Part shown: piece after piece, positions 1 through 64,000 of the stretch
Layout: each line of letters starts with the position of its first letter
Numbering within the stretch: position 1 is the first letter of the stretch
DNA from: an uncultured virus (IMG/VR IMGVR_UViG_3300030430_003815)
Taxonomy: Duplodnaviria; Heunggongvirae; Uroviricota; Caudoviricetes
Length of the DNA: 64,000 nt
Direction: 5' to 3' (one strand)
Virus record (IMG/VR): IMGVR_UViG_3300030430_003815
Notes under the pieces: generated by a model
Databases searched by the model: none
The model's input: only the letters and a program-made list of their open reading frames with translations
What the model was told of the DNA's origin: nothing
Made by a program: the position numbers and the translations under genes

Positions 1-2
1 CT

Positions 3-3000
3 GGACTAACCGTTGATGGCGCTAGTGCAACTTTATTATATCAAAATATTGGAGATAAATGGGTATTTAATAAACCACTTGAAGCAACATCATTTACTGG
101 TAATGTAACTTCATCTACTGTAGATATAAATGGTGGTGCTATTGATGGTACAAATATTGGAGCGTCAACTCCTGGTACTGGTGCTTTTACAACCGTAGAT
201 ATAAACGGTGGCACGATTGATGGTACAAATATTGGAGCAACTACACCAGGTACAGGAGCTTTTACAACTGTAGATATAAATGGTGGAACAATTGATGCCA
301 CAAACATTGGTGTAACCACACCTGGTACAGGCGCTTTTACAACTTTAACTGGAAATACGATTGGCGGCTTTAGTCATTTAAGTGCCGTTGGTGGTGGCAG
401 TACAATTGACATTGTAGTTACTGTTGCTTCAAAAACAGCCGCTCACAGATACAACGGTACCGGTTCTAGTTTAGGTTATGTTCTTGACGGTGTTCAGGCT
501 CCTTATCTTACACTCACACCAGGCAGAACATATAAGTTCAAGCAAGATGATAACTCAAACTCTGGACATCCTTTTAGATTTTATTATGATGCCGCTAAGA
601 CTACAGCATATACCACAAACGTAACTACTCAAGGATCAGGTGGTAGCTCAGGTGACTATACACAAATCGCAGTTGATGAAAATACACCACCAGTACTATT
701 TTATCAGTGTTCTGCTCATGGATATATGGGTAATGCCATTAGGACTGGAACTCGAAACTTTACTGGTTTAACTACAGATAATATAACTGAAGGTTCAACT
801 AATCTTTATTATACAGACGCAAGAGTCGATACTAGATTTGATACAAGACTCGCTACTAAATCGACTACTAATTTAACTGAAGGTACTAATCTTTATTTTA
901 CTGATGCTCGAGCAGACGCAAGAGTACAAGCAGCTAATTTATCAGATCTTAATAACGTTACAGGTGTTCCATCAACAGGACAAATACTTTCATGGAATGG
1001 AAGTAACTGGGTTCCAGCAGACGATGCCGGAGGATTAGATTCCGCACTTACTAAACAGCTTATAGATTCTGCTCATATCGGTAAAATTAATTTAGGTGAT
1101 CTTAATAATGTTTCTTCAACAGCTCCATCTTCTGGTGAAGTATTAAAATGGAACGGTTCTGCTTGGGCACCGGCGGCTGATGCTACTGGAGGCGGTGGCG
1201 GTGGAGGTGGTACGGATTCTGCTGCTGTAATATCTCTAATAGACTCAGATTACGTACAAGCTAGGCAAAGTGGAACTATCTTCTCACCTAAACCAATTTA
1301 TGCACGGTTCTTATTAGGTAGTGATGAAACAATTGTAGCAAATACAGATCATCAAGTATTAAAATTTACTAATGCTGAAAAAGATACTTCAGTAGGAAAT
1401 GCGTTTACAGCTGCCACAGATGGTACTTTGACTGTTCCAGCTGGTGTGACTAAAGTAAAATTATCAGTAGGACTTTTTGTAATAAATTCAACTGATCAAG
1501 TTTTGGTTAGAATAAGAAGAAAAAGAGGGGCTGGTAGTTGGTTAAATATCTATGGTACACCTTCTCCTGAAACTCAATCGACTGGTAATGATTTCGTATC
1601 TGCACATACAGGTATTCTGGATTGTGCACCAGGTGATAAGTTTGCAGCTTTTGTATATAGTCAATCAGGGTCAAATCAATATATTGACGCCAGTGCTGCA
1701 GCAACATTTTTTGAGATACAAGCTGTAGACGGTGCAGCGATTGGAGGACTTGGTTTACTATCATCACTTAGCAACGTTGACTCTGCAACACCATCAAATG
1801 GACAGGCTTTAGTTTGGGATAGCGCCAATCAGTATTGGGAACCCGGAACAGTAGGAGCAGCAATTACCGTACAAGATGAAGGTTCGGCACTTTCAACTGC
1901 GGCCACGACACTTAACTTTGTAGGTGCTGGAGTCACAGCATCAGGTACAGGAGCAACAAAGACTATCACTATCTCTGGTGGTGGAGGTGGCGGTGGAACA
2001 GTTGATTCTGCTGGTACAATAAGCCTTATACAAAGTACAGTTGATTCAGCTTACGTACAATTAAGACAAACTTCTGGTGCTACAGGCGTTGATAGTGCTG
2101 CTACGATTAATTTAATTGATTCTGATTACGTACAAGCAAGAATGCTTGGAATCAATTCAAGTAAAATTACAGAATTTAAATATCTTGCAGACTCAGGACA
2201 AACTGTATTTTCTGGTAATGATGTCAATGGAAATGCTCTTGCAATATCTTCAACAAATCATGAAGTGTATTTAAATGGTATAAGACTTCTTAGTGATGAT
2301 TTTGTCGCTAATGCTTCTGCCAATAGTATTACTGTATCTCAAGGATTAGACAGTGCAGACGAACTTGTAGTAGTTACTCAAGGATCGCTTACAACAAATG
2401 ATAGATTTGTAATAGGTGCGGGAACTCAAAGATTTTTCTTTAGTGCTGACTCAGGTCAAACTGCATTTACTGGAAATGATAAACACGGTAATGCTCTAAC
2501 ATTTGATTCAGGACAGGTTGATGTATATCTCAACGGTATATTACTAACAAATGAAGACGTAATACAGAACGGAACAACAAACACTATAACCTTAACTTCT
2601 GCCGCAGACAGTGATGATGATCTAGCGATCATTGCTTACAACGCTACTTTAGCTTCAACCTTTGTCGCAGGTAGTGGAACACTTAGTACTTTTAAGTATA
2701 CATTAAACGCAGCTCAAACTCAAATAACTGGAGCGGACCTGAAAGGAAATACTCTTGCCTATGTTCCAGGCAACCAACAAGTATTCTTAAATGGTTTATT
2801 ACTAGAGGATAGTGATGACTATGTAACGACTTCGACAGGTATCATTACGCTAACAACAGGCGCTAATGCTAATGATGAAATAATAATACAAGACTATGCA
2901 TCTAAATTTTCCGGAAATACCGCAGGAATAATTAATCCAGAGTTTAAAGAGTTTAAATACATTGCAGATTCTGGAGATACCGTATTCTCTGGTAATGATG

Positions 3001-4607
3001 CATCAGGACAAGCTTTATCGCTAACAGATAATAACTTCGAAGTATTTTTAAATGGTATTAGGTTATTAAAATCAGACTACGTTGCAAATACAACAGCAAA
3101 TAGTATAACACTTCAAGGATTTACTGCGGTCGATAGTGATGAAATAATAATTAACACAATCGTAGGAAACGTTAGATTTAATTCAGCTAGCTCAGTTGCT
3201 TCAATAGTGGATTCGGCATACGTAAATGCTCGAGTGGCTGCAGGTACAGATTCAGCTTCAGTTATAAATCTTATCAATTCTACAGTTGATGAAGCTTATA
3301 TTACTCGACATTCATTAGATTCATCTTTAGCATTACAGTTACTTCTTGATTCATCAGAAATTATAGATCTTATAGATTCAGCATATATTAACGCCAGAGT
3401 TTCCACAGTTGATTCTGCACAAGTGTTAGGAATAGTAGATTCTGCATACATACAAACTGCAGCAGATTCTGCACACGTTCAGTCAAAGATACCACATGCC
3501 TATATTCAAGCTAGAGTCCCTGCATCTTACATTCAAGCAAATCAAACAAACTTCTTAGATTCTGCACTGACTTCTCAACTTGTTGATTCTGCTTACGTTG
3601 CAGCAAGAACTACGACAGGAACAGACTCAGCTGCTGTTATTGCCATGATTGATTCAGATCATATTAATAGTCGACTAGGTGTTTTTTCTGTTTCACCAAT
3701 AACTACAGAATTCTTATACACAGTTGATTCAGGTGATACTGTTATATTTGGAAATGATGATGCTGGAAAGAGTCTAGTTATAGACTCAAATAACTTTGAA
3801 GTATTTTTAAATGGTATCAGACTGCAAAGTACTGACTATGTCGACAGTGCCGTTAGCAACAGAATAACTTTAAACAATACTTTAGATAGTGGTGATGAAA
3901 TATCAGTTGTTACCACCACACAACAGAATACTCTTACTGGAGTCGGCGTTCTTCCTGGTATAGTTGATTCCGCTTATATTCAGGCTAGGTTAGCTGATCT
4001 TGTTCCAGCGTCAACTTCATTTAGTACTTTTAGATATGTATCAACTGAAGGACAAAGTGTATATACTGGTAACGATGCGAACGGTGCAGCACTCAGTTAT
4101 GATTCCGTTGGAGTGCAAGTATTCTTAAATGGTCTACTTCTTACGAAGACACAAGACTTTACTTTACAAAATAAAAATCAAATTACACTGCAAGATTCTG
4201 TTAATGCTGGTTCAGAAATTATAATTAATAATCATAACACTAGTTTTAGAGGAACACAGTTTACTGGTGTTGCTGCAATTATTGACTCAGATTATGTACA
4301 GGCAAGGCAGCTTCCTGCAGTAACATATAATGCAACTTCAAGTAACATAACATTAGTCAAAGGAAATGCATATATAGTAGATACATCATCGGCAAGGACA
4401 CTAACATTACCAGCTTCTGCTGTTTTAGGTGATGAGATAAAAGTAATAGATGGAACAGGTCAAGCTGGCACCAATAACATAACTATAAATAGAAACGGAC
4501 ATAAGATCCAAGGATTAACCGATAATTTGGTTATTAACGTAAATCGAGCCGCTCAAGGTTTGGTTTATTATAATGCAGCTCAAGGCTGGATATTAAGTGA
4601 AAATTAA
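3..4607 (+). CDS. Large fibre/virion structural protein, 5'-truncated by the window edge; contains a cupredoxin-like motif, DS-rich repeats and six ~80-aa beta modules
   Basis: Frame is open from base 3 (GLTVDGASATLLYQ...) through the ORF-track ATG at 726, which is the internal Met of YQCSAHGYMG. Gly/Ser/Thr-rich; repeated FxYxADSGQTxFSGxD...LNGIxL modules; C-terminal VDTSSARTLTLPAS...GDEIKVID...ITINRNG domain typical of T4-like fibre/baseplate proteins. Confidence 0.8.
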   Translation, partial: GLTVDGASATLLYQNIGDKWVFNKPLEATSFTGNVTSSTVDINGGAIDGTNIGASTPGTGAFTTVDINGGTIDGTNIGATTPGTGAFTTVDINGGTIDATNIGVTTPGTGAFTTLTGNTIGGFSHLSAVGGGSTIDIVVTVASKTAAHRYNGTGSSLGYVLDGVQAPYLTLTPGRTYKFKQDDNSNSGHPFRFYYDAAKTTAYTTNVTTQGSGGSSGDYTQIAVDENTPPVLFYQCSAHGYMGNAIRTGTRNFTGLTTDNITEGSTNLYYTDARVDTRFDTRLATKSTTNLTEGTNLYFTDARADARVQAANLSDLNNVTGVPSTGQILSWNGSNWVPADDAGGLDSALTKQLIDSAHIGKINLGDLNNVSSTAPSSGEVLKWNGSAWAPAADATGGGGGGGGTDSAAVISLIDSDYVQARQSGTIFSPKPIYARFLLGSDETIVANTDHQVLKFTNAEKDTSVGNAFTAATDGTLTVPAGVTKVKLSVGLFVINSTDQVLVRIRRKRGAGSWLNIYGTPSPETQSTGNDFVSAHTGILDCAPGDKFAAFVYSQSGSNQYIDASAAATFFEIQAVDGAAIGGLGLLSSLSNVDSATPSNGQALVWDSANQYWEPGTVGAAITVQDEGSALSTAATTLNFVGAGVTASGTGATKTITISGGGGGGGTVDSAGTISLIQSTVDSAYVQLRQTSGATGVDSAATINLIDSDYVQARMLGINSSKITEFKYLADSGQTVFSGNDVNGNALAISSTNHEVYLNGIRLLSDDFVANASANSITVSQGLDSADELVVVTQGSLTTNDRFVIGAGTQRFFFSADSGQTAFTGNDKHGNALTFDSGQVDVYLNGILLTNEDVIQNGTTNTITLTSAADSDDDLAIIAYNATLASTFVAGSGTLSTFKYTLNAAQTQITGADLKGNTLAYVPGNQQVFLNGLLLEDSDDYVTTSTGIITLTTGANANDEIIIQDYASKFSGNTAGIINPEFKEFKYIADSGDTVFSGNDASGQALSLTDNNFEVFLNGIRLLKSDYVANTTANSITLQGFTAVDSDEIIINTIVGNVRFNSASSVASIVDSAYVNARVAAGTDSASVINLINSTVDEAYITRHSLDSSLALQLLLDSSEIIDLIDSAYINARVSTVDSAQVLGIVDSAYIQTAADSAHVQSKIPHAYIQARVPASYIQANQTNFLDSALTSQLVDSAYVAARTTTGTDSAAVIAMIDSDHINSRLGVFSVSPITTEFLYTVDSGDTVIFGNDDAGKSLVIDSNNFEVFLNGIRLQSTDYVDSAVSNRITLNNTLDSGDEISVVTTTQQNTLTGVGVLPGIVDSAYIQARLADLVPASTSFSTFRYVSTEGQSVYTGNDANGAALSYDSVGVQVFLNGLLLTKTQDFTLQNKNQITLQDSVNAGSEIIINNHNTSFRGTQFTGVAAIIDSDYVQARQLPAVTYNATSSNITLVKGNAYIVDTSSARTLTLPASAVLGDEIKVIDGTGQAGTNNITINRNGHKIQGLTDNLVINVNRAAQGLVYYNAAQGWILSEN
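120..344 (+). repeat. Three tandem 75-bp coding repeats (VDINGGxIDxTNIGxxTPGTGAFTT)
   Basis: gtagatataaa units start at 120, 195 and 270. Confidence 0.9.
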
Positions 4608-4618
4608 TGGAGAAATAA

Positions 4619-4864
4619 ATGAACGAAAAAGTTGAAAAACAACCACAACCAAATATTCAAATAACAATTCAAGATCTAATGGTCTTGAGAAGTGTAATTG
4701 ATGCGGCAACTAAAGGCGGAGTCTTAGGTGCTGGTGATTTGACCACGGTTGGTATGGTACATGACAAAGTTCATGTAATCATAGAAGAATTTATGGCAAA
4801 ACAAAAAGAAGCACAAGAAGCTGAAGCAACAGCGCCGCCTGTAGAAGGAGAAGTGAAGGAATAA
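4619..4864 (+). CDS. Small hypothetical protein, similar to 40358..40582
   Basis: ORF with GGAG SD; VIDxxTxxG..G..LxTxG motif shared with the 40358 ORF. Confidence 0.7.
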   Translation: MNEKVEKQPQPNIQITIQDLMVLRSVIDAATKGGVLGAGDLTTVGMVHDKVHVIIEEFMAKQKEAQEAEATAPPVEGEVKE

Positions 4865-4865
4865 A

Positions 4866-7800
4866 ATGGCAGTATCAAAAGGAAGAGCATTATCAGCAAC
4901 AGTAAACAGTGCTACGTCATTGATCAAATCATCTATTGATGGTACAGTTACGACTTCGACTCTTGAGCAATCTGCTCAACAATACGCTAATGCTGCAGCT
5001 CTTCCTAGCGTCGGAAATACTTTCGGCGAGATGGCCCTTGTTCAGTCTACAAACAGAATGTATGTTTGGAACGGAACAGGTTGGTACAATGTAGCATTGA
5101 TCAATACTAATCCAGTGTTTACAACTTCACCGGCTGCTTCTTATGAATTTGATGCTGATTCACCAAGAAATAATATTACTATTACTGTTGCGGCTGATGA
5201 CCCAGAAAGTTTAGGCGTATCATTTAGTTTTGAGACTGGTGGTAGTATGGATTCTATGGCGACTGTAACTCAGGATTCTTCAGTGTTTACTTTGGTTCCA
5301 AAAGGAAATGACAGTTTAACAGATGGTGTAACACTAACAGGATCTTTAACTATTAAAGCGACAGATGGTGTTAATATAGTTCCAGCGGTTTCAAGTTTTA
5401 CTTTAACATTTGTTACTATAATACAAAATACTGCTGAGACTCAGCTTCTTATGAAAGCTACTGGAACTGGAAACAATTCAACTTATGATGATAAGTCCAC
5501 AAGTAATCATACTCTTACAGCCTACGGGCAGATAGAACAGATGGCCTTTAGTCCTTATCGCGAGAGTGGATACTCAATGTCATTTGACGGTACTGGAGAT
5601 TATTTACAAATTGCTGACAACGCGGATTTTGATTTAGCAGGAGAGTTCGCATACGAGTTTTGGTTATACAGGACAGGATCAACTTCTGGAACTTATCAAG
5701 CAATACTAGGTTCTAATGGCAGTGGAAGTAATGGACTTACTTTTTATATTACTCAAAGTAATGGAGCTTTGAGTATTTTTCAAAGTAGTTTTATAATTTC
5801 TGGAAGTGCTGGAAATATATCAGATAATAAATGGCATCATGTACTCTTGATGCGTGATAGTTCTAACTTATTACAACTCTTTATAGACGGAAATAGAGTT
5901 CATAGCTCAACAAACAATACAGCATTCACCGATAACTCAGGTGGTAGTGGAACTAGAATTGGATATGATATAAGTGCAAATGGTTATTTTAAAGGTTTTT
6001 TAACTGATATAAGATTAATAAAAGGATCAACAGGAGAATATTCATCTGGTACATCTATTACAGTACCAACTGAAAGATTAACTGCTATTACAAATACAAA
6101 ACTATTGATAGGTGGTAACGGTTTTAGAGATGCAAGTACATCTAATCATACACTTACACGTAATGGTAATACTTTTATGGCGGCGTTTGCTCCGTATGAT
6201 ATAAGTGGTGCGTATACTACCGCTACTAGAGGAGGTTCGGTTTTGTTAGCTCCTCAAGGTGGTAATGATTATTTTACAGCTACATCTGCTGATTTTGCGT
6301 TTGGGACTGGAGATTTTACTGTAGAAGTATGGGTATATCCTCTTAACGTATCAGTTCATCAGATGATCATGGACACTGTAACTCCTGGAGCTACAGGAGG
6401 AACGGCTGGAAGAATTGTTCTTTATTTAAATCCTAATAAAATGGCGGTGTACACACCAGGAGGTACTGTTACTGCAAGCGGATCACAAACTGTAACTGTA
6501 GGTCAATGGCATCATCTTGCATGGGTTAGAAATAGTGGCACCCTAAAGATGTATATGGATGGAGAAGAAACACACAGTTATTCGAATACATATAATTATT
6601 CTTTGCAAACCTTGACTTTAGGAAGAGATGCCGCATCTGGTGGTGCTGGACAAGCAAGAGCTATATGGAGTGATCTTCGTATCGTAAAAGGAACTGCTGT
6701 TTATACATCTGCCTTTGATCCACCAACTGCGCCTCTTACGGCTATAACAAATACAAAACTTTTACTACCATTTACAGACGCTAAAATCTTTGATGCTTCA
6801 CAAGGAGTAGGACCCACAGCTGGAGAAGTACAAACAATTGTCACTATAGGAGATGGAGCAGTCGCATCATCAGGACAACAACACTTTGGAGAAAATACAA
6901 TTTTCTTTGATGGAAGTAACGACTATATTGATATAAACCAGCCTATTCGAGGACTTGAAGATCATACTCATGAGGCGTGGGTATATCCTACTGCCGGTCA
7001 TTCGTCATATAAAGGTTTCTTTGCTTCAGCCCCCGATGGAAGTGGTTCAGGAATTAACGTGTCAAAAGACGTAGCTGGAGGACCTAACAATAGCTCGCCG
7101 GCTATAGCTTCGTTTAATCCAACAGTTCCAGATAATGAATGGAGCCATGTTGTTTTGCAAAGACAGAGTGGTATTCATTCTCTTTATAGAAATGGCGTAC
7201 TTCAAGGAACTAGTTCAGCAACAGTAAATTTCGATCAAGATACTGTAAGAATGGCTTCAAGGTATAGAAACACCACAACTTATGGTTTTGGTGGATACAT
7301 ACATGACTTTAGAATCAGTAAAGGTTTAGCTCGTTTTCCGTATATCGCTAAACCAGTAACATTGACACAAACAAATTCTGGTATGGAAAAGCCAGATGGT
7401 ACGACTCCTACAGCAACCGCAAGTAATACATTATTATTGACTTGTCACGCCGCCTCAATAACAGATGGAAGTTCTAATAGTACTTCAATCACAGCAAACG
7501 GAAATGCAGCTGTGTCAGACTTCGGACCTGCCTCTGGAATGAAATCCGTTTATTTTGATGGTACGGGAGATTACTTATCATTAACAACAGCTTCTGCTTT
7601 AGGCACTGGAAGTTGGACTATAGAGTATTGGGTATATCACAATTCAATTGCTAGTAATGGAACACATATAAATTTTGGTGGAGACGCTGACTATACTCCA
7701 AATTTTTACTTCATAACCACGTTTGATGGATTTAAAGTGTTTCATACTGGTACTATGAGTAATCATTCATATTCTGGTTCGCATGTCAATGCTTTAGATA

Positions 7801-8063
7801 GTGGTAGGATTGTGGCTAATAAATGGTATCATGCGGCTTATTCTCATGATGATTCTACTGGAAAATTATCAGCTTTTACAAATGGCTCTCTTACAGCTGA
7901 AGCTAGTTATAATGGTAACATTAGTTCAACAGCCGTAAGAATTGGTGGTACTACATTGTATAATCACATGCTTAACGGATATATTTCAAATCTTAGAATT
8001 GTTAAAGGACAAGCATTATATCCCTCAAATTTTACTCCAGTAACAACTGCACTTTCAGGCTAA
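4866..8063 (+). CDS. Virion protein with multiple LamG/concanavalin A-like domains
   Basis: Repeated FDGTGDYL...FTxExWxY...WHH...GYISNLRIVKG motifs. Confidence 0.8.
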   Translation: MAVSKGRALSATVNSATSLIKSSIDGTVTTSTLEQSAQQYANAAALPSVGNTFGEMALVQSTNRMYVWNGTGWYNVALINTNPVFTTSPAASYEFDADSPRNNITITVAADDPESLGVSFSFETGGSMDSMATVTQDSSVFTLVPKGNDSLTDGVTLTGSLTIKATDGVNIVPAVSSFTLTFVTIIQNTAETQLLMKATGTGNNSTYDDKSTSNHTLTAYGQIEQMAFSPYRESGYSMSFDGTGDYLQIADNADFDLAGEFAYEFWLYRTGSTSGTYQAILGSNGSGSNGLTFYITQSNGALSIFQSSFIISGSAGNISDNKWHHVLLMRDSSNLLQLFIDGNRVHSSTNNTAFTDNSGGSGTRIGYDISANGYFKGFLTDIRLIKGSTGEYSSGTSITVPTERLTAITNTKLLIGGNGFRDASTSNHTLTRNGNTFMAAFAPYDISGAYTTATRGGSVLLAPQGGNDYFTATSADFAFGTGDFTVEVWVYPLNVSVHQMIMDTVTPGATGGTAGRIVLYLNPNKMAVYTPGGTVTASGSQTVTVGQWHHLAWVRNSGTLKMYMDGEETHSYSNTYNYSLQTLTLGRDAASGGAGQARAIWSDLRIVKGTAVYTSAFDPPTAPLTAITNTKLLLPFTDAKIFDASQGVGPTAGEVQTIVTIGDGAVASSGQQHFGENTIFFDGSNDYIDINQPIRGLEDHTHEAWVYPTAGHSSYKGFFASAPDGSGSGINVSKDVAGGPNNSSPAIASFNPTVPDNEWSHVVLQRQSGIHSLYRNGVLQGTSSATVNFDQDTVRMASRYRNTTTYGFGGYIHDFRISKGLARFPYIAKPVTLTQTNSGMEKPDGTTPTATASNTLLLTCHAASITDGSSNSTSITANGNAAVSDFGPASGMKSVYFDGTGDYLSLTTASALGTGSWTIEYWVYHNSIASNGTHINFGGDADYTPNFYFITTFDGFKVFHTGTMSNHSYSGSHVNALDSGRIVANKWYHAAYSHDDSTGKLSAFTNGSLTAEASYNGNISSTAVRIGGTTLYNHMLNGYISNLRIVKGQALYPSNFTPVTTALSG

Positions 8064-8080
8064 GTTAAGCACATTTACTA

Positions 8081-8088
8081 TATAAATA
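8081..8088 (+). promoter_or_regulatory. T4-type late promoter TATAAATA
   Basis: Exact TATAAATA, intergenic, upstream of gp13. Confidence 0.8.
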
Positions 8089-8115
8089 GTAAAAAACTAT
8101 TTGTATGGAAAAATC

Positions 8116-8871
8116 ATGGCCGTAGTAAATTCAAGAGACGATTTAATAGACTATTGTAAGAGAGTTCTCGGAGAACCAGTCATCGAAGTAAATCTTGATG
8201 ATGACCAGATATCTGATAGAGTAGATGAAGCATTACAATATTTTCAAGAGTTCAATAGTGATGCTACTCACAGAACCTACATCAAACACCAAGTAACTCA
8301 AGATGATCTAGACAATAATTATATAACAGTACCAAGTTCTGTTCATATTGTAACTCGACTGTTACCATTATCAAACTCAATTAATAGTTCAACAAACATG
8401 TTCAGTGTTAAGTATCAAATGATGCTTAATGATATAGCTGACTTACAAAATTTTGCTGGTGACTTGGCTTATTACAATCAAATGCAGCAGTATTTAACTT
8501 TAATAGACATGCAATTGAATGGAAAACCTTTAGTTCAGTTTCAAAGGCATCAACATAGACTACACATACTTGGCGATTTAAACGATGGTGATATTAAAAA
8601 AGATGATTTTATAATCTTAGAAGTATATCAGATAGTCGATCCAAATAATTTTACAAGTGTTTATAATGACAAGTTTGTAAAAGAATATACGGCTGCATTG
8701 ATGAAAAGACAATGGGGTCAAAACTTAATAAAATTCGAAGGAATGCAACTTCCTGGAGGTGTGACTATTAATGGACGTCAGATATATGAAGACGCTCTAC
8801 AAGAGATAGAAAGACTAAGAGAATCAGTAAGACTTGAACATGAAATGCCACCAGACTTTTTTATGGGATAA
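8116..8871 (+). CDS. gp13: Neck protein gp13
   Basis: LGEPVIEVN, QWGQNLIKFEGMQLPGGVTINGRQIY, PPDFFMG; ATG 8116 preferred to TTG 8101. Confidence 0.93.
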   Translation: MAVVNSRDDLIDYCKRVLGEPVIEVNLDDDQISDRVDEALQYFQEFNSDATHRTYIKHQVTQDDLDNNYITVPSSVHIVTRLLPLSNSINSSTNMFSVKYQMMLNDIADLQNFAGDLAYYNQMQQYLTLIDMQLNGKPLVQFQRHQHRLHILGDLNDGDIKKDDFIILEVYQIVDPNNFTSVYNDKFVKEYTAALMKRQWGQNLIKFEGMQLPGGVTINGRQIYEDALQEIERLRESVRLEHEMPPDFFMG

Positions 8872-8874
8872 AAT

Positions 8875-9855
8875 ATGGCGCTTAATCATTACTTTAGCCA
8901 AAAAGTTCGTTCAGAACAACAGTTATATGAAGATCTAATCATAGAGTCTTTAAAGATCTATGGTCAAGATGTCTATTACCTTCCAAGAACAATAGTAAAT
9001 CAAGATAGGCTACTGGGTGAAGATATTCCTTCTAAGTTTGGAAGCGCATATAAAGTTGAGATGTATATTGAAAATACTGAAGGGTTTGATGGGGAAGGTG
9101 ATCTTTTTACGAGATTTGGCGTTGAGATAAGAGATGCCGCCACTTTCATAGTTTCGCGAAGAAGATGGGAACATGTATTTTCACAAGCAGCCTTTCCATC
9201 AGAAGCAACAATATTTAGACCAAAAGAAGGCGACGTAATTTATTTACCGCTATCTAATTCTATGTTTCAAATAATGCACGTTGAACATGAACAACCTTTC
9301 TATCAGTTAAGTAATCTTCCAACTTACAAAATGCGTTGCGAGTTATTTGATTATTCTGATGAAGATTTTGATACTGGTATAGCAGCAATTGATGCTGTGG
9401 AAGGTGAAGGACAGACATTATCATTTTTACTTGCGGAAGGAACTGATAGTAATGTGCCTGACTTCTTTAAAGGTGAGTCTGTATTACAAAGAAGAGTTGA
9501 CGGTGTTACTATGAGAGGTGAAGTATTGTCATATGATAGATCTACAAACATAGTAAGAGTAACACATATTGGACCTGATAGTGGTGGATTTGGTACGTTC
9601 CAAATAAGTAAAACCATTGCTGACAGCCAATACAATACATGGCTAATAAATGACAGAGTTGAGACTCCGTTCCAAGGAATTACAGCTGATTCAGATCCAA
9701 GAAGACAAATACTTGCTATTGCCGATAGTACTGCAGAAGATCTTATAAATGCACAAAATAAAGTGTTTGATGCGGCTTCTGGAAATAATCTCTTTGATTT
9801 TAACTTTTTAGACTTTACTGAGAGAAATCCATTTGGTGATGCGGAGGATAATTGA
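8875..9855 (+). CDS. gp14: Neck protein gp14
   Basis: EQQLYEDLIIESLKIYGQDVYYLPR, RPKEGDVIYLP, DFTERNPFG. Confidence 0.93.
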   Translation: MALNHYFSQKVRSEQQLYEDLIIESLKIYGQDVYYLPRTIVNQDRLLGEDIPSKFGSAYKVEMYIENTEGFDGEGDLFTRFGVEIRDAATFIVSRRRWEHVFSQAAFPSEATIFRPKEGDVIYLPLSNSMFQIMHVEHEQPFYQLSNLPTYKMRCELFDYSDEDFDTGIAAIDAVEGEGQTLSFLLAEGTDSNVPDFFKGESVLQRRVDGVTMRGEVLSYDRSTNIVRVTHIGPDSGGFGTFQISKTIADSQYNTWLINDRVETPFQGITADSDPRRQILAIADSTAEDLINAQNKVFDAASGNNLFDFNFLDFTERNPFGDAEDN

Positions 9856-10709
9856 TGTTTGAATATTTTTATCATCAAAAAATTAGAAAAGCGGTTGCAA
9901 TGTTTGGAACCATGTTTAATCATATACATGTCGTTCGAACTGATGCAACTGGTGGTACATTAAGTCAAGTAAGAGTTCCTCTGGCTTACGCACCAAGAGA
10001 AAAGTATCTAGCAAGAATTCAAGCTGATCCAGACCTTAGAGAAAATACACGAGTAGCTTTAAAACTACCAAGACTCGCTTTTGAAATAACATCAATATCT
10101 TATGATCCAAACAGAAAGATTCCAAAATTAAATCGATTTAGTGTGCAGAAAAAAGGACAAAGTAACAGAGATCAAAGAGGGTCTTTATATTCACCTGTAC
10201 CATATATAATAAGCTTTCAACTAAATGCGTTTACTAAAACTCAAGATGACGCATTACAAATTGTGGAACAAATTATTCCGTACTTTGCACCACAATACAC
10301 ATTAACAATTAAACCATTTGCAGAATATCCTAACATAAAAGAAGATGTACCAATAACTATTCAAGGTGTAAACTTTCAAGACGACTTTGAGGGATCTTTA
10401 GAACAAAGAAGAACTATAATATATTCTATGGACTTTACCATGAATATAAATTTCTATGGCCCGATAAGAGAATCTGCACTTATAAATAGAGCTACAGGCA
10501 ACCTAGAAACTGGTGATTCTGCTGGAGTTAGTAACATAATTCAAAAAGTTATTGTTACACCTAATCCAGCCGATGCAAGTCCAGATGAAACTTTTGGATT
10601 TGCCATAAGTACATTAGAAAATTTTGCACCAGATCTAACAGAACTTGGTCAATACTTTAAGAAGGGTTATGTAAATACAAATTATGTTGAAGATAAAACA
10701 GTCAAATAG
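9855..10709 (+). CDS. gp15: Tail sheath stabiliser/terminator gp15
   Basis: YFYHQKIRKAVAMFGTMFN, VPLAYAPREK, LPRLAFE, DALQIVEQIIPYF. Confidence 0.93.
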   Translation: MFEYFYHQKIRKAVAMFGTMFNHIHVVRTDATGGTLSQVRVPLAYAPREKYLARIQADPDLRENTRVALKLPRLAFEITSISYDPNRKIPKLNRFSVQKKGQSNRDQRGSLYSPVPYIISFQLNAFTKTQDDALQIVEQIIPYFAPQYTLTIKPFAEYPNIKEDVPITIQGVNFQDDFEGSLEQRRTIIYSMDFTMNINFYGPIRESALINRATGNLETGDSAGVSNIIQKVIVTPNPADASPDETFGFAISTLENFAPDLTELGQYFKKGYVNTNYVEDKTVK

Positions 10710-10721
10710 AGGAGCAAATAA

Positions 10722-12893
10722 ATGGCAATCATATTAAGAAGTTCCAAAGACAGCGCATTGACATTTGCAGAAATGGACGGGAACATAACCGATCTTGATA
10801 CTAGGATTAGTGCCATTGATTCCGCTTTTATTAAAGCTGTTGCAGGAACAGATTCAGCAAACGTTATCAAAGTTATAAATGCAACCGTTGATTCTGATTA
10901 TGTAAGAACAAAAACATTATTAGAGCAAGGGTTAGGAAGAGCAGATAGTGTTGTTTTTAGTAGTCTACAAGTTACTGGAAACTTAGTAGTTAATGGAACA
11001 ACCACTACACTAAGTAGTCAAACACTAAGTGTTGGAAATAGAAACGTTATACTAGCAGATTCAGCAGCAAATGCTGCGGCAGCTGATAGTGGTGGTGTTA
11101 TACTAAAAGGTGCTAATGCAAATATATTATATAAAGTTGCAAATGATAAATGGAACTTTAACAAAGGGATAGTAGCGCCAGACTTATCAGGAAAATATTT
11201 AGGAGCAGATTCAGATTTTGATGTAAAATTTGCTTCGGCTTCCACTGATAGTCTTTCTGAAGGACTATCTAATCTATATTATACTAATACAAGAGTTGAT
11301 CAGAGAATTAATTTAGTAGTCGATGCAAATTACGTTCAATCTAGACAAGCTAATTTTGACTTTTTAGATTCATCAGAAGCAATTCAACTTTTTGATTCTG
11401 CTTACGTAAATGCTAGAGTTAATCCCAACTTATTTACTGATTCTGCAGAAGTAACAGCGATAGCAGATTCTGCTTACGTTCAGTTAAGACAAGATAAGGC
11501 ATTCAGTTCACTCACTGGAACACCCACTACTTTAGCTGGTTATGGTATAACAGATGGGTTTAAAGCTGATGGATCTACCGCGATGTTAGGTGTCCTTAAT
11601 TTAAATAGTAATGCAATAACAAATGTAACAACCATTGCTGCTAATGCTGTAAACGCTAATGTTAATTCAACAACTGCAAATATAACAAATTTAGATGTTA
11701 CTGGTACAGCAGATTTTGGAGGAGCAACAATAACTGGATTAGATATTACTGATTCAGTAGCAATAACTCAAATGATTGACTCTGCTTATGTAAGAGGTTT
11801 AGCAGATTCAGCCTACATTAGAACAGTTGCATCTGATTTAGACTCAGCACTGACTCAACAGATGATAGATTCACCTTATGTACAGGCAAGGCAAAGGCTT
11901 TATAACACTAGTGATTTTCCAGATTCTGCATTTGTTACCTCTAGACCCGTATCAACGTTTACAAATGATGCTGGTTATTTAACAAGTGGTACAGTTAGTG
12001 GTGTTGTTGATAATGCCTATGTTCAATCTAGACAAATTCAGTATAACACAAGTGACTTTTTAGATTCAACCACTGTGGCTTTAGTTGTCGATGCTGGATA
12101 TATTTCTTCAAGAATAACTGCTAGTGAAACATTAGCAAGCGTTACTGCAAGAGGTGACTCTACCGCAGAATCTTTATTATTTAAGGGTGGACTGACTGTT
12201 ACAGGTGGAATAACTACAGACTCTATTGCAAATACCGGATTAGGATTTGGTGCTGTAACTAGTGCAAGTGATGTTCATTTAAGTGCTAATAATGGTGCAG
12301 GAGTTATAAATGCAAATACAAGTAAAATTACTAATGTAGGTAATCCAACATCAAATCAAGATGCGACAACGAAGTCTTATGTGGATACAGAGGTAAGTAA
12401 ATTTAGAAATGATTATATAATTGCTGAACTAAATTCTAAAACAACAACTACCAATACAGACGCATTCATGCCTCTTAACAATACTCCAATTTCAGAGCAT
12501 AGTCCAAATATTGTTTATGATTTTAGTGGAACAGAGGCTATAAGAACTAATACAGCAGGTCATTATAGTGTTTCAAGTACCATAACATGGTATAAAGAAA
12601 ACGGTCAAAATGGTCTTAAAGTTACTCTTCAAAAAAGTAGTGGAGGAGCTTTCACTAATATACCTGGTGCAATGGGATCAATTAATTGCGGAGATTCTGG
12701 TTATGGATCAATAACTGTTGGATCAGAACTACAATTATCTGCCAATGATTTAATAAGAGTTAATATAGATCAGATTAGTGCAGCATTACCGAATGCAAAC
12801 AATGAAACTGATAATTATATTTCATCACCTGGAATAACCGGAGAAGGAGCACATCCAGGATATAGTATACTTAAAGTTATGAAGTTAGGATAA
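10722..12893 (+). CDS. Fibre-like virion structural protein with DS-rich repeats
   Basis: N-terminal LTFAEMDGN motif, DATTKSYVD fibre motif, many DSAY repeats, beta-rich C-terminal head. Confidence 0.7.
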   Translation: MAIILRSSKDSALTFAEMDGNITDLDTRISAIDSAFIKAVAGTDSANVIKVINATVDSDYVRTKTLLEQGLGRADSVVFSSLQVTGNLVVNGTTTTLSSQTLSVGNRNVILADSAANAAAADSGGVILKGANANILYKVANDKWNFNKGIVAPDLSGKYLGADSDFDVKFASASTDSLSEGLSNLYYTNTRVDQRINLVVDANYVQSRQANFDFLDSSEAIQLFDSAYVNARVNPNLFTDSAEVTAIADSAYVQLRQDKAFSSLTGTPTTLAGYGITDGFKADGSTAMLGVLNLNSNAITNVTTIAANAVNANVNSTTANITNLDVTGTADFGGATITGLDITDSVAITQMIDSAYVRGLADSAYIRTVASDLDSALTQQMIDSPYVQARQRLYNTSDFPDSAFVTSRPVSTFTNDAGYLTSGTVSGVVDNAYVQSRQIQYNTSDFLDSTTVALVVDAGYISSRITASETLASVTARGDSTAESLLFKGGLTVTGGITTDSIANTGLGFGAVTSASDVHLSANNGAGVINANTSKITNVGNPTSNQDATTKSYVDTEVSKFRNDYIIAELNSKTTTTNTDAFMPLNNTPISEHSPNIVYDFSGTEAIRTNTAGHYSVSSTITWYKENGQNGLKVTLQKSSGGAFTNIPGAMGSINCGDSGYGSITVGSELQLSANDLIRVNIDQISAALPNANNETDNYISSPGITGEGAHPGYSILKVMKLG

Positions 12894-12896
12894 ATT

Positions 12897-14546
12897 ATGT
12901 CAGAAGAAGCACGGTGTGTTGTAACATTACATAAAGGCGTAGATACTTCTAGATTTATGGAAGATATGAAAGCTGTTGGTTATGAATTACATGATGAAAA
13001 ACCATTTAGTGTAAGTAATTTTGATTACGTAATGACAAAAGCTCAAGCTGATAATTTAAAATCACAAGACCCAAGAATTAGAGAAATCAGATATGGTTCC
13101 AAAATTAATAATGGTATGGTTCCCATGTCCCATCAGTTACAAAGTAGTATTGACTTTGATAAAACTACAAGTGTAAATGGAGCAAACTGGGGACTTGCTG
13201 CTTGTGGTTTTACGGCTGACAAATGGAGTGGAAACTCTACAGTAAGTAATCAACGATTTCCATATACTTTAACTGGAAAAGGAGTTGATGTTGTTATAAT
13301 GGATAGTGGCATACAAGCAAATCATCCAGAATTTAGAGATACTCCTAAGTCTGACACCAGTCTTTCTGGTACTAGTAGATATCAAACAGTTGATTGGCCA
13401 ACAATTAGTGGAACAAGTGGATTATATACTCAACACCCAGATTATCATAGAGATTTAACTGGTCATGGAACTCATGTAGCAGGAATTGCATGTGGTAAAT
13501 TAAACGGGTGGGCAAAAGAAGCTAAAATTTTTAGTTTAAAAATTATAGATGACTCAACAACTGCTTTTGGTGTAAGTGCGGCATTTACCATGTTAAGAGC
13601 TTGGCATAATGCAAAGAAGGCCGCTAATACAGATGATAATACAATACCTGTAACGCCAACTATTGTTAACATGAGTTGGGGATTTGTTGGAACAAATACA
13701 AGAACTTTAACAGGTGGAACATGGAGAGGAACTAATTTTACTGGATCTAACGCTACTCTTGGTTCTGGATTGTTAAAACAATATGGACTAATTCCTTTTG
13801 AAGCAGACGGTGACGGATATTGGAGATATCCTGCTCGAGTAGTCAGCGTTGAATCTGATATAGAAGATTGTATAAATGATGGAATAATTTTTGTAGGATC
13901 ATCAGGAAATTATCAATATCAAATTGATAAAGTTGGTGGTCCAGATTTTGATAATAGATTTTTTTATACAGGATGGGATGTTGGTGCAGGTAACTTAGGT
14001 GTTCCTAATCAAATACAATATTATCATAGAGGCGCTACACCAACAGTTCAAGATGGTGTTATATGTGTAAGTGCTATTGATAGAACATATACATCTAATA
14101 GTGAAAACATAGGTAGTTATAGCAATAGAGGTCCAAGAATAGATGTTTTTGCGCCAGGAAGTTCAATAATGAGTTCTATATCTCAAACATCATCAGTTGA
14201 TATATCAACCGGAGCTGTAAATTACTCTTTAGATAATAGTTTTAAGATTAATAAGTTAAATGGAACAAGCATGGCTTCTCCACAAGTAACAGGTGTATTA
14301 GCTTGCTTATTACAAATAAGACATACGACTAGAGCAACATTAACAAAAGAAGAAGCTTTAGATTTTATAACATCAAATAGTGAAATTAGTAGATTATATG
14401 ATCCAACTTCTGGAAATCCTGCTAATGATTATGATAATTCTAGAGCTTTACATAATGCACCAAATAGATTTTTAAAACAACCATTTAATAGCAATCACGC
14501 ATTTGTTCACGGAAAAAATAGTGTAGCAACATTGCCTACAAACTAG
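12897..14546 (+). CDS. S8 (subtilisin-like) serine peptidase
   Basis: Catalytic triad motifs VVIMDSG, GHGTHVAG, NGTSMASP; also NMSWG and DVFAPG. Confidence 0.9.
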   Translation: MSEEARCVVTLHKGVDTSRFMEDMKAVGYELHDEKPFSVSNFDYVMTKAQADNLKSQDPRIREIRYGSKINNGMVPMSHQLQSSIDFDKTTSVNGANWGLAACGFTADKWSGNSTVSNQRFPYTLTGKGVDVVIMDSGIQANHPEFRDTPKSDTSLSGTSRYQTVDWPTISGTSGLYTQHPDYHRDLTGHGTHVAGIACGKLNGWAKEAKIFSLKIIDDSTTAFGVSAAFTMLRAWHNAKKAANTDDNTIPVTPTIVNMSWGFVGTNTRTLTGGTWRGTNFTGSNATLGSGLLKQYGLIPFEADGDGYWRYPARVVSVESDIEDCINDGIIFVGSSGNYQYQIDKVGGPDFDNRFFYTGWDVGAGNLGVPNQIQYYHRGATPTVQDGVICVSAIDRTYTSNSENIGSYSNRGPRIDVFAPGSSIMSSISQTSSVDISTGAVNYSLDNSFKINKLNGTSMASPQVTGVLACLLQIRHTTRATLTKEEALDFITSNSEISRLYDPTSGNPANDYDNSRALHNAPNRFLKQPFNSNHAFVHGKNSVATLPTN

Positions 14547-14555
14547 GAGATTATT

Positions 14556-14936
14556 ATGACAGATAAACCAGATGAAAATGTTGAAAACGATTATGAATAC
14601 TCTAAAAGAACATATTATGATTTAATTGAAAAGGGACAAAACGCATTAGATGATATGATTGATGTTGCAAGAAATTTAGAACACCCACGAGCATACGAAG
14701 TCTTGTCAGGTATGATTAAAAACGTATCTGATGTAAATGACAGATTAATGGATTTAAATAAGAAGAAAAAAGATTTTTACAAGAACGATATAAAACAAAT
14801 TGAAGGTAATACTACGAATAATAATCTCTTCGTTGGATCAACCACAGATCTACAAAGAATGTTAAAGAATGTTAGCGATAACGATAATGTTATCGATATA
14901 AATGAAAGAAAACCTTCTGATGATGAAAATAGTTGA
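14556..14936 (+). CDS. gp16: Terminase small subunit gp16
   Basis: DYEYS, HPRAYEV, NNNLFVGSTTDLQ; directly upstream of gp17. Confidence 0.9.
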   Translation: MTDKPDENVENDYEYSKRTYYDLIEKGQNALDDMIDVARNLEHPRAYEVLSGMIKNVSDVNDRLMDLNKKKKDFYKNDIKQIEGNTTNNNLFVGSTTDLQRMLKNVSDNDNVIDINERKPSDDENS

Positions 14937-16509
14937 TGCATATCTTGGCAACCCAAATGTAAAAAAAGATGGTGTTGTACAGACTTGGACTAACGAAGAA
15001 GTTAAAGAGTATGCTAGGTGTATGAATGATCCTACATATTTCGCTAAAAAATACTGTAAAATAATATCTCTTGATGAAGGATTGGTAGACTTTGATCTGT
15101 ATCCATATCAAGAAAATATGTTTAAATCTTTTAATACCAATCGATTTAATATAGTACTTGCCTGTCGACAATCAGGAAAATCTATATCTTCAGTTGCATA
15201 TCTTTTATGGTTTGTTTTATTTCAACCAGAAAAGATTGTTGCCATTATGGCAAATAAAGGAGCTACTGCTCGTGAGATGTTAGGGCGTGTGACATTAATG
15301 TTAGAGAACCTGCCTTTCTTCCTTCAACCTGGCTGTAAAGCTTTGAACAAAGGTTCGATCGAGTTTTCAAATAATTCTCGGATTGTGGCAGCTGCAACGA
15401 GCGGGTCATCAATTCGTGGTATGTCAGTTTCACTCCTGTATTTAGATGAGTTTGCTTTTGTGGAAAGAGCGTCTGAGTTTTATACATCTACATATCCTGT
15501 TATTTCATCGGGTAAAGAAACTAAAGTTATTATTACATCTACTGCAAATGGTATTGGTAATGTATTTCACAAACTTTGGGAAGGTGCTATTCAAGGTGTA
15601 AATGAATATCAACCATTTAGAGTTGATTGGTGGGACGTTCCTGGAAGAGATGAAAAATGGAAAGCACAAACAATATCTAATACTTCTCAACTTCAGTTTG
15701 ATCAAGAATTTGGAAATACATTTTTTGGAACTGGTGATACACTTATACATGCTGAAACATTATTAAATCTAAGAAGAAGAGAACCAATTGAACATACAAA
15801 AGACTCTGTTAAAATATACAAAAAACCAATTAAAGGTCATAATTATGTTATGACTGTAGATGTTGCAAAGGGAAGAGGTCAGGATTATTCAACTTTTAAT
15901 TTAATCGATATAAGTACGAACCCCTTTGAGCAAGTAGCTGTATATCGCAACAACACTATCTCTCCTTTACTCTTCCCTAATGTTATATATAAGTATGCTG
16001 AATTCTACAATCAGTGTATTGTTGTCATAGAATCAAATGATGCTGGACAAGTTGTATGTAATGGTTTATATCATGAGCTGGAATACGAAAACATGTTTGT
16101 TGAATCTACAATAAAGTCAAGTGGACTTGGGTTAAACATGACAAAGAAAGTAAAACGTATTGGCTGTTCTGCATTTAAAGATCTAATAGAAAATCAAAAA
16201 ATAGATATATGCGATGAAGATACAATATTGGAAATATCGACATTTGTTGCAAGAGGACAATCATATGAAGCCTCTGAAGGTAATCATGATGATTTAGTTA
16301 TGAATTTTATTTTATTTGGATTCTTTGTAGGAACTACATATTTTGGTGAACTTACCGATATTAGTATTAAAAAACTCATGTTCGAACAAAGAATGCTAGA
16401 AATAGAAAATGACGTATTACCTTTTGGAATTCATGATGATGGATTACCAGAAACTCATGTTGAAGTCGAAGATGGGTGGGCAGTGGAATATACTAATAAA
16501 GATTTCTAG
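14902..16509 (+). CDS. gp17: Terminase large subunit gp17 (start could be 14920/14923)
   Basis: YLGNPNVK, RQSGKS Walker A, YLDEFAF, STANG, VDVAKGRGQDYS, HDDLVM. Confidence 0.96.
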   Translation: MKENLLMMKIVDAYLGNPNVKKDGVVQTWTNEEVKEYARCMNDPTYFAKKYCKIISLDEGLVDFDLYPYQENMFKSFNTNRFNIVLACRQSGKSISSVAYLLWFVLFQPEKIVAIMANKGATAREMLGRVTLMLENLPFFLQPGCKALNKGSIEFSNNSRIVAAATSGSSIRGMSVSLLYLDEFAFVERASEFYTSTYPVISSGKETKVIITSTANGIGNVFHKLWEGAIQGVNEYQPFRVDWWDVPGRDEKWKAQTISNTSQLQFDQEFGNTFFGTGDTLIHAETLLNLRRREPIEHTKDSVKIYKKPIKGHNYVMTVDVAKGRGQDYSTFNLIDISTNPFEQVAVYRNNTISPLLFPNVIYKYAEFYNQCIVVIESNDAGQVVCNGLYHELEYENMFVESTIKSSGLGLNMTKKVKRIGCSAFKDLIENQKIDICDEDTILEISTFVARGQSYEASEGNHDDLVMNFILFGFFVGTTYFGELTDISIKKLMFEQRMLEIENDVLPFGIHDDGLPETHVEVEDGWAVEYTNKDF

Positions 16510-16521
16510 AAAACAAAATTA

Positions 16522-16529
16522 TATAAATA
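16522..16529 (+). promoter_or_regulatory. Late promoter TATAAATA
   Basis: Exact motif upstream of gp18. Confidence 0.8.
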
Positions 16530-16599
16530 TAGGTAATTGAACATAACCGTATCATGAAACATAAAAAACTTATAATTTTCTATTTGGAAGGAAACAGAC

Positions 16600-18336
16600 A
16601 TGGCATTATTCGCACCATCTGAGTCTCCAGCCGTCGTAGTCAAAGAAGTAGATCTAACGGGTATCGTACCTAACGTACAGTCATCAACAGGCGCGTATGT
16701 TGGAAGATTTCGTTGGGGGCCGTCTGGCGAGGCAAGACTCATATCAAACGAGGCGGGGTTAGTGGAAACATACACTGCGCCAGATAACGCACATTCAATA
16801 GATTATCACGGAGCATCTGCATTTTTACAGTATTCTAATAGCCTACAAGTTGTTAGAATGCATAATGGTGCTAATAACGCTCATAGTGGAGATAGCGCTT
16901 CACTCGCTATTGCTATTGGAAACGAAACAGACTTTGATGCTCAATTAGCGGCATTAGATTCTGACAATGTAGGATATATCGGTAAATATCCTGGTGAGTT
17001 AGGAAACTCATTAAAACTAGAAACTTTCGCGGCTGACGCCTCTGGGTCAGTCTCAACATTCTCATCTTGGCCTTTTGCTACATTCTTTGATAGAGCACCA
17101 GGTACAAGTGCAACAGCAGCTGCAGATACTGCAACTCATGATGAAGTTCATGTGGCAGTTGTTGACGAAGATGGAAAGTTTTCTGGAACAAAAGGAACAG
17201 TTTTAGAAGTATTCCCACACGTATCAGTTGCAGAAAATGCAAAGAATACTGATGGAAGTACTAATTATCTAAAAGATGTTATTAACAGGCAATCCGGATA
17301 CGTATGGGTCGCTGATATTACGCAATTAGGACTCGGTAATGCTTCCGGAACCGCAACGTCACCAGCTAAAAACTATGCAACTGGTAGAGGCGCATCGAGA
17401 GTTCAAACATCTCTTACTGACGGAGATGATGGAGCCGCGTTAACAACAGGAAACTATCAATCTGGATTTGATCTATTTGAAGATCCAGATATCATAGAAG
17501 TCGACTTCTTGATAGCACCTGGTCTAGGCACGTCATCAGATCAAGTAACTGTTGTCAATGACTTAGTAGCAACAGCTCAATCTAAACGTAAAGATTGTGT
17601 TGTCGTAACATCACCAAACAGAGCAGCTGTTGTTAACAATGCTGCAGGTGCGGTGGCTGCTGTAGCTGCAGGAGTTGCTAACTTTACTAAGAGTTCGTAT
17701 CTTGTTGTCGATAATAACTATCTTAAAATTTATGATAAACACAACGATAAGTTTATCTTCATACCAGCAGCTTCATCAACAGCAGGCATCATGGCCGCTA
17801 CTGATAGAAACGCTGCACCGTTCTTTTCACCTGCAGGTACACGAAGAGGTCAATACCTCGGAGTTACAGCATTAGCTTATAATCCTAATAAAGCAGACAG
17901 AGATACGCACTACAAGATTGGAGTCAATCCTGTTGCAAATCTTCCTGGTCAAGGAATATTACTATTCGGTGATAAGACACATCAAGATCGACCATCTGCA
18001 TTTGATCGTATTAATGTTAGACGTCTATTTCTTGTTATTGAAAGAGCAATTTCTACAGCTGCGAAAGCTACTATTTTTGAATTCAATGATGAATTTACAA
18101 GAGCAGAATTTCAAGGTATTGTAGAACCAGTTCTTCGAAATATTCAAGGAAGACGTGGAATTACAGACTTTAAAATAGTCTGTGATGAAACAAACAACGG
18201 TCCAGAAATTGTCGATACTAATCAATTTGTTGCTAACATCTTCATTAAACCCGCAAGATCAATTAACTTCATCACACTTAACTTTGTTGGAGTAAGATCA
18301 GGCGTTGAGTTTAGAGAAGTTGTTGGAACAATATAA
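16600..18336 (+). CDS. gp18: Tail sheath protein gp18
   Basis: SPAVVVKEVDLT, FSPAG, GDKT...SAFDRINVRRLF, KPARSINFITLNF. Confidence 0.96.
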   Translation: MALFAPSESPAVVVKEVDLTGIVPNVQSSTGAYVGRFRWGPSGEARLISNEAGLVETYTAPDNAHSIDYHGASAFLQYSNSLQVVRMHNGANNAHSGDSASLAIAIGNETDFDAQLAALDSDNVGYIGKYPGELGNSLKLETFAADASGSVSTFSSWPFATFFDRAPGTSATAAADTATHDEVHVAVVDEDGKFSGTKGTVLEVFPHVSVAENAKNTDGSTNYLKDVINRQSGYVWVADITQLGLGNASGTATSPAKNYATGRGASRVQTSLTDGDDGAALTTGNYQSGFDLFEDPDIIEVDFLIAPGLGTSSDQVTVVNDLVATAQSKRKDCVVVTSPNRAAVVNNAAGAVAAVAAGVANFTKSSYLVVDNNYLKIYDKHNDKFIFIPAASSTAGIMAATDRNAAPFFSPAGTRRGQYLGVTALAYNPNKADRDTHYKIGVNPVANLPGQGILLFGDKTHQDRPSAFDRINVRRLFLVIERAISTAAKATIFEFNDEFTRAEFQGIVEPVLRNIQGRRGITDFKIVCDETNNGPEIVDTNQFVANIFIKPARSINFITLNFVGVRSGVEFREVVGTI

Positions 18337-18339
18337 ATA
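18332..18339 (+). promoter_or_regulatory. Late promoter TATAAATA
   Basis: Exact motif overlapping the gp18 stop, upstream of gp19. Confidence 0.75.
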
Positions 18340-18358
18340 TTGGTAAGGAGATAATAAA

Positions 18359-18967
18359 ATGGCTATACAAAAAATATCTGCATTTAAAGGCGCACTTGCT
18401 GGTGGTGGATCCCGCGCTAATCTCTATCAGGTTACATGTAACTCACCTGATATGTTAGGCGGACTTCCTGGAATCAGTGGTGCTGACTCAAAAATGCAAT
18501 TCTTATGTCGAGCAGCTCAGTTACCAGCATCAACAATGGGTGTCGCCCCTGCATTTTTCAGAGGTAGAACTGTAAATTTAGTCGGGGATCGAACATTCGA
18601 ACCTTGGGTAATTACTGTTTACAATGACACTGATTTCAAAATTAGAGCTTCTATGGAAGCATGGATGAGAGATCAGAACGCTCATGAAGCAAATACTGGC
18701 CAACAAGAGCCTGATCTGTATAAAGCAGATCTATCTGTAGAGCAACTGGATAAAAACGGAATCGTTCTTTATTCATATAAGTTTGTTGGTGCATTTCCAT
18801 CAGCAGTATCTGCAATAGATCTGGCCTATGATGCTAATGATCAGATAGAAGAATTTTCTATTGAATGGCAATACGACTACTGGGAAAGTGGGACAGGATC
18901 TTCAGCGAAAGCTGGAAGAGGAAACGTAACCGGTCCTGAAACTCGCGGTGAAGTACCTAACGTCTAA
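18359..18967 (+). CDS. gp19: Tail tube protein gp19
   Basis: GGSRANLY, GDRTFEPWVITVYND, FPSAVSAIDL, EEFSIEWQYDYW. Confidence 0.95.
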   Translation: MAIQKISAFKGALAGGGSRANLYQVTCNSPDMLGGLPGISGADSKMQFLCRAAQLPASTMGVAPAFFRGRTVNLVGDRTFEPWVITVYNDTDFKIRASMEAWMRDQNAHEANTGQQEPDLYKADLSVEQLDKNGIVLYSYKFVGAFPSAVSAIDLAYDANDQIEEFSIEWQYDYWESGTGSSAKAGRGNVTGPETRGEVPNV

Positions 18968-18986
18968 TAGGTGAATAAATATATGT

Positions 18987-19006
18987 GAGGGGCAGCAATG
19001 CCCCTT
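18987..19006 (+). other. GC-rich hairpin with GCAA tetraloop between gp19 and gp20
   Basis: AGGGGCA-GCAA-TGCCCCT; no U-tract follows; preceded by the late-promoter variant AATAAATA at 18974. Confidence 0.6.
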
Positions 19007-19030
19007 GCAAATACAAAATAAAGGGTCGTT

Positions 19031-20569
19031 ATGGCAGAAGAGAATTCAATTAAATTATTTGGTTTTGAGATTAAAAGAGCTGGTAAGACTAATGATAAAT
19101 TAAAGTCTGTAGTTCCGCCTCAAAGTGAGGACGGTGCAGGATATATTACTGCCTCAGGAAGCTACTATGGACAATACGTTGACATTGACGGTAACAATGC
19201 GAAAGATAACTATTCATTAATAATGAAATACAGAGGTGTTGCTACTCACCCAGAAGTAGATGCTGCTATTGAAGATATTGTTAATGAATCAATAGTAGTA
19301 GATGAAGAGTCAGGTGTTGTATCACTTGGTCTAGATGACATCGAAGCTACTGATCAAATTAAAGAATCCATACAAGAAGAATTTAAAGGTATACTATCGA
19401 TGCTTAACTTTAAAGAGTTAGGTCATGATATATTTAAGAGATGGTATACCGACGGAAGAATATATCACCACTTAGTAGTTCCTGATGGAAATGAAAAAGG
19501 TGGAATACAAGAAATACGTTTTATTGATTCACTTAAGATTAGAAAAGTAAAACAAATTAAAAAAGAAAAAGATCCGAAGACAAACGCCGATATTATAAAA
19601 GAAGTAAAAGAATACTACATCTATCAAGAAAAACCTGGAAACAGTGCAAATAACAATGCCGTTAAGTTTCATGTTGATTCTATCAGTTACGTAACATCTG
19701 GTTTGTTAGATGAATCACGTAAAAAGGTTGTTTCACACCTACATAAAGCAATAAAGCCTATCAACCAATTAAGAATGATGGAAGACTCTCTTGTTATATA
19801 CAGGTTAGCAAGAGCGCCTGAAAGAAGAATATTTTATGTTGATGTTGGTAACCTTCCAAAAGGAAAAGCCGAAGAATATCTTAAGAGTATTATGGTTAAG
19901 TTTAGAAATAAACTTGTCTATGATGCAAACACTGGTGAACTTAAAGATGATAGAAAACATATGTCAATGCTTGAAGATTTTTGGCTACCAAGAAGAGAAG
20001 GTGGTCGAGGAACTGAAGTTACTTCATTACCGGGTGGAGAAAATCTTGGACAAATAGACGATATAGTTTATTTTCAAAAGCGAGTATACAAAGCACTTAA
20101 CGTTCCAATTAATAGATTAGAGCAAGAACAGCAGTTTTCTTTAGGTCGATCAACTGAAATATCAAGAGATGAAGTAAAGTTTCAAAAGTTTATTGACAGA
20201 CTAAGAAATAAATTTTCCACTCTGTTTATGGAAATACTAAAGAAACAGTTAATTTTAAAGAAAATTATTACTGAAGCTGATTGGGATTCTTGGAAAGAAG
20301 ACATAAAAATTGAGTACTCTAGAGATAATTACTTTAGCGAACTTAAAGAAAGTGAACTACTAAAAGAAAGAATACAAACACTTGATATGATACAGCCACA
20401 TGTTGGTGAGTACTTTACTAAAGAATGGGTTATGAAAAACATTCTTAAACTAAGTGAAGAGGAAACTAAAGACTTAGATCAAGAAGTCGATGATGAAAAC
20501 CAAGATGAAGTTGATAAAGCTCAAGATAAAGCTCCTGAAAAAGTAGATAAAGATTCAGATGAAGCATAA
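19031..20569 (+). CDS. gp20: Portal protein gp20
   Basis: RAPERRIFYVDVGNLPKGKAE, EDFWLPRREGGRGTEV, RDEVKF. Confidence 0.97.
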   Translation: MAEENSIKLFGFEIKRAGKTNDKLKSVVPPQSEDGAGYITASGSYYGQYVDIDGNNAKDNYSLIMKYRGVATHPEVDAAIEDIVNESIVVDEESGVVSLGLDDIEATDQIKESIQEEFKGILSMLNFKELGHDIFKRWYTDGRIYHHLVVPDGNEKGGIQEIRFIDSLKIRKVKQIKKEKDPKTNADIIKEVKEYYIYQEKPGNSANNNAVKFHVDSISYVTSGLLDESRKKVVSHLHKAIKPINQLRMMEDSLVIYRLARAPERRIFYVDVGNLPKGKAEEYLKSIMVKFRNKLVYDANTGELKDDRKHMSMLEDFWLPRREGGRGTEVTSLPGGENLGQIDDIVYFQKRVYKALNVPINRLEQEQQFSLGRSTEISRDEVKFQKFIDRLRNKFSTLFMEILKKQLILKKIITEADWDSWKEDIKIEYSRDNYFSELKESELLKERIQTLDMIQPHVGEYFTKEWVMKNILKLSEEETKDLDQEVDDENQDEVDKAQDKAPEKVDKDSDEA

Positions 20570-23500
20570 TGGCAGACATATTAAAATACAGAAAGTTAGA
20601 TGGAACAGAAGTAGAGGTCGCCAATAATTCTACTATAGCTTTAGATCATACTGAAGCTTCTATCGAATTTACTGTAAATTTAGATCAGTTTGATGTTGCA
20701 AAAGGAGAAATAAGAGGTTGGTTTGCTCTTGCTCCTACTTTATCAGTTCCACAAACTTCTGATGTTTATGGTATTACTATATCTCCAAATCAAGGACAGT
20801 CTGTCAGTGTTACTATACAAACAGTAGACGCTAAAAATCTAGATAATTTACAAAACAGAATATTTACAAGATTTGTTGATACCTTTACAGTTTCAGTAAC
20901 AAGAGCTTCAGCACCTGCTGACTCGACCACTGATTCAGTTCCTATTAATTTTTTAACATATCCAGACTCAGACGCAGCGATCGCAATTGTTAACGCAAGT
21001 TTTCAAATTACTGATAGTGCTATAGCATTTGGTATAGTTGATTCATCATATGTACGATCTAGGCAAAATTCAGATTTTGATTTTCTTACTAATCTTCCGA
21101 AATCTATTGATAGTGTTGGAATAACTCGATCACTGTTTGATTCTGATGTTAGAAATTCTATAAGTGTTACAGATGCAGGTGGTGATGGAAGTCTAACATA
21201 CAATAATTCTACAGGAATAATAACTTATACCGGACCTTCTGCAACAGAAGTTAGATCTCATTTTTCTGCGGGAGGTGACTTAACTTTTAATCAAGCAACT
21301 GGTCAGTTTAGTTTTGTCTTTGATTCAGATTTTAACAAAGATCTTGATAGCGCTGTTTTAGGAGGAGTTGGTTTAAGATTTGAAACTAATCCAAATAAAT
21401 TAAGTATTGATTCATCAGAGCTACAAAGTTATTTTAGACAAAGTATACGTACTTATTTTAGCGGTGGAACTGGAGTAACTTATACAGCTGGATCTGGAGT
21501 TATAGCGATTGGGCAACCGGTTGCTACTACAGACAGTGTAACTTTTGCAGGAATTACCGTTTCTGGAAATTTACAAGTTACTGGAACAACAACTACAGTC
21601 AACTCAACAACATTAGACGTTGCTGATAAAAATATTACAATTGCAAAAGGAGCCATAAATGCTGCAGCAGCTGATGGCGGTGGTATTACTGTTGATGGGG
21701 CAGGCGCAACTTTAACTTATTCAGCAACTGGAGACAAGTTTGTTTTTAATAAACCATTTCAAGGAAGTTTCTTAGGCTCTGATAGTGACTTTGCTGCTTC
21801 ATTTGCACAAGCGTCTACTGATAGTTTATCAGAAGGATCTACTAATTTATATTTTACTAATGAAAGAGTTGATGATCGTGTAGGCGCATTAATAACTGGC
21901 GGCGTAAATGTTACAGCGACTTATGATGATGCTGCAGGTACGTTAGAAATTAAAGTTCCATTTGAAAACATTGATGATAGAGTTGGAAATATATTAACTG
22001 CAGGTAGTGGTATAAACATAAACTATGATGATCCAAATGCTACTATCACGGTTACAAATATTGCTGATTCAGCTTATATAGCAAGTCTTCCTGTTAGTAC
22101 ATTTACGAATGATAAAAATTACTTAGATAGCACTACTGTTAAAGAAGTTGTTGATTCTGCGTATGTACAACTAATACAAGCTGATCTTCAAAGAGACTCT
22201 TCTTTTATTTCTTCAGTAGTTACTGGTGGCGCTTTAAATATGGGTGCCAATAATATTATAACTACTGGAAAAGTTCTTTTTGCCAATGTATATTCTCAAT
22301 TAAGTGATCTTCCTAATGCTTCTACATATCACGGAATGTTTGCGCACGTACACGCAACCGGCAAAGCTTATTTTGCTCATGCAGGTGCTTGGATTGAACT
22401 CGCAAATAATAGTCAATTATCTAATTCAAGCAATTGGAATACAGCTTTTAGTTGGGGAGATCATTCAGCTGCAGGTTATCAATTAGCGGCGACTGCTCTA
22501 GATTCAGCAAAAACATTACAACTTGTTGATTCAAGTGTTGTCTTATCTAAACTTCATCCAAATTCTTTTGGGAGAGATAGTGCAGTAAAATTATATTATA
22601 ATGATGTAAAGAAGTTTGAAACTACAGATTCTGGCGCAAAGATAACTGGTGATCTTACTCTTAAAACTTCAGGTGCTACTATCAGACTTGGAAGTTTAAT
22701 ACTACAAGATAGTGGTGGACAACTTAAGATAGCAGATTCGGCAGGTATAACAACCACTGTAATTCATACTGTACTTGACTCAGCTTTAATAACTCAACTT
22801 ATCGATGCTCCGTACATTCAAGCAAGACAGACATTATTAGATTCAGACTTAGCACTACAGTTGCTTCTTGATTCTTCAGAAATTGTAGATCTTATAGACT
22901 CAGCATATATTAATGCTAGAGTATCTTCAGTTGATTCAGCTTCGACTCTTGCTTTAATCGATTCTGCACACGTTCAGTCAAAGATACCACATGCCTATAT
23001 TCAAGCAAGACAACAAAAATATAATACCAGTGATTTTACAGATTCTGCATTTGTAACAGGATTACCAATCAGTACATTTACGAATGATAAGAATTATTTA
23101 GATAGTACTACTGTTCAAGGAGTTGTTGATTCAGCATACATTGCTTTAAGAACAACTACAGGAACTGATTCTGCCACAGTTATTGGATTGATTGATTCTG
23201 ATTATATCGCGTCAAGAACTATAGCAGTTGCACAACCACAATTTGTTAACTACAAATATAATGCTGATGGAAATCAAACTGAATTCGGTGGAGGAGTTGT
23301 AGATGTAAATGGTCAGACAGTATCATTATCACCTGGTAACTTTTCAGTGTTCTTAAATGGTATTAAACTGTTAGACTCTGATTTTACTGCAAATACATCA
23401 ACTAATGTTGTTACACTTAGTTCTGGTGCTACACTTAATGATGAATTAGTAATTCAAACTGTTATAGGACAAAACGCGATAGCTGGAGTTTCTGCAGTTG

Positions 23501-25554
23501 ATTCATCTTATGTTCAATTAAGAGTTCCCGAAACTTACTTATCAACAATAATAGACTCTGATTATGTCACAGCAAGAGCCGGTGTTGTTCTTGACTCTGC
23601 CTCAATTGCTTCAGGAGTTATATTAACCACTGTAGATGCAGCATACGTTCAAGCGAGACAACAAAAATATAATACAAGTGATTTTACTGATTCAGCTTTT
23701 GTTACAGGACTGCCAATAAGTACATTTACGAATGATGCAAATTATTTAGATAGTACAACAATAACAGGCGTTGTTAATAATGCTTACGTCAGGGCTAGAC
23801 AAGCTCTTATAGATTCAGATCTAACAAAACTATTAGTCGATTCTGCATATATTCAATTAAGAGATAGATTCCAAGATTCATCTTTAGTAACTTCTACTGT
23901 CGATTCATCATATGTTCAATTAAAAGTTCCTGCTAGCTACATACAAGCAAATCAAACAAACTTCTTAGATTCATCATTAACAAGTCAGTTAATAGACTCG
24001 GCATACATTGCACTAAGAACAACTGCTGGTACTGATTCAGCAACTGTTATAGGATTAATAGACTCTGATTATGTTGGTGCAAGAGTAACTGGTGTTGTTA
24101 CACCACAATTTACAGACTTTAGATATAAAGCAGATTCAGGTCAAACATTATTTTCTGGTGCTGATCTTGGAGGAACATCTTTAAATTTAAGAACAGATAA
24201 TTTTAATGTATTCTTAAATGGAATAAAATTAATTGACTCGGATTTCACTGCAAATATTTCTAATAATACTATAACATTAACTGAAGGTGCAGATAGCGGT
24301 GATGATCTTGTCATTACTACAGTCGAGGGAGATGTAATACCAAGTGATGCTACTGTTATTGATTCAGCGTATGTTCAAGCAAGACAAGAAGGAGTCAATG
24401 CAACATTTAAGGACTATAAGTTTGTTGCTACAGCAAATCAAACAGTGTTTTCTGGTAATGATGCAAATGGAGCAGCATTAAGTTTTGAAACAAATAAGTT
24501 TCATGTATTGCTCAATGGAATAAGATTAGACGCAAGTGACTTTACGGAAAGTGCAGATAATAATAAAATTACATTAGCAACGGGTGCTGCAGTATCGGAT
24601 GAACTAATAGTAAGTACTATAGGAACGGAAAAAACTACAACGCTTGCATCAATAACAAGTACTGTTGATTCAGCGTATGTTCAGGCAAGACAAGCAGATC
24701 TTCAAAGAGATTCTGCATTTATAACAGGTTTAGTCGATTCTGCTCTCATAGAACCTCTACTATCACCAATTCATATATCAGGTGATGTTGTGATGATTGG
24801 TAGAACTTCTTCGTCTTCTGCTACAGCTGGCGCGCAATTTTCTGCTGATGGCAGTAATATTGTAAGAGATGGCCAGTCTGCCTTAACTATAAAAAGACTG
24901 ACCTCTGATGGCGATATTGCTACATTTGCAAAAGACGGCAGTACTGTGGGAACCATTTTCAATGGTGGTGGTAATCTTGGAGTAAATAGTGCTGGTGGTT
25001 TGCTTCTTGTGAATGATATTATTACTCCAACAAGTGGTGATGATAATACACACGACCTTGGTAGGCCTTCAGCCAGATGGAAAGACCTCTACCTATCAAG
25101 TGGAATATACGTTGGTGGCACTGGGTCTTCAAACAAGTTAGATGACTATGAAGAAGGTAGTTTTACTCCGACTATTTCGTGGTACACACCAAGTAATGGC
25201 AGTGTAAGCTATCAAGCTAGAACAGCATATTATATTAAAGTTGGAAGAGCAGTAACTGTTCATCTCGAAATTCGAATAGATTTGATATCACAAAATTCTG
25301 CTAGTCTTCCTCTTCTTGTAGATGGATTTCCATTTCCTTTTCGCAATACTGGTGGTTATGGAGGCAGTTTGATGCAGGTATCACTACAAGGATTTACTTT
25401 TAGTTCTGGTCACATTCCATACGGCTGGGGAGAATATAATTCAACTAGAATGTTTTTGCTTACAATGTCTAGTGGAAACTTAAACTCTAATCTTCCAACT
25501 CCTGCTAACTATAAAACAATAAATGTTTCGGGAACATATATAACTCCAACATAA
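20569..25554 (+). CDS. Large tail-fibre-like protein (1661 aa), DS-rich
   Basis: Modules shared with ORFs 3..4607 and 10722..12893; C-terminal NKLDDYEEGSFTP...YIKVGRAV...GFPF fibre head. Confidence 0.8.
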   Translation: MADILKYRKLDGTEVEVANNSTIALDHTEASIEFTVNLDQFDVAKGEIRGWFALAPTLSVPQTSDVYGITISPNQGQSVSVTIQTVDAKNLDNLQNRIFTRFVDTFTVSVTRASAPADSTTDSVPINFLTYPDSDAAIAIVNASFQITDSAIAFGIVDSSYVRSRQNSDFDFLTNLPKSIDSVGITRSLFDSDVRNSISVTDAGGDGSLTYNNSTGIITYTGPSATEVRSHFSAGGDLTFNQATGQFSFVFDSDFNKDLDSAVLGGVGLRFETNPNKLSIDSSELQSYFRQSIRTYFSGGTGVTYTAGSGVIAIGQPVATTDSVTFAGITVSGNLQVTGTTTTVNSTTLDVADKNITIAKGAINAAAADGGGITVDGAGATLTYSATGDKFVFNKPFQGSFLGSDSDFAASFAQASTDSLSEGSTNLYFTNERVDDRVGALITGGVNVTATYDDAAGTLEIKVPFENIDDRVGNILTAGSGININYDDPNATITVTNIADSAYIASLPVSTFTNDKNYLDSTTVKEVVDSAYVQLIQADLQRDSSFISSVVTGGALNMGANNIITTGKVLFANVYSQLSDLPNASTYHGMFAHVHATGKAYFAHAGAWIELANNSQLSNSSNWNTAFSWGDHSAAGYQLAATALDSAKTLQLVDSSVVLSKLHPNSFGRDSAVKLYYNDVKKFETTDSGAKITGDLTLKTSGATIRLGSLILQDSGGQLKIADSAGITTTVIHTVLDSALITQLIDAPYIQARQTLLDSDLALQLLLDSSEIVDLIDSAYINARVSSVDSASTLALIDSAHVQSKIPHAYIQARQQKYNTSDFTDSAFVTGLPISTFTNDKNYLDSTTVQGVVDSAYIALRTTTGTDSATVIGLIDSDYIASRTIAVAQPQFVNYKYNADGNQTEFGGGVVDVNGQTVSLSPGNFSVFLNGIKLLDSDFTANTSTNVVTLSSGATLNDELVIQTVIGQNAIAGVSAVDSSYVQLRVPETYLSTIIDSDYVTARAGVVLDSASIASGVILTTVDAAYVQARQQKYNTSDFTDSAFVTGLPISTFTNDANYLDSTTITGVVNNAYVRARQALIDSDLTKLLVDSAYIQLRDRFQDSSLVTSTVDSSYVQLKVPASYIQANQTNFLDSSLTSQLIDSAYIALRTTAGTDSATVIGLIDSDYVGARVTGVVTPQFTDFRYKADSGQTLFSGADLGGTSLNLRTDNFNVFLNGIKLIDSDFTANISNNTITLTEGADSGDDLVITTVEGDVIPSDATVIDSAYVQARQEGVNATFKDYKFVATANQTVFSGNDANGAALSFETNKFHVLLNGIRLDASDFTESADNNKITLATGAAVSDELIVSTIGTEKTTTLASITSTVDSAYVQARQADLQRDSAFITGLVDSALIEPLLSPIHISGDVVMIGRTSSSSATAGAQFSADGSNIVRDGQSALTIKRLTSDGDIATFAKDGSTVGTIFNGGGNLGVNSAGGLLLVNDIITPTSGDDNTHDLGRPSARWKDLYLSSGIYVGGTGSSNKLDDYEEGSFTPTISWYTPSNGSVSYQARTAYYIKVGRAVTVHLEIRIDLISQNSASLPLLVDGFPFPFRNTGGYGGSLMQVSLQGFTFSSGHIPYGWGEYNSTRMFLLTMSSGNLNSNLPTPANYKTINVSGTYITPT

Positions 25555-25575
25555 GTGTATGAAAAGGAAATTAAA

Positions 25576-25833
25576 ATGGCACTAACAGAAACAACAGAAC
25601 AAGACAAAATAGAAATCGTCGGTGAGTTTAAATTAGTTCAGGTTAGAACTGCAACTGTTATAAAACGAGATGGTGTAGAAATTTCAAGAAGTTTTCATCG
25701 CCATGTTGTATCACCAGATAGCGATATTTCAGGCGAAAGCACAGAAGTACAAGCAATTTGTAATGTAGTACATACTGACGCAGTAAAGTCTGCATATGCT
25801 ACATTTAAAGCTGCACTTGAAGGAGGAGGATAG
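25576..25833 (+). CDS. Small fibre-associated (chaperone-like) protein
   Basis: DKIEIVG...VQVRTAT...DGVEISRSFHR motif commonly found after fibre genes in marine phages; AGGA SD. Confidence 0.65.
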   Translation: MALTETTEQDKIEIVGEFKLVQVRTATVIKRDGVEISRSFHRHVVSPDSDISGESTEVQAICNVVHTDAVKSAYATFKAALEGGG

Positions 25834-26462
25834 TGAGCAGGGCAAGAGATCTTTCAAATTTTTTAGTACAAGATAGTAGACTGTCGAATATAGATTCTGA
25901 TTATATTCAGTTAAGACAAGCAACGGCAGATCTATCAAATCTAAATGCTTCAAATCTTACATCTGGAACAATACCAAACGCAAGAATATCGAGTGGATCT
26001 GTTACTCAGCATGTTAGTGCTGTTACAACAGCAGACGGAACTTGGTCACCCACAATAAGTGCTGGTACTATGTCTGTTGACAGTGCTAGATATGTTAGAG
26101 TTGGAAATTATGTTCGTGTAACATGTTGGATTTCTCCAACGGGTTCTTCACCAGCTTACAATCAAACAATTTGGACTATGGGTGGATTACCTATTACACC
26201 AAAAAATACAGGAACTTCAGATGATGTTGTTGGGTGGGGGCATTTTACTGGGTCAGGAGGTAACGTACATGCTTGGGTTTTATCTGGTGTAAATACAATA
26301 TATGTTGGACAAGGTACTTATGCCGCTGATGCTTCTAATCCAGGAAACAATACAAATACAAATATGGGACCTACCTTCAAAGCTGTTCAGTATAACTTGT
26401 ATGCGTGGCATGAAAGCAGTCCCCAAAGACACTATCAGCTAAACATGAGTTACTTTGTATAG
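25833..26462 (+). CDS. Short fibre-like protein (MSRARD N-terminus)
   Basis: NLNASNLTSGTIPNAR repeat; GTWSP...YVRVGNYV...GLP head domain. Confidence 0.7.
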   Translation: MSRARDLSNFLVQDSRLSNIDSDYIQLRQATADLSNLNASNLTSGTIPNARISSGSVTQHVSAVTTADGTWSPTISAGTMSVDSARYVRVGNYVRVTCWISPTGSSPAYNQTIWTMGGLPITPKNTGTSDDVVGWGHFTGSGGNVHAWVLSGVNTIYVGQGTYAADASNPGNNTNTNMGPTFKAVQYNLYAWHESSPQRHYQLNMSYFV

Positions 26463-26477
26463 GAGAGAATTACCACT

Positions 26478-27641
26478 ATGAGTAGAACAAGAGATTTTGC
26501 AGATTTAATAAACGGAATATCAGCTGCTAAGATTACTAGTGGTACGTTTGCAGATGCCCGTTTATCAAGCTCATCAGTTACACAACATGTAGATTTATCG
26601 AGTATTGATTCTGATTACATTCAAGCGCGGCAGGCAGCACCTGATTTATCTAACCTTAATGCTTCTAACTTAACTTCTGGAACTATTCCTTCAGATCGAT
26701 TATCCTTAGGAACAAATGATATACCTAGTTTACCAACTTCTAAAATTACATCTGGTACGTTGGCTGTAGATAGAATACCTGATCTCGCGGCATCAAAAAT
26801 AACTAGTGGTACATTTGCCGATGCAAGATTAGCACAATCAAATGTTACACAGCACGTTGACTTATCTAATCTTAATGCAGACAACCTTACCTCTGGTACA
26901 ATTCCTAACGCAAGAATATCATTAGATGCTGCAGAAATTCCAAACTTACCAGCTTCTAAAATTACATCTGGTTCCTTTGCTGATGCTAGAATACCGAACT
27001 TGTCAACCTCTAAAATTACATCTGGTTCCTTTGCTGATGCTAGAATACCGAACTTAGCAGCTTCAAAGATCACATCGGGAACTTTTGCAGACGGAAGAAT
27101 AAGCTCTGGATCTGTCACTCAACATGTTTCTTCAACTACAAGCACTTCAGGTACTTGGACACCTGCTTTTTCTGCTGGGGCAATTCGAGCTGCATGGGGT
27201 TATTATTATAGAATCGGTAATCTCGTGCATTGTATTGGTGGAGCTGAACATGATGGCGGTCCAAATAGTGGAAGCCCATTAGGTGCGCCTGAAAATAATA
27301 ATGAATGGTACGTATATGGATTACCCTTTACATCAAATAACAATGGTAAAGCCGCTGGTGGTGGTATTTGTTATCCTAATTCCCGTTGGAAAGATTTTCC
27401 ACATCAAGCAGTTATAAGAAGTAATTCAACGCAAATTAAAATATTTAGTATTGGTGCTGACGGAGGAGATGCAAGAGGTTATGCTGGTCAAACAACGCAT
27501 ACCGCTGGTTCAACCTTTCCAGGTGCGCATAATGCGTATTTTACTAACAGAAACGCTCGCGTAAATTGGAATGAGTGGAGTAGATATCAAGGAAGTAACA
27601 GTCGTGGTTGGTGCTGGATTTCAGTACAATATTACATTTAG
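26478..27641 (+). CDS. Short fibre-like protein with SKITSGxFADARIPNL repeats
   Basis: MSRTRD N-terminus, 18-aa repeats, GTWTP...YYRIGNLV...GLPFT head. Confidence 0.72.
   Translation: MSRTRDFADLINGISAAKITSGTFADARLSSSSVTQHVDLSSIDSDYIQARQAAPDLSNLNASNLTSGTIPSDRLSLGTNDIPSLPTSKITSGTLAVDRIPDLAASKITSGTFADARLAQSNVTQHVDLSNLNADNLTSGTIPNARISLDAAEIPNLPASKITSGSFADARIPNLSTSKITSGSFADARIPNLAASKITSGTFADGRISSGSVTQHVSSTTSTSGTWTPAFSAGAIRAAWGYYYRIGNLVHCIGGAEHDGGPNSGSPLGAPENNNEWYVYGLPFTSNNNGKAAGGGICYPNSRWKDFPHQAVIRSNSTQIKIFSIGADGGDARGYAGQTTHTAGSTFPGAHNAYFTNRNARVNWNEWSRYQGSNSRGWCWISVQYYI
26955..27055 (+). repeat. Tandem 54-bp-period repeat with 47 identical bases
   Basis: tctaaaattacatctggttcctttgctgatgctagaataccgaactt at 26955 and 27009. 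Confidence 0.9.
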
Positions 27642-27650
27642 GAGAAAAAA

Positions 27651-27938
27651 ATGAGTTATACAACAACAAAACATCAGTATTCAATAGACGTAATAAGAAC
27701 AACTGATAATCATGCTTGTGGATTTATGGCAAAGAAGATGAATTTTGAGGGGGACGAAATTGATTCATCTGGAAATGTTACAAAAGCTGGAGCAGGTTGG
27801 ATAGATTCTGATTACAATTGGGATACTGAACTACAAAGAGTTTTTGGAGAGGTAAACACCGATCTTAAAACAGAAATAGAAAACCATTTTACTGATAGTT
27901 GTAAATCAGCTTATGTAACTTACATAAAGGGTGGATAA
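27651..27938 (+). CDS. Hypothetical small protein, possibly a fibre chaperone
   Basis: ORF with AGGAG SD; C-terminal TDSCKSAY resembles TDAVKSAY of the 25576 ORF. Confidence 0.6.
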   Translation: MSYTTTKHQYSIDVIRTTDNHACGFMAKKMNFEGDEIDSSGNVTKAGAGWIDSDYNWDTELQRVFGEVNTDLKTEIENHFTDSCKSAYVTYIKGG

Positions 27939-28606
27939 TGACAAGAGCTCGAGAAATAGCAAAGTTTGTTAACGCAACAGCTAGATTAACAAACGTTCCT
28001 ACACCAGATCTAACTAATCTTAACGCAAGTAACCTTACTTCTGGAACTATTCCTAATGCAAGAGTTTCTTCGGGCTCTGTCACTCAACACGTTGACTTAT
28101 CTAATCTTAATGCAAGTAATCTAACTTCTGGTACAATCCCAAACGCACGATATGGAACTCCGACTTTTAATGGTAGTAACTTAACGAATATGTCTGTTTC
28201 GTCTACTACTGGTTCTTTTACTCTTGGACACAGCCATGTTTCTTTGAGTGTTAATTCTGCTCGATATATTAAAGTCGGTAGAATTTGTACAGTTCATGCT
28301 TATGGACGAAATACAAGTACAGATGCTGGTAGTACTAGAACATACTTTACTGGTTTACCTTTTACTTCATGGAACTCTGGTAATGTTGTAGGTGGAGGTA
28401 ACATGTCTTATCATCATAGACATGGTAATGCTTCTGGAGGTTGGAATATAGTTATATTTAATAACTCAACTCGAATGTATGTTCGACACGACAATGCAGA
28501 TGACACTACAAGTACTTCTGGCTCACAGGAAATGCAAATGGAAGAGGATTGGGTTAACAACAATAAATATTTTGTTTTTACAGCCACTTATATTACAGCG
28601 AGTTAG
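27938..28606 (+). CDS. Short fibre-like protein (MTRARE N-terminus)
   Basis: Two NLNASNLTSGTIPNAR repeats; YIKVGRIC...GLPFT head. Confidence 0.7.
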   Translation: MTRAREIAKFVNATARLTNVPTPDLTNLNASNLTSGTIPNARVSSGSVTQHVDLSNLNASNLTSGTIPNARYGTPTFNGSNLTNMSVSSTTGSFTLGHSHVSLSVNSARYIKVGRICTVHAYGRNTSTDAGSTRTYFTGLPFTSWNSGNVVGGGNMSYHHRHGNASGGWNIVIFNNSTRMYVRHDNADDTTSTSGSQEMQMEEDWVNNNKYFVFTATYITAS

Positions 28607-28608
28607 CA

Positions 28609-28746
28609 ATGGGACTACAAAAAATGACGATGAAAAATGCTATAAAAAGGGATAAGGATAAGAATCCTGATGTATACAAAACGTATAAATCAAACAAAAA
28701 GAATAATAAAAAAGTTCAAGTTAGAAAGTCAAACTTGTATAAATAA
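28609..28746 (+). CDS. Possible 45-aa Lys-rich peptide
   Basis: Manual translation MGLQKMTMKNAIKRDKDKNPDVYKTYKSNKKNNKKVQVRKSNLYK; fills the intergenic gap. Confidence 0.3.
   Translation: MGLQKMTMKNAIKRDKDKNPDVYKTYKSNKKNNKKVQVRKSNLYK
28738..28745 (+). promoter_or_regulatory. Late promoter TATAAATA
   Basis: Exact motif upstream of the head-assembly genes. Confidence 0.8.
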
Positions 28747-28767
28747 TCTAAAATATGGAGAATCGAT

Positions 28768-29154
28768 ATGGAAAATGAAATAATTGAAAATAGTGACGAA
28801 ATAGATACAGAAGATACAGAAATGCAAGACGAAGATCAGGTTGTTGATGAAGTTGAAGATACTGAAATGGAAGCTGATGAAACAGAATCAGATGCTGAAG
28901 TTGAAGTAGATCCTATTTCTGAGCTTATAGGTTCTATTGAAGCAAAAGATTACGTTGCTGCTAGTAATACATTTAATGATATACTAGGACAAAGACTACA
29001 AGATGCGTTAGAAACCGAAAAGGTTGCTATCGCTGATACTTTATATAACGATACACCGCCAAATACTACAGATGAAATTTCAGACGAAGACATAGAAGAT
29101 ACTGAAGAAGATAATACAGCACAATACGAAGAAGAATCTGTAGCCGCAGCATGA
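28768..29154 (+). CDS. Acidic prohead core protein (gp67-like)
   Basis: Very acidic, with helical AASNTFNDILGQRLQDALETEKVAIA; T4-like position before gp21. Confidence 0.6.
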   Translation: MENEIIENSDEIDTEDTEMQDEDQVVDEVEDTEMEADETESDAEVEVDPISELIGSIEAKDYVAASNTFNDILGQRLQDALETEKVAIADTLYNDTPPNTTDEISDEDIEDTEEDNTAQYEEESVAAA

Positions 29155-29345
29155 AATTCACAGATTTAAGAAACTCTTTGATTGAGAATAAAAAACTCAA
29201 GTTGAAGGGAACTACGATCGAAATAAAGAAAGTAGGTCGAATGTATCGTGCTATGGTGGACGGTGACAAGTTAGATGATTATGCGACTGAAATGCAGGCC
29301 ATGAAAATGGCTAAAGAGTTTATAAAACAGTATAAAGGAAAGTAG
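29151..29345 (+). CDS. Small protein in the gp68 position (prohead core-like)
   Basis: Synteny between the gp67-like gene and gp21. Confidence 0.45.
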   Translation: MKFTDLRNSLIENKKLKLKGTTIEIKKVGRMYRAMVDGDKLDDYATEMQAMKMAKEFIKQYKGK

Positions 29346-30002
29346 ATGAAGCTAATTACCGAATACACACAAAATGACATCCAGTGCATGGTCACCGAAG
29401 AAAAAGGCGGAAAGAAGAATTACGTCATTGAAGGTGTATTCGCACAGGCTGAAAAAGAAAATAGAAACAAAAGGTTCTATCCTAAAAGTGTACTAGAACC
29501 TGCTGTTGAAAAGTTTGTTAAAGAACAAGTAACTACAAATAGAGCTGTTGGAGAATTAAATCATCCAGAAGGTCCAACAGTTAATCTGGATAAGGTTTCA
29601 CATCGCATCACCGAAATGAATTGGGACGGTGATAATGTGATGGGAAAAGCGCTTGTATTAGATACCCCAATGGGAAACATTGTTAAAGGTCTCCTAGAAG
29701 GTGGTTGTCAATTAGGCGTTTCAACTCGTGGTATGGGAGAACTTGAGGATAAGAATGGGACAGCCCATGTGAAAAAAGGTTTTCATATGGCAACTGTCGA
29801 CGTTGTACAGGATCCATCTGCACCAGACGCTTTTGTTAATGGGATAATGGAAGGTGTCGAATGGGTATGGAACAACGGTGTTATAGAACCTCAGGTTATT
29901 GAAAAAATTGAGACTGAAATTAAAAAAGCTCCACGTGCGAACTTACAGTACGTACAGGAAGTTGAGTGGCAGAATTTCCTCTCGTTGTTAAAATCTAAAT
30001 AA
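29346..30002 (+). CDS. gp21: Prohead protease gp21
   Basis: MKLITE, NRNKRFYP, GELNHP, LGVSTRGMG, DVVQDPSAPDAFV. Confidence 0.96.
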   Translation: MKLITEYTQNDIQCMVTEEKGGKKNYVIEGVFAQAEKENRNKRFYPKSVLEPAVEKFVKEQVTTNRAVGELNHPEGPTVNLDKVSHRITEMNWDGDNVMGKALVLDTPMGNIVKGLLEGGCQLGVSTRGMGELEDKNGTAHVKKGFHMATVDVVQDPSAPDAFVNGIMEGVEWVWNNGVIEPQVIEKIETEIKKAPRANLQYVQEVEWQNFLSLLKSK

Positions 30003-30014
30003 GGGAGACAACAT

Positions 30015-31130
30015 ATGTCTGATCAAATCGAACAGGATGTTGAGCTTACCAATGAAACAGAGGAAGCTCTATCCGAAAAAAGACATGGGAAGATGAATGC
30101 TGCCCATGATCCAAAAAATGCAGAAGCTCAGTCTTTAGCATCTACAGACGCTGCTGGTGAAGTGACCAAACAGGCCAAAGAACCAGGCGGAGCAGGTGGA
30201 AAAGCTGATCCAATGCCTAAACTCACAAAAGCCGGTATGGTCAACGCAATGTACAAAAAAATGAAAGGCATGAAGCATAGTGAAATGAAAAAGCACTATG
30301 AAGCCATGTACGGCGAAAGCGTTGAAATCGAAGATGAAGTGATCACTTCAAATCATGACGAAGATCTTGACGTTCTTATCAAGAGCGAAGAGTCTCTATC
30401 TGAAGGATTTAAAGAGAGAGCTGCTACCATATTCGAAGCTGCTGTAAATTCTAAAGTGAAAAAAGCTGTTGCTGAAAAGGATGCTGAAATTGAAGCTGAA
30501 TTGGCAGAAAGAGTGGAAGCACTTGAGGAGCAATATAAATCAGATATCGAGGAAGGTCTTAACGAAGCCAGAGATGGCCTAGTGGAAAAAATCGATAGCT
30601 ATCTAAACTACGTTGTTGAAACATGGATGCAGGAAAATAAACTCGCTGTCGAAAAGGGTTTACGAACTGAAATTGCTGAGACATTTATGAATAATCTAAA
30701 AGATCTATTCAAAGAGTCTTACATTCAGGTCCCTGAGTCTAAAGTAGACCTAGTTGATGACCTAGTTGATCAAGTCGAATCACTTGAAGAACAGCTAAAT
30801 AAATCAACTGAAAAAGCTATGACTATGAAAGAAGAAGCTGATAAACTAAGACGCGCTATTGTAATCAAAAATGCGTCTAAAGATTTAGCTGATACTCAAA
30901 TAGCAAAGCTTGAAGAACTCGCCGAAGGTATTGATTTCGAGGACGAAGATACTTTTACTAAGAAGATCGAAACTTTAAAAGGTTCATACTTTTCAGATAC
31001 ACCTGAAAAAGCTGTTGAAGCACAGGCCGCTGAAAAGATAGATGAAGCTACTGAAGAAGAAGGTCAACCAGTACAAGAAGTGTCTTCTAACATGGAAAAG
31101 TATCTGACAGCAATACGTCAAAATTCTTAA
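30015..31130 (+). CDS. gp22: Prohead core scaffold gp22
   Basis: FKERAATIFEAAV, IDSYLNYVVETW, LAVEKGLRTEIAE. Confidence 0.93.
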   Translation: MSDQIEQDVELTNETEEALSEKRHGKMNAAHDPKNAEAQSLASTDAAGEVTKQAKEPGGAGGKADPMPKLTKAGMVNAMYKKMKGMKHSEMKKHYEAMYGESVEIEDEVITSNHDEDLDVLIKSEESLSEGFKERAATIFEAAVNSKVKKAVAEKDAEIEAELAERVEALEEQYKSDIEEGLNEARDGLVEKIDSYLNYVVETWMQENKLAVEKGLRTEIAETFMNNLKDLFKESYIQVPESKVDLVDDLVDQVESLEEQLNKSTEKAMTMKEEADKLRRAIVIKNASKDLADTQIAKLEELAEGIDFEDEDTFTKKIETLKGSYFSDTPEKAVEAQAAEKIDEATEEEGQPVQEVSSNMEKYLTAIRQNS

Positions 31131-31147
31131 TTAGGGAGACAAAATAA

Positions 31148-32491
31148 ATGTCTAATTATTACAAAAATCTAACTGAAAAATGGGCACCAGTGCTCAATGA
31201 AGAGTCAGCCGGCGAAATTAAAGACTCTTACAAGAAAGCTGTGACTGCTGTTATCCTTGAAAACCAAGAGGCAGCATTAGCAGAGCAGCGACAGACACTA
31301 ACTGAAGCCGCACCAGGAAACGCAACGACTTCTATCGATCGTTGGGATCCTGTATTAATCTCACTCGTAAGACGCGCAATGCCAAACTTAATGGCTTACG
31401 ACGTCTGCGGTGTGCAGCCAATGACTGGACCAACTGGCCTTATCTTCGCGATGAAGTCAAGATTTGGTGCAGGAGCAACAGGTTCAACTGAAGCTCTATT
31501 TAACGAAGCAGACACTACATTTTCTGGTGACTCTGCTCTACCTGCCGCAAGTAACTTCCAAGGTAACTCAGCTGGTGCACAAGGTGCCGATCCATCAGGT
31601 CTCGGAACTTTAGCAGCTGTTGACTCCGCGGGTGCTGCTGCTAACACAGGTGTTGGAATGGAAACAGGAAACGCTGAAGGTCTAGGATCTTCAGGGTCCG
31701 GACCTTCTTCAGCTTTCGGTGAAATGGGATTTACCATTGAGAAAGCTACTGTGACTGCAAAGTCAAGAGCACTCAAAGCTGAATACAGCTTGGAACTAGC
31801 ACAAGACCTAAAAGCGATTCATGGTCTTGACGCTGAGCAGGAATTATCAAACATTCTTTCTGCCGAAATTCTAGCTGAAATCAACAGAGAAGTTATCAGA
31901 ACTATCAACGGTCAGGCAAAGACAGGTGCATCAACAGCAAACACAGCTGTTAACGGTGTATTTAATCTTAACTCAGACGCTGATGGTAGATGGTCAGTTG
32001 AAAAGTTCAAAGGTCTAATGGTCCAAATCGACCGTGAAGCCAACACAATCGCAAAAGAAACCAGACGTGGACGTGGTAACTTCATCATCTGTTCATCAGA
32101 TGTTGCAAGTGCATTATCCTCAACTGGAATGCTAGACTACGCTCCTGCTTTATCAACAGCATTAAATGTTGATGACACAGGTAACACTTTTGCTGGTGTT
32201 CTAAACGGAAGAACAAGAGTATACATTGACCCATATGCAACTGTAGACTACATCACAGTTGGTTATAAGGGAACAAATGCATACGATGCTGGTCTCTTTT
32301 ATTGCCCATACGTACCACTAACAATGGTCAGAGCTGTATCAGAGAATACATTCCAACCAAAAATTGGTTTTAAAACCAGATATGGAATGGTCTCAAACCC
32401 ATTTGTAGGATCTACTCCTTCTAATGGTCTTGCATCAGCAAAGACTAACCAATACTACAGAATCTTCAGAGTAGATAACATACTCGCATAA
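31148..32491 (+). CDS. gp23: Major capsid protein gp23
   Basis: GVQPMTGPTGLIFAM, SRALKAEYSLELAQDLKAIHGLDAE, FQPKIGFKTRYG. Confidence 0.98.
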   Translation: MSNYYKNLTEKWAPVLNEESAGEIKDSYKKAVTAVILENQEAALAEQRQTLTEAAPGNATTSIDRWDPVLISLVRRAMPNLMAYDVCGVQPMTGPTGLIFAMKSRFGAGATGSTEALFNEADTTFSGDSALPAASNFQGNSAGAQGADPSGLGTLAAVDSAGAAANTGVGMETGNAEGLGSSGSGPSSAFGEMGFTIEKATVTAKSRALKAEYSLELAQDLKAIHGLDAEQELSNILSAEILAEINREVIRTINGQAKTGASTANTAVNGVFNLNSDADGRWSVEKFKGLMVQIDREANTIAKETRRGRGNFIICSSDVASALSSTGMLDYAPALSTALNVDDTGNTFAGVLNGRTRVYIDPYATVDYITVGYKGTNAYDAGLFYCPYVPLTMVRAVSENTFQPKIGFKTRYGMVSNPFVGSTPSNGLASAKTNQYYRIFRVDNILA

Positions 32492-32515
32492 GAAGATTTT
32501 CACTTCTACACTCTC

Positions 32516-32543
32516 AGGGGCTCTTCGGAGCCCCTATTTTTTT
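32516..32543 (+). terminator. Rho-independent terminator after gp23
   Basis: AGGGGCTC-TTCG-GAGCCCCT followed by a T-tract (cUUCGg loop). Confidence 0.9.
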
Positions 32544-32544
32544 A

Positions 32545-32552
32545 TATAAATA
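32545..32552 (+). promoter_or_regulatory. Late promoter TATAAATA
   Basis: Exact motif, 5 nt before the gp3 ATG. Confidence 0.75.
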
Positions 32553-32557
32553 TCATT

Positions 32558-33061
32558 ATGGCAGAAGAATATACAAATTACAATTACTTTCAACCATCAC
32601 AATTTAAAGTCCGAATTGAAAGAAAAAGATTTGGTAACTTAGAATTTTATTGTCAGAGAGTTGTACATCCAGGTCTAGCAGTTACTGGAGCACCTGCACC
32701 TGTTTCTAGACTTGGAACATTAGCAATTCCTGGAGATACTTTAAACTATGATGAATTAGTTATGGATGTAATCATTGATGAAGATTTTAAAGGCTATAGT
32801 GAAATATATAATTCACTTGAGCAATTGACTCTTGCAAGAAGTAATCAAGATGGTCAAGTTCCTGGATTAGACTTACTTGAAACAGATATATATTTGTCTA
32901 TAATGTCAAGTGCAAATAATATAATAAAACAGTTTAAGTATGTTAATGCAATTCCTACAAGCTTGGGTGCGATAAACTTTGAAGCTACTGTAGCTGATAC
33001 AGATATAGTAACTTTTCCAATAACATTTAGAATTGATTCATTTGAAATACTAACGGCTTAA
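32558..33061 (+). CDS. gp3: Tail completion/tube terminator gp3-like
   Basis: FYCQRVVHPGL, PGDTLNYDEL...IIDED, PTSLGAINF. Confidence 0.8.
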   Translation: MAEEYTNYNYFQPSQFKVRIERKRFGNLEFYCQRVVHPGLAVTGAPAPVSRLGTLAIPGDTLNYDELVMDVIIDEDFKGYSEIYNSLEQLTLARSNQDGQVPGLDLLETDIYLSIMSSANNIIKQFKYVNAIPTSLGAINFEATVADTDIVTFPITFRIDSFEILTA

Positions 33062-33062
33062 T

Positions 33063-33668
33063 ATGATAAAAAATAATGATGTTCCTTCTCAAGAAGGCTA
33101 CGTGAAATATGATAAAAATGCTCAGCATATAAAATCTTTTTCAGGAAAGTACAGACCTTTACTCATTTTCACGAATAAAAATTGTCCAGCAAATATTCTA
33201 TTAAAATTTTTAATGGAAAGTAAAGAAGAGTATGCTGAAAAAGACAACATATCTTTTCATAACAGATCAACAATGGAAATAAGAAACATAATATCAAAAA
33301 AGATGTGTGGTGTAGTTATTACTGAAGATCATACAAAAGAAGAATTAAAAGACATACACAACATTTTAAATTATTATACTTACAGCGCTATACTATTTTA
33401 TGATAGAACAAATCCAAATGATAAGAATAAAATAATATGGGATTTGCTGGAAAGTAAGGGCGTACCAAGAGCAGCAATATGTGTTCAAGATCTATATAAA
33501 GAAAATGTAAATTTGTATGTTCTTCGAAGAATTTTTAATTATATACATGTTGATATATCAACTGATCAGTTTACAAATGCTAAAATTTATGGTATAATAA
33601 AAAGAGTAAATAGTGACGAAAATTACGTAATGAATAAACATTCTATTTCTAATATACATATGTTATAA
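33063..33668 (+). CDS. Hypothetical protein
   Basis: 201-aa ORF between gp3 and uvsY; no firm motif. Confidence 0.55.
   Translation: MIKNNDVPSQEGYVKYDKNAQHIKSFSGKYRPLLIFTNKNCPANILLKFLMESKEEYAEKDNISFHNRSTMEIRNIISKKMCGVVITEDHTKEELKDIHNILNYYTYSAILFYDRTNPNDKNKIIWDLLESKGVPRAAICVQDLYKENVNLYVLRRIFNYIHVDISTDQFTNAKIYGIIKRVNSDENYVMNKHSISNIHML
33570..33598 (+). promoter_or_regulatory. Early/sigma70-type promoter TTTACA-N17-TATAAT
   Basis: Phage consensus with extended -10 (TGGTATAAT), upstream of uvsY. Confidence 0.7.
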
Positions 33669-33684
33669 CTGACGGAGATTATTT

Positions 33685-34131
33685 TTGTTAAACCTTGAAG
33701 AAATATTAGTTGATTGGGAAAAAGATAGTAAAATTAATGATAAAGATCTATCTAGTGCTTCATTAGATACTGCATTAATGCATGCTAAATATCTTAAATT
33801 ATTATCATTAGCAAAACTGCAATCAAAAAAATCACAATTAAATCAAAAAACATTGCTTAAAGATAAGTGGCTTTATTATAATAATAAGATGTCAAAAGAA
33901 GAAATAGATGAGCATGGCTGGGACTATGATCCTTTTAAAGGATTAAAGATAATGAAATCAGATATGCATCACTGGTATGATACGGATAAAGACATACAGA
34001 AGAGCGAAGAAAAAGTTACCTACTACAAAACATTGGTTGAAACATTACAAGAAATGGTTGAGACATTAAGATGGCGACATCAAACGATTGGCAATATAAT
34101 AAAATGGAAGAATTTCGAAGCCGGTGGATAA
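33685..34131 (+). CDS. uvsY: Recombination mediator UvsY
   Basis: WEKDSKI, HAKYL, KWLYY, IGNIIKWKNFEAG; TTG start with GGAG SD. Confidence 0.88.
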   Translation: MLNLEEILVDWEKDSKINDKDLSSASLDTALMHAKYLKLLSLAKLQSKKSQLNQKTLLKDKWLYYNNKMSKEEIDEHGWDYDPFKGLKIMKSDMHHWYDTDKDIQKSEEKVTYYKTLVETLQEMVETLRWRHQTIGNIIKWKNFEAGG

Positions 34132-35629
34132 AATTGTAATACAAAAAAAGTCTCACAGTTCTATGTTTTTAGGATGTGATTTTGGAGTTGCAGCTGAACT
34201 CAGTGACTTCTTTTCTTTTTTTGTTCCAGGATATAAGTACATGCCTTTATATCGTAATAGAGTGTGGGACGGTAAGGTGAGATTATTTAATGCTCAAACA
34301 AAAGAGCTACCATGTGGTTTATTACCATATGTTCAAGAATTTGCTGAAAAAAGAAGATATGCTATAGATTATGAAGATAGCGATTATGGACCACCAGAAT
34401 CTTTTAATGATGTAGATGCGAATGAAATAATGGATTTCATAAAAGATTTAGATCTTCATAATGGAGGTCAGCCTATTGAGATAAGAGATTATCAATTCAA
34501 CGCAATATGTGAAAGTATCAAAAGAAAAAGAGCTGTAATGCTATCACCAACTGGCTCTGGTAAGTCATTAATAATATACATACTAATGAGATGGTACTTA
34601 GAAAATTTTGATGAAAAAGTTTTAATAATAGTTCCAACAACTTCTTTAGTAGAACAGATGTTTGGAGATTTTAAAGACTATTCATCTAATGATAATTCTT
34701 GGAATGCTGATGAAGAATGTCATGTGATATATTCTGGAAAACCTAAAACTAGTATACAAGAAAGAATTTTTATCAGTACTTGGCAATCTATATACAAACT
34801 TCCATATACTTGGTTTGAGCAGTTTGGTATAACTTTTGGTGATGAATGTCATGGATTTAAATCTAAATCTTTAACTAATATAATGAATAAAGCAAGACTT
34901 TCTGAATATAGATTTGGGACAACTGGAACTCTGGACGGTACACAAACTCATCAGTTAGTATTAGAAGGATTATTTGGAAAAGTTATGAAAGTAACTTCCA
35001 CTAAAGACTTGCAGGATAAAGATACGTTAGCACCATTAGATATATTTTTAATAGAACTACAGCATGAAGAAGAAATAAGAAAGATGGCTGTTGGATTAAA
35101 ATATCAAAATGAAATAGATTTAATAATAAGAAGTCAGAAAAGAAATAATTTTATACGTAACTTAGCAATAGATCAAAAAGGTAATACACTTGTTTTGTTT
35201 CAATTTGTCGAAAAGCACGGAAAGGTATTATTTGATTTAATAAATAGTAAGGCTAAGGAGGAAAGAAAAGTTTTCTTTGTTAGTGGTGCAACCGAAACAT
35301 CTGATAGAGAGGCTATTAGAAAAATAACAGAAGGACAAAAAGATGCTATCATCGTGGCCAGCTTGGGTACTTTTTCCACTGGGATTAATATTCGTAATCT
35401 CCACAACATCATCTTTGCATCGCCGTCTAAAAGCCAGATTCGAGTTTTACAATCGATTGGAAGAGGACTCCGTAAAACAGAAGATGGAAAAACCACTAAA
35501 CTCTATGACATTGCGGATAATCTCCAGCATAAATCAAGAAAAAACTACGCACTCTCCCACGCAGAAGAAAGATTAAAGATTTATAGAAAAGAAAAGTTCA
35601 ATTATAAAGTAGTTAAGGTAAAGTTATGA
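34124..35629 (+). CDS. uvsW: SF2 helicase UvsW
   Basis: WDGKVRLF, SPTGSGKS, DECH, GTFSTGINI, QSIGRGLR. Confidence 0.95.
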   Translation: MDKIVIQKKSHSSMFLGCDFGVAAELSDFFSFFVPGYKYMPLYRNRVWDGKVRLFNAQTKELPCGLLPYVQEFAEKRRYAIDYEDSDYGPPESFNDVDANEIMDFIKDLDLHNGGQPIEIRDYQFNAICESIKRKRAVMLSPTGSGKSLIIYILMRWYLENFDEKVLIIVPTTSLVEQMFGDFKDYSSNDNSWNADEECHVIYSGKPKTSIQERIFISTWQSIYKLPYTWFEQFGITFGDECHGFKSKSLTNIMNKARLSEYRFGTTGTLDGTQTHQLVLEGLFGKVMKVTSTKDLQDKDTLAPLDIFLIELQHEEEIRKMAVGLKYQNEIDLIIRSQKRNNFIRNLAIDQKGNTLVLFQFVEKHGKVLFDLINSKAKEERKVFFVSGATETSDREAIRKITEGQKDAIIVASLGTFSTGINIRNLHNIIFASPSKSQIRVLQSIGRGLRKTEDGKTTKLYDIADNLQHKSRKNYALSHAEERLKIYRKEKFNYKVVKVKL

Positions 35630-36084
35630 ACGAAAAAATGATTAAACAAGCAAGGCTAAGTGACGGTTCGGAAATTATATGTGAATTAATTGAGGAATAC
35701 GAGCAAGAGATTATAGTAAGGGTTCCTCTTAAAATAGTAAAAATAGACTTATCTTATGAAAAATCAATATATACTTTTAAACCTTATATGACATACACTG
35801 AATTTACAGACAATTTCATCGCTCTAAATTGGGATCATGTTATAGCAATTGCAAATCCTCATAAAGAAATATTAAAACAATATGTGACCGCGATAAAAAA
35901 AATCGATAAATTAAAAAATGAAGGAGACATACCTTATAGCACAGAAGAAGAAGCCATTAAAAAAGTTTTTAATAAAGTAAAGGATAAAATGGATTCCAAT
36001 AACATTTCTGGAGAAGAAATGGATTCCGCATCATCTAATGTAATATACGTACCGTTTTCCACAGATAAAGACAAGATGCATTGA
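35626..36084 (+). CDS. Hypothetical protein (possible Sm-like fold) between uvsW and gp55
   Basis: RLSDGSEIICEL N-terminus; position typical of marine T4-like phages. Confidence 0.6.
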   Translation: MNEKMIKQARLSDGSEIICELIEEYEQEIIVRVPLKIVKIDLSYEKSIYTFKPYMTYTEFTDNFIALNWDHVIAIANPHKEILKQYVTAIKKIDKLKNEGDIPYSTEEEAIKKVFNKVKDKMDSNNISGEEMDSASSNVIYVPFSTDKDKMH

Positions 36085-36118
36085 TATATACTCCTCCCAC
36101 TCCAAAAAACCTCTATTA

Positions 36119-36148
36119 ATTATACCATATTTTTCATGGTTTGTAAAC
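36119..36148 (-). promoter_or_regulatory. Leftward (antisense) early-type promoter
   Basis: Reverse complement reads GTTTACA-N17-TATAAT (aaccatgaaaaatatgg spacer), identical to the phage consensus. Confidence 0.7.
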
Positions 36149-36179
36149 AGTTTTTTTCACATTTTTACAATTTTTTTAG

Positions 36180-36208
36180 TTTACTTTTATGTGAAAATAG
36201 ATTATAAT
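36180..36208 (+). promoter_or_regulatory. Early-type promoter for gp55
   Basis: TTTACT-N17-TATAAT. Confidence 0.75.
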
Positions 36209-36232
36209 ATTATTATTGAAAGGTAAAATAGT

Positions 36233-36823
36233 ATGGCAAAACGCAGTAAAAACGTTCATTATGTAAACAACCAAGAGTTCTCCTCAGCTGTAGTTGATTA
36301 TGTTGGAACGGTAAAAGAAGCAAAAGAGTCAGGTAAACCAATCCCTGTAGTTACAGATTATGTCGCTACTTGTTTCTTAAGAATTGCTGAGAATCTTTCA
36401 CACAAATCTAACTTTATAAGATATACTTACAGAGAAGAAATGGTGATGGATGCAGTAGAAAATTGTCTTAAGGCAGTAGAAAATTATGATATAAATGCAT
36501 CAACTAGAACAGGAAAACCAAATGCTTTTGCTTATTTCACACAGATAATTTGGTATGCATTCTTAAGAAGAATTACTAAAGAAAAGAAACAACAAGATAT
36601 TAAAGAAAAATATCTTTCTCAATCTGGTATTGAAGCTTTTCTTGCTGCAGAACAAGGGGATATGTCAACTCAAGTCGTTACAAACTTTGTAGATACTCTA
36701 AAAGATAGAATAGATAAAGTTAAGACACATGATGCTGATTTAAAAGCCTTTGCTCAAAAACAAAAAACTAGAAAGAAAAGAGCGGTAAACGTTGATTCAG
36801 ATTTAAGTGAATTTCTGAAGTAA
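36233..36823 (+). CDS. gp55: Late-transcription sigma factor gp55
   Basis: HYVNNQEF, NFIRYTYREEMVMDAVENC, NAFAYFTQIIWYAFLRRITKEKKQ. Confidence 0.95.
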   Translation: MAKRSKNVHYVNNQEFSSAVVDYVGTVKEAKESGKPIPVVTDYVATCFLRIAENLSHKSNFIRYTYREEMVMDAVENCLKAVENYDINASTRTGKPNAFAYFTQIIWYAFLRRITKEKKQQDIKEKYLSQSGIEAFLAAEQGDMSTQVVTNFVDTLKDRIDKVKTHDADLKAFAQKQKTRKKRAVNVDSDLSEFLK

Positions 36824-36839
36824 AAAATAGGAAGGAAGA

Positions 36840-37901
36840 ATGAAAGTTGCAATTTTAAATGATACTCATTGCGGTATCAGGAATAGTTCTGATGTTTTTT
36901 TAAATAACTCTGCTGATTTTTATGACAAGGTATTTTTTCCTTATTGTCAAGAACATAATATAAAGCAGATAGTACATCTAGGTGATGTATATGATCATCG
37001 TAAGTTTATAAACTTCAGAGCATTAAATCATTACAGAAAACATTTCTTAAATAAGATTAGAGAATATGGTATGATTATGGATGTCATTCCAGGCAATCAT
37101 GATACGTATTATAAAAACACTAATGAACTGAATTCATTAAAAGAATTGTTAGGTCATTTTATGAACGAGATTCATATCGTAATGGAACCTAAAGTTATGG
37201 AATATGGTTCATTAAAAATGGCTTTACTCCCTTGGATAAACGGAGAAAACTATGATAGGTCTATAAACTTTATAAAAGACTGTAAAGCAGACTGGTTAGG
37301 TGGTCATTTAGAACTTAGTGGTTTTGAGATAATGCGTGGTGTTACTCAAATGCATGGAATGGATCATAAATTATTTCAAAAATTTGAATTGGTAATGTCC
37401 GGTCATTATCATGTATCGTCTAAAAAAGATAACGTTTGGTACCTTGGAAGTCAAATGGAATTCTTTTGGTCAGATGTAAATGATCCAAAATACTTTCATG
37501 TGATGGATACCGAAACTCGTGAAGTTAAAATGATAAGAAATCCATATACAATGTTTGAAAAAATACTGTATGATGATTCCAAAGAAGACTATACACAAAA
37601 AGACATAAGCTTCGTTGATAATAAATTTGTTAAAATAGTTGTGATAAATAGAAAAGACTTGTTTACATTTGACTCATTTGTTGATAAAATACAAAATAGG
37701 CCAATACATGATTTAAAGATCGCAGAAAACTTTGATGAATATCTTGGTGAAAATGTAGAAGACGAATCAATATCTCTTGAAGATACTAGTACTTTACTCG
37801 ATAGTTACGTAGATGCTGTTGATACAGAACTAGACAAGGATAAGATAAAAGTATCTATGAGACAATTATTAAGTGAAGCACAGGCAATGGAAATAGCATG
37901 A
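36840..37901 (+). CDS. gp47: Recombination nuclease gp47 (Mre11/SbcD-like)
   Basis: DTHCG, HLGD, GNHD, GHLE, SGHYH metallophosphoesterase motifs. Confidence 0.95.
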   Translation: MKVAILNDTHCGIRNSSDVFLNNSADFYDKVFFPYCQEHNIKQIVHLGDVYDHRKFINFRALNHYRKHFLNKIREYGMIMDVIPGNHDTYYKNTNELNSLKELLGHFMNEIHIVMEPKVMEYGSLKMALLPWINGENYDRSINFIKDCKADWLGGHLELSGFEIMRGVTQMHGMDHKLFQKFELVMSGHYHVSSKKDNVWYLGSQMEFFWSDVNDPKYFHVMDTETREVKMIRNPYTMFEKILYDDSKEDYTQKDISFVDNKFVKIVVINRKDLFTFDSFVDKIQNRPIHDLKIAENFDEYLGENVEDESISLEDTSTLLDSYVDAVDTELDKDKIKVSMRQLLSEAQAMEIA

Positions 37902-39616
37902 TAATATTTGAAGCCATACGTTGGAAAAACTTTCTATCTACTGGAAACAACTGGACTGAAATTAATTTAATAAAATCAAAATCGACTCTTGTCATAGGGC
38001 AAAATGGTGCTGGTAAATCTACAATGTTAGATGCTATATCGTTTGCCTTGTTTGGAAGAGCACATCGTAATATAACTAAATCACAACTTATCAATAGTAT
38101 TAATAATAAAAATTGTGAGGTTGAAGTAAAATTTACCATAGGAAAATCTAAGTTTAGAGTCCTACGTGGAATCAAACCAAACATATTTGAGATTTGGAAG
38201 AATGGCGATATGATAAATCAATCGTCGCATTCCAAAGAGTACCAGAAGATTCTCGAACAGAACATCATTAAGCTTAATCACAAAAGCTTTCATCAAATTG
38301 TTGTGCTGGGATCTTCTTCCTTCATTCCTTTCATGCAACTCTCAGCTCAACATAGGAGAGATGTTATAGAGGATCTTCTGGATATTAATATATTCTCAAA
38401 GATGAATACTATTCTAAAAGAAAAGAACCTTGAAGTTAAAAACAAATTAAAAGAAAACGCTCATCAAATAGATCTTATAAAGAATAGTTTAGACTCTCAA
38501 AGAAAATATATTAGAGACATTACTCAAATAAATGAAGATGAAATAAGAGATAGAAATAAAAAGATAGATGAACTTCATGATGAAATACAACTTTTAAATA
38601 CTAAAAATGGAGAACACAGTTTATTCTTAGAAGAAAATTCTGCTATTATAACCAGCAAACTAAAAGAATATAACGATAAAAAAACTTCTATTCTTCATAA
38701 TAAATCTACTATGGAATCTCAAATCAAATCAATTGTAAAAGATTCTAAGTTCTATGAAGATAATGATAATTGTCCTACATGTTCTCAACCTATTGAACCT
38801 GAATTTAAAAAGCAAAAAATTCGTGAGTGTAAAGCAGAAGCTACTTCTATAAAAACACAATATGATAATATGTTAAGTGAATCTCAAGAAGTTTTAGACT
38901 TAATAGATGAGTGGAATACAAAAGCAGAAGAGATACGTAATCGTCAGTCAGAAATAAATGGTAATAATAAAACTATTGAAAGTTTACAAAACCAAGTTAA
39001 CAAGACTCATGGTGAAATCGAAAAACTTACTTCAAGAGAAGGTGATCTTGGAAAAGCGAACGAAGAGTTACAGAATATGATGAACGATCGTGATACTTTT
39101 TTAGAAGATAAACTTACTTTGAATGAAGAACTTGCATACAATGGAGTTATGGGCGAGCTTTTAAAAGATACTGGAATCAAAACAAAAGTCATCAAACAAT
39201 ACGTTCCAGTTATTAACAAATTAGTAAATCAATATCTACAGGTTTTGGATTTCTTTGTACACTTTAATTTAGATGAAAGCTTTAATGAAACAATAAGATC
39301 AAGACATAGAGATGCCTTCTCATATGACTCTTTTTCTGAAGGTGAAAAACAAAGAATTGACTTGGCGTTATTATTTACTTGGAGACAGATAGCAAAGATG
39401 AAAAACTCTGTTGCTACTAATCTTCTTCTACTCGATGAAACCTTTGATTCGTCTCTTGATCATGATGGAGTAGAAAACCTTATGAAGATATTACATACAC
39501 TTGATAATAGTACAAACGTGTTTGTGATATCTCATAAAGGAGAAATCTTAGATAGCAAATTCAAAGAAAAGCTTGAGTTTGTAAAAGAAAGAAACTTTAG
39601 TAAATTAATTGCATAA
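37898..39616 (+). CDS. gp46: Recombination ATPase gp46 (Rad50/SbcC-like)
   Basis: GQNGAGKST, CPTC zinc hook, FSEGEK, LLDE. Confidence 0.95.
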   Translation: MIIFEAIRWKNFLSTGNNWTEINLIKSKSTLVIGQNGAGKSTMLDAISFALFGRAHRNITKSQLINSINNKNCEVEVKFTIGKSKFRVLRGIKPNIFEIWKNGDMINQSSHSKEYQKILEQNIIKLNHKSFHQIVVLGSSSFIPFMQLSAQHRRDVIEDLLDINIFSKMNTILKEKNLEVKNKLKENAHQIDLIKNSLDSQRKYIRDITQINEDEIRDRNKKIDELHDEIQLLNTKNGEHSLFLEENSAIITSKLKEYNDKKTSILHNKSTMESQIKSIVKDSKFYEDNDNCPTCSQPIEPEFKKQKIRECKAEATSIKTQYDNMLSESQEVLDLIDEWNTKAEEIRNRQSEINGNNKTIESLQNQVNKTHGEIEKLTSREGDLGKANEELQNMMNDRDTFLEDKLTLNEELAYNGVMGELLKDTGIKTKVIKQYVPVINKLVNQYLQVLDFFVHFNLDESFNETIRSRHRDAFSYDSFSEGEKQRIDLALLFTWRQIAKMKNSVATNLLLLDETFDSSLDHDGVENLMKILHTLDNSTNVFVISHKGEILDSKFKEKLEFVKERNFSKLIA

Positions 39617-39621
39617 AACTG

Positions 39622-39650
39622 TTTACATTTGTGAAAAAATTTGATATAAT
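39622..39650 (+). promoter_or_regulatory. Early-type promoter for gp45
   Basis: TTTACA-N17-TATAAT with extended -10 TG. Confidence 0.75.
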
Positions 39651-39677
39651 AATACTATATAATGATTGGAGTATATA

Positions 39678-40352
39678 ATGGAACTGAATGAAGACACTCT
39701 TCAGATATTGAAAAACTTTGCTAGTATAAATTCAAACATTGTGTTTGATGAAGGTAGTACAGTTAAGACTATATCTGAAGCAAAAAATATATTATCGGAA
39801 GCTACTATATCAGAAAGCTTTCCACAAAGATTTGGTGTTTACGATTTAAATGAATTCTTAGGAGTACTTGGTTTAGTAGACAAACCTTCATTAAAGTTTG
39901 AAAAAGACTATGCTACTATTAACGATTCAACAGGTCGTTCAAAAGTAAAGTATTTCTTCTCAGATACTGAAATGTTAACAACACCTTCTAAAACAATTAC
40001 AATGCCAGAAGCAGATGTAACCTTTACTCTTGATGCCGATACACTTGGCAAGATAAGAAGAGCTGCTGGCGCTTTAGGTCATAAAGAACTTAAAGTAGAA
40101 CCAAGTGGTGGAGCTGTATCTCTAACTGTTACATCAACTGAAAATTCAACTGCAAATACTTTCTCAATCGATGTAGATGGTAAAGCAAATGTTGATAAAT
40201 ACAATTTTATTTTTAATATAAGTAATCTCAAGATGTTATCTGGAGACTATGACGTAGAAATATCTAAGAAATTAATATCTAAATTCACGAACTCTCAAAG
40301 CAATGTGAGTTATTGGATAGCCCTTGAAAAAACATCAACCTATGGAGTATAA
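39678..40352 (+). CDS. gp45: Sliding clamp gp45
   Basis: LKNFASINSNI, FGVYDLNEFL, YWIALE. Confidence 0.94.
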   Translation: MELNEDTLQILKNFASINSNIVFDEGSTVKTISEAKNILSEATISESFPQRFGVYDLNEFLGVLGLVDKPSLKFEKDYATINDSTGRSKVKYFFSDTEMLTTPSKTITMPEADVTFTLDADTLGKIRRAAGALGHKELKVEPSGGAVSLTVTSTENSTANTFSIDVDGKANVDKYNFIFNISNLKMLSGDYDVEISKKLISKFTNSQSNVSYWIALEKTSTYGV

Positions 40353-40357
40353 TAGTT

Positions 40358-40582
40358 ATGGCTGAAAAAAATGAAACCCCTGCTGTAGACGAGCAAAAGA
40401 AAAAAGGCATGGAGCTTTTAAATCAAATATCTCGTAGTGCAATTGCAGTTATTGATACTGTAACACAACGAGGTGGATTTCGTGGTGAAGAACTCTCCAC
40501 AATCGGTAACCTTCGAGATCAGTGCACACAAGGTGTACAGGTCGTCGAATCTTGGAAGCAAGAGGAAGCGGAAGCCGAATAA
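40358..40582 (+). CDS. Small hypothetical protein, similar to 4619..4864
   Basis: VIDTVTQRGGFRGEELSTIG motif. Confidence 0.7.
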   Translation: MAEKNETPAVDEQKKKGMELLNQISRSAIAVIDTVTQRGGFRGEELSTIGNLRDQCTQGVQVVESWKQEEAEAE

Positions 40583-40603
40583 TAACTGAGGATAAATTAT
40601 ATT

Positions 40604-41542
40604 ATGAATGACACTTTCTTGTGGGTCGAAAAGTATCGACCCCAGACTGTTGCTGAAACTATCCTATCAGATAATCTTAAGTCTACATTTCAAAAGATAG
40701 TTGAATCCAAAGAGATTCCAAATATGTTGTTTACTGGTACAGCTGGTACTGGTAAAACTACTGTTGCTCGAGCTTTATGTAATGAACTCGACTTAGATTA
40801 TATTTTGATAAACGGTTCTGAGGAAGGCAACATTGATACACTTAGAACTAAAATAAAACAATTTGCATCATCTGTATCTTTACAAGGCGGTTATAAAGTA
40901 GTTATACTCGATGAGGCAGATTATCTTAATGCACAATCAACTCAACCCGCACTTCGTGGATTCATAGAAGAATTTGCGAACAATTGTCGTTTTATTCTTA
41001 CATGTAACTTTAAGAATCGCATCATTGAACCTCTACATTCAAGATGTTCAGTGTATGAGTTTAATACATCTAAAAAAGACTTACAAGGATTATGTGCGCA
41101 ATTTCTTAAACATATTGGAAAGATACTTGATAAAGAAGGAATAGGCTATGATCAAATGGTCCTAGTTGATCTTATTATGAAGTATGTACCGGATTGGCGT
41201 AGAGTACTAAATGAATTACAAAGATATTCTATCAGTGGTAGAATCGATGCAGGTATTCTTGTCAATCTAAGCGATAAATCTTTTGATGATTTGTTTACAT
41301 ATTTAAAATCAAAAGACTTTAAGAAAATGAGACAATGGGTTGTTAATAATATCGACACCGATGCTTCTTCTATATTTAGAGGTATCTATGATAGAATGAT
41401 TGATAAAGTTAAACCTCAATCTGTTCCACAACTCGTTTTGATACTTGCTGATTATCAATATAAAAATGCATTTGTTGCTGATATGGAATTGAATGTGGTG
41501 GCGTGCATGACAGAAATAATGGCAAATGTGGAATTTGTATAA
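40604..41542 (+). CDS. gp44: Clamp loader AAA+ subunit gp44
   Basis: LWVEKYRP, GTAGTGKTT, DEAD, SRC. Confidence 0.95.
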   Translation: MNDTFLWVEKYRPQTVAETILSDNLKSTFQKIVESKEIPNMLFTGTAGTGKTTVARALCNELDLDYILINGSEEGNIDTLRTKIKQFASSVSLQGGYKVVILDEADYLNAQSTQPALRGFIEEFANNCRFILTCNFKNRIIEPLHSRCSVYEFNTSKKDLQGLCAQFLKHIGKILDKEGIGYDQMVLVDLIMKYVPDWRRVLNELQRYSISGRIDAGILVNLSDKSFDDLFTYLKSKDFKKMRQWVVNNIDTDASSIFRGIYDRMIDKVKPQSVPQLVLILADYQYKNAFVADMELNVVACMTEIMANVEFV

Positions 41543-41696
41543 AATATGGCTATACTCTCTGGGATCGTACTCAGATGATAAAACAAAACCTTATGATAAC
41601 TATATTATAATAGTACGAACATCATGGGTTTTATTACATATCTGTACTTGTCTTATGATTATAGCTGGCAATGGAAAATTATTAGGGTGGTGGTAA
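41526..41696 (+). CDS. Small membrane protein (56 aa), not in the ORF track
   Basis: Manual translation MWNLYKIWLYSLGSYSDDKTKPYDNYIIIVRTSWVLLHICTCLMIIAGNGKLLGWW; fills the gap and abuts the next ATG. Confidence 0.65.
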   Translation: MWNLYKIWLYSLGSYSDDKTKPYDNYIIIVRTSWVLLHICTCLMIIAGNGKLLGWW

Positions 41697-42101
41697 ATGG
41701 CTTTTATAACTGGCGCAAACTTATTTACATCAGGTGACTTTATAAGTCATGCTGGTTTACCTTTAAAATGGAAAATTGAATGTGATGCAATCAGACCAGA
41801 AGAATGGGATTGCTTAGCACAAATGATAATGGAATATCATGGTAGCATGCCGTTTAAAGAAGTAAAAGGAATTCCTACCGGTGGAATGGCTTTGGCTTCT
41901 GCCTTGGATAAATATAAGAGTCCTGATGCCGATGATATGGTAATGGTAGTTGACGACGTGTGGACTACTGGTATGAGTATGCGGGACTTTGTAAAAGAAA
42001 ACTATCCAGGCTATCTTCAAGCTCAAGTAAAAAAGTGGGTCGTGTTTGCAAGAAGACCACCAGATGACGGAACAAGAGCATTATTTACGATGCCTGGTTA
42101 A
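41697..42101 (+). CDS. Type I phosphoribosyltransferase (orotate/adenine PRT-like)
   Basis: PRPP-binding [11 protein letters not shown] motif; GIPTGG. Confidence 0.8.
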
Positions 42102-42115
42102 TAAAGGAGAATCCA

Positions 42116-43189
42116 GTGCGCATAGAAAACGAACAAAAATTAGACTATGGTAATGTTCTGATAAGACCTAAACGTTCTACAGCAGGTAGTAGAAAAGAAG
42201 TCGAACTTAAAAGAAAATTTATATTTAAATACTCGAATGGTGGGGTTCCGTATTATGAGAGAATGTATAACTACACTGGAATTCCAATTATAGCAAGTAA
42301 CATGGACGGTGTTGGAACATTTCAAATGGCAGATAAACTTGCTGATCTTGGTCTAATGACATGTTTAGTTAAAACATATTCAGTAACAGAACTTACAGAC
42401 TTCTTTCTTCACACTGACCATCTAAAAGTTGAAAAAAGAACTAACAATGTCATATATTCTATGGGAATAAGTGAAAGTGACCAAGAAAAATTTAAAGAAG
42501 TATATAAAGAAGTTGGCTCTATGATTAGGTATGTCTGTATTGATGTAGCAAACGGTTATAGCGAAAGATTTTTAAATTTTTGTAAACAATTCAGAGATAC
42601 ATATCCAAACATAATACTTATGGCAGGTAATGTAGTAACTGGCGAAATGACAGAGGAGTTGATACTAAATGGAACAGATATTGTTAAAGTTGGAATTGGT
42701 CCGGGATCTGTATGCACGACACGGATTCAAACTGGTGTTGGTTATCCTCAGCTTAGTGCTGTTATTGAATGCGCTGATGCTGCACATGGTCTCGATGGAC
42801 ATATCATTGCTGATGGAGGATGTTCAACGCCAGGAGATGTTGCTAAAGCTTTTGCAGGAGGAGCAGACTTCGTAATGCTTGGTGGAATGTTTGCAGGCCA
42901 TGACGAAGGTGGCGGAACTATTAACACTGACAATAACAGTGTTCAGTTTTATGGGATGAGTTCTGAAAAGGCTAATGAAAAACACTTTGGTGGTCTTAAT
43001 AATTATAGAGCAGCTGAAGGAAAAGTAGTTGAAGTTCCTTACAAAGGAAAGGTTGCCGATACAGTTCAAGAAATACTTGGTGGAATCAGATCTGCCTGTA
43101 CATATACTGGAGCTATCAAACTAAAACAATTAAGTAAATGTACAACATTTATTAGGTGTTATGATACACATAATAGAGTTTACGAATAA
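42116..43189 (+). CDS. guaC: GMP reductase
   Basis: [54 protein letters not shown]. Confidence 0.93.
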
Positions 43190-43207
43190 CAAAAAATATG
43201 GTATAAT
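43179..43207 (+). promoter_or_regulatory. Early-type promoter (leaderless transcript likely)
   Basis: TTTACG-N17-TATAAT, 5 nt before ATG 43213. Confidence 0.65.
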
Positions 43208-43212
43208 ATATT

Positions 43213-43797
43213 ATGGATAATGCAGTTATATATGATTTTGAAACACTCTCGCAAGATACAATAAAAGGTGTGGTTACTTGTTTAGCTATTCTTAAATTTG
43301 ATGAATCTAGATTCATAAGTAAACCTTACTCATTCAAAGAACTTGTTAATGATGCTAAAGTTATAAAATTTAATGTTAGCGAACAAGTTAAAAAATATGG
43401 AAGAAAAATAGATAAGAGTACTTTAGATTGGTGGGCAGACCAAGGTCCTGAAGCAAAAGAATGGATAACACCATCTGATAAAGATAAAGACATAGATGAG
43501 CTATATGATTTCTTTGTGGAATCAATAGGACCTACCGCAACTAAATTTTATACAAGAGGAAATACTTTTGACCCAATTCTACTAGAAAGTATTATGAAAC
43601 AAACGCACAAACCATTACCATATAATTGGTGGGAAATCAGAGATACTAGATCTGTAGTGGAAGGTCTAGCTTGGGGATCAGAATTAGACAACAAATTTAC
43701 TCCACCAGATTGCGATGAGTTAGTAAAACATAACCCAACACATGATATCGCATTAGATGTCATGAGAATACAAACATTAGTACAGGCAATACAATGA
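43213..43797 (+). CDS. dexA: DexA-like DEDD 3'-5' exonuclease
   Basis: DFETL, RGNTFD, WWEIRDTRS, HNPTHDIALD. Confidence 0.8.
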   Translation: MDNAVIYDFETLSQDTIKGVVTCLAILKFDESRFISKPYSFKELVNDAKVIKFNVSEQVKKYGRKIDKSTLDWWADQGPEAKEWITPSDKDKDIDELYDFFVESIGPTATKFYTRGNTFDPILLESIMKQTHKPLPYNWWEIRDTRSVVEGLAWGSELDNKFTPPDCDELVKHNPTHDIALDVMRIQTLVQAIQ

Positions 43798-44546
43798 AAT
43801 TAACATTAATAGGATATGGATTTGTTGGAAAGGCTATGCATCATGTTTTACACAAATGGCATGATGTAAAAATAGTTGATCCACAATATAATGATAACAA
43901 AATAGAAAATGATTCTGATGGATACGTTATTTGTGTTCCAACACCGAGTTCTCATGACGGTTCTTGTGATTTTTCTATAGTAGAAGATGTTGTAAGACAA
44001 TGTCCAAAAGATAAACCTATTTTAGTAAAGAGCACGATTTGTTTAGAAGGATGGAGGAACTTACACCAATATGAAAAAAGTTTAAATTTTAGTCCAGAAT
44101 TCTTGACAGCCGCTAATTCTATATCTGATGCTGAAAGTAAAGAACACATGTTATTAGGTGGCCCAGATATAGATTTTTGGAGTGATACATTTTTAATGTA
44201 TAAAAAAATAATAGCACCTATAGAAGAATTGATACTTACAAAATATATAATAAATTGTTTTTTAGCATCAAAAGTTTCTTTCTTTAATGACATATATAAA
44301 TTATGTAAAGCAACTAATATTAATTATGAAAAGGTTTGTGAACTTGTACAAACCGATGAAAGAATAGGATCAAGTCACATGCAAGTGCCAGGACCTGATG
44401 GTCAAATGGGATTTGGTGGTATGTGTTTTCCAAAAGACACAAAAGCTCTAGTTCATACTGGAATACATTTTAGAAGTCCAATGACATTACTAAATGAAAT
44501 AGTTGCTTTAAATGATATAATAAGAGATGATAATGAACCACTTTGA
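43794..44546 (+). CDS. UDP-glucose/GDP-mannose dehydrogenase family protein (short form)
   Basis: GYGFVG, ICVPTP, KST, PEFL, GFGGMCFPKD. Confidence 0.88.
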   Translation: MKLTLIGYGFVGKAMHHVLHKWHDVKIVDPQYNDNKIENDSDGYVICVPTPSSHDGSCDFSIVEDVVRQCPKDKPILVKSTICLEGWRNLHQYEKSLNFSPEFLTAANSISDAESKEHMLLGGPDIDFWSDTFLMYKKIIAPIEELILTKYIINCFLASKVSFFNDIYKLCKATNINYEKVCELVQTDERIGSSHMQVPGPDGQMGFGGMCFPKDTKALVHTGIHFRSPMTLLNEIVALNDIIRDDNEPL

Positions 44547-44913
44547 TTATTTAAATAGTATAAACGATACTAAAAAAGATATTATGGTTGATGATCTTGC
44601 TGAGAAAGATTATAATGCATTTATGGTTAACAGAGGATTATCATACTACAACGACACTGTAATATATGCAAATGAAATGAATAAACATGCTCATATTGAT
44701 TCACGTATGCAATATGATTTTTTAAAACAAATAATAAGAAAAAGAAAAAGATTCTCTAAATGGAATAAAGCAGATAAATCTGCAGATATTGAAGTTATAA
44801 AAGAATATTATGGTTATTCACGAGATAAAGCTTATCAAGTTCTTTCAATACTCACGAAAGATCAATTAGATATTATTCGTAAGAAGATCAGTAAAGGCGG
44901 TAGAAGTCGGTAA
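44527..44913 (+). CDS. gp62: Clamp loader small subunit gp62
   Basis: DYLNSIN, FMVNRGLSY, ANEMN, RKRFSKW, KEYYGYS. Confidence 0.92.
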   Translation: MIMNHFDYLNSINDTKKDIMVDDLAEKDYNAFMVNRGLSYYNDTVIYANEMNKHAHIDSRMQYDFLKQIIRKRKRFSKWNKADKSADIEVIKEYYGYSRDKAYQVLSILTKDQLDIIRKKISKGGRSR

Positions 44914-44916
44914 TTT

Positions 44917-44924
44917 TATAAATA
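44917..44924 (+). promoter_or_regulatory. Late promoter motif TATAAATA upstream of regA
   Basis: Exact intergenic motif. Confidence 0.6.
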
Positions 44925-44966
44925 GTATCAACGAGTAATATAATATAATAAACCGTGAGTTTTAAA

Positions 44967-45380
44967 ATGGAAGAATTAGACACTTTAGTTGAGTGGAAAC
45001 CAGATCTAATGTTAGAGGTTTCTCTTAACGAACCTGACGATTTTTTAAAAGTCAGAGAGACACTTACCCGAATTGGTGTAGCATCAAGAAAAGATAAAAA
45101 GTTATATCAGTCCTGCCACATCCTCCACAAGCAAGGGCGATACTTTATTGTGCACTTTAAAGAACTATTTTTATTAGATGGAAAAAAATCTAACTTAGAA
45201 GAAGCTGATATAGCTAGAAGAAATACTATAGCAACCCTCATGTCAGACTGGGGTCTTGTAACTATTGAAGGTGTGGATAACTTAAATCCAATGGCACCAC
45301 TTAGACAAATTAAGATTATATCATTTAAGGATAAGAACAATTGGGAACTGTCTCCGAAATACAACATCGGCAGGAAATAA
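44967..45380 (+). CDS. regA: Translational repressor RegA
   Basis: DDFLKVRETLTRIG, QSCHILHKQGRYFIVHFKELF. Confidence 0.96.
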   Translation: MEELDTLVEWKPDLMLEVSLNEPDDFLKVRETLTRIGVASRKDKKLYQSCHILHKQGRYFIVHFKELFLLDGKKSNLEEADIARRNTIATLMSDWGLVTIEGVDNLNPMAPLRQIKIISFKDKNNWELSPKYNIGRK

Positions 45381-46129
45381 TAATATGGGTAAAAAGTAAG
45401 AACGAGTTTGATTATTATCTAGCAGACGAAACATTCTTAGACTGCTTTACCGATGTTGATGTAAAATATAGATGCTGGTGGGCTGATCGATACAGAAAGT
45501 ATGATCGATCAGAAAATAACATTTACCTTATTCCTATCGGCGACTTAGGAGAAATACCTCAAAAACTTGAAGATATTTTTTTCGATTTATCGGTCTTTTT
45601 AACAAATTTTAATATTAAAGTAGTTATTAGTTGTGGTCAGTTATCAATCGATAAACCTTTACCTAAATCCCCAATTCCTTTTAAAATACTATGTAATAGT
45701 AGTAGCATTGATGATGATAGAATAATTTCTATGAATACTTTTCCTGTAAAACTATGGAATTTTCACGGCTCTAATAATATACAATACAGAAAGTTTAATG
45801 TTTTAAGAGACATCGAGAATGACGTTATAGTTGATGATAAGGAATGGTGGGATACAACAGAAATGGAAAAATCTGCTGGTGTAAAAGTTACTAATGATTG
45901 GACTTTATGGAAAGCTTTAATGATAGGTCAACCTTTTATTTATGATGGAGACATTGATCTCTATAATCTAGGGTTTAAAAAATATCCTTGGATGAACGAA
46001 AAAGTTGATAAGATGTTTGTTAGAAAGAATTCTTATTATATCAATAAGCACAACAAAGAAAATTTTAATAAAATAGTAAAAGAAAATACTAACTATTCAT
46101 TTTTTGCAAAACAGGTATTTACTTTTTGA
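45341..46129 (+). CDS. Hypothetical protein, weakly glycosyltransferase-like at the C-terminus; start uncertain
   Basis: KALMIGQPFIYDG...LGFK resembles a motif of marine-phage GT-like proteins. Confidence 0.45.
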   Translation: MGTVSEIQHRQEIIIWVKSKNEFDYYLADETFLDCFTDVDVKYRCWWADRYRKYDRSENNIYLIPIGDLGEIPQKLEDIFFDLSVFLTNFNIKVVISCGQLSIDKPLPKSPIPFKILCNSSSIDDDRIISMNTFPVKLWNFHGSNNIQYRKFNVLRDIENDVIVDDKEWWDTTEMEKSAGVKVTNDWTLWKALMIGQPFIYDGDIDLYNLGFKKYPWMNEKVDKMFVRKNSYYINKHNKENFNKIVKENTNYSFFAKQVFTF

Positions 46130-46146
46130 ATAAATTATGGTATAAT
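46118..46146 (+). promoter_or_regulatory. Early-type promoter for hsp20
   Basis: TTTACT-N17-TATAAT with TG extension. Confidence 0.7.
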
Positions 46147-46164
46147 AATATTATATATAGTTAT

Positions 46165-46221
46165 AGGCGCTGAATAATCAGGCCTTAAATTTTAACCTTG
46201 CTAAATTAGGAGGCAACAATG
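46165..46221 (+). promoter_or_regulatory. ROSE-like RNA thermometer in the hsp20 5' UTR
   Basis: Hairpin AGGC(G)CTGA-ATAA-TCAGGCCT, then CCTTGCT-AAATT-AGGAGG, in which UUGCU with a bulged G pairs with the SD. Confidence 0.65.
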
Positions 46222-46677
46222 ACTGGTACTTTTATGTTCCCTAGGAACGCTTTTTTAGGTTTCGACCATCTTTTTGACGAACTCGAACAAATCACAAATC
46301 ACGCAAATGACTCATACCCACCTCACAATGTAATTAAACATGGTGATCACAAGTATGATATAGAATTAGCGATTGCTGGATTCTCTAAGGACGATATTAA
46401 TATCGAACTGAAAGAACACGTATTAACGATTAAAGGTGATAGTGGTAAAGAGAAAGACAGAAAATATGTCCACAAAGGCATATCAGGTCGGAAATTCATG
46501 AAATCGTTCAGGCTATCAGAGTACGCAGAAGTCAGCGGTGCAGATCTAACGGATGGAATTTTAACTGTCAGTATCGAAGTTATTCTACCGAAAGAGAAGC
46601 GACCCCAACTTATCGAAATAGGAACGGGGAGAAAAACCAATGGCAGTAGTGCTCAATTACTTAACGAGACTATTTAA
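46219..46677 (+). CDS. hsp20: Small heat-shock protein Hsp20 (IbpA-like)
   Basis: FLGFDHLF, YPPHN, ELAIAGF, YVHKGIS, ADLTDGILT. Confidence 0.95.
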   Translation: MTGTFMFPRNAFLGFDHLFDELEQITNHANDSYPPHNVIKHGDHKYDIELAIAGFSKDDINIELKEHVLTIKGDSGKEKDRKYVHKGISGRKFMKSFRLSEYAEVSGADLTDGILTVSIEVILPKEKRPQLIEIGTGRKTNGSSAQLLNETI

Positions 46678-46801
46678 TTCTGAAAAACCAAACGCGCAAG
46701 AAAGATTCCTTTCTTTTTCTAAGGATGTTGCCGATTTGGAAAGAAGAACTAAAGAACTCATACATTCAAATAAAATACCTTCCTATAGGTATTGGATTTA
46801 A
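46640..46801 (+). CDS. 53-aa protein, DUF3563-like, not in the ORF track
   Basis: Manual translation MAVVLNYLTRLFNSEKPNAQERFLSFSKDVADLERRTKEL...; GGGGAG SD; ExxLxxSxDxxDLExR motif. Confidence 0.55.
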   Translation: MAVVLNYLTRLFNSEKPNAQERFLSFSKDVADLERRTKELIHSNKIPSYRYWI

Positions 46802-46807
46802 TCTAGG

Positions 46808-46836
46808 GAGCGGGCTCCGGCCCGCTCTAAACTTTT
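46808..46836 (+). terminator. Terminator-like hairpin
   Basis: GAGCGGGC-TCCG-GCCCGCTC followed by taaactttt. Confidence 0.65.
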
Positions 46837-46852
46837 AAAAGAGGATAAAACA

Positions 46853-47128
46853 ATGTCAGCAGTAGCAACAGCGTTTTTTGAAAGGACTTGTCATATATGC
46901 GATGCCGTAAATCTTTTTGTATATAAACTATACATTAAAGCAAAATGGAGTAAAGAACTCAAAAGAAATCATATTGCTTTTGAAAATTTACTACAAAAAT
47001 ACGACAGTGAGGCAGGTTATCATTTAAATAGAATGAATGAAGCAACAAATAAAAAATATCAAGATAAATTAAACACAACTAAATTAAAACCTTTTAAGTG
47101 GGGTTGGGAAGATAATGGAGAAGACTAA
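46853..47128 (+). CDS. Hypothetical protein
   Basis: ORF with GAGGA SD. Confidence 0.6.
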   Translation: MSAVATAFFERTCHICDAVNLFVYKLYIKAKWSKELKRNHIAFENLLQKYDSEAGYHLNRMNEATNKKYQDKLNTTKLKPFKWGWEDNGED

Positions 47129-47129
47129 T

Positions 47130-47564
47130 ATGAGAAACTTTTATTTAATTTTTATGACTGTATGTTTTATGGGTGGTATGTTATTATCTGCAAAAGCAGA
47201 AAATATATCAGTAGACATGCTGAACAAAAAAGGTAAAGAGAGAATGGCTTATAGTGAAGACGTCGTAAGAGTCGCTATTGGAGATACAGTCACTTGGGAA
47301 CCTACAGAAAAAGGCCACAACGTACAATTTATTGCTGGACCAGATGGATGGAAACTTCCTAAAAAGTCTAAAATTAATAAAGTAGTTGAGATCACTTTTG
47401 ATACGCCAGGTATGTATCTTTATCAGTGCACACCTCATGCAACAATGGGTATGATCGGAGTTGTGATAGTTGGTGATGATGTATCTAATAAAGATGTCAT
47501 AGCAAAAGCTAAAGTAAGAGGAAGCTCAAAGAAAAAATTAAAGAAAATACTGAAAAATATTTAA
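47130..47564 (+). CDS. Pseudoazurin-like blue copper protein with signal peptide
   Basis: Signal peptide ending AKA; mature ENISVDMLNK, GDTVTW, KGHNV, YQCTPHATMGM type-1 Cu ligands. Confidence 0.9.
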   Translation: MRNFYLIFMTVCFMGGMLLSAKAENISVDMLNKKGKERMAYSEDVVRVAIGDTVTWEPTEKGHNVQFIAGPDGWKLPKKSKINKVVEITFDTPGMYLYQCTPHATMGMIGVVIVGDDVSNKDVIAKAKVRGSSKKKLKKILKNI

Positions 47565-47579
47565 ATTATAAATTATATT

Positions 47580-48002
47580 ATGAAAATTAAAATACCTGAA
47601 TTTTGTTTGTCACAGTGGCTATTACGTCTACCTTTAGCCATTGTGTTTATTCAACAAGGACTCGACAAGATTCCTGTTGATATTGAAACTGCAGCATCAT
47701 TTGAACTATCCTACTTAGTATGGTGGTTTGTAGCTTATGGAGAACTATTAGCTGGAATCGGATTACTAGTAGGAGGTTTGATGAATAAACCCTACCTTCC
47801 AATATTAGATAGATGTTATATACCAGACATTGGTGATACACTAACACGATTTAGTGGAATCACAATGTGTTGTATAATGACAGGTGTTATATGGATTGGC
47901 GAACCAGCAAGCTTAATGGACGTTATTCTGTATGATAACCTTCATGTCTTTTTATGGGTAGGTGGAACATTTTTTGCTCTACGTGGAAATAGAGCAAAGT
48001 AA
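47580..48002 (+). CDS. DoxX-family membrane protein
   Basis: LLRLPLAIVFIQQGLDK, VAYGELLAGIGLLVG, TRFSG. Confidence 0.75.
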   Translation: MKIKIPEFCLSQWLLRLPLAIVFIQQGLDKIPVDIETAASFELSYLVWWFVAYGELLAGIGLLVGGLMNKPYLPILDRCYIPDIGDTLTRFSGITMCCIMTGVIWIGEPASLMDVILYDNLHVFLWVGGTFFALRGNRAK

Positions 48003-48021
48003 CACAACACAGGAGGACAAT

Positions 48022-48252
48022 ATGTCTAAAAATCCGTATGAGATCCGTCTCGAAACTTTAAAAATGGCAAAAGAAATGTTAGATCAACAATGGCAAATGG
48101 GTGAAAGACTCATGGGCGAGATGGTCGAACAAGCCAAAGAAACTCAAGATAATGTCGTTGAAACATTTGAAAAGTATGTTCCAAAGATGTATCAACCAGA
48201 TGAAGTTATTAAAAAAGCAAATGAGTTTTATGACTTTATCACAAAGAAATAG
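48022..48252 (+). CDS. Hypothetical phage protein
   Basis: AGGAGG SD; MSKNPYEIRLETLKMAKEML. Confidence 0.7.
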   Translation: MSKNPYEIRLETLKMAKEMLDQQWQMGERLMGEMVEQAKETQDNVVETFEKYVPKMYQPDEVIKKANEFYDFITKK

Positions 48253-48281
48253 TTTACAATTCAACTAAATTATGATATAAT
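48253..48281 (+). promoter_or_regulatory. Early-type promoter for gp43 (leaderless likely)
   Basis: TTTACA-N17-TATAAT, 6 nt before ATG 48288. Confidence 0.75.
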
Positions 48282-48287
48282 TACAGT

Positions 48288-50819
48288 ATGAAATCTTTTT
48301 ATACTTCCGTAAATCGCTATGGCAATTCTATACTTTATCGTGGTTACAACGAGAATGGAGCTGCCATAGCTCAAAGATATAAATTTTCACCAACACTTTA
48401 TACACCATCAAAGAAACCTACCAAGTTCAAAGGTTTTGACAGCGGATATGTAGCGCCACTAAACTTTCCAACTATGCGAGATGCTAAAGAATGGCTCGAG
48501 CAATATCAGGAAATGGAAGGTGTAAATATATTTGGTACAAAAAATTATATCCATCAGTTTATTACAGAAAAGTTTCCTAATCAAATAGAATTCGAACCAA
48601 ATGCAATTAATGTTGTAAACTTCGATATAGAGGTTGCATCTGATTCTGGATTTCCAGTTCCAGAACAGGCAGCATATCCAATCACAGCAATTACAGTAAA
48701 GTCAAGTCAATCTTCAGTATATCAAGTCTGGGGTTGTGGTGATTACGATTCAGAAAAATGCCAGATAGAATTACATGGTAACTTAATACAATATCATAAA
48801 TGTAAAAATGAAACTGAATTACTTGCAAAGTTCTTAGGTTATTGGATAAAAAATTATCCTGATGTAATTACAGGCTGGAATACACGTTTCTTTGATATAC
48901 CATACATAGTAAATCGTATCAAAAATGTTGGTGGTGAAGTTGCTGCAAGTAGGCTATCACCTTGGAAATTAGTAAGTGAAAGAAACCTCATGATCGGTGG
49001 CCGTATGAATTATGGCTATGATATAACTGGCATTCAACAAGCAGATTATTTAGAACTATTTAAAAAATTTGGATACTCTTACGGTCCTCAAGAATCTTAT
49101 AGACTTGATCATATTGGTTATGTTGTGCTTGGTGAACGTAAACTCTCATTTGAAGAACATGGTAGTTTATTAAATCTTTATAAAAATGATTATCAAAAAT
49201 TTATTGATTATAATATCAAAGATGTTCAATTAGTAGATCGCATCGACCAGAAGATGGGACTTATTAATCTAGTATTTACTATGGCCTATAGGGCTGGTGT
49301 TAATGTTACAGATACATTTGGCACTACAGCAATATGGGAATCAATCATCTATCGTAGACTACAGAAAAATAATATCATAAGTCCAATTGATCAAATCAAG
49401 AAAGTTGTTTATCAAAATAAATCAAATGCAAATGTTATTGAAGGTGGTTATGTTAAGGAACCTCAAGTCGGTGCACATGACTGGGTGGTATCTTTTGATT
49501 TGAACTCTCTGTATCCAAACATTATAGTTCAATCCAACATATCACCCGAAACTTTAGTTAAAGATAAATCGTTTGGTCATTATGAACAGGATGTTAATTA
49601 CTATCTTGATAGTAAAGATAAGACATCTAAGGATTATTCTATATGCGCTAGTGGGGTACCATTTTCTCATGAGAAACAAGGTATCATTCCAGAGTTGATT
49701 GTTGAGTATTATGCAGAGCGTACACAAATTAAAAAGAAAATGCTTAAAGCTAAATCTCAATATGAGAAAGAAAAGTCTCGTCAACTTGAGGCCGAAATAA
49801 ATCAGCTTGAAAATAATCAAATGGCTATTAAGATATTACTAAACTCTCTTTATGGCGCTTTAGCCAATAAGTACTTTAAGTATTTTGATAATGCACTAGC
49901 CGAGAGCGTTACATTGACTGGCCAGCTTTCTATTAAATGGGCAGAGAAGGCTATAAATCAAGAGATGAATAAAGTTCTTAAGACTGGTAATAAAGACTAT
50001 GTTATAGCAATAGATACAGATTCTTTATATATCAACTTTGGTCCATTAGTAAAAAAACTTAATCCAAAAGATCCAGTTGCGGCTATTGATAAACTATGCC
50101 AAACTCATTTTGAAAAGAAACTTGCTGAGGCTTATGATAAACTATTTTATAATCTAAATGGTTACACACCTCGAATGGAAATGGGTAGGGAAGTTATTGC
50201 TGATCGTGGAATCTGGACAGCTAAGAAAAGATACATTCTCAATGTACATAACTCAGAAGGTGTGCAATATGCCGAGCCTAAACTTAAGATTATGGGTATT
50301 GAGGCTATCAAATCGTCTACACCAGAAGTTGTACGTAATAAGTTTAAAGAAGCATTCAAAATTATTGTGACAGGTGATGAATTAAAAACTCGTCAGTTCA
50401 TCAATGAGTTTAAAGAAGAGTTTAAACTACTTTCTCCAGAAATGGTATCATTTCCAAGAAGTGTACAAAATGTTGGTAAGTGGAAAGATAGAATACATAT
50501 ATATTCTAAAGGTACTCCAATTCATGTTCGTGGCGCGCTTTTATATAATCATCACGTATCAGATCTTTTCCTTGATAAAAAATATTCTCAAATTAGTTCA
50601 GGCGATAAGATAAAGTTTTCTTATCTCAAATTACCAAATCCAATTAAAGAAAATGTTATATCGTTTCCCGACTTCTTACCACAAGAATTCAAGCTTCATA
50701 AATATATAGATTACGATACTCAATTTGATAAAACATTTATTGAACCACTCAATCCAATACTTGAAGCGGTTGGCTGGTCAGTAAAAGAACAAAATACATT
50801 AGAGGAGTTTTTTGGATGA
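48288..50819 (+). CDS. gp43: Family B DNA polymerase gp43
   Basis: DIE exonuclease motif, SFDLNSLYP, KILLNSLYG, DTDS; C-terminal TLEEFFG clamp-binding tail. Confidence 0.97.
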   Translation: MKSFYTSVNRYGNSILYRGYNENGAAIAQRYKFSPTLYTPSKKPTKFKGFDSGYVAPLNFPTMRDAKEWLEQYQEMEGVNIFGTKNYIHQFITEKFPNQIEFEPNAINVVNFDIEVASDSGFPVPEQAAYPITAITVKSSQSSVYQVWGCGDYDSEKCQIELHGNLIQYHKCKNETELLAKFLGYWIKNYPDVITGWNTRFFDIPYIVNRIKNVGGEVAASRLSPWKLVSERNLMIGGRMNYGYDITGIQQADYLELFKKFGYSYGPQESYRLDHIGYVVLGERKLSFEEHGSLLNLYKNDYQKFIDYNIKDVQLVDRIDQKMGLINLVFTMAYRAGVNVTDTFGTTAIWESIIYRRLQKNNIISPIDQIKKVVYQNKSNANVIEGGYVKEPQVGAHDWVVSFDLNSLYPNIIVQSNISPETLVKDKSFGHYEQDVNYYLDSKDKTSKDYSICASGVPFSHEKQGIIPELIVEYYAERTQIKKKMLKAKSQYEKEKSRQLEAEINQLENNQMAIKILLNSLYGALANKYFKYFDNALAESVTLTGQLSIKWAEKAINQEMNKVLKTGNKDYVIAIDTDSLYINFGPLVKKLNPKDPVAAIDKLCQTHFEKKLAEAYDKLFYNLNGYTPRMEMGREVIADRGIWTAKKRYILNVHNSEGVQYAEPKLKIMGIEAIKSSTPEVVRNKFKEAFKIIVTGDELKTRQFINEFKEEFKLLSPEMVSFPRSVQNVGKWKDRIHIYSKGTPIHVRGALLYNHHVSDLFLDKKYSQISSGDKIKFSYLKLPNPIKENVISFPDFLPQEFKLHKYIDYDTQFDKTFIEPLNPILEAVGWSVKEQNTLEEFFG

Positions 50820-51547
50820 CAAATTATGTTTTTGACGTGGATGGAACACTTACACGCAGTAGAGGAAGAATGAATGAAGGATTTAGAAGATTCTTCTTAA
50901 AATTTATTCAAGATCACAAAGTATATCTTGTTACTGGAAGTGACTACCATAAGACAGTAGAACAAGTTAGTCGTGAGGTCACTGAATCAGTTGAAAAGGT
51001 ATTTAATTGTTCTGGGAATAGCGTTTGGAGAAAAGGTTTAAATATTCAAAAAACGGATTGGAGTATTCCTATGGAAGTAAAAGTGTGGCTTAAAAAGAAA
51101 CTTAATGAAAGTAAGTTTGATTTAAGAACTGGAAATCATATAGAAGAGCGACCAGGACTTGTAAACTTTAGTACCATAGGTAGAGGATGCAACTTAGAAC
51201 AAAGACGATCGTATGTAAAGTTTGATAGCATACATGAAGAAAGAGAAAAGATTACAAAAGAATTTAATGATAAATTTCCAAATATTACCGCTCAGGTTGC
51301 CGGAGAAACTGGGATAGATATTATACCAGCTGGAAAAGATAAAAGACAAGTAGCATTTATGATTGATGGGCCTATAACATTTTTTGGTGATAAAATGAAA
51401 TATGGAGGCAATGATTATCCATTGAAATTTGCCATAGAAGGTCGTGCTGATTCAGGTGCTATAGAAGTTAAAAATTGGGAACAAACACATAGATACTTAC
51501 AACAAATACAAATTTTCAGTTTACAAGAAGCTGTCGGTATGGTATAA
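50816..51547 (+). CDS. HAD-IIB phosphomannomutase-like (eukaryotic PMM type)
   Basis: FDVDGTLT, VTGSD, VNFSTIGR, FFGDK...GGNDY. Confidence 0.82.
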   Translation: MTNYVFDVDGTLTRSRGRMNEGFRRFFLKFIQDHKVYLVTGSDYHKTVEQVSREVTESVEKVFNCSGNSVWRKGLNIQKTDWSIPMEVKVWLKKKLNESKFDLRTGNHIEERPGLVNFSTIGRGCNLEQRRSYVKFDSIHEEREKITKEFNDKFPNITAQVAGETGIDIIPAGKDKRQVAFMIDGPITFFGDKMKYGGNDYPLKFAIEGRADSGAIEVKNWEQTHRYLQQIQIFSLQEAVGMV

Positions 51548-51548
51548 T
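51520..51548 (+). promoter_or_regulatory. Early-type promoter
   Basis: TTTACA-N17-TATAAT with TG extension. Confidence 0.7.
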
Positions 51549-51568
51549 ATACTTGGAAGGATAAAATT

Positions 51569-51982
51569 ATGAGTACACATTGGTCAAAAGATATTAGTGA
51601 TATGCATCAAAAGTTTGGTGTTAATAAATGGTTTACTAAAAATAAATCAAACAAAGAGATTATGAAAAAATATCTTATGTTTAGAATGCTTATGTTAAAT
51701 GAAGAATTACATGAAACAATGCAAGCTGTAAATAGTGAAAACCCAGAAGAAATAGTAGATGGTTTAATAGACATATGTGTATTTGCAATAGGTACTCTCA
51801 ATGTTTTAGAGGTTGACGCCGATAAAGCTTGGGATGCAATACATAATGCAAACATGGCAAAAGAACCTGGTGTAAAAGCTGGTAGGCCCAATCCTTTTGG
51901 TATGCCGGATCTATTAAAGCCAGAAGGTTGGAAAGGACCTGATCATAGCGACAATCATGGAAGTATCAGCGACATTCTTTAA
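51569..51982 (+). CDS. All-alpha NTP pyrophosphohydrolase (MazG/PRA-PH-like)
   Basis: EELHE...EEIVDGLID, ANMAK, KPEGW. Confidence 0.82.
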   Translation: MSTHWSKDISDMHQKFGVNKWFTKNKSNKEIMKKYLMFRMLMLNEELHETMQAVNSENPEEIVDGLIDICVFAIGTLNVLEVDADKAWDAIHNANMAKEPGVKAGRPNPFGMPDLLKPEGWKGPDHSDNHGSISDIL

Positions 51983-52886
51983 ATCAATATACGATAATAA
52001 AACACATCGTAGAATGGATTTCTCAAACTTTCCTAAGTTTGAAGAGTTCCTATATAAATTATCTGAAAGAAAACTTGGAGGCAAAAATGATGCAGAACTT
52101 ATGTGCCCTGCTACGTTCACCAAAGATACTACCCGAGCCAATAGAAATGTATTGGATTGGGCAGGCTGGGCTGCTGTTGATGTTGACGATTATGAATTCA
52201 AAGGGGATATAAAAGATGCTTTACGCGATACAATTGGCTCTTTCCATTACATTTGTTATAGTACTGCTAGCAGCCGAGAAAGTTTACCAAAGTTTCGTAT
52301 TGTCTTTCCGACTCGAGAAAGAATTGGAGCAAGCAACATCAGAGCTTTCTGGTTTGCTCTCAACTCGAGACTCGAGTCGATTGGTGATAAACAAACTAAA
52401 GACTTATCACGCATGTATTATACTCCTGCTACGTACTCTGGCGCTTTCAACTTTATTTTTACTAATGCTGGCGCTGTTATAAATCCAGCTGATCTTATGG
52501 AAAAATATCCATACGTTGAAAAAAATATAGGTAAAACATTCTTGGATAGATTACCTGAAGCTTTACAAAAGCAAATAATACAACATCGTAAAGATAAGGC
52601 TGAAAATAGAGATATACGATGGAATCATTACAGTGATTGTCCTTTTTGGCCACAAAGACTTGCATCAGAATACAAAGTGATAAGTAACACAGGTTGGTAT
52701 CATAAGATGTATCAAATCATGGTTGCCACTGCAAGTAAAGCAATTCAAAGAGAATATCCTATTACGTCTACTGAGATATCAGAAATGTGTAAAGCATTTG
52801 ATGCTGATAATGGTAATTGGTACCAGAATAGACCTATTGATAAAGAAGCTGATAGAGCAATTGAATATGCTTATAAAAATATGTAA
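51957..52886 (+). CDS. Primase-polymerase (AEP-like) protein
   Basis: AVDVDD catalytic motif, YSTASS, PKFRIVFP, KDLSRMYY. Confidence 0.65.
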   Translation: MEVSATFFKSIYDNKTHRRMDFSNFPKFEEFLYKLSERKLGGKNDAELMCPATFTKDTTRANRNVLDWAGWAAVDVDDYEFKGDIKDALRDTIGSFHYICYSTASSRESLPKFRIVFPTRERIGASNIRAFWFALNSRLESIGDKQTKDLSRMYYTPATYSGAFNFIFTNAGAVINPADLMEKYPYVEKNIGKTFLDRLPEALQKQIIQHRKDKAENRDIRWNHYSDCPFWPQRLASEYKVISNTGWYHKMYQIMVATASKAIQREYPITSTEISEMCKAFDADNGNWYQNRPIDKEADRAIEYAYKNM

Positions 52887-52893
52887 AAAAGTA

Positions 52894-52922
52894 TTTACTT
52901 TTGTCAAAAAGTTTGTTATAAT
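52894..52922 (+). promoter_or_regulatory. Early-type promoter
   Basis: TTTACT-N17-TATAAT with TG extension. Confidence 0.7.
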
Positions 52923-52943
52923 AGAATTAGAATGGAGGTAAAA

Positions 52944-53312
52944 ATGAAAGAATCAGTTAAAGTTTTACAAGAATGCGCTCAAATGCAAACCAAAAAATCA
53001 GCCGACTATCAAAGCGATCAATCAAGCGTATTGCAAGCCATGCATTATCGTCGTGGTGTTGATACAATACATGATATTATAGTTGGTAAACTCATGCGTG
53101 CTACATCTTTACTCGAGTCTGGTAATAATCCAAACTTTGAATCACTTGAAGATAGTTATAAAGATATGATTAATTATGCTTCTTTTGCTGTAGCTTATAT
53201 GCGTGGTAAGATGGAAGGCCAGCGAGAAGATCGTGATATGTTTAATAAACCAATTGATCCAGCTGCTACTATTGATCCTGTTGAAGAACCAATTGAGGCA
53301 CATGACGGATAA
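52944..53312 (+). CDS. DUF1599/Nmad1-like nucleotide-modification-associated protein
   Basis: KKSADY...KLMR...ESLEDSYKDMINY motif; GGAGG SD. Confidence 0.72.
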   Translation: MKESVKVLQECAQMQTKKSADYQSDQSSVLQAMHYRRGVDTIHDIIVGKLMRATSLLESGNNPNFESLEDSYKDMINYASFAVAYMRGKMEGQREDRDMFNKPIDPAATIDPVEEPIEAHDG

Positions 53313-53545
53313 TGGCTGGAGCAATAAACACACCTTTAAGACAACTTATTTTTGACTGGACTGCATGTCAATTGTTAGAAAAAGATCCTGATAATATTAT
53401 TCTTAAAAAACTTAGATCTTGGAATCATCCAGAAACTGTAGAACTAAATAAATTATTATCACAGTTTGAAAAGGATAAGAAGTATCCAGAACATTACAAT
53501 TTAGACTGGGGTTCTATTAGTTATAAAGAGATGATAAAAGAATGA
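53312..53545 (+). CDS. Hypothetical protein
   Basis: ORF overlapping its neighbours' stop/start codons. Confidence 0.6.
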   Translation: MAGAINTPLRQLIFDWTACQLLEKDPDNIILKKLRSWNHPETVELNKLLSQFEKDKKYPEHYNLDWGSISYKEMIKE

Positions 53546-53889
53546 AAGCTGGAAAGATATGGGGTCAAACAGAACTAATCCATGCAAATGGTGTTTTAGA
53601 GTTTCATCGCATTGAATATAAAAAAGGATTTAAGTGTTCAGAACATGAGCATAAATTTAAATGGAATGGATTCTATGTCGAATCCGGACAAATGCTTGTA
53701 AGAGTCTGGCAAGAAGATCAAGAAGGATTAGTTGATGAAACTATATTGAATCCTGGAGACTTTACGCAAGTAAAACCTGGCAAGATTCATCAGTTCGAAG
53801 GACTTAAAGATGGAATTGCATTTGAACTTTATTGGGCTGAGTTTAATCACAACGATATAGTTCGAAGAACTGTAGGAACAAAAGTATGA
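53542..53889 (+). CDS. Cupin-domain protein (sugar isomerase-like)
   Basis: KIWG, CSEHEH, IHQFEG. Confidence 0.75.
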   Translation: MKAGKIWGQTELIHANGVLEFHRIEYKKGFKCSEHEHKFKWNGFYVESGQMLVRVWQEDQEGLVDETILNPGDFTQVKPGKIHQFEGLKDGIAFELYWAEFNHNDIVRRTVGTKV

Positions 53890-54077
53890 TATATGGTTGG
53901 ATATTGATAATGATAACTCTACATCCCGATGGATCATTAGATGGCGGAGCAATAGATTATTTTAACACTTTTCCAGAGTGTTTTGCTGTAATGCAAGAAA
54001 TGTCAGTAACAGGTCAAGGAACGGGTTATACCTGTGTAGATGACTATGTTGACATGAGTGGAGATATAGAACAGTGA
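53886..54077 (+). CDS. Small hypothetical protein
   Basis: Coupled ORF; hydrophobic N-terminus, two Cys. Confidence 0.55.
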   Translation: MIYGWILIMITLHPDGSLDGGAIDYFNTFPECFAVMQEMSVTGQGTGYTCVDDYVDMSGDIEQ

Positions 54078-54487
54078 GAATTGGATTTACTTGTAGTACC
54101 TTTGATTTACTTCATGCAGGCCATGTCATGATGTTAAGAGAAGCGAAAGCCCAATGTGATTATTTAATATGCGGACTACAAGTAGATCCAAGTGTAGACA
54201 GGCCAGAAAAGAATTCTCCTATACAATCTATTGTAGAAAGAGAAGCTCAATTAGCGGCAATAAAATATGTTGATGAGGTGATTATTTATTGTACAGAAGA
54301 TGATTTATGTGATATAATTAATATGTACCCAATTGATATTAGAATATTAGGTGAAGAGTATAGAGACAGAGATTTTACTGGAAAAGATGAATGTAAGAAA
54401 AGAGGTATTCAACTCTATTTTAATAAAAGAGAACATAGGTTTAGTACTTCAGATTTAAGGAAAAGAGTATGCGAAAAGACAATATAG
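54074..54487 (+). CDS. Cytidylyltransferase (TagD/glycerol-3-phosphate CT-like)
   Basis: FDLLHAGH (HxGH motif), YVDEV, RFSTSDLR. Confidence 0.88.
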   Translation: MRIGFTCSTFDLLHAGHVMMLREAKAQCDYLICGLQVDPSVDRPEKNSPIQSIVEREAQLAAIKYVDEVIIYCTEDDLCDIINMYPIDIRILGEEYRDRDFTGKDECKKRGIQLYFNKREHRFSTSDLRKRVCEKTI

Positions 54488-54687
54488 ATGATATTATAGA
54501 CCTAGGTGTAGACTTGAGTGAACCAGACTTTACAACTAAAAATGATAGGCCAGGATTTATTAGTAGCAGTGGTTGGCCAGTACGTAGAGAGATAACAAAG
54601 TTAAATCATACTATGAAAGTTATGATCAATCAAATGAATAAATTAAAGAAACAAATAAGTAAACTAGAGAAGAAAATAAATGGATAG
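54469..54687 (+). CDS. Hypothetical protein with coiled-coil C-terminus
   Basis: ORF track. Confidence 0.5.
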   Translation: MRKDNIDDIIDLGVDLSEPDFTTKNDRPGFISSSGWPVRREITKLNHTMKVMINQMNKLKKQISKLEKKING

Positions 54688-55387
54688 TATCGTGGAAAAT
54701 TTAACCTGGGCAAAAGTAAAACATATTCGTCAACATTTTAGAGATGAATTAAAAAAAGAAATATTTACTATTGATAAAACCGGTCAAAAGACTATTGAAA
54801 TGATCGGTGCGTCTTTCATTGCTGATGAGTCTGCAATATTTGGTACTCCTAATCGAGAGTATATTGATGCCGAAATAGATTGGTACAATGGTAGATCTAC
54901 AAATATAAATGAAATATTTGGAATCACTAAAGCACCACCACAAGCCTGGCAATATTCAGCTAATAAGTTTGGTGAGATCAATTCTAATTATGGCCACTTA
55001 ATCTTTAGTGAAAAATTTCATAATCAATATTTGCATGTTGTAGAAGAATTAATAAATAACCCTGATAGTCGTAGAGCCGCAATGATTTATAATCGTCCTT
55101 CAATATGGCTTGAATATAATGAAGACGGTAAGAATGATTTTATCTGTACTAATGCAGTGACATATTATATTCGTAATAGAAGATTAGATGCTGTAGTTCA
55201 AATGAGATCTAACGATGTGGTGTATGGCTACAAAAATGATTACGCCTGGCAACAATATGTTATGAAAAAACTTATCGAAGATATAAATGCTCAAAGAGCA
55301 GATGATGATCAGATCTTCAAAGGTTTCATGCATTGGCAGGTTCAAAACTTACATGTGTATGAAAGGCACTTTGATTTAGTACAATGA
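54680..55387 (+). CDS. gp42: dCMP hydroxymethylase (T4 gp42-type thymidylate synthase homolog)
   Basis: DKTGQKTIEMIGASFIADE, GEINSNYG, NPDSRR, DFICTN, MRSNDVVYGYKNDYAWQ, LHVYERHF closely follow T4 gp42 as recalled, including the cytosine-specifying Asp. Confidence 0.9.
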   Translation: MDSIVENLTWAKVKHIRQHFRDELKKEIFTIDKTGQKTIEMIGASFIADESAIFGTPNREYIDAEIDWYNGRSTNINEIFGITKAPPQAWQYSANKFGEINSNYGHLIFSEKFHNQYLHVVEELINNPDSRRAAMIYNRPSIWLEYNEDGKNDFICTNAVTYYIRNRRLDAVVQMRSNDVVYGYKNDYAWQQYVMKKLIEDINAQRADDDQIFKGFMHWQVQNLHVYERHFDLVQ

Positions 55388-55932
55388 GTCAATTATTTAA
55401 AGATCCAAATCAACCAGCATTATTTAGAGAGATGAACGATCCTGTTCTTAATGCGACATATAAAACAATGAATATTATTGGAGTCGCTCCTGAAAAGAAA
55501 TGGGATGTAAGATATATTGAACTAGCCTACAAAGTAAGTGAATGGTCAAAAGATCCATCTACAAAAATAGGATGTGTTGTTGTAGGAGATAAAGGTCAAG
55601 TACTAGCACAAGGTTACAATGGTTTTCCTCGTAAAATAGAAGATTCAAAAGAAAGACTTAATAACCGAGAAACCAAATTAAAATATGTAGTTCATGGAGA
55701 AATGAACGCGATATATAATGCTTGTTATAATGGAATCTCTCTTGAAGGAAGTACGATGTATGTTACTGGTCTTCCTACATGCTCAGACTGTGCAAAGGGA
55801 GTTATTCAAGTTGGAATCAAAAGAGTCGTATGGCCGAAAGAACTTGAAAATGTTGAAGACAGATGGAAAGAGTCCATCGAATTGACAATGTCAATGTTTG
55901 ATGAAGCGGGAGTAAAATACGAATTTGTTTAG
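55384..55932 (+). CDS. cd: dCMP deaminase
   Basis: WSKDPSTKIG, GYNGFPR, HGEMNAI, PTCSDC. Confidence 0.92.
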   Translation: MSQLFKDPNQPALFREMNDPVLNATYKTMNIIGVAPEKKWDVRYIELAYKVSEWSKDPSTKIGCVVVGDKGQVLAQGYNGFPRKIEDSKERLNNRETKLKYVVHGEMNAIYNACYNGISLEGSTMYVTGLPTCSDCAKGVIQVGIKRVVWPKELENVEDRWKESIELTMSMFDEAGVKYEFV

Positions 55933-56215
55933 CGACAGCGCTGAGTTGCTCTTCTTAAGTGAAAGATTTGCAGATATTGAAGATGCGGAACTCAGAACAG
56001 AAAACATCAAAAGAAGAATAAATCTGATGTGGAAATTTATTAAACCCACACCAGTTGCCGCTAAAGTTGTAGATGAACCTCCTCCAGAAGAACCAAAGTC
56101 TCCAATGATTGACGGTCATGGCGATGTACATGACAAACCTTTTAGTTTTTATAAAAGAGCTGATGCAGGAGATGATTTAGTAGAACAGCTAAAAAGAAAA
56201 TGGGAATTCAAATAA
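55925..56215 (+). CDS. Hypothetical protein
   Basis: ORF track. Confidence 0.5.
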   Translation: MFSDSAELLFLSERFADIEDAELRTENIKRRINLMWKFIKPTPVAAKVVDEPPPEEPKSPMIDGHGDVHDKPFSFYKRADAGDDLVEQLKRKWEFK

Positions 56216-56218
56216 TCG

Positions 56219-56247
56219 TTTACAAACAACAAAAAATTTGATATAAT
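56219..56247 (+). promoter_or_regulatory. Early-type promoter heading the UDG-MIPS operon (leaderless likely)
   Basis: TTTACA-N17-TATAAT, 6 nt before ATG 56254. Confidence 0.75.
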
Positions 56248-56253
56248 TATATT

Positions 56254-56628
56254 ATGAAAAAAATATTGATAGTTGGCCAAAACCCATCAGCTCAAAAGCC
56301 TAGAAAAAATTCTACATTTGATAGATTAGATCAATGGTGTAAAGAAATGAATGTTGATGATTTTGATTTTATTAACTGTATTGATTCAGTTGGTGATTAT
56401 AAAAAGCTAAATATCAATAAGACCAACATAGTAAACTCAACTCGAAACCGTAAAAAAATTATAGCTCTTGGAAATTTTTCTTCAGAGACTCTGACTAAAC
56501 TTGGGATAGATCATTTTAAAATGCCACATCCCTCTCCAAGAAATAGAAAACTTAATGATAAAGAGTTTGAGAAAAAAATGATTAACGAGTGCAAAAGTTA
56601 TTTAAACGAAACCTGTGAGCTACTCTGA
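56254..56628 (+). CDS. Minimal uracil-DNA-glycosylase-superfamily protein
   Basis: ILIVGQNPS (motif A), IIALGN, MPHPSPRN (motif B). Confidence 0.75.
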   Translation: MKKILIVGQNPSAQKPRKNSTFDRLDQWCKEMNVDDFDFINCIDSVGDYKKLNINKTNIVNSTRNRKKIIALGNFSSETLTKLGIDHFKMPHPSPRNRKLNDKEFEKKMINECKSYLNETCELL

Positions 56629-56674
56629 TCCAGTCAAATATCTCACGTTAATAAACTGATATAAAGGAGAAAAT

Positions 56675-57970
56675 ATGTCAAAAATTAAAGTCGGCATTGT
56701 CGGTGTCGGAAACTGTGCTAAGTCTCTCGTCGAGGGAATTCAATACTACAATTCAAATCCAGAAGATAAAGTTGGACTCATGTATCCAGATATCGGTGGT
56801 TACACAACTACTGATATAGAATTCGTTGTTGGTTTTGATGTAGATCGTCGTAAAGTAAATCGTCCATTAACAGAAGCTTTAAGAGCTGCTCCAAACTGCG
56901 CAATGAATCACGTTGAAGAAATATTGGAAGTTGGAAGTAACTCACCAGGTGCTGTAGCTCCAGGTGCTATGGTATATTCTGGTCCTGAACTCGATGGTAT
57001 TGCACCATGGATGCTTGAATATCCTAAAGAAGTTTCATTTAGAACAGGAGCTGAAGCAGCAAAATCTTATGACGATATTGTTGATTTAATTAAAAAAACT
57101 AAGGTTGATGTTTTAATTAACTATCTACCAGTTGGTACTGAAAAAGGATCTAGATTTTATATGGATGCAGCATTGGATGCTGGTGTCCATTTTGTTAATT
57201 GTATTCCAACACTTATATCAACCAAAGAAACTATGGAGATTGAACAGAAGTTTATCAATAAAGGTTTGACTATTGTTGGATCTGATATGAGATCGGCTTG
57301 GGGAGCTTCAAGAATGTCAGAAGTACTTCAAGGTGCTATGATAGATTCAGGATTGATGGTAACACAGCACATACAAATGAATATGGCCGCAGGATCTACT
57401 CAAGGTCAAGAAAATATTAGAACAGGTAGAACCGCAAATACTGATTTTCTTAATATGGCTGAAAAATCTCGATTGCATAATAAACATGTATCGAAAGAAA
57501 ATGTTTTGAAAGGTCAGAACGTAGTACGAAATGAACCTACAGCTGGTGCAACACTTTACGCTGGCCCATCACTTACAGTATTTCAAAAGCCAGGTGGACA
57601 ATATGTAGGTAGTGATAATAAAATAGCTAACTTTGATATTATTGCTTATGGTTTTGGTGGAGCTAGATATGAAATGTCCGCTAGATTATCAGTACAGGAT
57701 TCTCCAAATTCTGGTGGTGTTGTGGTATCTGCAATCAGGTTCTGTAAAGTCGCATCTGAAATGAGTATTGTTGGTTATCTTAGAGGACCATCAGCATGGA
57801 CTCAAAAAACTCCTCCACTTCAGTTATCTACATCTGATTCAAAATTTGAATGTGATGCTTTGGCAAGACGTACTCTTACAAAATTAACTGAAGCTCAATT
57901 AAAAGTAAATAAACCAAAAGCAAAAAGTTTACCATATACATTTCAAGCTGGAGAAACAGATTATGAGTAG
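56675..57970 (+). CDS. ino1: Myo-inositol-1(3)-phosphate synthase
   Basis: VGVGNCAKSLVEG, INYLPVG, FVNCIP, NTDFLNM, DSPNSGG. Confidence 0.9.
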   Translation: MSKIKVGIVGVGNCAKSLVEGIQYYNSNPEDKVGLMYPDIGGYTTTDIEFVVGFDVDRRKVNRPLTEALRAAPNCAMNHVEEILEVGSNSPGAVAPGAMVYSGPELDGIAPWMLEYPKEVSFRTGAEAAKSYDDIVDLIKKTKVDVLINYLPVGTEKGSRFYMDAALDAGVHFVNCIPTLISTKETMEIEQKFINKGLTIVGSDMRSAWGASRMSEVLQGAMIDSGLMVTQHIQMNMAAGSTQGQENIRTGRTANTDFLNMAEKSRLHNKHVSKENVLKGQNVVRNEPTAGATLYAGPSLTVFQKPGGQYVGSDNKIANFDIIAYGFGGARYEMSARLSVQDSPNSGGVVVSAIRFCKVASEMSIVGYLRGPSAWTQKTPPLQLSTSDSKFECDALARRTLTKLTEAQLKVNKPKAKSLPYTFQAGETDYE

Positions 57971-58367
57971 AGAACCTTTTGAGCCTTGGGAAAACATTCC
58001 TCAAAAGACCATAAATTCATATGATATCGATGGTGTTATATACATGGGCGACTATGATGGATTAAGACCAGGACCAGATGATATTATAATTACTGGAAGG
58101 TCTATTAATACTGAAAAAGAAACTCAAAAAATGCTTCTTGAAAAAGGTATAACTAATCCTTTATACATGAACTTTAAAGATGAAGACTTTAATGATAGAG
58201 AACAATCTGGATTTCACAAAGGTTGGACTCTATTTCATCTTGAAAAGATGGGGTATCATATTGGAATTCATTACGATGATGACAAAGTCCAAATCAAAAA
58301 AATAAATGAAATGATGCCAGATATTAAATGTGTTCATATTAAGCACAAACTTGTACCAAAGGAGTAA
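57963..58367 (+). CDS. Capless HAD phosphatase
   Basis: YDIDGV, ITGRS, K, HYDDD motifs. Confidence 0.8.
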   Translation: MSREPFEPWENIPQKTINSYDIDGVIYMGDYDGLRPGPDDIIITGRSINTEKETQKMLLEKGITNPLYMNFKDEDFNDREQSGFHKGWTLFHLEKMGYHIGIHYDDDKVQIKKINEMMPDIKCVHIKHKLVPKE

Positions 58368-58369
58368 AC

Positions 58370-59440
58370 ATGTACAACTATGATTGGTGGTCTTATGATA
58401 AAGACATAATGAAAGATTTTAATCATTTCTTAAAAAAGATTAATACTCGAGCATGCATCAATTATGGTTTTATTGATGAGGAATATGAAAACTTGAATAG
58501 GCATGGCGAGTTAGATCATGGCCTAGGACGCAACGTAGAATATTTCCACCCTACAATTACTTTAGATGATAGAATGAGATATATTGGTACAGTCATTGCG
58601 CAACACGATATGTCAGATTTTAGTATCTTAGGTAATGGTATCATATCTCACTTTTATGGAGCACGAGGTTGTCATATGGCAGTTACAGGATCTAATGATC
58701 CAAACGACTGTTTTGTTGATTTTGATAGACTGGCTGAAAATGATAAAGATTATTTGCAACATCTTAGAAATAATATAGATAATGCTAAGAGATTAAAAAA
58801 ACCAATATGGGGTACAACAGAACTTCATACATCAATACAAGCAGCGTCAAGAAATTATTGTAGAGAAAAATATGATGATGCAAATAGATTATTTCATCCA
58901 GTTGATGTAGTTGATTGGGTAGCATCATTTAGAGATAATGGAACATATGAAGAACTTTTTGCTGCAGATCATATTGGTCAAGCTTATAAGATATTAAGAA
59001 AGTTGCCAGGTATTGGAGAATATTATGGATTTCACGGCGCGGCATCAACTAGTGTTTTGCCTCAAATGAAATATTATCATGATGATAAATTTGTAGCACC
59101 AGGGCCAGGCGCCGTATATACAATAGGACTCATGTGGCCAAAAGCTCCAAAAAAATATTATGCAGAAGCTATTTACTTCTTGAGAGAAAATAGTGATGAA
59201 ATCGGTCTTACAGAAGATGTTAGTTTCCATCCAGGCGCATATAATATTGACATGCCAGGTGGAAAAAAACTTTTTAGAGAAGATCAAAAAACTCTTAAAT
59301 ATTATGGTACTGAAGTTTTATCTTGTCAGTTCGGTATATACTTGCAGATTAGAGAAGATGCTAACATGTGCGCAAAACGTCAGGTATCAAGAGCTACAGT
59401 ACTTGAAGATCAAAATACATTAGAAAGTTTTATGCAATGA
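58370..59440 (+). CDS. aGPT-Pplase1-like (HhH-glycosylase fold) DNA base hypermodification enzyme
   Basis: LRKLPGIGEYY, FVAPGPGA, EVLSCQFGIY motifs; C-terminal TLESF tail. Confidence 0.7.
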   Translation: MYNYDWWSYDKDIMKDFNHFLKKINTRACINYGFIDEEYENLNRHGELDHGLGRNVEYFHPTITLDDRMRYIGTVIAQHDMSDFSILGNGIISHFYGARGCHMAVTGSNDPNDCFVDFDRLAENDKDYLQHLRNNIDNAKRLKKPIWGTTELHTSIQAASRNYCREKYDDANRLFHPVDVVDWVASFRDNGTYEELFAADHIGQAYKILRKLPGIGEYYGFHGAASTSVLPQMKYYHDDKFVAPGPGAVYTIGLMWPKAPKKYYAEAIYFLRENSDEIGLTEDVSFHPGAYNIDMPGGKKLFREDQKTLKYYGTEVLSCQFGIYLQIREDANMCAKRQVSRATVLEDQNTLESFMQ

Positions 59441-60423
59441 AAGCAATACTAAACTGTCCATTTATTCCAGTGGCAAAAAGAATAGCTTCTCATAGAGGAG
59501 CTCAAGGTGTCATGTATGGCGATATGATAAAACAAAAATATGGACATTGTGATGTCAACTTTGGTGGAGAGATTGTAGATCACAATCAGTATGATACGAT
59601 GTGGGTATATCATGGAAATGATTTTAGTGGTGGATTAAATATGTTTGGCGGTGTTTATGGATTTCCTTATGTAGAAAATACAGTAAACTTTTCTAAGTTT
59701 AAAGGAAAGATAAAATCAATAGCCATTGACTTCCCGCCATATCATGAATGGATAAAAGATAAATTAGATAAGGCTAAAAAAGATGTACAGCCTGAATGGG
59801 CCAATGTAGATTTAAATAATCTTGAAAGAATGTATAATGAAGCTGAAACCGTTGATTATCCAAATATGACTGATAAACTAGTCATAGGTGATTCACATTC
59901 AATATGCATGTATAGACCAGGTTGGACCGTCAATAGTATACCATTTAAAACTTTAAATGGAGCATTAAAAGAAGGTATCAAAACATTCATACCAAAAGGA
60001 AGTTTCAATCAAATAGAATTATATTTTGGCAATATTGATATAAGACATCATGTATGTAGGCTAAATGCCGATATAGAAGAATTAGCTGATAGGTATATCG
60101 AACAAGCAAAAGAATTAAATGCTAAAATATATGAACTACTGCCGATAGAAAACGAATCACGTAAGTTACCACAATCTGGATATTACAAAGGCGAACCTTT
60201 CTGGGGAACATGGCAAGAAAGAACAGATGCAAGAAATAAGTTTAATGATTATATTGAAAGCAAATATGGAATCATACGATGGACAGATAAATTATTAAAT
60301 AAAGCCGGTGAACTTGATTTTGCATGTATGGAAAAACCAAAGTCAATACATTTAAGTAGAGAATTCTATCCTCATTGGAATGGTGAAGAAGAAGTAAATA
60401 CATTAGAGGAGTTTTTCGGATGA
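59437..60423 (+). CDS. Putative DNA-modifying enzyme: BGT-like N-terminal domain fused to an SGNH-like domain
   Basis: QYDTMWVY...NMFGG...KFKGKIKSIAIDFP resembles the T4 BGT N-domain; VIGDSH, FGNIDIR, SIHLS resemble SGNH blocks; ends TLEEFFG. Confidence 0.55.
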   Translation: MKAILNCPFIPVAKRIASHRGAQGVMYGDMIKQKYGHCDVNFGGEIVDHNQYDTMWVYHGNDFSGGLNMFGGVYGFPYVENTVNFSKFKGKIKSIAIDFPPYHEWIKDKLDKAKKDVQPEWANVDLNNLERMYNEAETVDYPNMTDKLVIGDSHSICMYRPGWTVNSIPFKTLNGALKEGIKTFIPKGSFNQIELYFGNIDIRHHVCRLNADIEELADRYIEQAKELNAKIYELLPIENESRKLPQSGYYKGEPFWGTWQERTDARNKFNDYIESKYGIIRWTDKLLNKAGELDFACMEKPKSIHLSREFYPHWNGEEEVNTLEEFFG

Positions 60424-61616
60424 GCTTTGCAAGTATAGTACCACTTATAGGTGGTGAAACAATAGCAATGCAGAATGTATCAGGTAAAAAACCAGAATAT
60501 ATATTGAGCTATTCAGCGTTTGAAGCAAACGATAATCAATTAGTTGAGTACTATGATAACAAAGTCCCATACTATCATTTAGATGGTAACATGCCAAATA
60601 GTTTACCAACTGTAGAATCAGTTAATACTGTGTGTCCATGCGCAGGATTAAGCAGTCTTTCTCCAGTTGCCGGTACAAATAACAGTAATAATGATTGGAT
60701 GATTTCAACAGCTAAACATGTTTTAGAACATATTAATCCTAAAGTATTTTGGGGAGAAAACGCTCCAAGACTTGCAAGTAAAATGGGAGAACCTATTGTT
60801 AAGAATCTTAGAAAAATTGGTAGAGACAATGGTTATACATTTTCTATTTACAAGACTAAATCTATATTACATGGGCTAAGTCAAGTCAGAGACAGAACAT
60901 TTTATTTCTTTTGGAAAGGAAACAAAACTCCACAACTACCTTACTTTCGCAGAGATTATGAACGTATTGAAGATACTATTAGAAATACTAAACTTGAAAA
61001 AGATGATCCTATGAATACTCCTGCTAATAGTAAGGTTCCTACAGATAATCCTTTTTATAAGTATGTACTAGAAGAGATTGAAGGAGGAATAACACATTCA
61101 GAGTTTCAAGAAAAAATAGAACGTAGTACTAATCCTTTAGAAGAAATAGAAAGAGCTGGTATAAAATATCGTACTGTGGGTGAGTGGATGACTAAAAATG
61201 GTCATGATAGAGAAGCAGAAAAGTGTAAAAGAATGCACGATAAATTAGCATCAGGCGGTAATATAATGCGTAAAACTACTGAAATACCAAAAGATTATAT
61301 TGGAGCTTTTGTTGGTCATATGCCAACTTCATTAACACATCCTGATGAAGATAGGTATCTTACAGTAAGAGAATGTTTATCAATAATGAAACTACCAAAT
61401 GATTTTATGTTGCAGGGAGGATTAAAAAATCTTAATCACATTTGTCAAAATGTTCCAGTAACTACAGCAGAAGATATGGCTACAAGTGTTCATGCTTTTG
61501 TTGAAGGAAGACTTGATAACCAATTGATAGATACTGAATTTTTAGTGCAAGACAATAAAAGTAAATCATTAGATTATGAAAGAGATGTTTTGAAATTAGA
61601 TCAATTTATGGTATAA
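60420..61616 (+). CDS. C5-cytosine methyltransferase-fold protein with degenerate SAM-binding motifs
   Basis: CPCAG, GENAP, QVRDR, RYLTVREC; motif I reads IVPLIGG and motif X reads QNVP. Confidence 0.75.
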   Translation: MSFASIVPLIGGETIAMQNVSGKKPEYILSYSAFEANDNQLVEYYDNKVPYYHLDGNMPNSLPTVESVNTVCPCAGLSSLSPVAGTNNSNNDWMISTAKHVLEHINPKVFWGENAPRLASKMGEPIVKNLRKIGRDNGYTFSIYKTKSILHGLSQVRDRTFYFFWKGNKTPQLPYFRRDYERIEDTIRNTKLEKDDPMNTPANSKVPTDNPFYKYVLEEIEGGITHSEFQEKIERSTNPLEEIERAGIKYRTVGEWMTKNGHDREAEKCKRMHDKLASGGNIMRKTTEIPKDYIGAFVGHMPTSLTHPDEDRYLTVRECLSIMKLPNDFMLQGGLKNLNHICQNVPVTTAEDMATSVHAFVEGRLDNQLIDTEFLVQDNKSKSLDYERDVLKLDQFMV

Positions 61617-61626
61617 AGGAGAAAAA

Positions 61627-62379
61627 ATGAAAATAATGATAACTGGTTCAAGTGGTTTTGTTGGAAGCCATTTGAAAGAAAGATGGAAAGCTAAAGGTCA
61701 TCAAATTGTAGAATGGGATAGAAAAGAAGGAAAAGAACTAAAAGACATAGTTATTGATAGCGATACAAATTACGTTATTCATCTTGCAGCCTGGGCTGAT
61801 GTAAGAGCATCAATAGAAAGACCAAATGACTATTGGGAAAATAATGTTGTTACTACAACTAATATACAAAGAATATGTCATGAAAAAGGAATACAATTAT
61901 TTTATGCATCATCTTCTTGTGTACATGCATGGTCTAAATCACCATACGGTATAAGTAAGAAAGTAAATGAAGAAACAGCTTTTCCTGGTCAAGTAGGTTT
62001 ACGATTTACGACAGTTTATGGTGAAGGCGCTAGAGACACGATGATGATTGGAAAACTGGTACGAAACGAAGCAAATTATGCCACGAATCATGTAAGAGAT
62101 TTTATTCATGTTAGCGATGTTATGGATGTCATAGAAATGCTTATGAATAAACCTGTTCATATGCTTGAACCAGCTTATGATGTAGGAACTGGTATTGGAA
62201 ATAGAGTTGATTACTTAGCTAATGATATTTGTGGTTATGATCTTCCAGTCAAAGAAGGTCAATCTTGTGAGGCTTTAGATAATACCGCTGACATAACTTT
62301 ACTAAGAGATATGAAATGGGAACCAAAAGTAAATATCGTAGATTACTTGAGAGAAAAAACTACAGTACTCCACCAGTGA
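61627..62379 (+). CDS. NAD-dependent nucleotide-sugar epimerase/dehydratase
   Basis: ITGSSGFVG, HLAA, ASSS, YGISK, LRFTTVYG, RDFIHV. Confidence 0.9.
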   Translation: MKIMITGSSGFVGSHLKERWKAKGHQIVEWDRKEGKELKDIVIDSDTNYVIHLAAWADVRASIERPNDYWENNVVTTTNIQRICHEKGIQLFYASSSCVHAWSKSPYGISKKVNEETAFPGQVGLRFTTVYGEGARDTMMIGKLVRNEANYATNHVRDFIHVSDVMDVIEMLMNKPVHMLEPAYDVGTGIGNRVDYLANDICGYDLPVKEGQSCEALDNTADITLLRDMKWEPKVNIVDYLREKTTVLHQ

Positions 62380-62549
62380 TTGAACTTTTATTAGGTATAA
62401 TAGTAATTTTTTTAATATTGACTTTAGCATGGGTTGTATTGCTAATGATAGTATGGATTTTTTCAATAACCTTTACCATTGCAAGTTACATCTTTTTACC
62501 ATTGTTAGGAATACTTTTGGTAATAGCTTTAATTTCATCATTTTTTTAA
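62376..62549 (+). CDS. Small hydrophobic membrane protein
   Basis: GTG overlapping the upstream stop; almost entirely hydrophobic. Confidence 0.5.
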   Translation: MIELLLGIIVIFLILTLAWVVLLMIVWIFSITFTIASYIFLPLLGILLVIALISSFF

Positions 62550-62578
62550 TTTACATTTTAGTGAAAATATTATATAAT
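62550..62578 (+). promoter_or_regulatory. Early-type promoter for uvsX
   Basis: TTTACA-N17-TATAAT. Confidence 0.72.
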
Positions 62579-62606
62579 ATAATATATGACAAAATAGGAG
62601 AACTGC

Positions 62607-63644
62607 ATGTCAATAATGGATAAACTCAAAAAGAACTCAAAGCTAAGTCATACCGAAGTTCTTTCAGAGTCTAAATTTTTTACAGAAAAAGATATGGTAA
62701 CAACTGATGTACCTATGTTAAACGTTGCTCTATCTGGTTCTGTTGAAGGTGGCTTAGCACCAGGACTTACTGTATTAGCAGGTCCGTCTAAACATTTTAA
62801 AACTTCATTTGCATTAATGATTGCTTCGGCTTATTTAAAAAAATATTCTGAAGCTGTAATGCTATTCTATGATTCAGAGTTTGGTTCACCACAATCTTAC
62901 TTTCAACAATTTGAAATTGATACGTCAAGAGTTTTACATACGCCTATTACAAATGTAGAAGAACTTAAATTTGATCTTATAGGTCAACTTGAAAATCTTG
63001 ATCGTAATGATAAAGTTATTGTAGTTATAGATTCGATAGGCAACCTAGCATCTAAAAAAGAAATGGAAGATGCACTTAATGAAAAGTCTGTTGCGGATAT
63101 GTCTAGGGCAAAAGCACTTAAAGGTTTATTTAGAATGACCACACCATATCTTGCAATGAAGAATATTCCTTTACTAGCTGTCAATCATACTTATATGGAA
63201 ATTGGTTTATTTCCTAAAGCTGTTGTTGGTGGTGGTACGGGTATTTACTATTCTGCAGATAATATATGGATCATTGGCCGTCAACAAGATAAGAAAGGTA
63301 CCGAGATAAAAGGTTATCATTTTGTTATTAATGTAGAAAAATCAAGGTACGTAAAAGAAAAATCTAAAATTCCAATATCAGTTACTTGGGAAGGCGGTGT
63401 ATCCAAATTCTCTGGATTATTAGATGTTGCTCTTGCAGGTGGTCATGTTACTAAACCATCAAATGGTTGGTACCAAAGAAAAGGAGAAGAGAGCAAAGTA
63501 AGAGAAGCTGGAACTCTTGAAGAAAACTTTTGGGAGCCAATATTTGCAAATACAGACTTCAAAGATTTTATTAAGAGGCAATATTCAATAGGACATACCG
63601 CTCCTGTTGAGATGGAAGAGATTGCAGATGAACTCTCCGCTTAA
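62607..63644 (+). CDS. uvsX: RecA-like recombinase UvsX
   Basis: AGPSKHFKT, YDSEFG, DSIGNLASKKE, GGTGIYYSAD. Confidence 0.95.
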   Translation: MSIMDKLKKNSKLSHTEVLSESKFFTEKDMVTTDVPMLNVALSGSVEGGLAPGLTVLAGPSKHFKTSFALMIASAYLKKYSEAVMLFYDSEFGSPQSYFQQFEIDTSRVLHTPITNVEELKFDLIGQLENLDRNDKVIVVIDSIGNLASKKEMEDALNEKSVADMSRAKALKGLFRMTTPYLAMKNIPLLAVNHTYMEIGLFPKAVVGGGTGIYYSADNIWIIGRQQDKKGTEIKGYHFVINVEKSRYVKEKSKIPISVTWEGGVSKFSGLLDVALAGGHVTKPSNGWYQRKGEESKVREAGTLEENFWEPIFANTDFKDFIKRQYSIGHTAPVEMEEIADELSA

Positions 63645-63945
63645 AGAAAATGTCGATTATGAATTCATAGCTGTAGGTGGGGAAGAAAATTCTTGGAGAG
63701 TTAGATTCCTCACAGGTCCATATCCTGAAACAATTATATCATTTGGAAAGGTAACAGCTTTCGAAAATGAACATAGTGATGATGCAACTCTTAAGTTTGA
63801 TTTTGATATACATTATAGCCCAGACGAAATGCTTACCGATAAAGATGCAGGTCTTCAAGATGCTGCGGGTAACGTATTAGTTGCTATACTTGAGAGTTCA
63901 ATAATAGGAAAAGAAATTTTTACAACATCGAGCGAGGATAAATGA
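63628..63945 (+). CDS. Hypothetical protein in the T4 gp40 position
   Basis: Synteny between uvsX and gp41. Confidence 0.55.
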   Translation: MNSPLKENVDYEFIAVGGEENSWRVRFLTGPYPETIISFGKVTAFENEHSDDATLKFDFDIHYSPDEMLTDKDAGLQDAAGNVLVAILESSIIGKEIFTTSSEDK

Positions 63946-64000
63946 ATACAAATATAGAACAAGTAGTTCTAAAGAATATTCTCACGAATGAGAAATATAT
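63942..64000 (+). CDS. gp41: Start of replicative helicase gp41 (truncated by the window edge)
   Basis: MNTNIEQVVLKNILTNEKY resembles gp41 N-termini; synteny. Confidence 0.6.
   Translation, partial: MNTNIEQVVLKNILTNEKY

What the first reader, a model, noticed from the sequence alone, without database searches (positions are those of the whole stretch)
54074..62379. Candidate new DNA hypermodification system: hmC synthase, inositol synthesis and three DNA-acting transferase-like enzymes
Seen: one co-oriented cluster encoding a cytidylyltransferase, T4 gp42-like dCMP hydroxymethylase, dCMP deaminase, UDG-fold protein, myo-inositol-phosphate synthase, HAD phosphatase, aGPT-Pplase1-like protein, BGT-N/SGNH fusion, C5-MTase-fold protein and an NDP-sugar epimerase. 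Established: gp42 makes 5-hydroxymethyl-dCMP, which T-even phages then glycosylate in DNA; aGPT-Pplase enzymes attach groups to hydroxymethylpyrimidines. Inference: no intact alpha- or beta-glucosyltransferase is visible in the window, so the hydroxymethyl base may instead carry inositol, inositol-phosphate or another sugar, possibly further acylated. I know of no described inositol-modified DNA base.
Basis: partly seen in the sequence, partly recalled or inferred. Interest (0 to 1): 0.92.

Follow-up and report, generated by a model that had tools for sequence, protein, structure and literature searches.

The report
Phage cyclitol-linked hydroxymethylcytosine modification cassette
An uncultured marine T4-like phage keeps, where T4 has its DNA glucosyltransferase, genes for hydroxymethylcytosine, a two-gene inositol kit and three DNA enzymes carrying the polymerase's clamp-binding tail, which points to an inositol-type decoration of DNA that nobody has yet shown chemically.

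Summary
All ten gene assignments hold at 54074-62379, on the + strand, with overlapping stops and starts. The TS homologue is a true T4-type dCMP hydroxymethylase.

What I add:
1. The inositol-phosphate synthase (MIPS) is always followed by a small HAD phosphatase. In 80 of 83 related loci this pair lies inside a DNA-hypermodification cassette (hmC 64, hmU 14, 7-deazaguanine 2). The other 3 loci are cut off just after MIPS.
2. Among loci holding gp42 and the 328-aa protein, MIPS, HAD and the 356-aa protein are all present (68) or all absent (8).
3. The 356-aa protein has a helix-hairpin-helix glycosylase fold and the Glu-x3-Cys dyad of amino-acid:DNA transferases.
4. The 356-aa, 328-aa and C5-methyltransferase proteins end in the DNA polymerase's own clamp-binding tail.

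Best reading: hmC DNA is further modified at the sliding clamp, with free inositol (or a related cyclitol) as the likely nucleophile. About 45% for the whole chain. No chemistry exists. The CDP-inositol or inositol-phosphate version is poorly supported.

This scan reached the same reading earlier on other genomes. Those notes are not independent evidence.

Novelty: new variant of a known kind. Interest 0.8.

The parts
39666..40352 (+). Sliding clamp (gp45 homologue), the proposed docking partner. Context, outside the finding.
   Evidence: phrog_223 DNA polymerase processivity factor, 1.5e-76.
48288..50819 (+). DNA polymerase (gp43 homologue), left boundary of the T4-syntenic 43...uvsX interval. 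It ends in NTLEEFFG.
   Evidence: phrog_262, E 0. C-terminus. T4 gene order.
50816..51547 (+). Phosphomannomutase-type HAD-IIB protein. Possible sugar-phosphate mutase, accessory.
   Evidence: PF03332 PMM, 1.5e-25. Not found in any of 83 related loci.
51569..51982 (+). MazG/PRA-PH-like nucleotide pyrophosphohydrolase. Only a candidate dCTPase.
   Evidence: PF01503, 1.3e-9. phrog_671. No similarity to any T4 gene at E<=1.
52932..53312 (+). DUF1599, 'nucleotide modification associated domain 1'.
   Evidence: PF07659, 1.5e-6. Conserved in related loci.
54074..54487 (+). HxGH-type cytidylyl/adenylyltransferase, accessory.
   Evidence: PF01467, 2.6e-13. PDB 3elb 1.5e-22 and 1coz 6e-12. Present in 4 of 83 loci.
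54469..54687 (+). 72-aa ORF of unknown function.
   Evidence: No family hit.
54680..55387 (+). dCMP hydroxymethylase (gp42 orthologue).
   Evidence: PDB 1b49, E 4e-71. The aligned stretches FICTN and RSNDVVYGYKNDYAWQ match T4's FMCTN and RSNDVVFGFRNDYAWQ.
55384..55932 (+). dCMP deaminase.
   Evidence: PF00383, 2.8e-21. phrog_174, 8.5e-44.
55925..56215 (+). 96-aa ORF of unknown function.
   Evidence: No family hit.
56254..56628 (+). Mini uracil-DNA-glycosylase-fold protein. Possibly repairs deaminated hmC. Accessory.
   Evidence: PF03167, 2.5e-7. Motifs GQNPS and HPSPRN. Present in 20 of 83 loci.
56675..57970 (+). myo-Inositol-3-phosphate-synthase-like cyclitol phosphate synthase.
   Evidence: PDB 1gr0, E 2.2e-51 over residues 3-387. 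phrog_33138, 4.9e-111. TIGR03450 scores 200 bits, below its 638-bit cut-off.
57963..58367 (+). Small HAD phosphatase, invariably paired with MIPS.
   Evidence: HAD motifs conserved. Follows MIPS in 98 of 98 loci with at least 2.6 kb downstream.
58370..59440 (+). P356: helix-hairpin-helix glycosylase-fold, transferase-like DNA enzyme with invariant Glu315-x3-Cys319 and a clamp tail (NTLESFMQ).
   Evidence: PF18723 in 20 of 20 aligned homologues. Model pLDDT 89.3. VIA Z 9.1 to 7u07 and Z 8.7 to 8z2m, PaMx11 gp46. Invariant residues, motif, tail.
59437..60423 (+). P328: N-domain weakly like the T4 beta-glucosyltransferase N-domain, plus an SGNH acyl-transfer/esterase domain and a clamp tail (NTLEEFFG, identical to the polymerase's last 8 residues).
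   Evidence: Model pLDDT 85.5. Foldseek 2hsj, 3.9e-6. VIA Z 11.7 over residues 140-326. Invariant GDSH, GN, E299, S303 and H305. Comparison with beta-gt. Tail.
60420..61616 (+). C5-cytosine methyltransferase-fold enzyme with a clamp tail (LKLDQFMV).
   Evidence: PF00145, 9.7e-17. Invariant PC, ENAP, QxRxR, RE and QNV motifs in 17 homologues. Tail in 80 of 88 family ORFs.
61627..62379 (+). Short (250 aa) SDR NDP-sugar epimerase/dehydratase-like protein, accessory.
   Evidence: PF01370, 1.5e-28. Hits in 13 of 83 loci.
62607..63644 (+). UvsX recombinase, right boundary of the interval.
   Evidence: phrog_97, 1e-89. T4 gene order.

Best explanation
This is a DNA-hypermodification cassette of an uncultured marine T4-like myovirus. 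It sits where T4 keeps genes 42 and beta-gt, between the DNA polymerase and uvsX genes.

Shown by sequence: a T4-type dCMP hydroxymethylase makes hm-dCMP, so the phage DNA should contain 5-hydroxymethylcytosine (about 85%).

Inferred:

1. Three enzymes each end in the polymerase's own clamp-binding peptide. They work on freshly copied DNA from the sliding clamp (about 70%).
2. MIPS plus the HAD phosphatase turn glucose-6-phosphate into free myo-inositol or a related cyclitol.
3. In the thymidine pathway of phages M6, ViI and PaMx11 it is the base that is activated, not the small molecule. By analogy, the free cyclitol would be the nucleophile.
4. P356 would add it. P356 has a helix-hairpin-helix (HhH) glycosylase fold and the same Glu-x3-Cys dyad as amino-acid:DNA transferases. 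Its cysteine would attack C6 of an activated hmC, and the cyclitol would add to the exocyclic methylene, giving an ether-linked cyclitol-methylcytosine. I put about 45% on a cyclitol ending up on DNA at all.
5. The hmC cassette holds no kinase. P328 has a beta-gt-like DNA-binding half plus an intact SGNH acyl-transfer domain, and it is fused to P356 in Aeromonas phages. I propose that it either activates the hydroxymethyl by O-acylation (about 30%) or acylates the finished adduct.
6. The C5-methyltransferase-fold enzyme either methylates residual cytosine or lends its C6-attacking chemistry to hmC. This is open.
For: gp42:
- E 4e-71 to T4 gp42. The catalytic Cys and the cytosine-specifying Asp lie in motifs identical to T4's.
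- It keeps T4's Asp where 5-hydroxy-dCMP synthases have Asn (PMC13326640, section 28).

Synteny:
- T4 reads 43-imm-42-bgt-segA-uvsX.

MIPS+HAD:
- HAD follows MIPS in 98 of 98 loci with enough flank.
- 80 of 83 MIPS loci hold hypermodification genes within 6 kb (64 hmC, 14 hmU, 2 deazaguanine). The other 3 have under 0.8 kb downstream of MIPS.
- The pair lies between the transferase and the kinase in hmU cassettes, and between gp42/dCD and P356 in hmC cassettes.
- Of 76 loci with gp42 and P328, 68 have MIPS, HAD and P356, 8 have none of the three, and none is mixed. Nine contigs are counted twice.

P356:
- PF18723 in 20 of 20 homologues.
- HhH glycosylase fold: Z 8.7, rmsd 4.2 A over 220 residues to PaMx11 gp46 (8z2m); Z 9.1, rmsd 5.5 A over 218 residues to 7u07.
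- Glu-x3-Cys-Gln-Phe/Tyr is present in 20 of 20 P356 homologues and in 3 of 4 Pfam-ADDT proteins of my loci.
- PaMx11 gp46 uses Glu243 and Cys247 (PMC11472151, passages).

P328:
- SGNH fold with invariant GDSH, GN and His.
- Fused to a P356 homologue in Aeromonas phages 44RR and 31.
- Those phages have gene 42 but no glucosyltransferase (PMC2993671, passages).
- In phage 25 it lies next to a UDP-galactopyranose mutase. In 44RR it lies next to a sodium:solute symporter.

Clamp tails:
- The polymerase and P328 share their last 8 residues.
- Across the loci the tail motif ends 35 of 36 polymerases, 92 of 97 P356, 83 of 92 P328 and 80 of 88 MT ORFs.
- It ends only 25 of 1411 unassigned ORFs, 0 of 90 HAD, 0 of 72 UvsX and 1 of 127 MIPS ORFs.
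- T4 gp43, gp55 and gp33 bind gp45 through such interchangeable C-termini (PMC2988020, passages).
- Predicted complex of the clamp with P328 residues 285-328: weak support, score 0.53, best of 3 controls 0.00. That mark was reached by 116 of 157 solved complexes and 2 of 215 mismatched pairs. At 0.60 or under it was reached by only 18 of the 157 solved complexes and by both of the mismatches that passed. The runs agree in at least 63% of contacts, and the partner's pLDDT is at least 42. An RB69 clamp-peptide complex is already solved, so the pass may come from memory.
Against: - No chemical data of any kind exist.
- MIPS+HAD also lies inside 7-deazaguanine clusters. Phage Moby has no ADDT and no TS homologue anywhere in its genome. 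The nucleophile model does not explain this.
- On the MIPS tree the cassette type changes at least 4 times around a conserved MIPS. This also fits a resident, independent gene pair at a recombination hot spot.
- MIPS, HAD and P356 are adjacent, so their all-or-none pattern could be block gain and loss.
- P356 is not a Pfam ADDT: 0 of 20 homologues hit PF18724. Profile comparison with two ADDTs gave probability under 1%. The shared dyad is a short motif.
- No kinase or other proven activating enzyme is in the cassette. The acylation step is a guess.
- The P328 N-domain likeness to beta-gt is weak.
- MIPS scores below NCBIfam's equivalog cut-off. Its second-best solved relative is a five-membered-cyclitol-phosphate synthase, so the product may not be myo-inositol.
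- This phage also has phosphomannomutase-like, nucleotidyltransferase and SDR genes, which hint at a nucleotide-sugar route.
- A dCTPase is not identified, so full replacement of C is not shown.
Confidence: 0.45

Rival explanations
1. MIPS+HAD is a linked but independent auxiliary metabolic pair. It would make inositol for the infected cell, for example as a solute, as a lipid head group or to divert glucose-6-phosphate. It would merely reside in the polymerase-uvsX hot spot where modification modules are swapped. The DNA adduct made by P356, P328 and MT would then be something else, such as an acyl group or an amino acid.
For: - The MIPS tree shows at least 4 switches of cassette type around a conserved MIPS (74-99% identity).
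- The pair occurs with three unrelated base chemistries, including 7-deazaguanine, where no hydroxymethyl handle exists.
- P328 and MT persist without MIPS in 8 loci.
- P328 and P356 occur without MIPS in Aeromonas phages.
- The one paper I found that mentions a phage MIPS treats it as a gene of bacterial origin (PMC9025141, passages).
Against: - The pair is never seen away from a hypermodification cassette: 80 of 83 loci, and the other 3 are truncated.
- It lies in the middle of the cassettes, not at their edges. No hybrid flanks were seen.
- It is strictly all-or-none with P356.
- Ending the pathway at a free alcohol is exactly what transferases of the AADT type need (PMC8989533, passages).
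Confidence: 0.3
2. The donor is nucleotide-activated. It would be CDP-inositol or inositol-phosphate, or an NDP-sugar made by the phosphomannomutase-like, nucleotidyltransferase and SDR genes. It would be handed to hmC by the beta-glucosyltransferase-like part of P328 or by an unseen glycosyltransferase.
For: - The window encodes a PMM-type mutase.
- It encodes an HxGH nucleotidyltransferase related to glycerol-P and ethanolamine-P cytidylyltransferases and to heptose-1-P adenylyltransferase.
- It encodes an SDR epimerase and a short UDP-glucose-dehydrogenase-like ORF.
- L008 has an epimerase, a dehydrogenase and a GT8 in the same cassette.
- Phage 25 pairs P328 with a UDP-galactopyranose mutase.
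Against: - The nucleotidyltransferase is in only 4 of 83 loci, the PMM in 0 of 83 and the epimerase in 13 of 83. These genes are therefore accessory.
- A phosphatase always follows MIPS.
- P328 lacks the sugar-nucleotide-binding half of beta-gt, which an SGNH domain replaces.
- No glycosyltransferase family was hit in the ORFs scanned.
- The rest of the genome could not be searched.
Confidence: 0.12
3. Nothing beyond hmC (and perhaps m5C) is made. P356 would be a repair glycosylase, P328 an esterase unrelated to DNA, and MT an ordinary anti-restriction methyltransferase.
For: - The best structural matches of P356 include true glycosylases and a queuine salvage enzyme at the same Z as the transferase.
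- MT keeps every catalytic C5-methyltransferase motif.
- SGNH enzymes are mostly esterases.
Against: - All three carry the polymerase-type clamp tail, conserved down to 24% identity and into Aeromonas phages.
- P328 and P356 are fused in Aeromonas phages.
- The three are tightly syntenic with gp42 in dozens of contigs.
- P328 occurs in exactly those gene-42-positive, glucosyltransferase-negative Aeromonas phages.
Confidence: 0.1

Closest known systems
T-even phage hmC pathway (gp42 dCMP hydroxymethylase followed by alpha/beta-glucosyltransferase)
   Same: - A gp42 orthologue with identical active-site motifs.
- The same genome position, 43...42-bgt...uvsX.
- hmC serves as the handle for post-replicative decoration.
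- The P328 N-domain faintly resembles the beta-gt N-domain.
- T4 alpha-glucosyltransferase was reported to interact with gp45 (recalled, not checked here).
   Different: - No GT-B sugar-nucleotide domain and no glycosyltransferase family hit.
- An SGNH domain, an HhH Cys/Glu enzyme and a C5-methyltransferase-fold enzyme take its place.
- A cyclitol synthesis pair is embedded in the cassette.
- T4 beta-gt has no clamp tail.
Thymidine hypermodification: 5-hmdU DNA kinase plus amino-acid:DNA transferase (aGPT-Pplase2/ADDT) of phages M6, ViI, PaMx11 and PhiW-14
   Same: - An HhH glycosylase-like enzyme with a Glu-x3-Cys dyad.
- A free, unactivated small molecule attacks an activated 5-hydroxymethylpyrimidine in DNA (PMC8989533).
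- Sister cassettes in related contigs and in phage Cr30 pair true ADDT and kinase genes with the same MIPS+HAD.
   Different: - The base here is hmC, not hmU.
- The Pfam family is PF18723, not PF18724.
- No P-loop kinase is in the cassette.
- The predicted nucleophile is a cyclitol, not an amino acid or polyamine.
Aeromonas phages 44RR2.8t, 31 and 25 (gene 42 present, no glucosyltransferase)
   Same: - They encode P328 homologues at 28-35% identity.
- In 44RR and 31 these are fused to a P356 homologue that keeps the GDSHS and E-x3-CQF motifs and a T4-polymerase-like tail.
   Different: - No MIPS, HAD or MT.
- The neighbours are a sodium:solute symporter (44RR) or a UDP-galactopyranose mutase (phage 25).
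- I found no report on their DNA chemistry. One search and the 2010 review leave it open.
Arabinosyl-5-hydroxycytosine of RB69 and DLP3 (TS-homologue 5hodCMP synthase plus GT-B arabinosyltransferases)
   Same: A T4-like phage in which a TS homologue, sugar-supply genes and a small HAD phosphatase are clustered (PMC13326640).
   Different: - The TS homologue here keeps Asp, as T4 gp42 does, at the position where 5hodCMP synthases have Asn.
- There are no GT-B transferases.
Clamp-binding C-termini of T4/RB69 gp43, gp55 and gp33. More loosely, DNMT1 recruited by PCNA (recalled).
   Same: Short hydrophobic-acidic C-terminal peptides, identical or nearly identical to the polymerase's own.
   Different: Here they sit on three DNA-modifying enzymes. 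I found no paper describing that, but I ran no dedicated literature search for it.

Membership tests
T4 gp42 dCMP hydroxymethylase | Thymidylate-synthase fold with close similarity to T4 gp42 | tested here: met
   PDB 1b49, E 4e-71, residues 13-234 aligned to 8-225.
T4 gp42 dCMP hydroxymethylase | Catalytic Cys and cytosine-specifying Asp (T4 Cys148 and Asp179, numbering recalled) | tested here: met
   FICTN aligns with FMCTN, and KNDYAWQ with RNDYAWQ. The D179N mutant chain 6l18 differs from wild type at that Asp.
T4 gp42 dCMP hydroxymethylase | Asp, not Asn, at the ThyA-169-equivalent position (Asn marks 5-hydroxy-dCMP synthases) | tested here: met
   RSND is identical to T4. The rule comes from PMC13326640, section 28. 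The equivalence to ThyA 169 rests on my reading of the T4 motif.
myo-Inositol-3-phosphate synthase | Full-length similarity to characterised Ino1 | tested here: met
   1gr0, E 2.2e-51 over residues 3-387. Pfam PF01658 scores 34.8 bits against a 27-bit cut-off.
myo-Inositol-3-phosphate synthase | Score above the NCBIfam equivalog cut-off (same function) | tested here: not met
   TIGR03450 scores 200.3 bits against a 638-bit cut-off. A five-membered-cyclitol-phosphate synthase (6k96) is the second-best hit. The product may be another cyclitol phosphate.
HAD phosphatase | Motifs I-IV (DxD, S/T, K, acidic pair) | tested here: met
   DxDGVI, ITGR, SGxxK and EDD are kept in at least 90% of 17 homologues.
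HAD phosphatase | Hit to a curated HAD model | tested here: inconclusive
   No Pfam or NCBIfam hit. Only phrog_415, 4e-5.
Amino-acid:DNA transferase (ADDT / aGPT-Pplase2, PF18724) | Match to PF18724 | tested here: not met
   0 of 20 P356 homologues match it. All 20 match PF18723 instead. hhalign against two ADDTs gave probability under 1%.
Amino-acid:DNA transferase (ADDT / aGPT-Pplase2, PF18724) | HhH DNA-glycosylase-like fold | tested here: met
   VIA Z 8.7, rmsd 4.2 A, 220 residues aligned to 8z2m. This is tied with the glycosylase and queuine-salvage rows at Z 8.9-9.1. Foldseek found no match at E<=0.001.
Amino-acid:DNA transferase (ADDT / aGPT-Pplase2, PF18724) | Catalytic Glu and Cys four residues apart (PaMx11 gp46 Glu243 and Cys247) | tested here: met
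   E315 and C319 are invariant in 20 of 20 homologues. Residue roles come from PMC11472151. No structural superposition of the two dyads was done.
Amino-acid:DNA transferase (ADDT / aGPT-Pplase2, PF18724) | Partner 5-hydroxymethylpyrimidine DNA kinase | tested here: not met
   No P-loop kinase family was hit in 50816-62379. Kinases are present in the hmU-type sister cassettes.
T4 beta-glucosyltransferase (GT-B) | N-terminal DNA/hmC-binding domain | tested here: inconclusive
   BLASTP E 0.007 (residues 29-105 against 38-109). hhalign E 1.7e-4, probability 49%, 45 columns. The N-domain was not folded or searched on its own.
T4 beta-glucosyltransferase (GT-B) | C-terminal UDP-glucose-binding Rossmann domain | tested here: not met
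   Residues 140-326 are an SGNH fold.
SGNH/GDSL hydrolase-acyltransferase | Fold plus block I GDS(x), block III GxN and block V His | tested here: met
   2hsj, E 3.9e-6. Z 11.7 to 9kqz (rmsd 3.0 A, 166 residues) and Z 11.5 to 2hsj (rmsd 3.8 A, 172 residues). G151, D152, S153, H154, G198, N199, E299, S303 and H305 are invariant or nearly so. The block assignment is by my reading.
C5 DNA cytosine methyltransferase | Pfam PF00145 and motifs IV (PC), VI (ENV-like), VIII (QxRxR), IX and X | tested here: met
   61.8 bits against a 22-bit cut-off. P73, C74, E113, N114, Q155, R157, R159, R317, E318, Q343 and V345 are invariant and N344 nearly invariant in 17 homologues.
C5 DNA cytosine methyltransferase | Canonical SAM-binding motif I (FxGxG) and motif II acid | tested here: inconclusive
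   The family reads VPLIGG, and the residue after F34 varies E/K/Q. Profile hits to HaeIII and HhaI do not cover the first 60 residues. The canonical motifs are recalled. No fold was made.
T4-type sliding-clamp ligands | Hydrophobic-acidic C-terminal peptide like the polymerase's own | tested here: met
   The last 8 residues of P328 equal those of the polymerase. The definition comes from PMC2988020.
T4-type sliding-clamp ligands | Physical binding to the clamp | not testable with these tools
   There is only a prediction with weak support: 0.53 against 0.00 for the best of 3 controls. See the For line for the calibration counts.

The most novel reading that the evidence does not exclude
Free inositol (or a related cyclitol) made by a phage MIPS+phosphatase pair is coupled by ether linkage to activated 5-hydroxymethylpyrimidines in DNA. 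HhH Cys/Glu transferases would do the coupling: the P356 family on hmC and divergent ADDTs on hmU. This would give a whole class of cyclitol-bearing DNA bases, widespread in T4-like phages of marine, freshwater and soil bacteria. In the hmC version the enzymes ride the sliding clamp, and O-acylation by an SGNH domain replaces the phosphorylation step of the thymidine pathway.
Probability: 0.35. Interest if true: 0.9.

Novelty: new variant of a known kind. Interest (0 to 1): 0.8.

Why it matters
- Post-replicative decoration of hydroxymethylpyrimidines is how many phages escape restriction and CRISPR nucleases. The known adducts are sugars, amino acids and polyamines. A cyclitol would be a new chemical class of DNA modification.
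- An acyl-activation route would be a new enzymatic logic.
- Three different modifying enzymes carrying the polymerase's clamp-binding tail would show how modification is coupled to replication in a phage.
- The cassette is common. At least 221 MIPS stretches and at least 561 P328 stretches were confirmed in the viral contig collection.
- Cultured phages carry parts of it, so the idea can be tested directly.
- It would also answer what Aeromonas phages 44RR, 31 and 25 do with their unglucosylated hmC, a question left open in the 2010 review.

Tried and rejected
Searches and comparisons that gave nothing:

- Megablast of the region against 50,697 phage records: no match.
- The window's own assembly is not held. 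The nearest record, G001, is a 13.7-kb fragment with no match to the region. The rest of the genome, including any distant glycosyltransferase, dNMP kinase or dCTPase, could not be searched.
- phmmer against PDB gave nothing significant for P328, P356, the phage 25 358-aa neighbour or the Cr30 ADDT.
- Foldseek of the P356 model: no match at E<=0.001.
- The ESM Atlas gave no usable hit for the P328 N-domain.
- hhalign of the P356 profile against two ADDTs and against the phage 25 neighbour: probability about 1% or less. No profile-level homology to ADDT is claimed, only the dyad motif.
- The MazG-like ORF against the whole T4 genome: nothing at E<=1. I dropped the dCTPase label.
- The Tenacibaculum phage hit covers only the SGNH half.
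- The three ORFs that replace MIPS, HAD and P356 in 8 loci have no Pfam hit.

Readings considered and rejected:

- The TS homologue as a 5-hydroxy-dCMP synthase. Rejected on the Asp/Asn rule.
- CDP-inositol as the general donor. Rejected because the nucleotidyltransferase is rare.

Literature:

- Four searches combining inositol or MIPS with phage DNA modification found no paper describing such a link.
- The hits mention inositol only in enzyme names or call the phage MIPS a bacterial-like gene.
- Iyer et al. 2013 is not held, so its treatment of these families was not seen.
- Supplements were not consulted.

Full report
**What the window is.** All called genes but one small ORF lie on the + strand at about 30-42% G+C, mostly 30-39%. 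PHROG scans identify a T4-like myovirus: baseplate, sheath, tube, portal, prohead protease, scaffold and major head protein. They also identify UvsY, UvsW-type helicase, gp55, gp46/47, the sliding clamp (39666-40352), the clamp loader, RegA and the DNA polymerase (48288-50819). The major head protein is 60-65% identical to those of Phage C48C1, Methylophilales phage Melnitz, Pelagibacter phage HTVC008M and cyanomyoviruses. This is therefore an uncultured marine lineage with an unknown host. Megablast finds no close relative among 50,697 phage records.

**The observation.**
Their family assignments hold.
- The interval between the polymerase and UvsX (62607-63644) is syntenic with T4, which reads 43-imm.1-imm-42-bgt-segA-uvsX. 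The 328-aa protein therefore lies where T4 has beta-gt.
- No glycosyltransferase family was hit among the 63 of 73 ORFs scanned with PHROGs or the 36 scanned with Pfam.

**The hydroxymethylase.**
- The TS homologue matches T4 gp42 at E 4e-71. It shares the stretch around the catalytic Cys and the RSND...NDYAWQ stretch that holds the cytosine-specifying Asp.
- A 2026 paper shows that some phage TS homologues, including RB69's, make 5-hydroxy-dCMP. These are marked by Asn in place of the Asp equivalent to ThyA 169 (PMC13326640, section 28 read). The window's protein has Asp there, as T4 does. I therefore read it as an hm-dCMP synthase.
- A dCTPase is not identified. The MazG-like ORF at 51569-51982 has no similarity to any T4 gene. 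Complete replacement of C is therefore not shown.

**The inositol pair.**
- The 431-aa protein aligns with M. tuberculosis Ino1 over nearly its whole length (E 2.2e-51). Its second-best solved relative is a five-membered-cyclitol-phosphate synthase. It stays below NCBIfam's equivalog cut-off, so 'a cyclitol phosphate, most likely inositol-3-phosphate' is the safe wording.
- The 134-aa ORF that overlaps its stop has all four HAD motifs, conserved in 17 homologues.
- A scan of the viral contig collection with the MIPS protein confirmed 221 stretches, and I received the best 80. Nineteen isolate records also encode it: Stenotrophomonas 16, Caulobacter 2 and Ralstonia 1.
- The HAD gene follows MIPS in 98 of 98 loci that have at least 2.6 kb downstream. 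This holds for the three isolates I fetched as well.

**What surrounds the pair elsewhere.** I classified the 83 MIPS loci (80 contigs plus RP13, Moby and Cr30) by tblastn with proteins of the window and of the loci. The family names were set by Pfam.
- 64 loci carry the hmC set: gp42 and/or P356, P328 and MT.
- 14 loci carry an hmU set: Tet_JBP dioxygenase or a second TS homologue, a Pfam ADDT transferase, and a P-loop 'nucleotide kinase 3' or HMUD2 kinase.
- 2 loci carry QueC/FolE 7-deazaguanine genes.
- 3 loci carry none of these, and they end 380-790 nt after MIPS.

The pair lies in the middle of each cassette:
- ADDT-MIPS-HAD-kinase in the hmU type.
- gp42-dCD-(UDG)-MIPS-HAD-P356-P328-MT in the hmC type.
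- FolE-MIPS-HAD-QueC-DpdA-QueE in Moby.

- Of the 36 new loci with at least 4.5 kb upstream of P328, 28 have MIPS.
- Over all loci that hold both gp42 and P328, 68 have MIPS, HAD and P356, 8 have none of the three, and none is mixed. Nine contigs occur in both scans and are counted twice.
- MT follows P328 in 69 of 75 loci with at least 2.5 kb downstream.
- The cytidylyltransferase (4 of 83), the epimerase (13 of 83), the mini-UDG (20 of 83) and the PMM-like gene (0 of 83) are accessory.

**Evidence against a simple reading.**
- I built a MIPS tree of 42 rows: the window plus 41 of the 83 loci, which I picked to thin near-identical rows. Well-supported branches force at least 4 changes of cassette type. 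An hmU-type locus (L015) nests inside an hmC clade, and a deazaguanine locus (L035) groups, without starred support, with the hmC subclade that holds the window.
- Both flanks change together. I saw no hybrids.
- Moby has neither an ADDT nor a TS homologue anywhere in its genome.
- So the pair is compatible with three base chemistries. One of them offers no hydroxymethyl handle. This keeps alive the rival that MIPS+HAD is a resident, independent pair at a recombination hot spot.

**P356 (58370-59440).**
- All 20 aligned homologues, down to 23% identity, match Pfam PF18723 and no other family convincingly. This is recollection only.
- The AlphaFold model is confident (pLDDT 89.3, pTM 0.86).
- Foldseek gives no match at E<=0.001.
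- The wide structural search gives a block of HhH glycosylase-fold proteins well above the unrelated rows:
  - Queuine salvage enzyme 7u07: Z 9.1, rmsd 5.5 A, 218 residues.
  - Thermotoga OGG 3n0u: Z 8.9.
  - PaMx11 gp46, the 5-phosphomethyl-dU glycinyltransferase 8z2m: Z 8.7, rmsd 4.2 A, 220 residues.
  - These rows are tied.
- Glu315 and Cys319 are invariant. The motif E-x3-C-Q-F/Y is in 20 of 20 P356 homologues and in 3 of the 4 Pfam-ADDT proteins of my loci.
- In PaMx11 gp46, Glu243 and Thr244 hold the metal at O4 and Cys247 is the C6 nucleophile (PMC11472151, passages). The Cys and neighbouring Glu are essential in M6 gp51 and ViI gp247 (PMC8989533, passages).
- Profile comparison does not establish homology with ADDT. 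I therefore say that P356 works like an ADDT, not that it is one.

**P328 (59437-60423).**
- The model (pLDDT 85.5) has a C-terminal SGNH domain: Foldseek 2hsj at E 3.9e-6; VIA Z 11.7 to 9kqz and Z 11.5 to 2hsj over residues about 140-326. GDSH, GN, E299, S303 and H305 are invariant or nearly so.
- The N-domain gives only a weak match to T4 beta-gt, though at the matching position.
- In Aeromonas phages 44RR and 31 a P328 homologue is fused N-terminally to a P356 homologue in one 795-aa ORF. That ORF keeps both motif sets.
- Phage 25 has P328 alone, beside a UDP-galactopyranose mutase. In 44RR the neighbour is a sodium:solute symporter.
- These phages have genes 42 and 56 but no glucosyltransferase. 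The 2010 review left open what they do with hmC (PMC2993671, passages).

**The methyltransferase-fold enzyme (60420-61616).** It keeps all the catalytic motifs in 17 homologues. Motif I reads VPLIGG, and the usual motif II acid is not conserved. Hits to solved methyltransferases do not cover the first 60 residues. Whether it still uses SAM is open.

**Clamp tails.**
- The polymerase ends in NTLEEFFG and so does P328. P356 ends in NTLESFMQ, MT in LKLDQFMV and gp55 in DLSEFLK.
- With one regular expression over all ORFs of the loci, the tail is found in 35 of 36 polymerase, 92 of 97 P356, 83 of 92 P328 and 80 of 88 MT ORFs.
- By contrast it is found in 25 of 1411 unassigned, 1 of 85 gp42, 1 of 127 MIPS, 0 of 90 HAD, 0 of 72 UvsX and 0 of 58 dCD ORFs. 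ORFs cut by contig ends are included.
- In the hmU cassettes, 2 of 7 kinase ORFs and 2 of 5 TET ORFs have it too.
- The 44RR fusion ends in SLDGLFAI, close to T4 gp43's SLDFLFG. T4 beta-gt has no such end.
- T4 gp43, gp55 and gp33 bind gp45 through such interchangeable C-termini, and an RB69 clamp-peptide structure exists (PMC2988020, passages).
- A predicted complex of the clamp with P328 residues 285-328 gave weak support only: 0.53 against 0.00 for the best of 3 controls. The calibration counts are in the For line. The pass may come from memory of the solved RB69 complex.

**Mechanism I commit to, and how sure I am.**
- hmC in the DNA: about 85%.
- The three enzymes act on DNA from the clamp: about 70%.
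- A cyclitol ends up on DNA: about 45%.
- In the thymidine pathway the base is the activated partner and the small molecule is free. A pathway that ends with a phosphatase, giving a free polyol, fits that logic better than a donor-activation logic. ViI's transferase already uses a hydroxyl nucleophile, serine.
- P356 is the likely coupling enzyme.
- The missing activation step is my weakest link. I propose O-acylation by the SGNH domain of P328, by analogy with kinase-transferase fusions and because P328 persists wherever gp42 does. I put this at about 30%. The alternative is that P328 acylates the finished adduct.
- The rivals and their weights are listed separately.

**Comparison, novelty and earlier notes.**
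- The kind is known: post-replicative hypermodification of 5-hydroxymethylpyrimidines in phage DNA.
- The enzyme set, the cyclitol link and the clamp tails on modifying enzymes are not in any paper that my four inositol-centred searches returned.
- I could not see Iyer et al. 2013.
- Earlier notes of this same scan describe the same cassette and the same tails on other genomes. I saw them after my own analysis. One of them gave me the review that I then read. They are AI notes and add no independent evidence.

Noticed in passing
window 42116-43189 and 43794-44546: A full-length GMP reductase (NF003470, 3.9e-155) and a short UDP-glucose-dehydrogenase-like ORF (250 aa, lacking the start of the NAD domain) lie between the clamp-loader genes.
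   Followed up: partly
window 50816-51547: A phosphomannomutase-type HAD-IIB gene lies directly after the DNA polymerase (PF03332, 1.5e-25). It is absent from all 83 related loci. Together with the nucleotidyltransferase and the SDR it may form a strain-specific nucleotide-sugar side path.
   Followed up: partly
window 56254-56628: The 124-aa UDG-fold protein has GQNPS and HPSPRN motifs. By recollection these resemble SMUG-type glycosylases that remove uracil and 5-hydroxymethyluracil, which is the deamination product of hmC.
   Followed up: no
window 46219-48002: Hsp20, plastocyanin-like copper protein and DoxX-like ORFs lie upstream of the polymerase. Such auxiliary genes are typical of marine T4-like phages.
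   Followed up: no
L143-L149, L152 (for example L148:4693-7788): Eight loci keep gp42, dCD, P328 and MT but replace MIPS, HAD and P356 with three ORFs of about 400-460, 295-312 and 330-357 aa. These have no Pfam hit and no clamp tail. This may be another, unknown adduct pathway.
   Followed up: partly
L084:5408-9388 (Aeromonas phage 44RR2.8t) and L085:4776-8047 (phage 25): The P328-P356 fusion of 44RR lies next to a phage-encoded sodium:solute symporter. P328 of phage 25 lies next to a UDP-galactopyranose mutase and a 358-aa unknown that ends in CLDLIMA.
   Followed up: partly
L027, L031, L069, L090, L092, L093, L113, L116, L153; L008:8960-9730: An FkbM-type methyltransferase is inserted between P356 and P328 in several loci. 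In L008 a family-8 glycosyltransferase follows MT. These look like tailoring variants of the cassette.
   Followed up: no
L015, L016, L080, L082, L083 (hmU-type cassettes): Some kinases (2 of 7 ORFs) and TET-like dioxygenases (2 of 5 ORFs) of the hmU-type cassettes also end in the clamp-tail motif.
   Followed up: no
L002 (Stenotrophomonas phage Moby) 7207-12621; L035 9959-14055: MIPS+HAD lies inside 7-deazaguanine gene clusters. Moby has no ADDT and no TS homologue anywhere. The cyclitol-nucleophile model does not explain this.
   Followed up: partly

Follow-up and report, generated by a model that had tools for sequence, protein, structure and literature searches.

Eukaryotic proteins that bind the sliding clamp PCNA through a PIP-box (consensus Qxx[ILM]xx[FY][FY]) include DNMT1, and this clamp-binding peptide recruits the DNA methyltransferase to replicated DNA. 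The phage clamp gp45 is PCNA-like. In phage T4 the DNA polymerase gp43 ends with SLDFLFG and the late sigma factor gp55 with SLDFLYEAND. According to the available text of PMC2988020, gp45 is bound by these C-terminal epitopes, which can be exchanged between proteins, and the one of gp55 follows a divergent linker. The presence of phage DNA-modifying enzymes at the replisome has been an open question since an interaction between T4 α-glucosyltransferase and gp45 was reported (Sommer et al. 2004, as cited in PMC6024577). It is now disputed; in the accessible part of a 2025 preprint (10.64898/2025.12.06.692756), which used C-terminally His-tagged enzymes, the older interaction was not reproduced. 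No tail of the gp43/gp55 kind is found at the C-termini of T4 α-glucosyltransferase, β-glucosyltransferase and Dam.

Two groups of phage DNA-modifying enzymes are relevant here. 5-HMUDK and aGPT-Pplase, enzymes of thymidine hypermodification, act post-replicatively on hydroxymethylpyrimidines in DNA, as described in the available portions of PMC8989533 and PMC5889632. CmoX, the DNA cytosine C5-carboxymethyltransferase of Synechococcus phage S-B43, is a C5-methyltransferase homologue that performs the first step of a hypermodification; it is defined by an SPPC motif and by an arginine that binds the carboxyl group (available text of PMC12783734). No description of clamp-binding tails on phage DNA-modifying enzymes was found in the literature searched, subscription papers and supplements apart, which included the text of PMC8989533, 10.1101/2023.12.21.572611 and PMC13229309. 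A text search of PMC8989533 for the words clamp, replisome and processivity returned none of them.

The window analysed here is a stretch of 64,000 nucleotides whose source is a marine, T4-like phage. It carries three consecutive genes with overlapping stop and start codons (ATGA), coding for the proteins that we name enzymes A, B and C (Table 1). The segment 58370-61616 that holds them has no blastn match among cultured phages. Clamp-loader genes lie further upstream, at 40604-41542 and 44527-44913.

C-terminal tails and the genes that carry them

The preliminary description of the window had drawn attention to the C-termini of gp43, gp55 and ORFs 58370, 59437 and 60420 (A, B and C). The rechecked ORF translations gave the same five sequences (Table 1), which share an acidic and hydrophobic consensus and whose motifs stop 1 to 2 residues short of the stop codon. 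The tail of B is identical to that of gp43. A motif L..F[FLMIV] within the last 8 residues is present in 5 of the 75 window ORFs, namely these five and no other, against 0.27 expected from its frequency in interior 8-residue windows (71/19,394). The stricter pattern [ST]L[ED].F[FLM] occurs three times in the 75 ORFs, always at the C-terminus, and in 0 of the 19,394 interior windows. A chance origin of the tails is excluded at the protein level.

Table 1. Genes of the window discussed in the text and positions of their C-terminal tails.
Feature	Coordinates	Strand	Length (aa)	C-terminus	Assignment or match
gp55, late sigma factor	36233..36823	+	196	DLSEFLK	phrog_234, E 1.4e-52
gp55 tail	36797-36820	+		SDLSEFLK	
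gp45 sliding clamp	39678..40352	+			proposed docking partner; phrog_223, E 1.4e-76; PF09116, E 9.6e-12
gp43, family-B DNA polymerase	48288..50819	+	843	EQNTLEEFFG	phrog_262, 1017 bits
gp43 tail (reference)	50793-50816	+		NTLEEFFG	
gp42-type deoxypyrimidylate hydroxymethylase	54680..55387	+			PF00303, E 1.5e-11
Inositol-phosphate-synthase-like protein	56675-57970	+			TIGR03450, E 5.1e-59, below cut-off; PF01658, E 2e-8
Small HAD/PNK-phosphatase-like protein	57963-58367	+			phrog_415, E 4e-5
Enzyme A (ORF 58370)	58370..59440	+	356	DQNTLESFMQ	5-hmdU-DNA-kinase/aGPT-Pplase-type helical domain
A tail	59414-59437	+		NTLESFMQ	coordinates checked
Enzyme B (ORF 59437)	59437..60423	+	328	EVNTLEEFFG	viral family without Pfam model; phrog_13881 and phrog_17781
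B tail	60397-60420	+		NTLEEFFG	
Enzyme C (ORF 60420)	60420..61616	+	398	VLKLDQFMV	C5 cytosine DNA methyltransferase homologue
C tail	61590-61613	+		LKLDQFMV	

The likeness between the gp43 and B tails extends to the DNA. Positions 50793-50819 and 60397-60423, two stretches of 27 nt, are identical but for a single base (26/27), as had been claimed; a search of the window for the 27-nt pattern finds 2 matches, whereas 0.00 are expected from 100 shuffles. In both copies the GAGGAG that codes for Glu-Glu doubles as a ribosome-binding site, some 9 nt ahead of the overlapping start codon (ATG) of the gene that follows. Part of the 26/27 identity is therefore explained by a sequence that is used twice.

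Enzyme A is matched by the Pfam model PF18723 (HMUDK_hel) at residues 181-277 (E 4.5e-9, 36.5 bits against a cut-off of 25), and HMUDK_hel is found in 92-100% of the members of the Atlas clusters matching A. Its assignment, made from Pfam alone, would place A in the 5-hmdU-DNA-kinase/aGPT-Pplase group. A kinase (P-loop) domain was not found, nor any further Pfam or NCBIfam match. Foldseek returned nothing at E 0.001 for the structural model (mean pLDDT 62.7), and the family profile finds no PDB sequence at E 1. In the model, residues 330-356 have a pLDDT below 50 and end in a helix at 351-355.

Enzyme B, which has no Pfam match at E 0.01, is modelled as an N-terminal Rossmann-like domain and an SGNH/GDSL-like domain. 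Its Foldseek matches are 2hsj_B (E 4.4e-6), with TM-scores of just 0.35 and 0.50, and T4 β-glucosyltransferase (1qkj; E 1.9e-4), also with low TM-scores. The segments GDSH (151-154) and GNIDIRHH (198-205) are invariant in the aligned homologues; they contain the candidate SGNH blocks I (GDSH) and V (D201-x-x-H204). An Atlas lead for B also names GDSL (score 0.90). The C-terminal residues 289-328 have a pLDDT below 50, with a helix at 324-327. In Aeromonas phages a B homologue is fused to a homologue of A.

Enzyme C matches PF00145 (E 9.7e-17, 61.8 bits against a cut-off of 22) and has the catalytic motifs PC at residue 73 and ENA at residue 113. Its NCBIfam TIGR00675 score (34 bits) lies under the cut-off of 100.65; C is therefore a divergent member of the C5-methyltransferases. 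A phmmer search of PDB chains with C gave no match at E 1e-3.

The two genes directly upstream of A code for the inositol-phosphate-synthase-like and HAD/PNK proteins (56675..58367) and are conserved together with A, B and C. These two tail-less proteins are presumed to be donor-synthesis enzymes. The gp42-type hydroxymethylase is 52% identical to T4 gp42 and retains the MRSND segment; it probably makes the hydroxymethyl base that A and B act on. Since T4 gp42 is a dCMP enzyme, this base may be hmC rather than hmU.

Tail conservation in related phages and other lineages

The survey covered 29 related loci with 462 ORFs, 43 of which bear a tail; 42 of these 43 are homologous to gp43, A, B or C. 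Eight gp43 homologues are complete at the C-terminus, and each has a tail L..F[FL]. The conservation of the tails, proposed as a check in the preliminary description, held in diverged homologues. All 12 loci with a C homologue have the tail, as do 116 of the 120 nearest cluster representatives of the C family, and among A homologues it is present in 17/17 by the loose motif (9/17 by the strict one). For B, the tail is carried by 13 of 24 homologues and is missing from a clade of ten loci (L024-L033), where the protein ends with its domain (…REFYPHWNQ), and from the homologue in L035. In four loci of this clade the stretch reaches the C-terminus of gp43 (L026, L027, L029 and L033), and the gp43 tail is present there though B is tail-less. 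The tail is therefore dispensable for B. The nearest related record, a fragment of 13.7 kb, is without a B homologue. Among members of the C family at 30-57% identity, 73 of 123 full-length representatives have neither tail type.

Within the tailed families the peptide is constant despite synonymous codon changes, with or without an overlapping downstream gene. The tail of the A family is retained down to 24% identity of the body while the linker length varies by up to 13 residues; the linker of B varies by 6 to 12 residues in the alignment. An alignment of 8 homologues shows no variation at residues L393 and F396 of the C tail. Of the gp55 homologues examined, all 30 have a C-terminus of the form DSDL..F[LMF]x or SNLE[ED]F[FI]…, and some finish with SNLEEFF, which is the gp43 tail in related phages. 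No tail was found in the non-DNA neighbours in the 29 loci: inositol-phosphate-synthase-like proteins (0/16), HAD proteins (0/15), gp42-like proteins (0/11), dCMP deaminases (0/9) and UvsX (0/20).

The type of tail goes with that of the polymerase tail in three other phage lineages. In Aeromonas phage phiAS4 the B homologue, ORF0027, ends with …NTLELFDI and gp43 with …NNLFDMFDI. Aeromonas phage 31 has …SLDGLFAI at the end of its B-A fusion, ORF233c, and …NLDNFYEDEPET at that of gp55. An unrelated phage group has x-L-F ends on two C5-methyltransferases, on AGT-like, GT25 and GT1-like glycosyltransferases, on an ECF-type sigma factor and on the C-terminal half of the polymerase (…RTQLF). A search of 5 records of this …xLF lineage for the DnaN-type clamp PF00712 gave 0 matches.

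Putative docking on gp45 and alternative explanations

We consider it probable that the tails are gp45-binding peptides which would tether the DNA-acting enzymes A, B and C to DNA-loaded clamps. The last 6 to 8 residues of each enzyme form a short linear motif, [ST/K]-L-[ED]-x-F-[FM], which is placed after a flexible linker and belongs to the same class as the gp45-binding peptides at the ends of the resident gp43 and gp55. Each enzyme would use it to dock on gp45 trimers loaded on phage DNA, at their hydrophobic ligand site. Such tethering would raise the local enzyme concentration on newly replicated DNA, and cytosines, as well as the hydroxymethylated pyrimidines that arise through the gp42 homologue, might be modified soon after their synthesis, ahead of host nucleases. 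We infer gp45 binding, the coupling to replication and the modification chemistry from the motif, its distribution, its conservation and the tracking of the polymerase tail. The earlier idea that these enzymes ride gp45 is borne out as far as its sequence predictions go, that is in the conservation, the likeness to the gp43 and gp55 tails, the variable linkers and the tracking of the polymerase tail. The companion claim that the substrate is DNA rather than a cell-surface glycan gains support from the HMUDK_hel helical domain of A, the C5-methyltransferase homology of C, the B-A fusion in Aeromonas phages and the lack of tails on the neighbouring sugar/cyclitol precursor enzymes.

The complex of a gp45 trimer (16-row alignment) with residues 355-398 of C (8-row alignment) was modelled in three runs. 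These scored 0.30, 0.53 and 0.50 (median 0.50 against 0.02 for the best control), a prediction graded weak; the runs shared at least 45% of contacts and the partner pLDDT was 33-43. Of the 157 solved complexes in the calibration, 116 reached the mark, against 2 of 215 mismatched pairs; at scores of 0.60 or below, however, only 18 of these 116 did so, together with both mismatches. A clamp-polymerase peptide complex of RB69 is already solved, and the pass of the gp45-C tail model may reflect likeness to it.

The tails might instead bind gp45 with a regulatory outcome, the enzymes competing with gp43, gp55 and gp33 for clamp sites and so timing replication or late transcription, or they might use clamps behind the fork without being coupled to it. 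gp45 has just three ligand sites for at least five motif carriers in the window, the clamp is used away from the polymerase in late transcription (available text of PMC2988020), and tail-less B homologues exist. We nevertheless regard these possibilities as unlikely; tethering to the substrate fits better than regulation with a tail that is confined to enzymes with DNA-acting domains and absent from precursor enzymes.

Slightly less probable again is a partner other than gp45, be it a component of the replisome or of late transcription, or the tailed proteins themselves within an enzyme complex, or a role of the tail as a stability or degradation signal. The weak gp45 complex prediction leaves room for such readings, as does the statement, in the available text of PMC2988020, that homologues of gp55, gp33 and the polymerase may attach to their clamps at sites that differ from one T4 relative to another. 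Against them, the two carriers outside the enzyme group, gp43 and gp55, are precisely those that bind gp45 through C-terminal epitopes in T4, and the same combination of carriers, a polymerase, a sigma factor and DNA-modifying enzymes, recurs in the unrelated lineage.

That the likeness is a DNA-level by-product, either of a translational-coupling cassette (GAGGAG and overlapping ATGA) or of a recent gene conversion between gp43 and ORF 59437, is very improbable. In its favour, the cassette is present in both 27-nt copies and, in 9/9 Glu-bearing B homologues among the 10 listed, the first Glu codon ahead of the C start is GAG with a G after it. Against it, the A and C tails lack the cassette (the gene after C has its ribosome-binding site past the C stop codon), 5 listed gp43 homologues from related loci keep the peptide under other codons where a TAA or TAG stop and then an intergenic spacer follow, and it is the peptide that is conserved in families whose identity falls to 24%. 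Translational coupling as the sole cause is rejected, the peptide being kept without overlap and under different codons.

Docking on gp45, if true, would explain how new phage DNA is protected from restriction within seconds of its synthesis. The tail would then provide a rule for spotting DNA-acting enzymes among phage genes that look like sugar metabolism, a tail pointing to a DNA substrate, and C-terminal tags could abolish the interaction in assays. The 8-residue peptide, shared with the polymerase, conserved in abundant marine phage families and changing with the polymerase tail across lineages, is a directly testable handle. A broader proposal is, taken as a whole, possible but more tentative. 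Clamp docking might be a principle, general and portable, by which phages organise DNA hypermodification: unrelated folds (C5-methyltransferase, aGPT-Pplase-like, SGNH-like, several glycosyltransferase families) would gain or lose the tail independently while it tracks the peptide of the resident polymerase and late sigma factor. The three-site clamp could then act as a tool-belt for consecutive pathway steps on nascent DNA; in this phage they may add to hydroxymethylcytosine a group derived from a cyclitol or sugar, with the help of the upstream inositol-phosphate-synthase-like and phosphatase genes.

Comparison with described systems

The gp43 tail Q-N-T-L-E-E-F-F fits the PIP-box consensus. 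In contrast to the PIP-box, the Gln is not conserved in relatives and the motif is strictly C-terminal; the organisms and the enzymes are also unrelated.

Enzyme A carries the helical domain of the 5-HMUDK/aGPT-Pplase group but no kinase domain was detected in it. Enzyme C is, like CmoX, a phage C5-methyltransferase homologue. It differs from CmoX in reading VCPCAG (CPC) in place of SPPC; a CmoA gene was not seen among its annotated neighbours.

The closest likeness of the tails is to the gp43, gp55 and gp33 epitopes of T4 and RB69: a short acidic and hydrophobic C-terminal peptide behind a divergent linker, present on the polymerase and on the late sigma factor. The peptides are alike, S-L-D-F-L-F/Y in T4 and T-L-E-E-F-F in this window. 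Unlike in T4, the carriers include three DNA-modifying enzymes. The case of T4 α-glucosyltransferase shares with the docking proposed here the idea of a DNA-modifying enzyme that works from the sliding clamp directly after replication; it is based on an interaction without a shared tail, whereas the present locus offers a sequence motif that three enzymes carry and that is conserved.

Polymerase-type C-termini in the window

The source phage is a T4-like myovirus with a G+C content of 34.6%. Its genes were identified by PHROG and Pfam scans, and every gene examined in the window lies on the + strand. Among cultured viruses, Phage C48C1 has the polymerase nearest to that of the window (54% identity), followed by cyanophages and Methylophilales phages (46–49%). 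The five C-termini listed in the preliminary description matched exactly on re-reading: NTLEEFFG in both gp43 (the family-B DNA polymerase) and enzyme B, NTLESFMQ in enzyme A, LKLDQFMV in enzyme C and DLSEFLK in gp55 (the late sigma factor). The two 27-nt stretches described as nearly identical, at the ends of the gp43 and B genes, indeed differ by a single base, and their pattern has two matches in the window versus 0.00 expected. Among 75 non-overlapping window ORFs of at least 45 aa, L..F[FLMIV] is found within the last 8 residues of gp55, gp43 and the consecutive ORFs A, B and C (5/75; 0.27 expected from the interior windows of ORFs). A stricter form, [ST]L[ED].F[FLM], is limited to three occurrences in all 75 proteins, each time at the C-terminus. 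The tail observation is confirmed. A head-tail adaptor-like protein (8101-8871) ends in a hydrophobic PPDFFMG without the motif Leu, so that the resemblance is probably due to chance.

Features of the window and of related viral loci (L handles)
Feature	Position	Strand	Basis or remark
gp55	36233-36823	+	PHROG/Pfam
gp47/gp46		+	PHROG/Pfam
gp45 (sliding clamp)	39678-40352	+	PHROG/Pfam
gp44 and gp62		+	PHROG/Pfam
RegA, Hsp20, plastocyanin-like protein		+	PHROG/Pfam
gp43	48288-50819	+	PHROG/Pfam
MazG-like pyrophosphatase, primase-like protein		+	PHROG/Pfam
Thymidylate-synthase-fold protein	54680-55387	+	PHROG/Pfam
dCMP deaminase, UvsX		+	PHROG/Pfam
A	58370-59440	+	PF18723, 36.5 bits (cut-off 25)
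B	59437-60423	+	no Pfam family; structure model pLDDT 74
C	60420-61616	+	divergent C5 DNA methyltransferase homologue; Pro-Cys and ENA motifs
ORFs ending F.[DG]FK[TLVI]x	L012:8454-9845; L018:9129-10529; L021:6331-7716; L026:12382-13746

The modification enzymes and their probable substrate

By its profile match, A has a helical domain of the kind present in 5-hmdU DNA kinase and aGPT-Pplase enzymes, with concordant Atlas neighbours; a search of A for a kinase domain found none, and the quality of its structure model was insufficient for fold comparison. The model of B has a Rossmann-like N-terminal domain, faintly like T4 beta-glucosyltransferase, and a candidate SGNH/GDSL-like domain in which GDSH and GNIDIRHH are invariant. 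B is functionally tied to A, since their homologues form one fused protein of ~800 aa in Aeromonas phages 31 and UP87. The fusion order is B-A with a Lys/Pro-rich linker (L001:6001-8388, which is ORF233c of Aeromonas phage 31, and L002:4847-7264), and the gene directly upstream of the phage 31 fusion (L001:4408-5931) codes for a 508-aa protein predicted to cross the membrane several times. SPPC, the defining motif of the carboxymethyltransferase CmoX, is missing from C.

The substrate base is probably hydroxymethylcytosine (hmC), because the thymidylate-synthase-fold protein shares 52% identity with the dCMP hydroxymethylase gp42 of T4 and retains its MRSND segment. A C5-methyltransferase homologue is puzzling in a phage possibly replacing C by hmC, as the C5 position is already occupied in that base. 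A is immediately preceded by two genes that are conserved with the cluster, one inositol-phosphate-synthase-like (TIGR03450, E 5e-59, under its cut-off) and one for a small HAD-type phosphatase; this points to a donor for DNA modification that derives from a cyclitol or sugar phosphate. Such inositol-3-phosphate-synthase-like and HAD/PNK-phosphatase-like genes (window 56675-58367) always occupy this place in the homologous loci L011-L022. The same region of the window codes for a small UDG-superfamily protein (56254-56628; PF03167, E 2.5e-7) and a DUF1599 "nucleotide modification associated domain 1" protein (52932-53312), both without tail.

Tail conservation in related and distant phages

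With B as query, 29 related viral loci with 462 ORFs were retrieved. The strict motif is present in 43 of these ORFs, 42 of which belong to the gp43, A, B and C families; the remaining one is a 56-aa antisense ORF. Among the homologues, the strict tail is present in 8/8 for gp43, 12/12 for C, 9/17 for A (17/17 with Ile or Trp allowed) and 13/24 for B. The strict tail is absent from the inositol-P-synthase-like (0/16), HAD (0/15), gp42-like (0/11), dCMP deaminase (0/9), epimerase (0/2) and UvsX (0/20) proteins. A-family tails (TLE.F, SIEEFLI, PTLEAFV, GTLEQWI) are retained down to 24% body identity after linkers of variable length; in B the domain end SREFYPHWN is followed by a linker of 6-12 residues and [NS][ST]LE.F[FL]. 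Of the 120 cluster representatives closest to C (identity at least 65%), 116 have its tail.

The coding sequences of the B tail and of the window gp43 tail also contain a GAGG ribosome-binding site, which is a real second constraint. It accounts for much of the 26/27 nucleotide identity, not for the peptide, which is encoded by differing Leu, Glu and Phe codons across relatives; the tail also persists in five listed gp43 homologues of related loci where an intergenic spacer follows the stop codon.

Tail-less B homologues occur in ten loci (L024-L033), and one further locus is without the motif. The gp43 C-terminus is reached in four of the ten and carries the tail in all four. B in this clade (e.g., L026:10001-10999) has 46-49% identity and stops exactly at the domain end REFYPHWNQ; upstream of it, the place of A is taken by a pair of different ORFs of 387 and 315 aa, likewise without tail, and C is absent. 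Tail-like ends were also seen in two ORFs from different relatives: one of 240 aa that separates A from B (L017:3930-4652; VDIFMKRK) and one of 146 aa located downstream of the cluster (L015:13155-13595; ADNMLSFLKGE). Unannotated ORFs of ~450-466 aa two genes downstream of UvsX have a conserved C-terminal F.[DG]FK[TLVI]x (TFADFKT, SFADFKL, NFNGFKIE) and probably code for a replication protein.

Aeromonas phage phiAS4 has the C-terminal sequence SNTLELFDI on its stand-alone B homologue and NNLFDMFDI on gp43. The B-A fusion of Aeromonas phage 31 ends in SLDGLFAI, of the T4 type SLD.LF, its gp55 in ...NLDNFYEDEPET and its gp43 in NNLFDMFDI. Among 123 full-length distant C-family representatives (30-57% identity), 22 have a gp45-type tail and 73 neither tail type; [LIVM]F stands at the very C-terminus of 28, often as KSKxLF (~1 expected). 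The loci retrieved for one C-family protein ending in xLF lie on large low-GC contigs (84-238 kb) of phages from an unrelated group (L118, L120, L121, L122; L159, L160; records G002-G006). There the x-L-F end is carried by glycosyltransferases of three kinds (AGT-like, GT25-like and GT1-like), two C5-methyltransferases, a weak TAGT-like protein and an ECF-type sigma factor; in two records the split family-B polymerase has RTQLF at the end of its C-terminal half. No DnaN-type clamp was found in the five incomplete records. Judged from these C-termini, the carrier set of polymerase, sigma factor and DNA-modifying enzymes recurs with another peptide, exactly the pattern that a shared putative clamp partner predicts.

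Proposed docking on gp45 and comparison with T4

T4 gp43, gp55 and gp33 carry a clamp-binding tail. The gp43 tail of the window, QNTLEEFF, fits the PIP-box consensus. All 30 gp55 homologues examined that are encoded beside related gp45 genes end in DSDL..F[LMF]x or SNLE[ED]F[FI]. As the latter is essentially the gp43 tail SNLEEFFT of related phages, gp43 and gp55 of these phages set up a single motif class, within which the A, B and C tails fall. The T4 counterparts are SLDFLFG (gp43) and SLDFLYEAND (gp55). According to a review of T4 late transcription (PMC2988020), these peptides are gp45-binding epitopes and interchangeable, a divergent, probably unstructured linker precedes that of gp55, and the RB69 clamp was co-crystallised with the C-terminal 11-mer of its polymerase.

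The A and B tails are low-confidence model segments ending in a short helix. The C tail was chosen for complex prediction because it is the most divergent from that of gp43; its last 44 residues with the gp45 trimer scored 0.50 (best control 0.02), weak support by the tool's rating. That the three enzymes ride gp45 and modify nascent DNA in step with replication had been proposed in the preliminary description. Comparative sequence evidence supports this proposal well; the A, B and C tails are putative gp45-binding peptides, and the coupling of modification to replication is likewise putative. Against the proposal stand the ten tail-less B loci, the further locus without the motif, the T4 enzymes without tail and the T4 alpha-GT-gp45 interaction that a 2025 preprint did not reproduce.

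That a modification enzyme might work on gp45 was reportedly put forward by Sommer et al. in 2004. In that 2025 preprint, which used C-terminally His-tagged enzymes, the T4 alpha-GT-gp45 interaction was not reproduced (10.64898/2025.12.06.692756). The T4 enzymes without tail are alpha-GT, beta-GT and Dam; A, B and C differ from them in this respect. The clamp-binding tail of gp43, gp55 and gp33 is textbook knowledge, and the literature searched contained no description of a conserved tail of polymerase type shared by several unrelated DNA-modifying enzymes.
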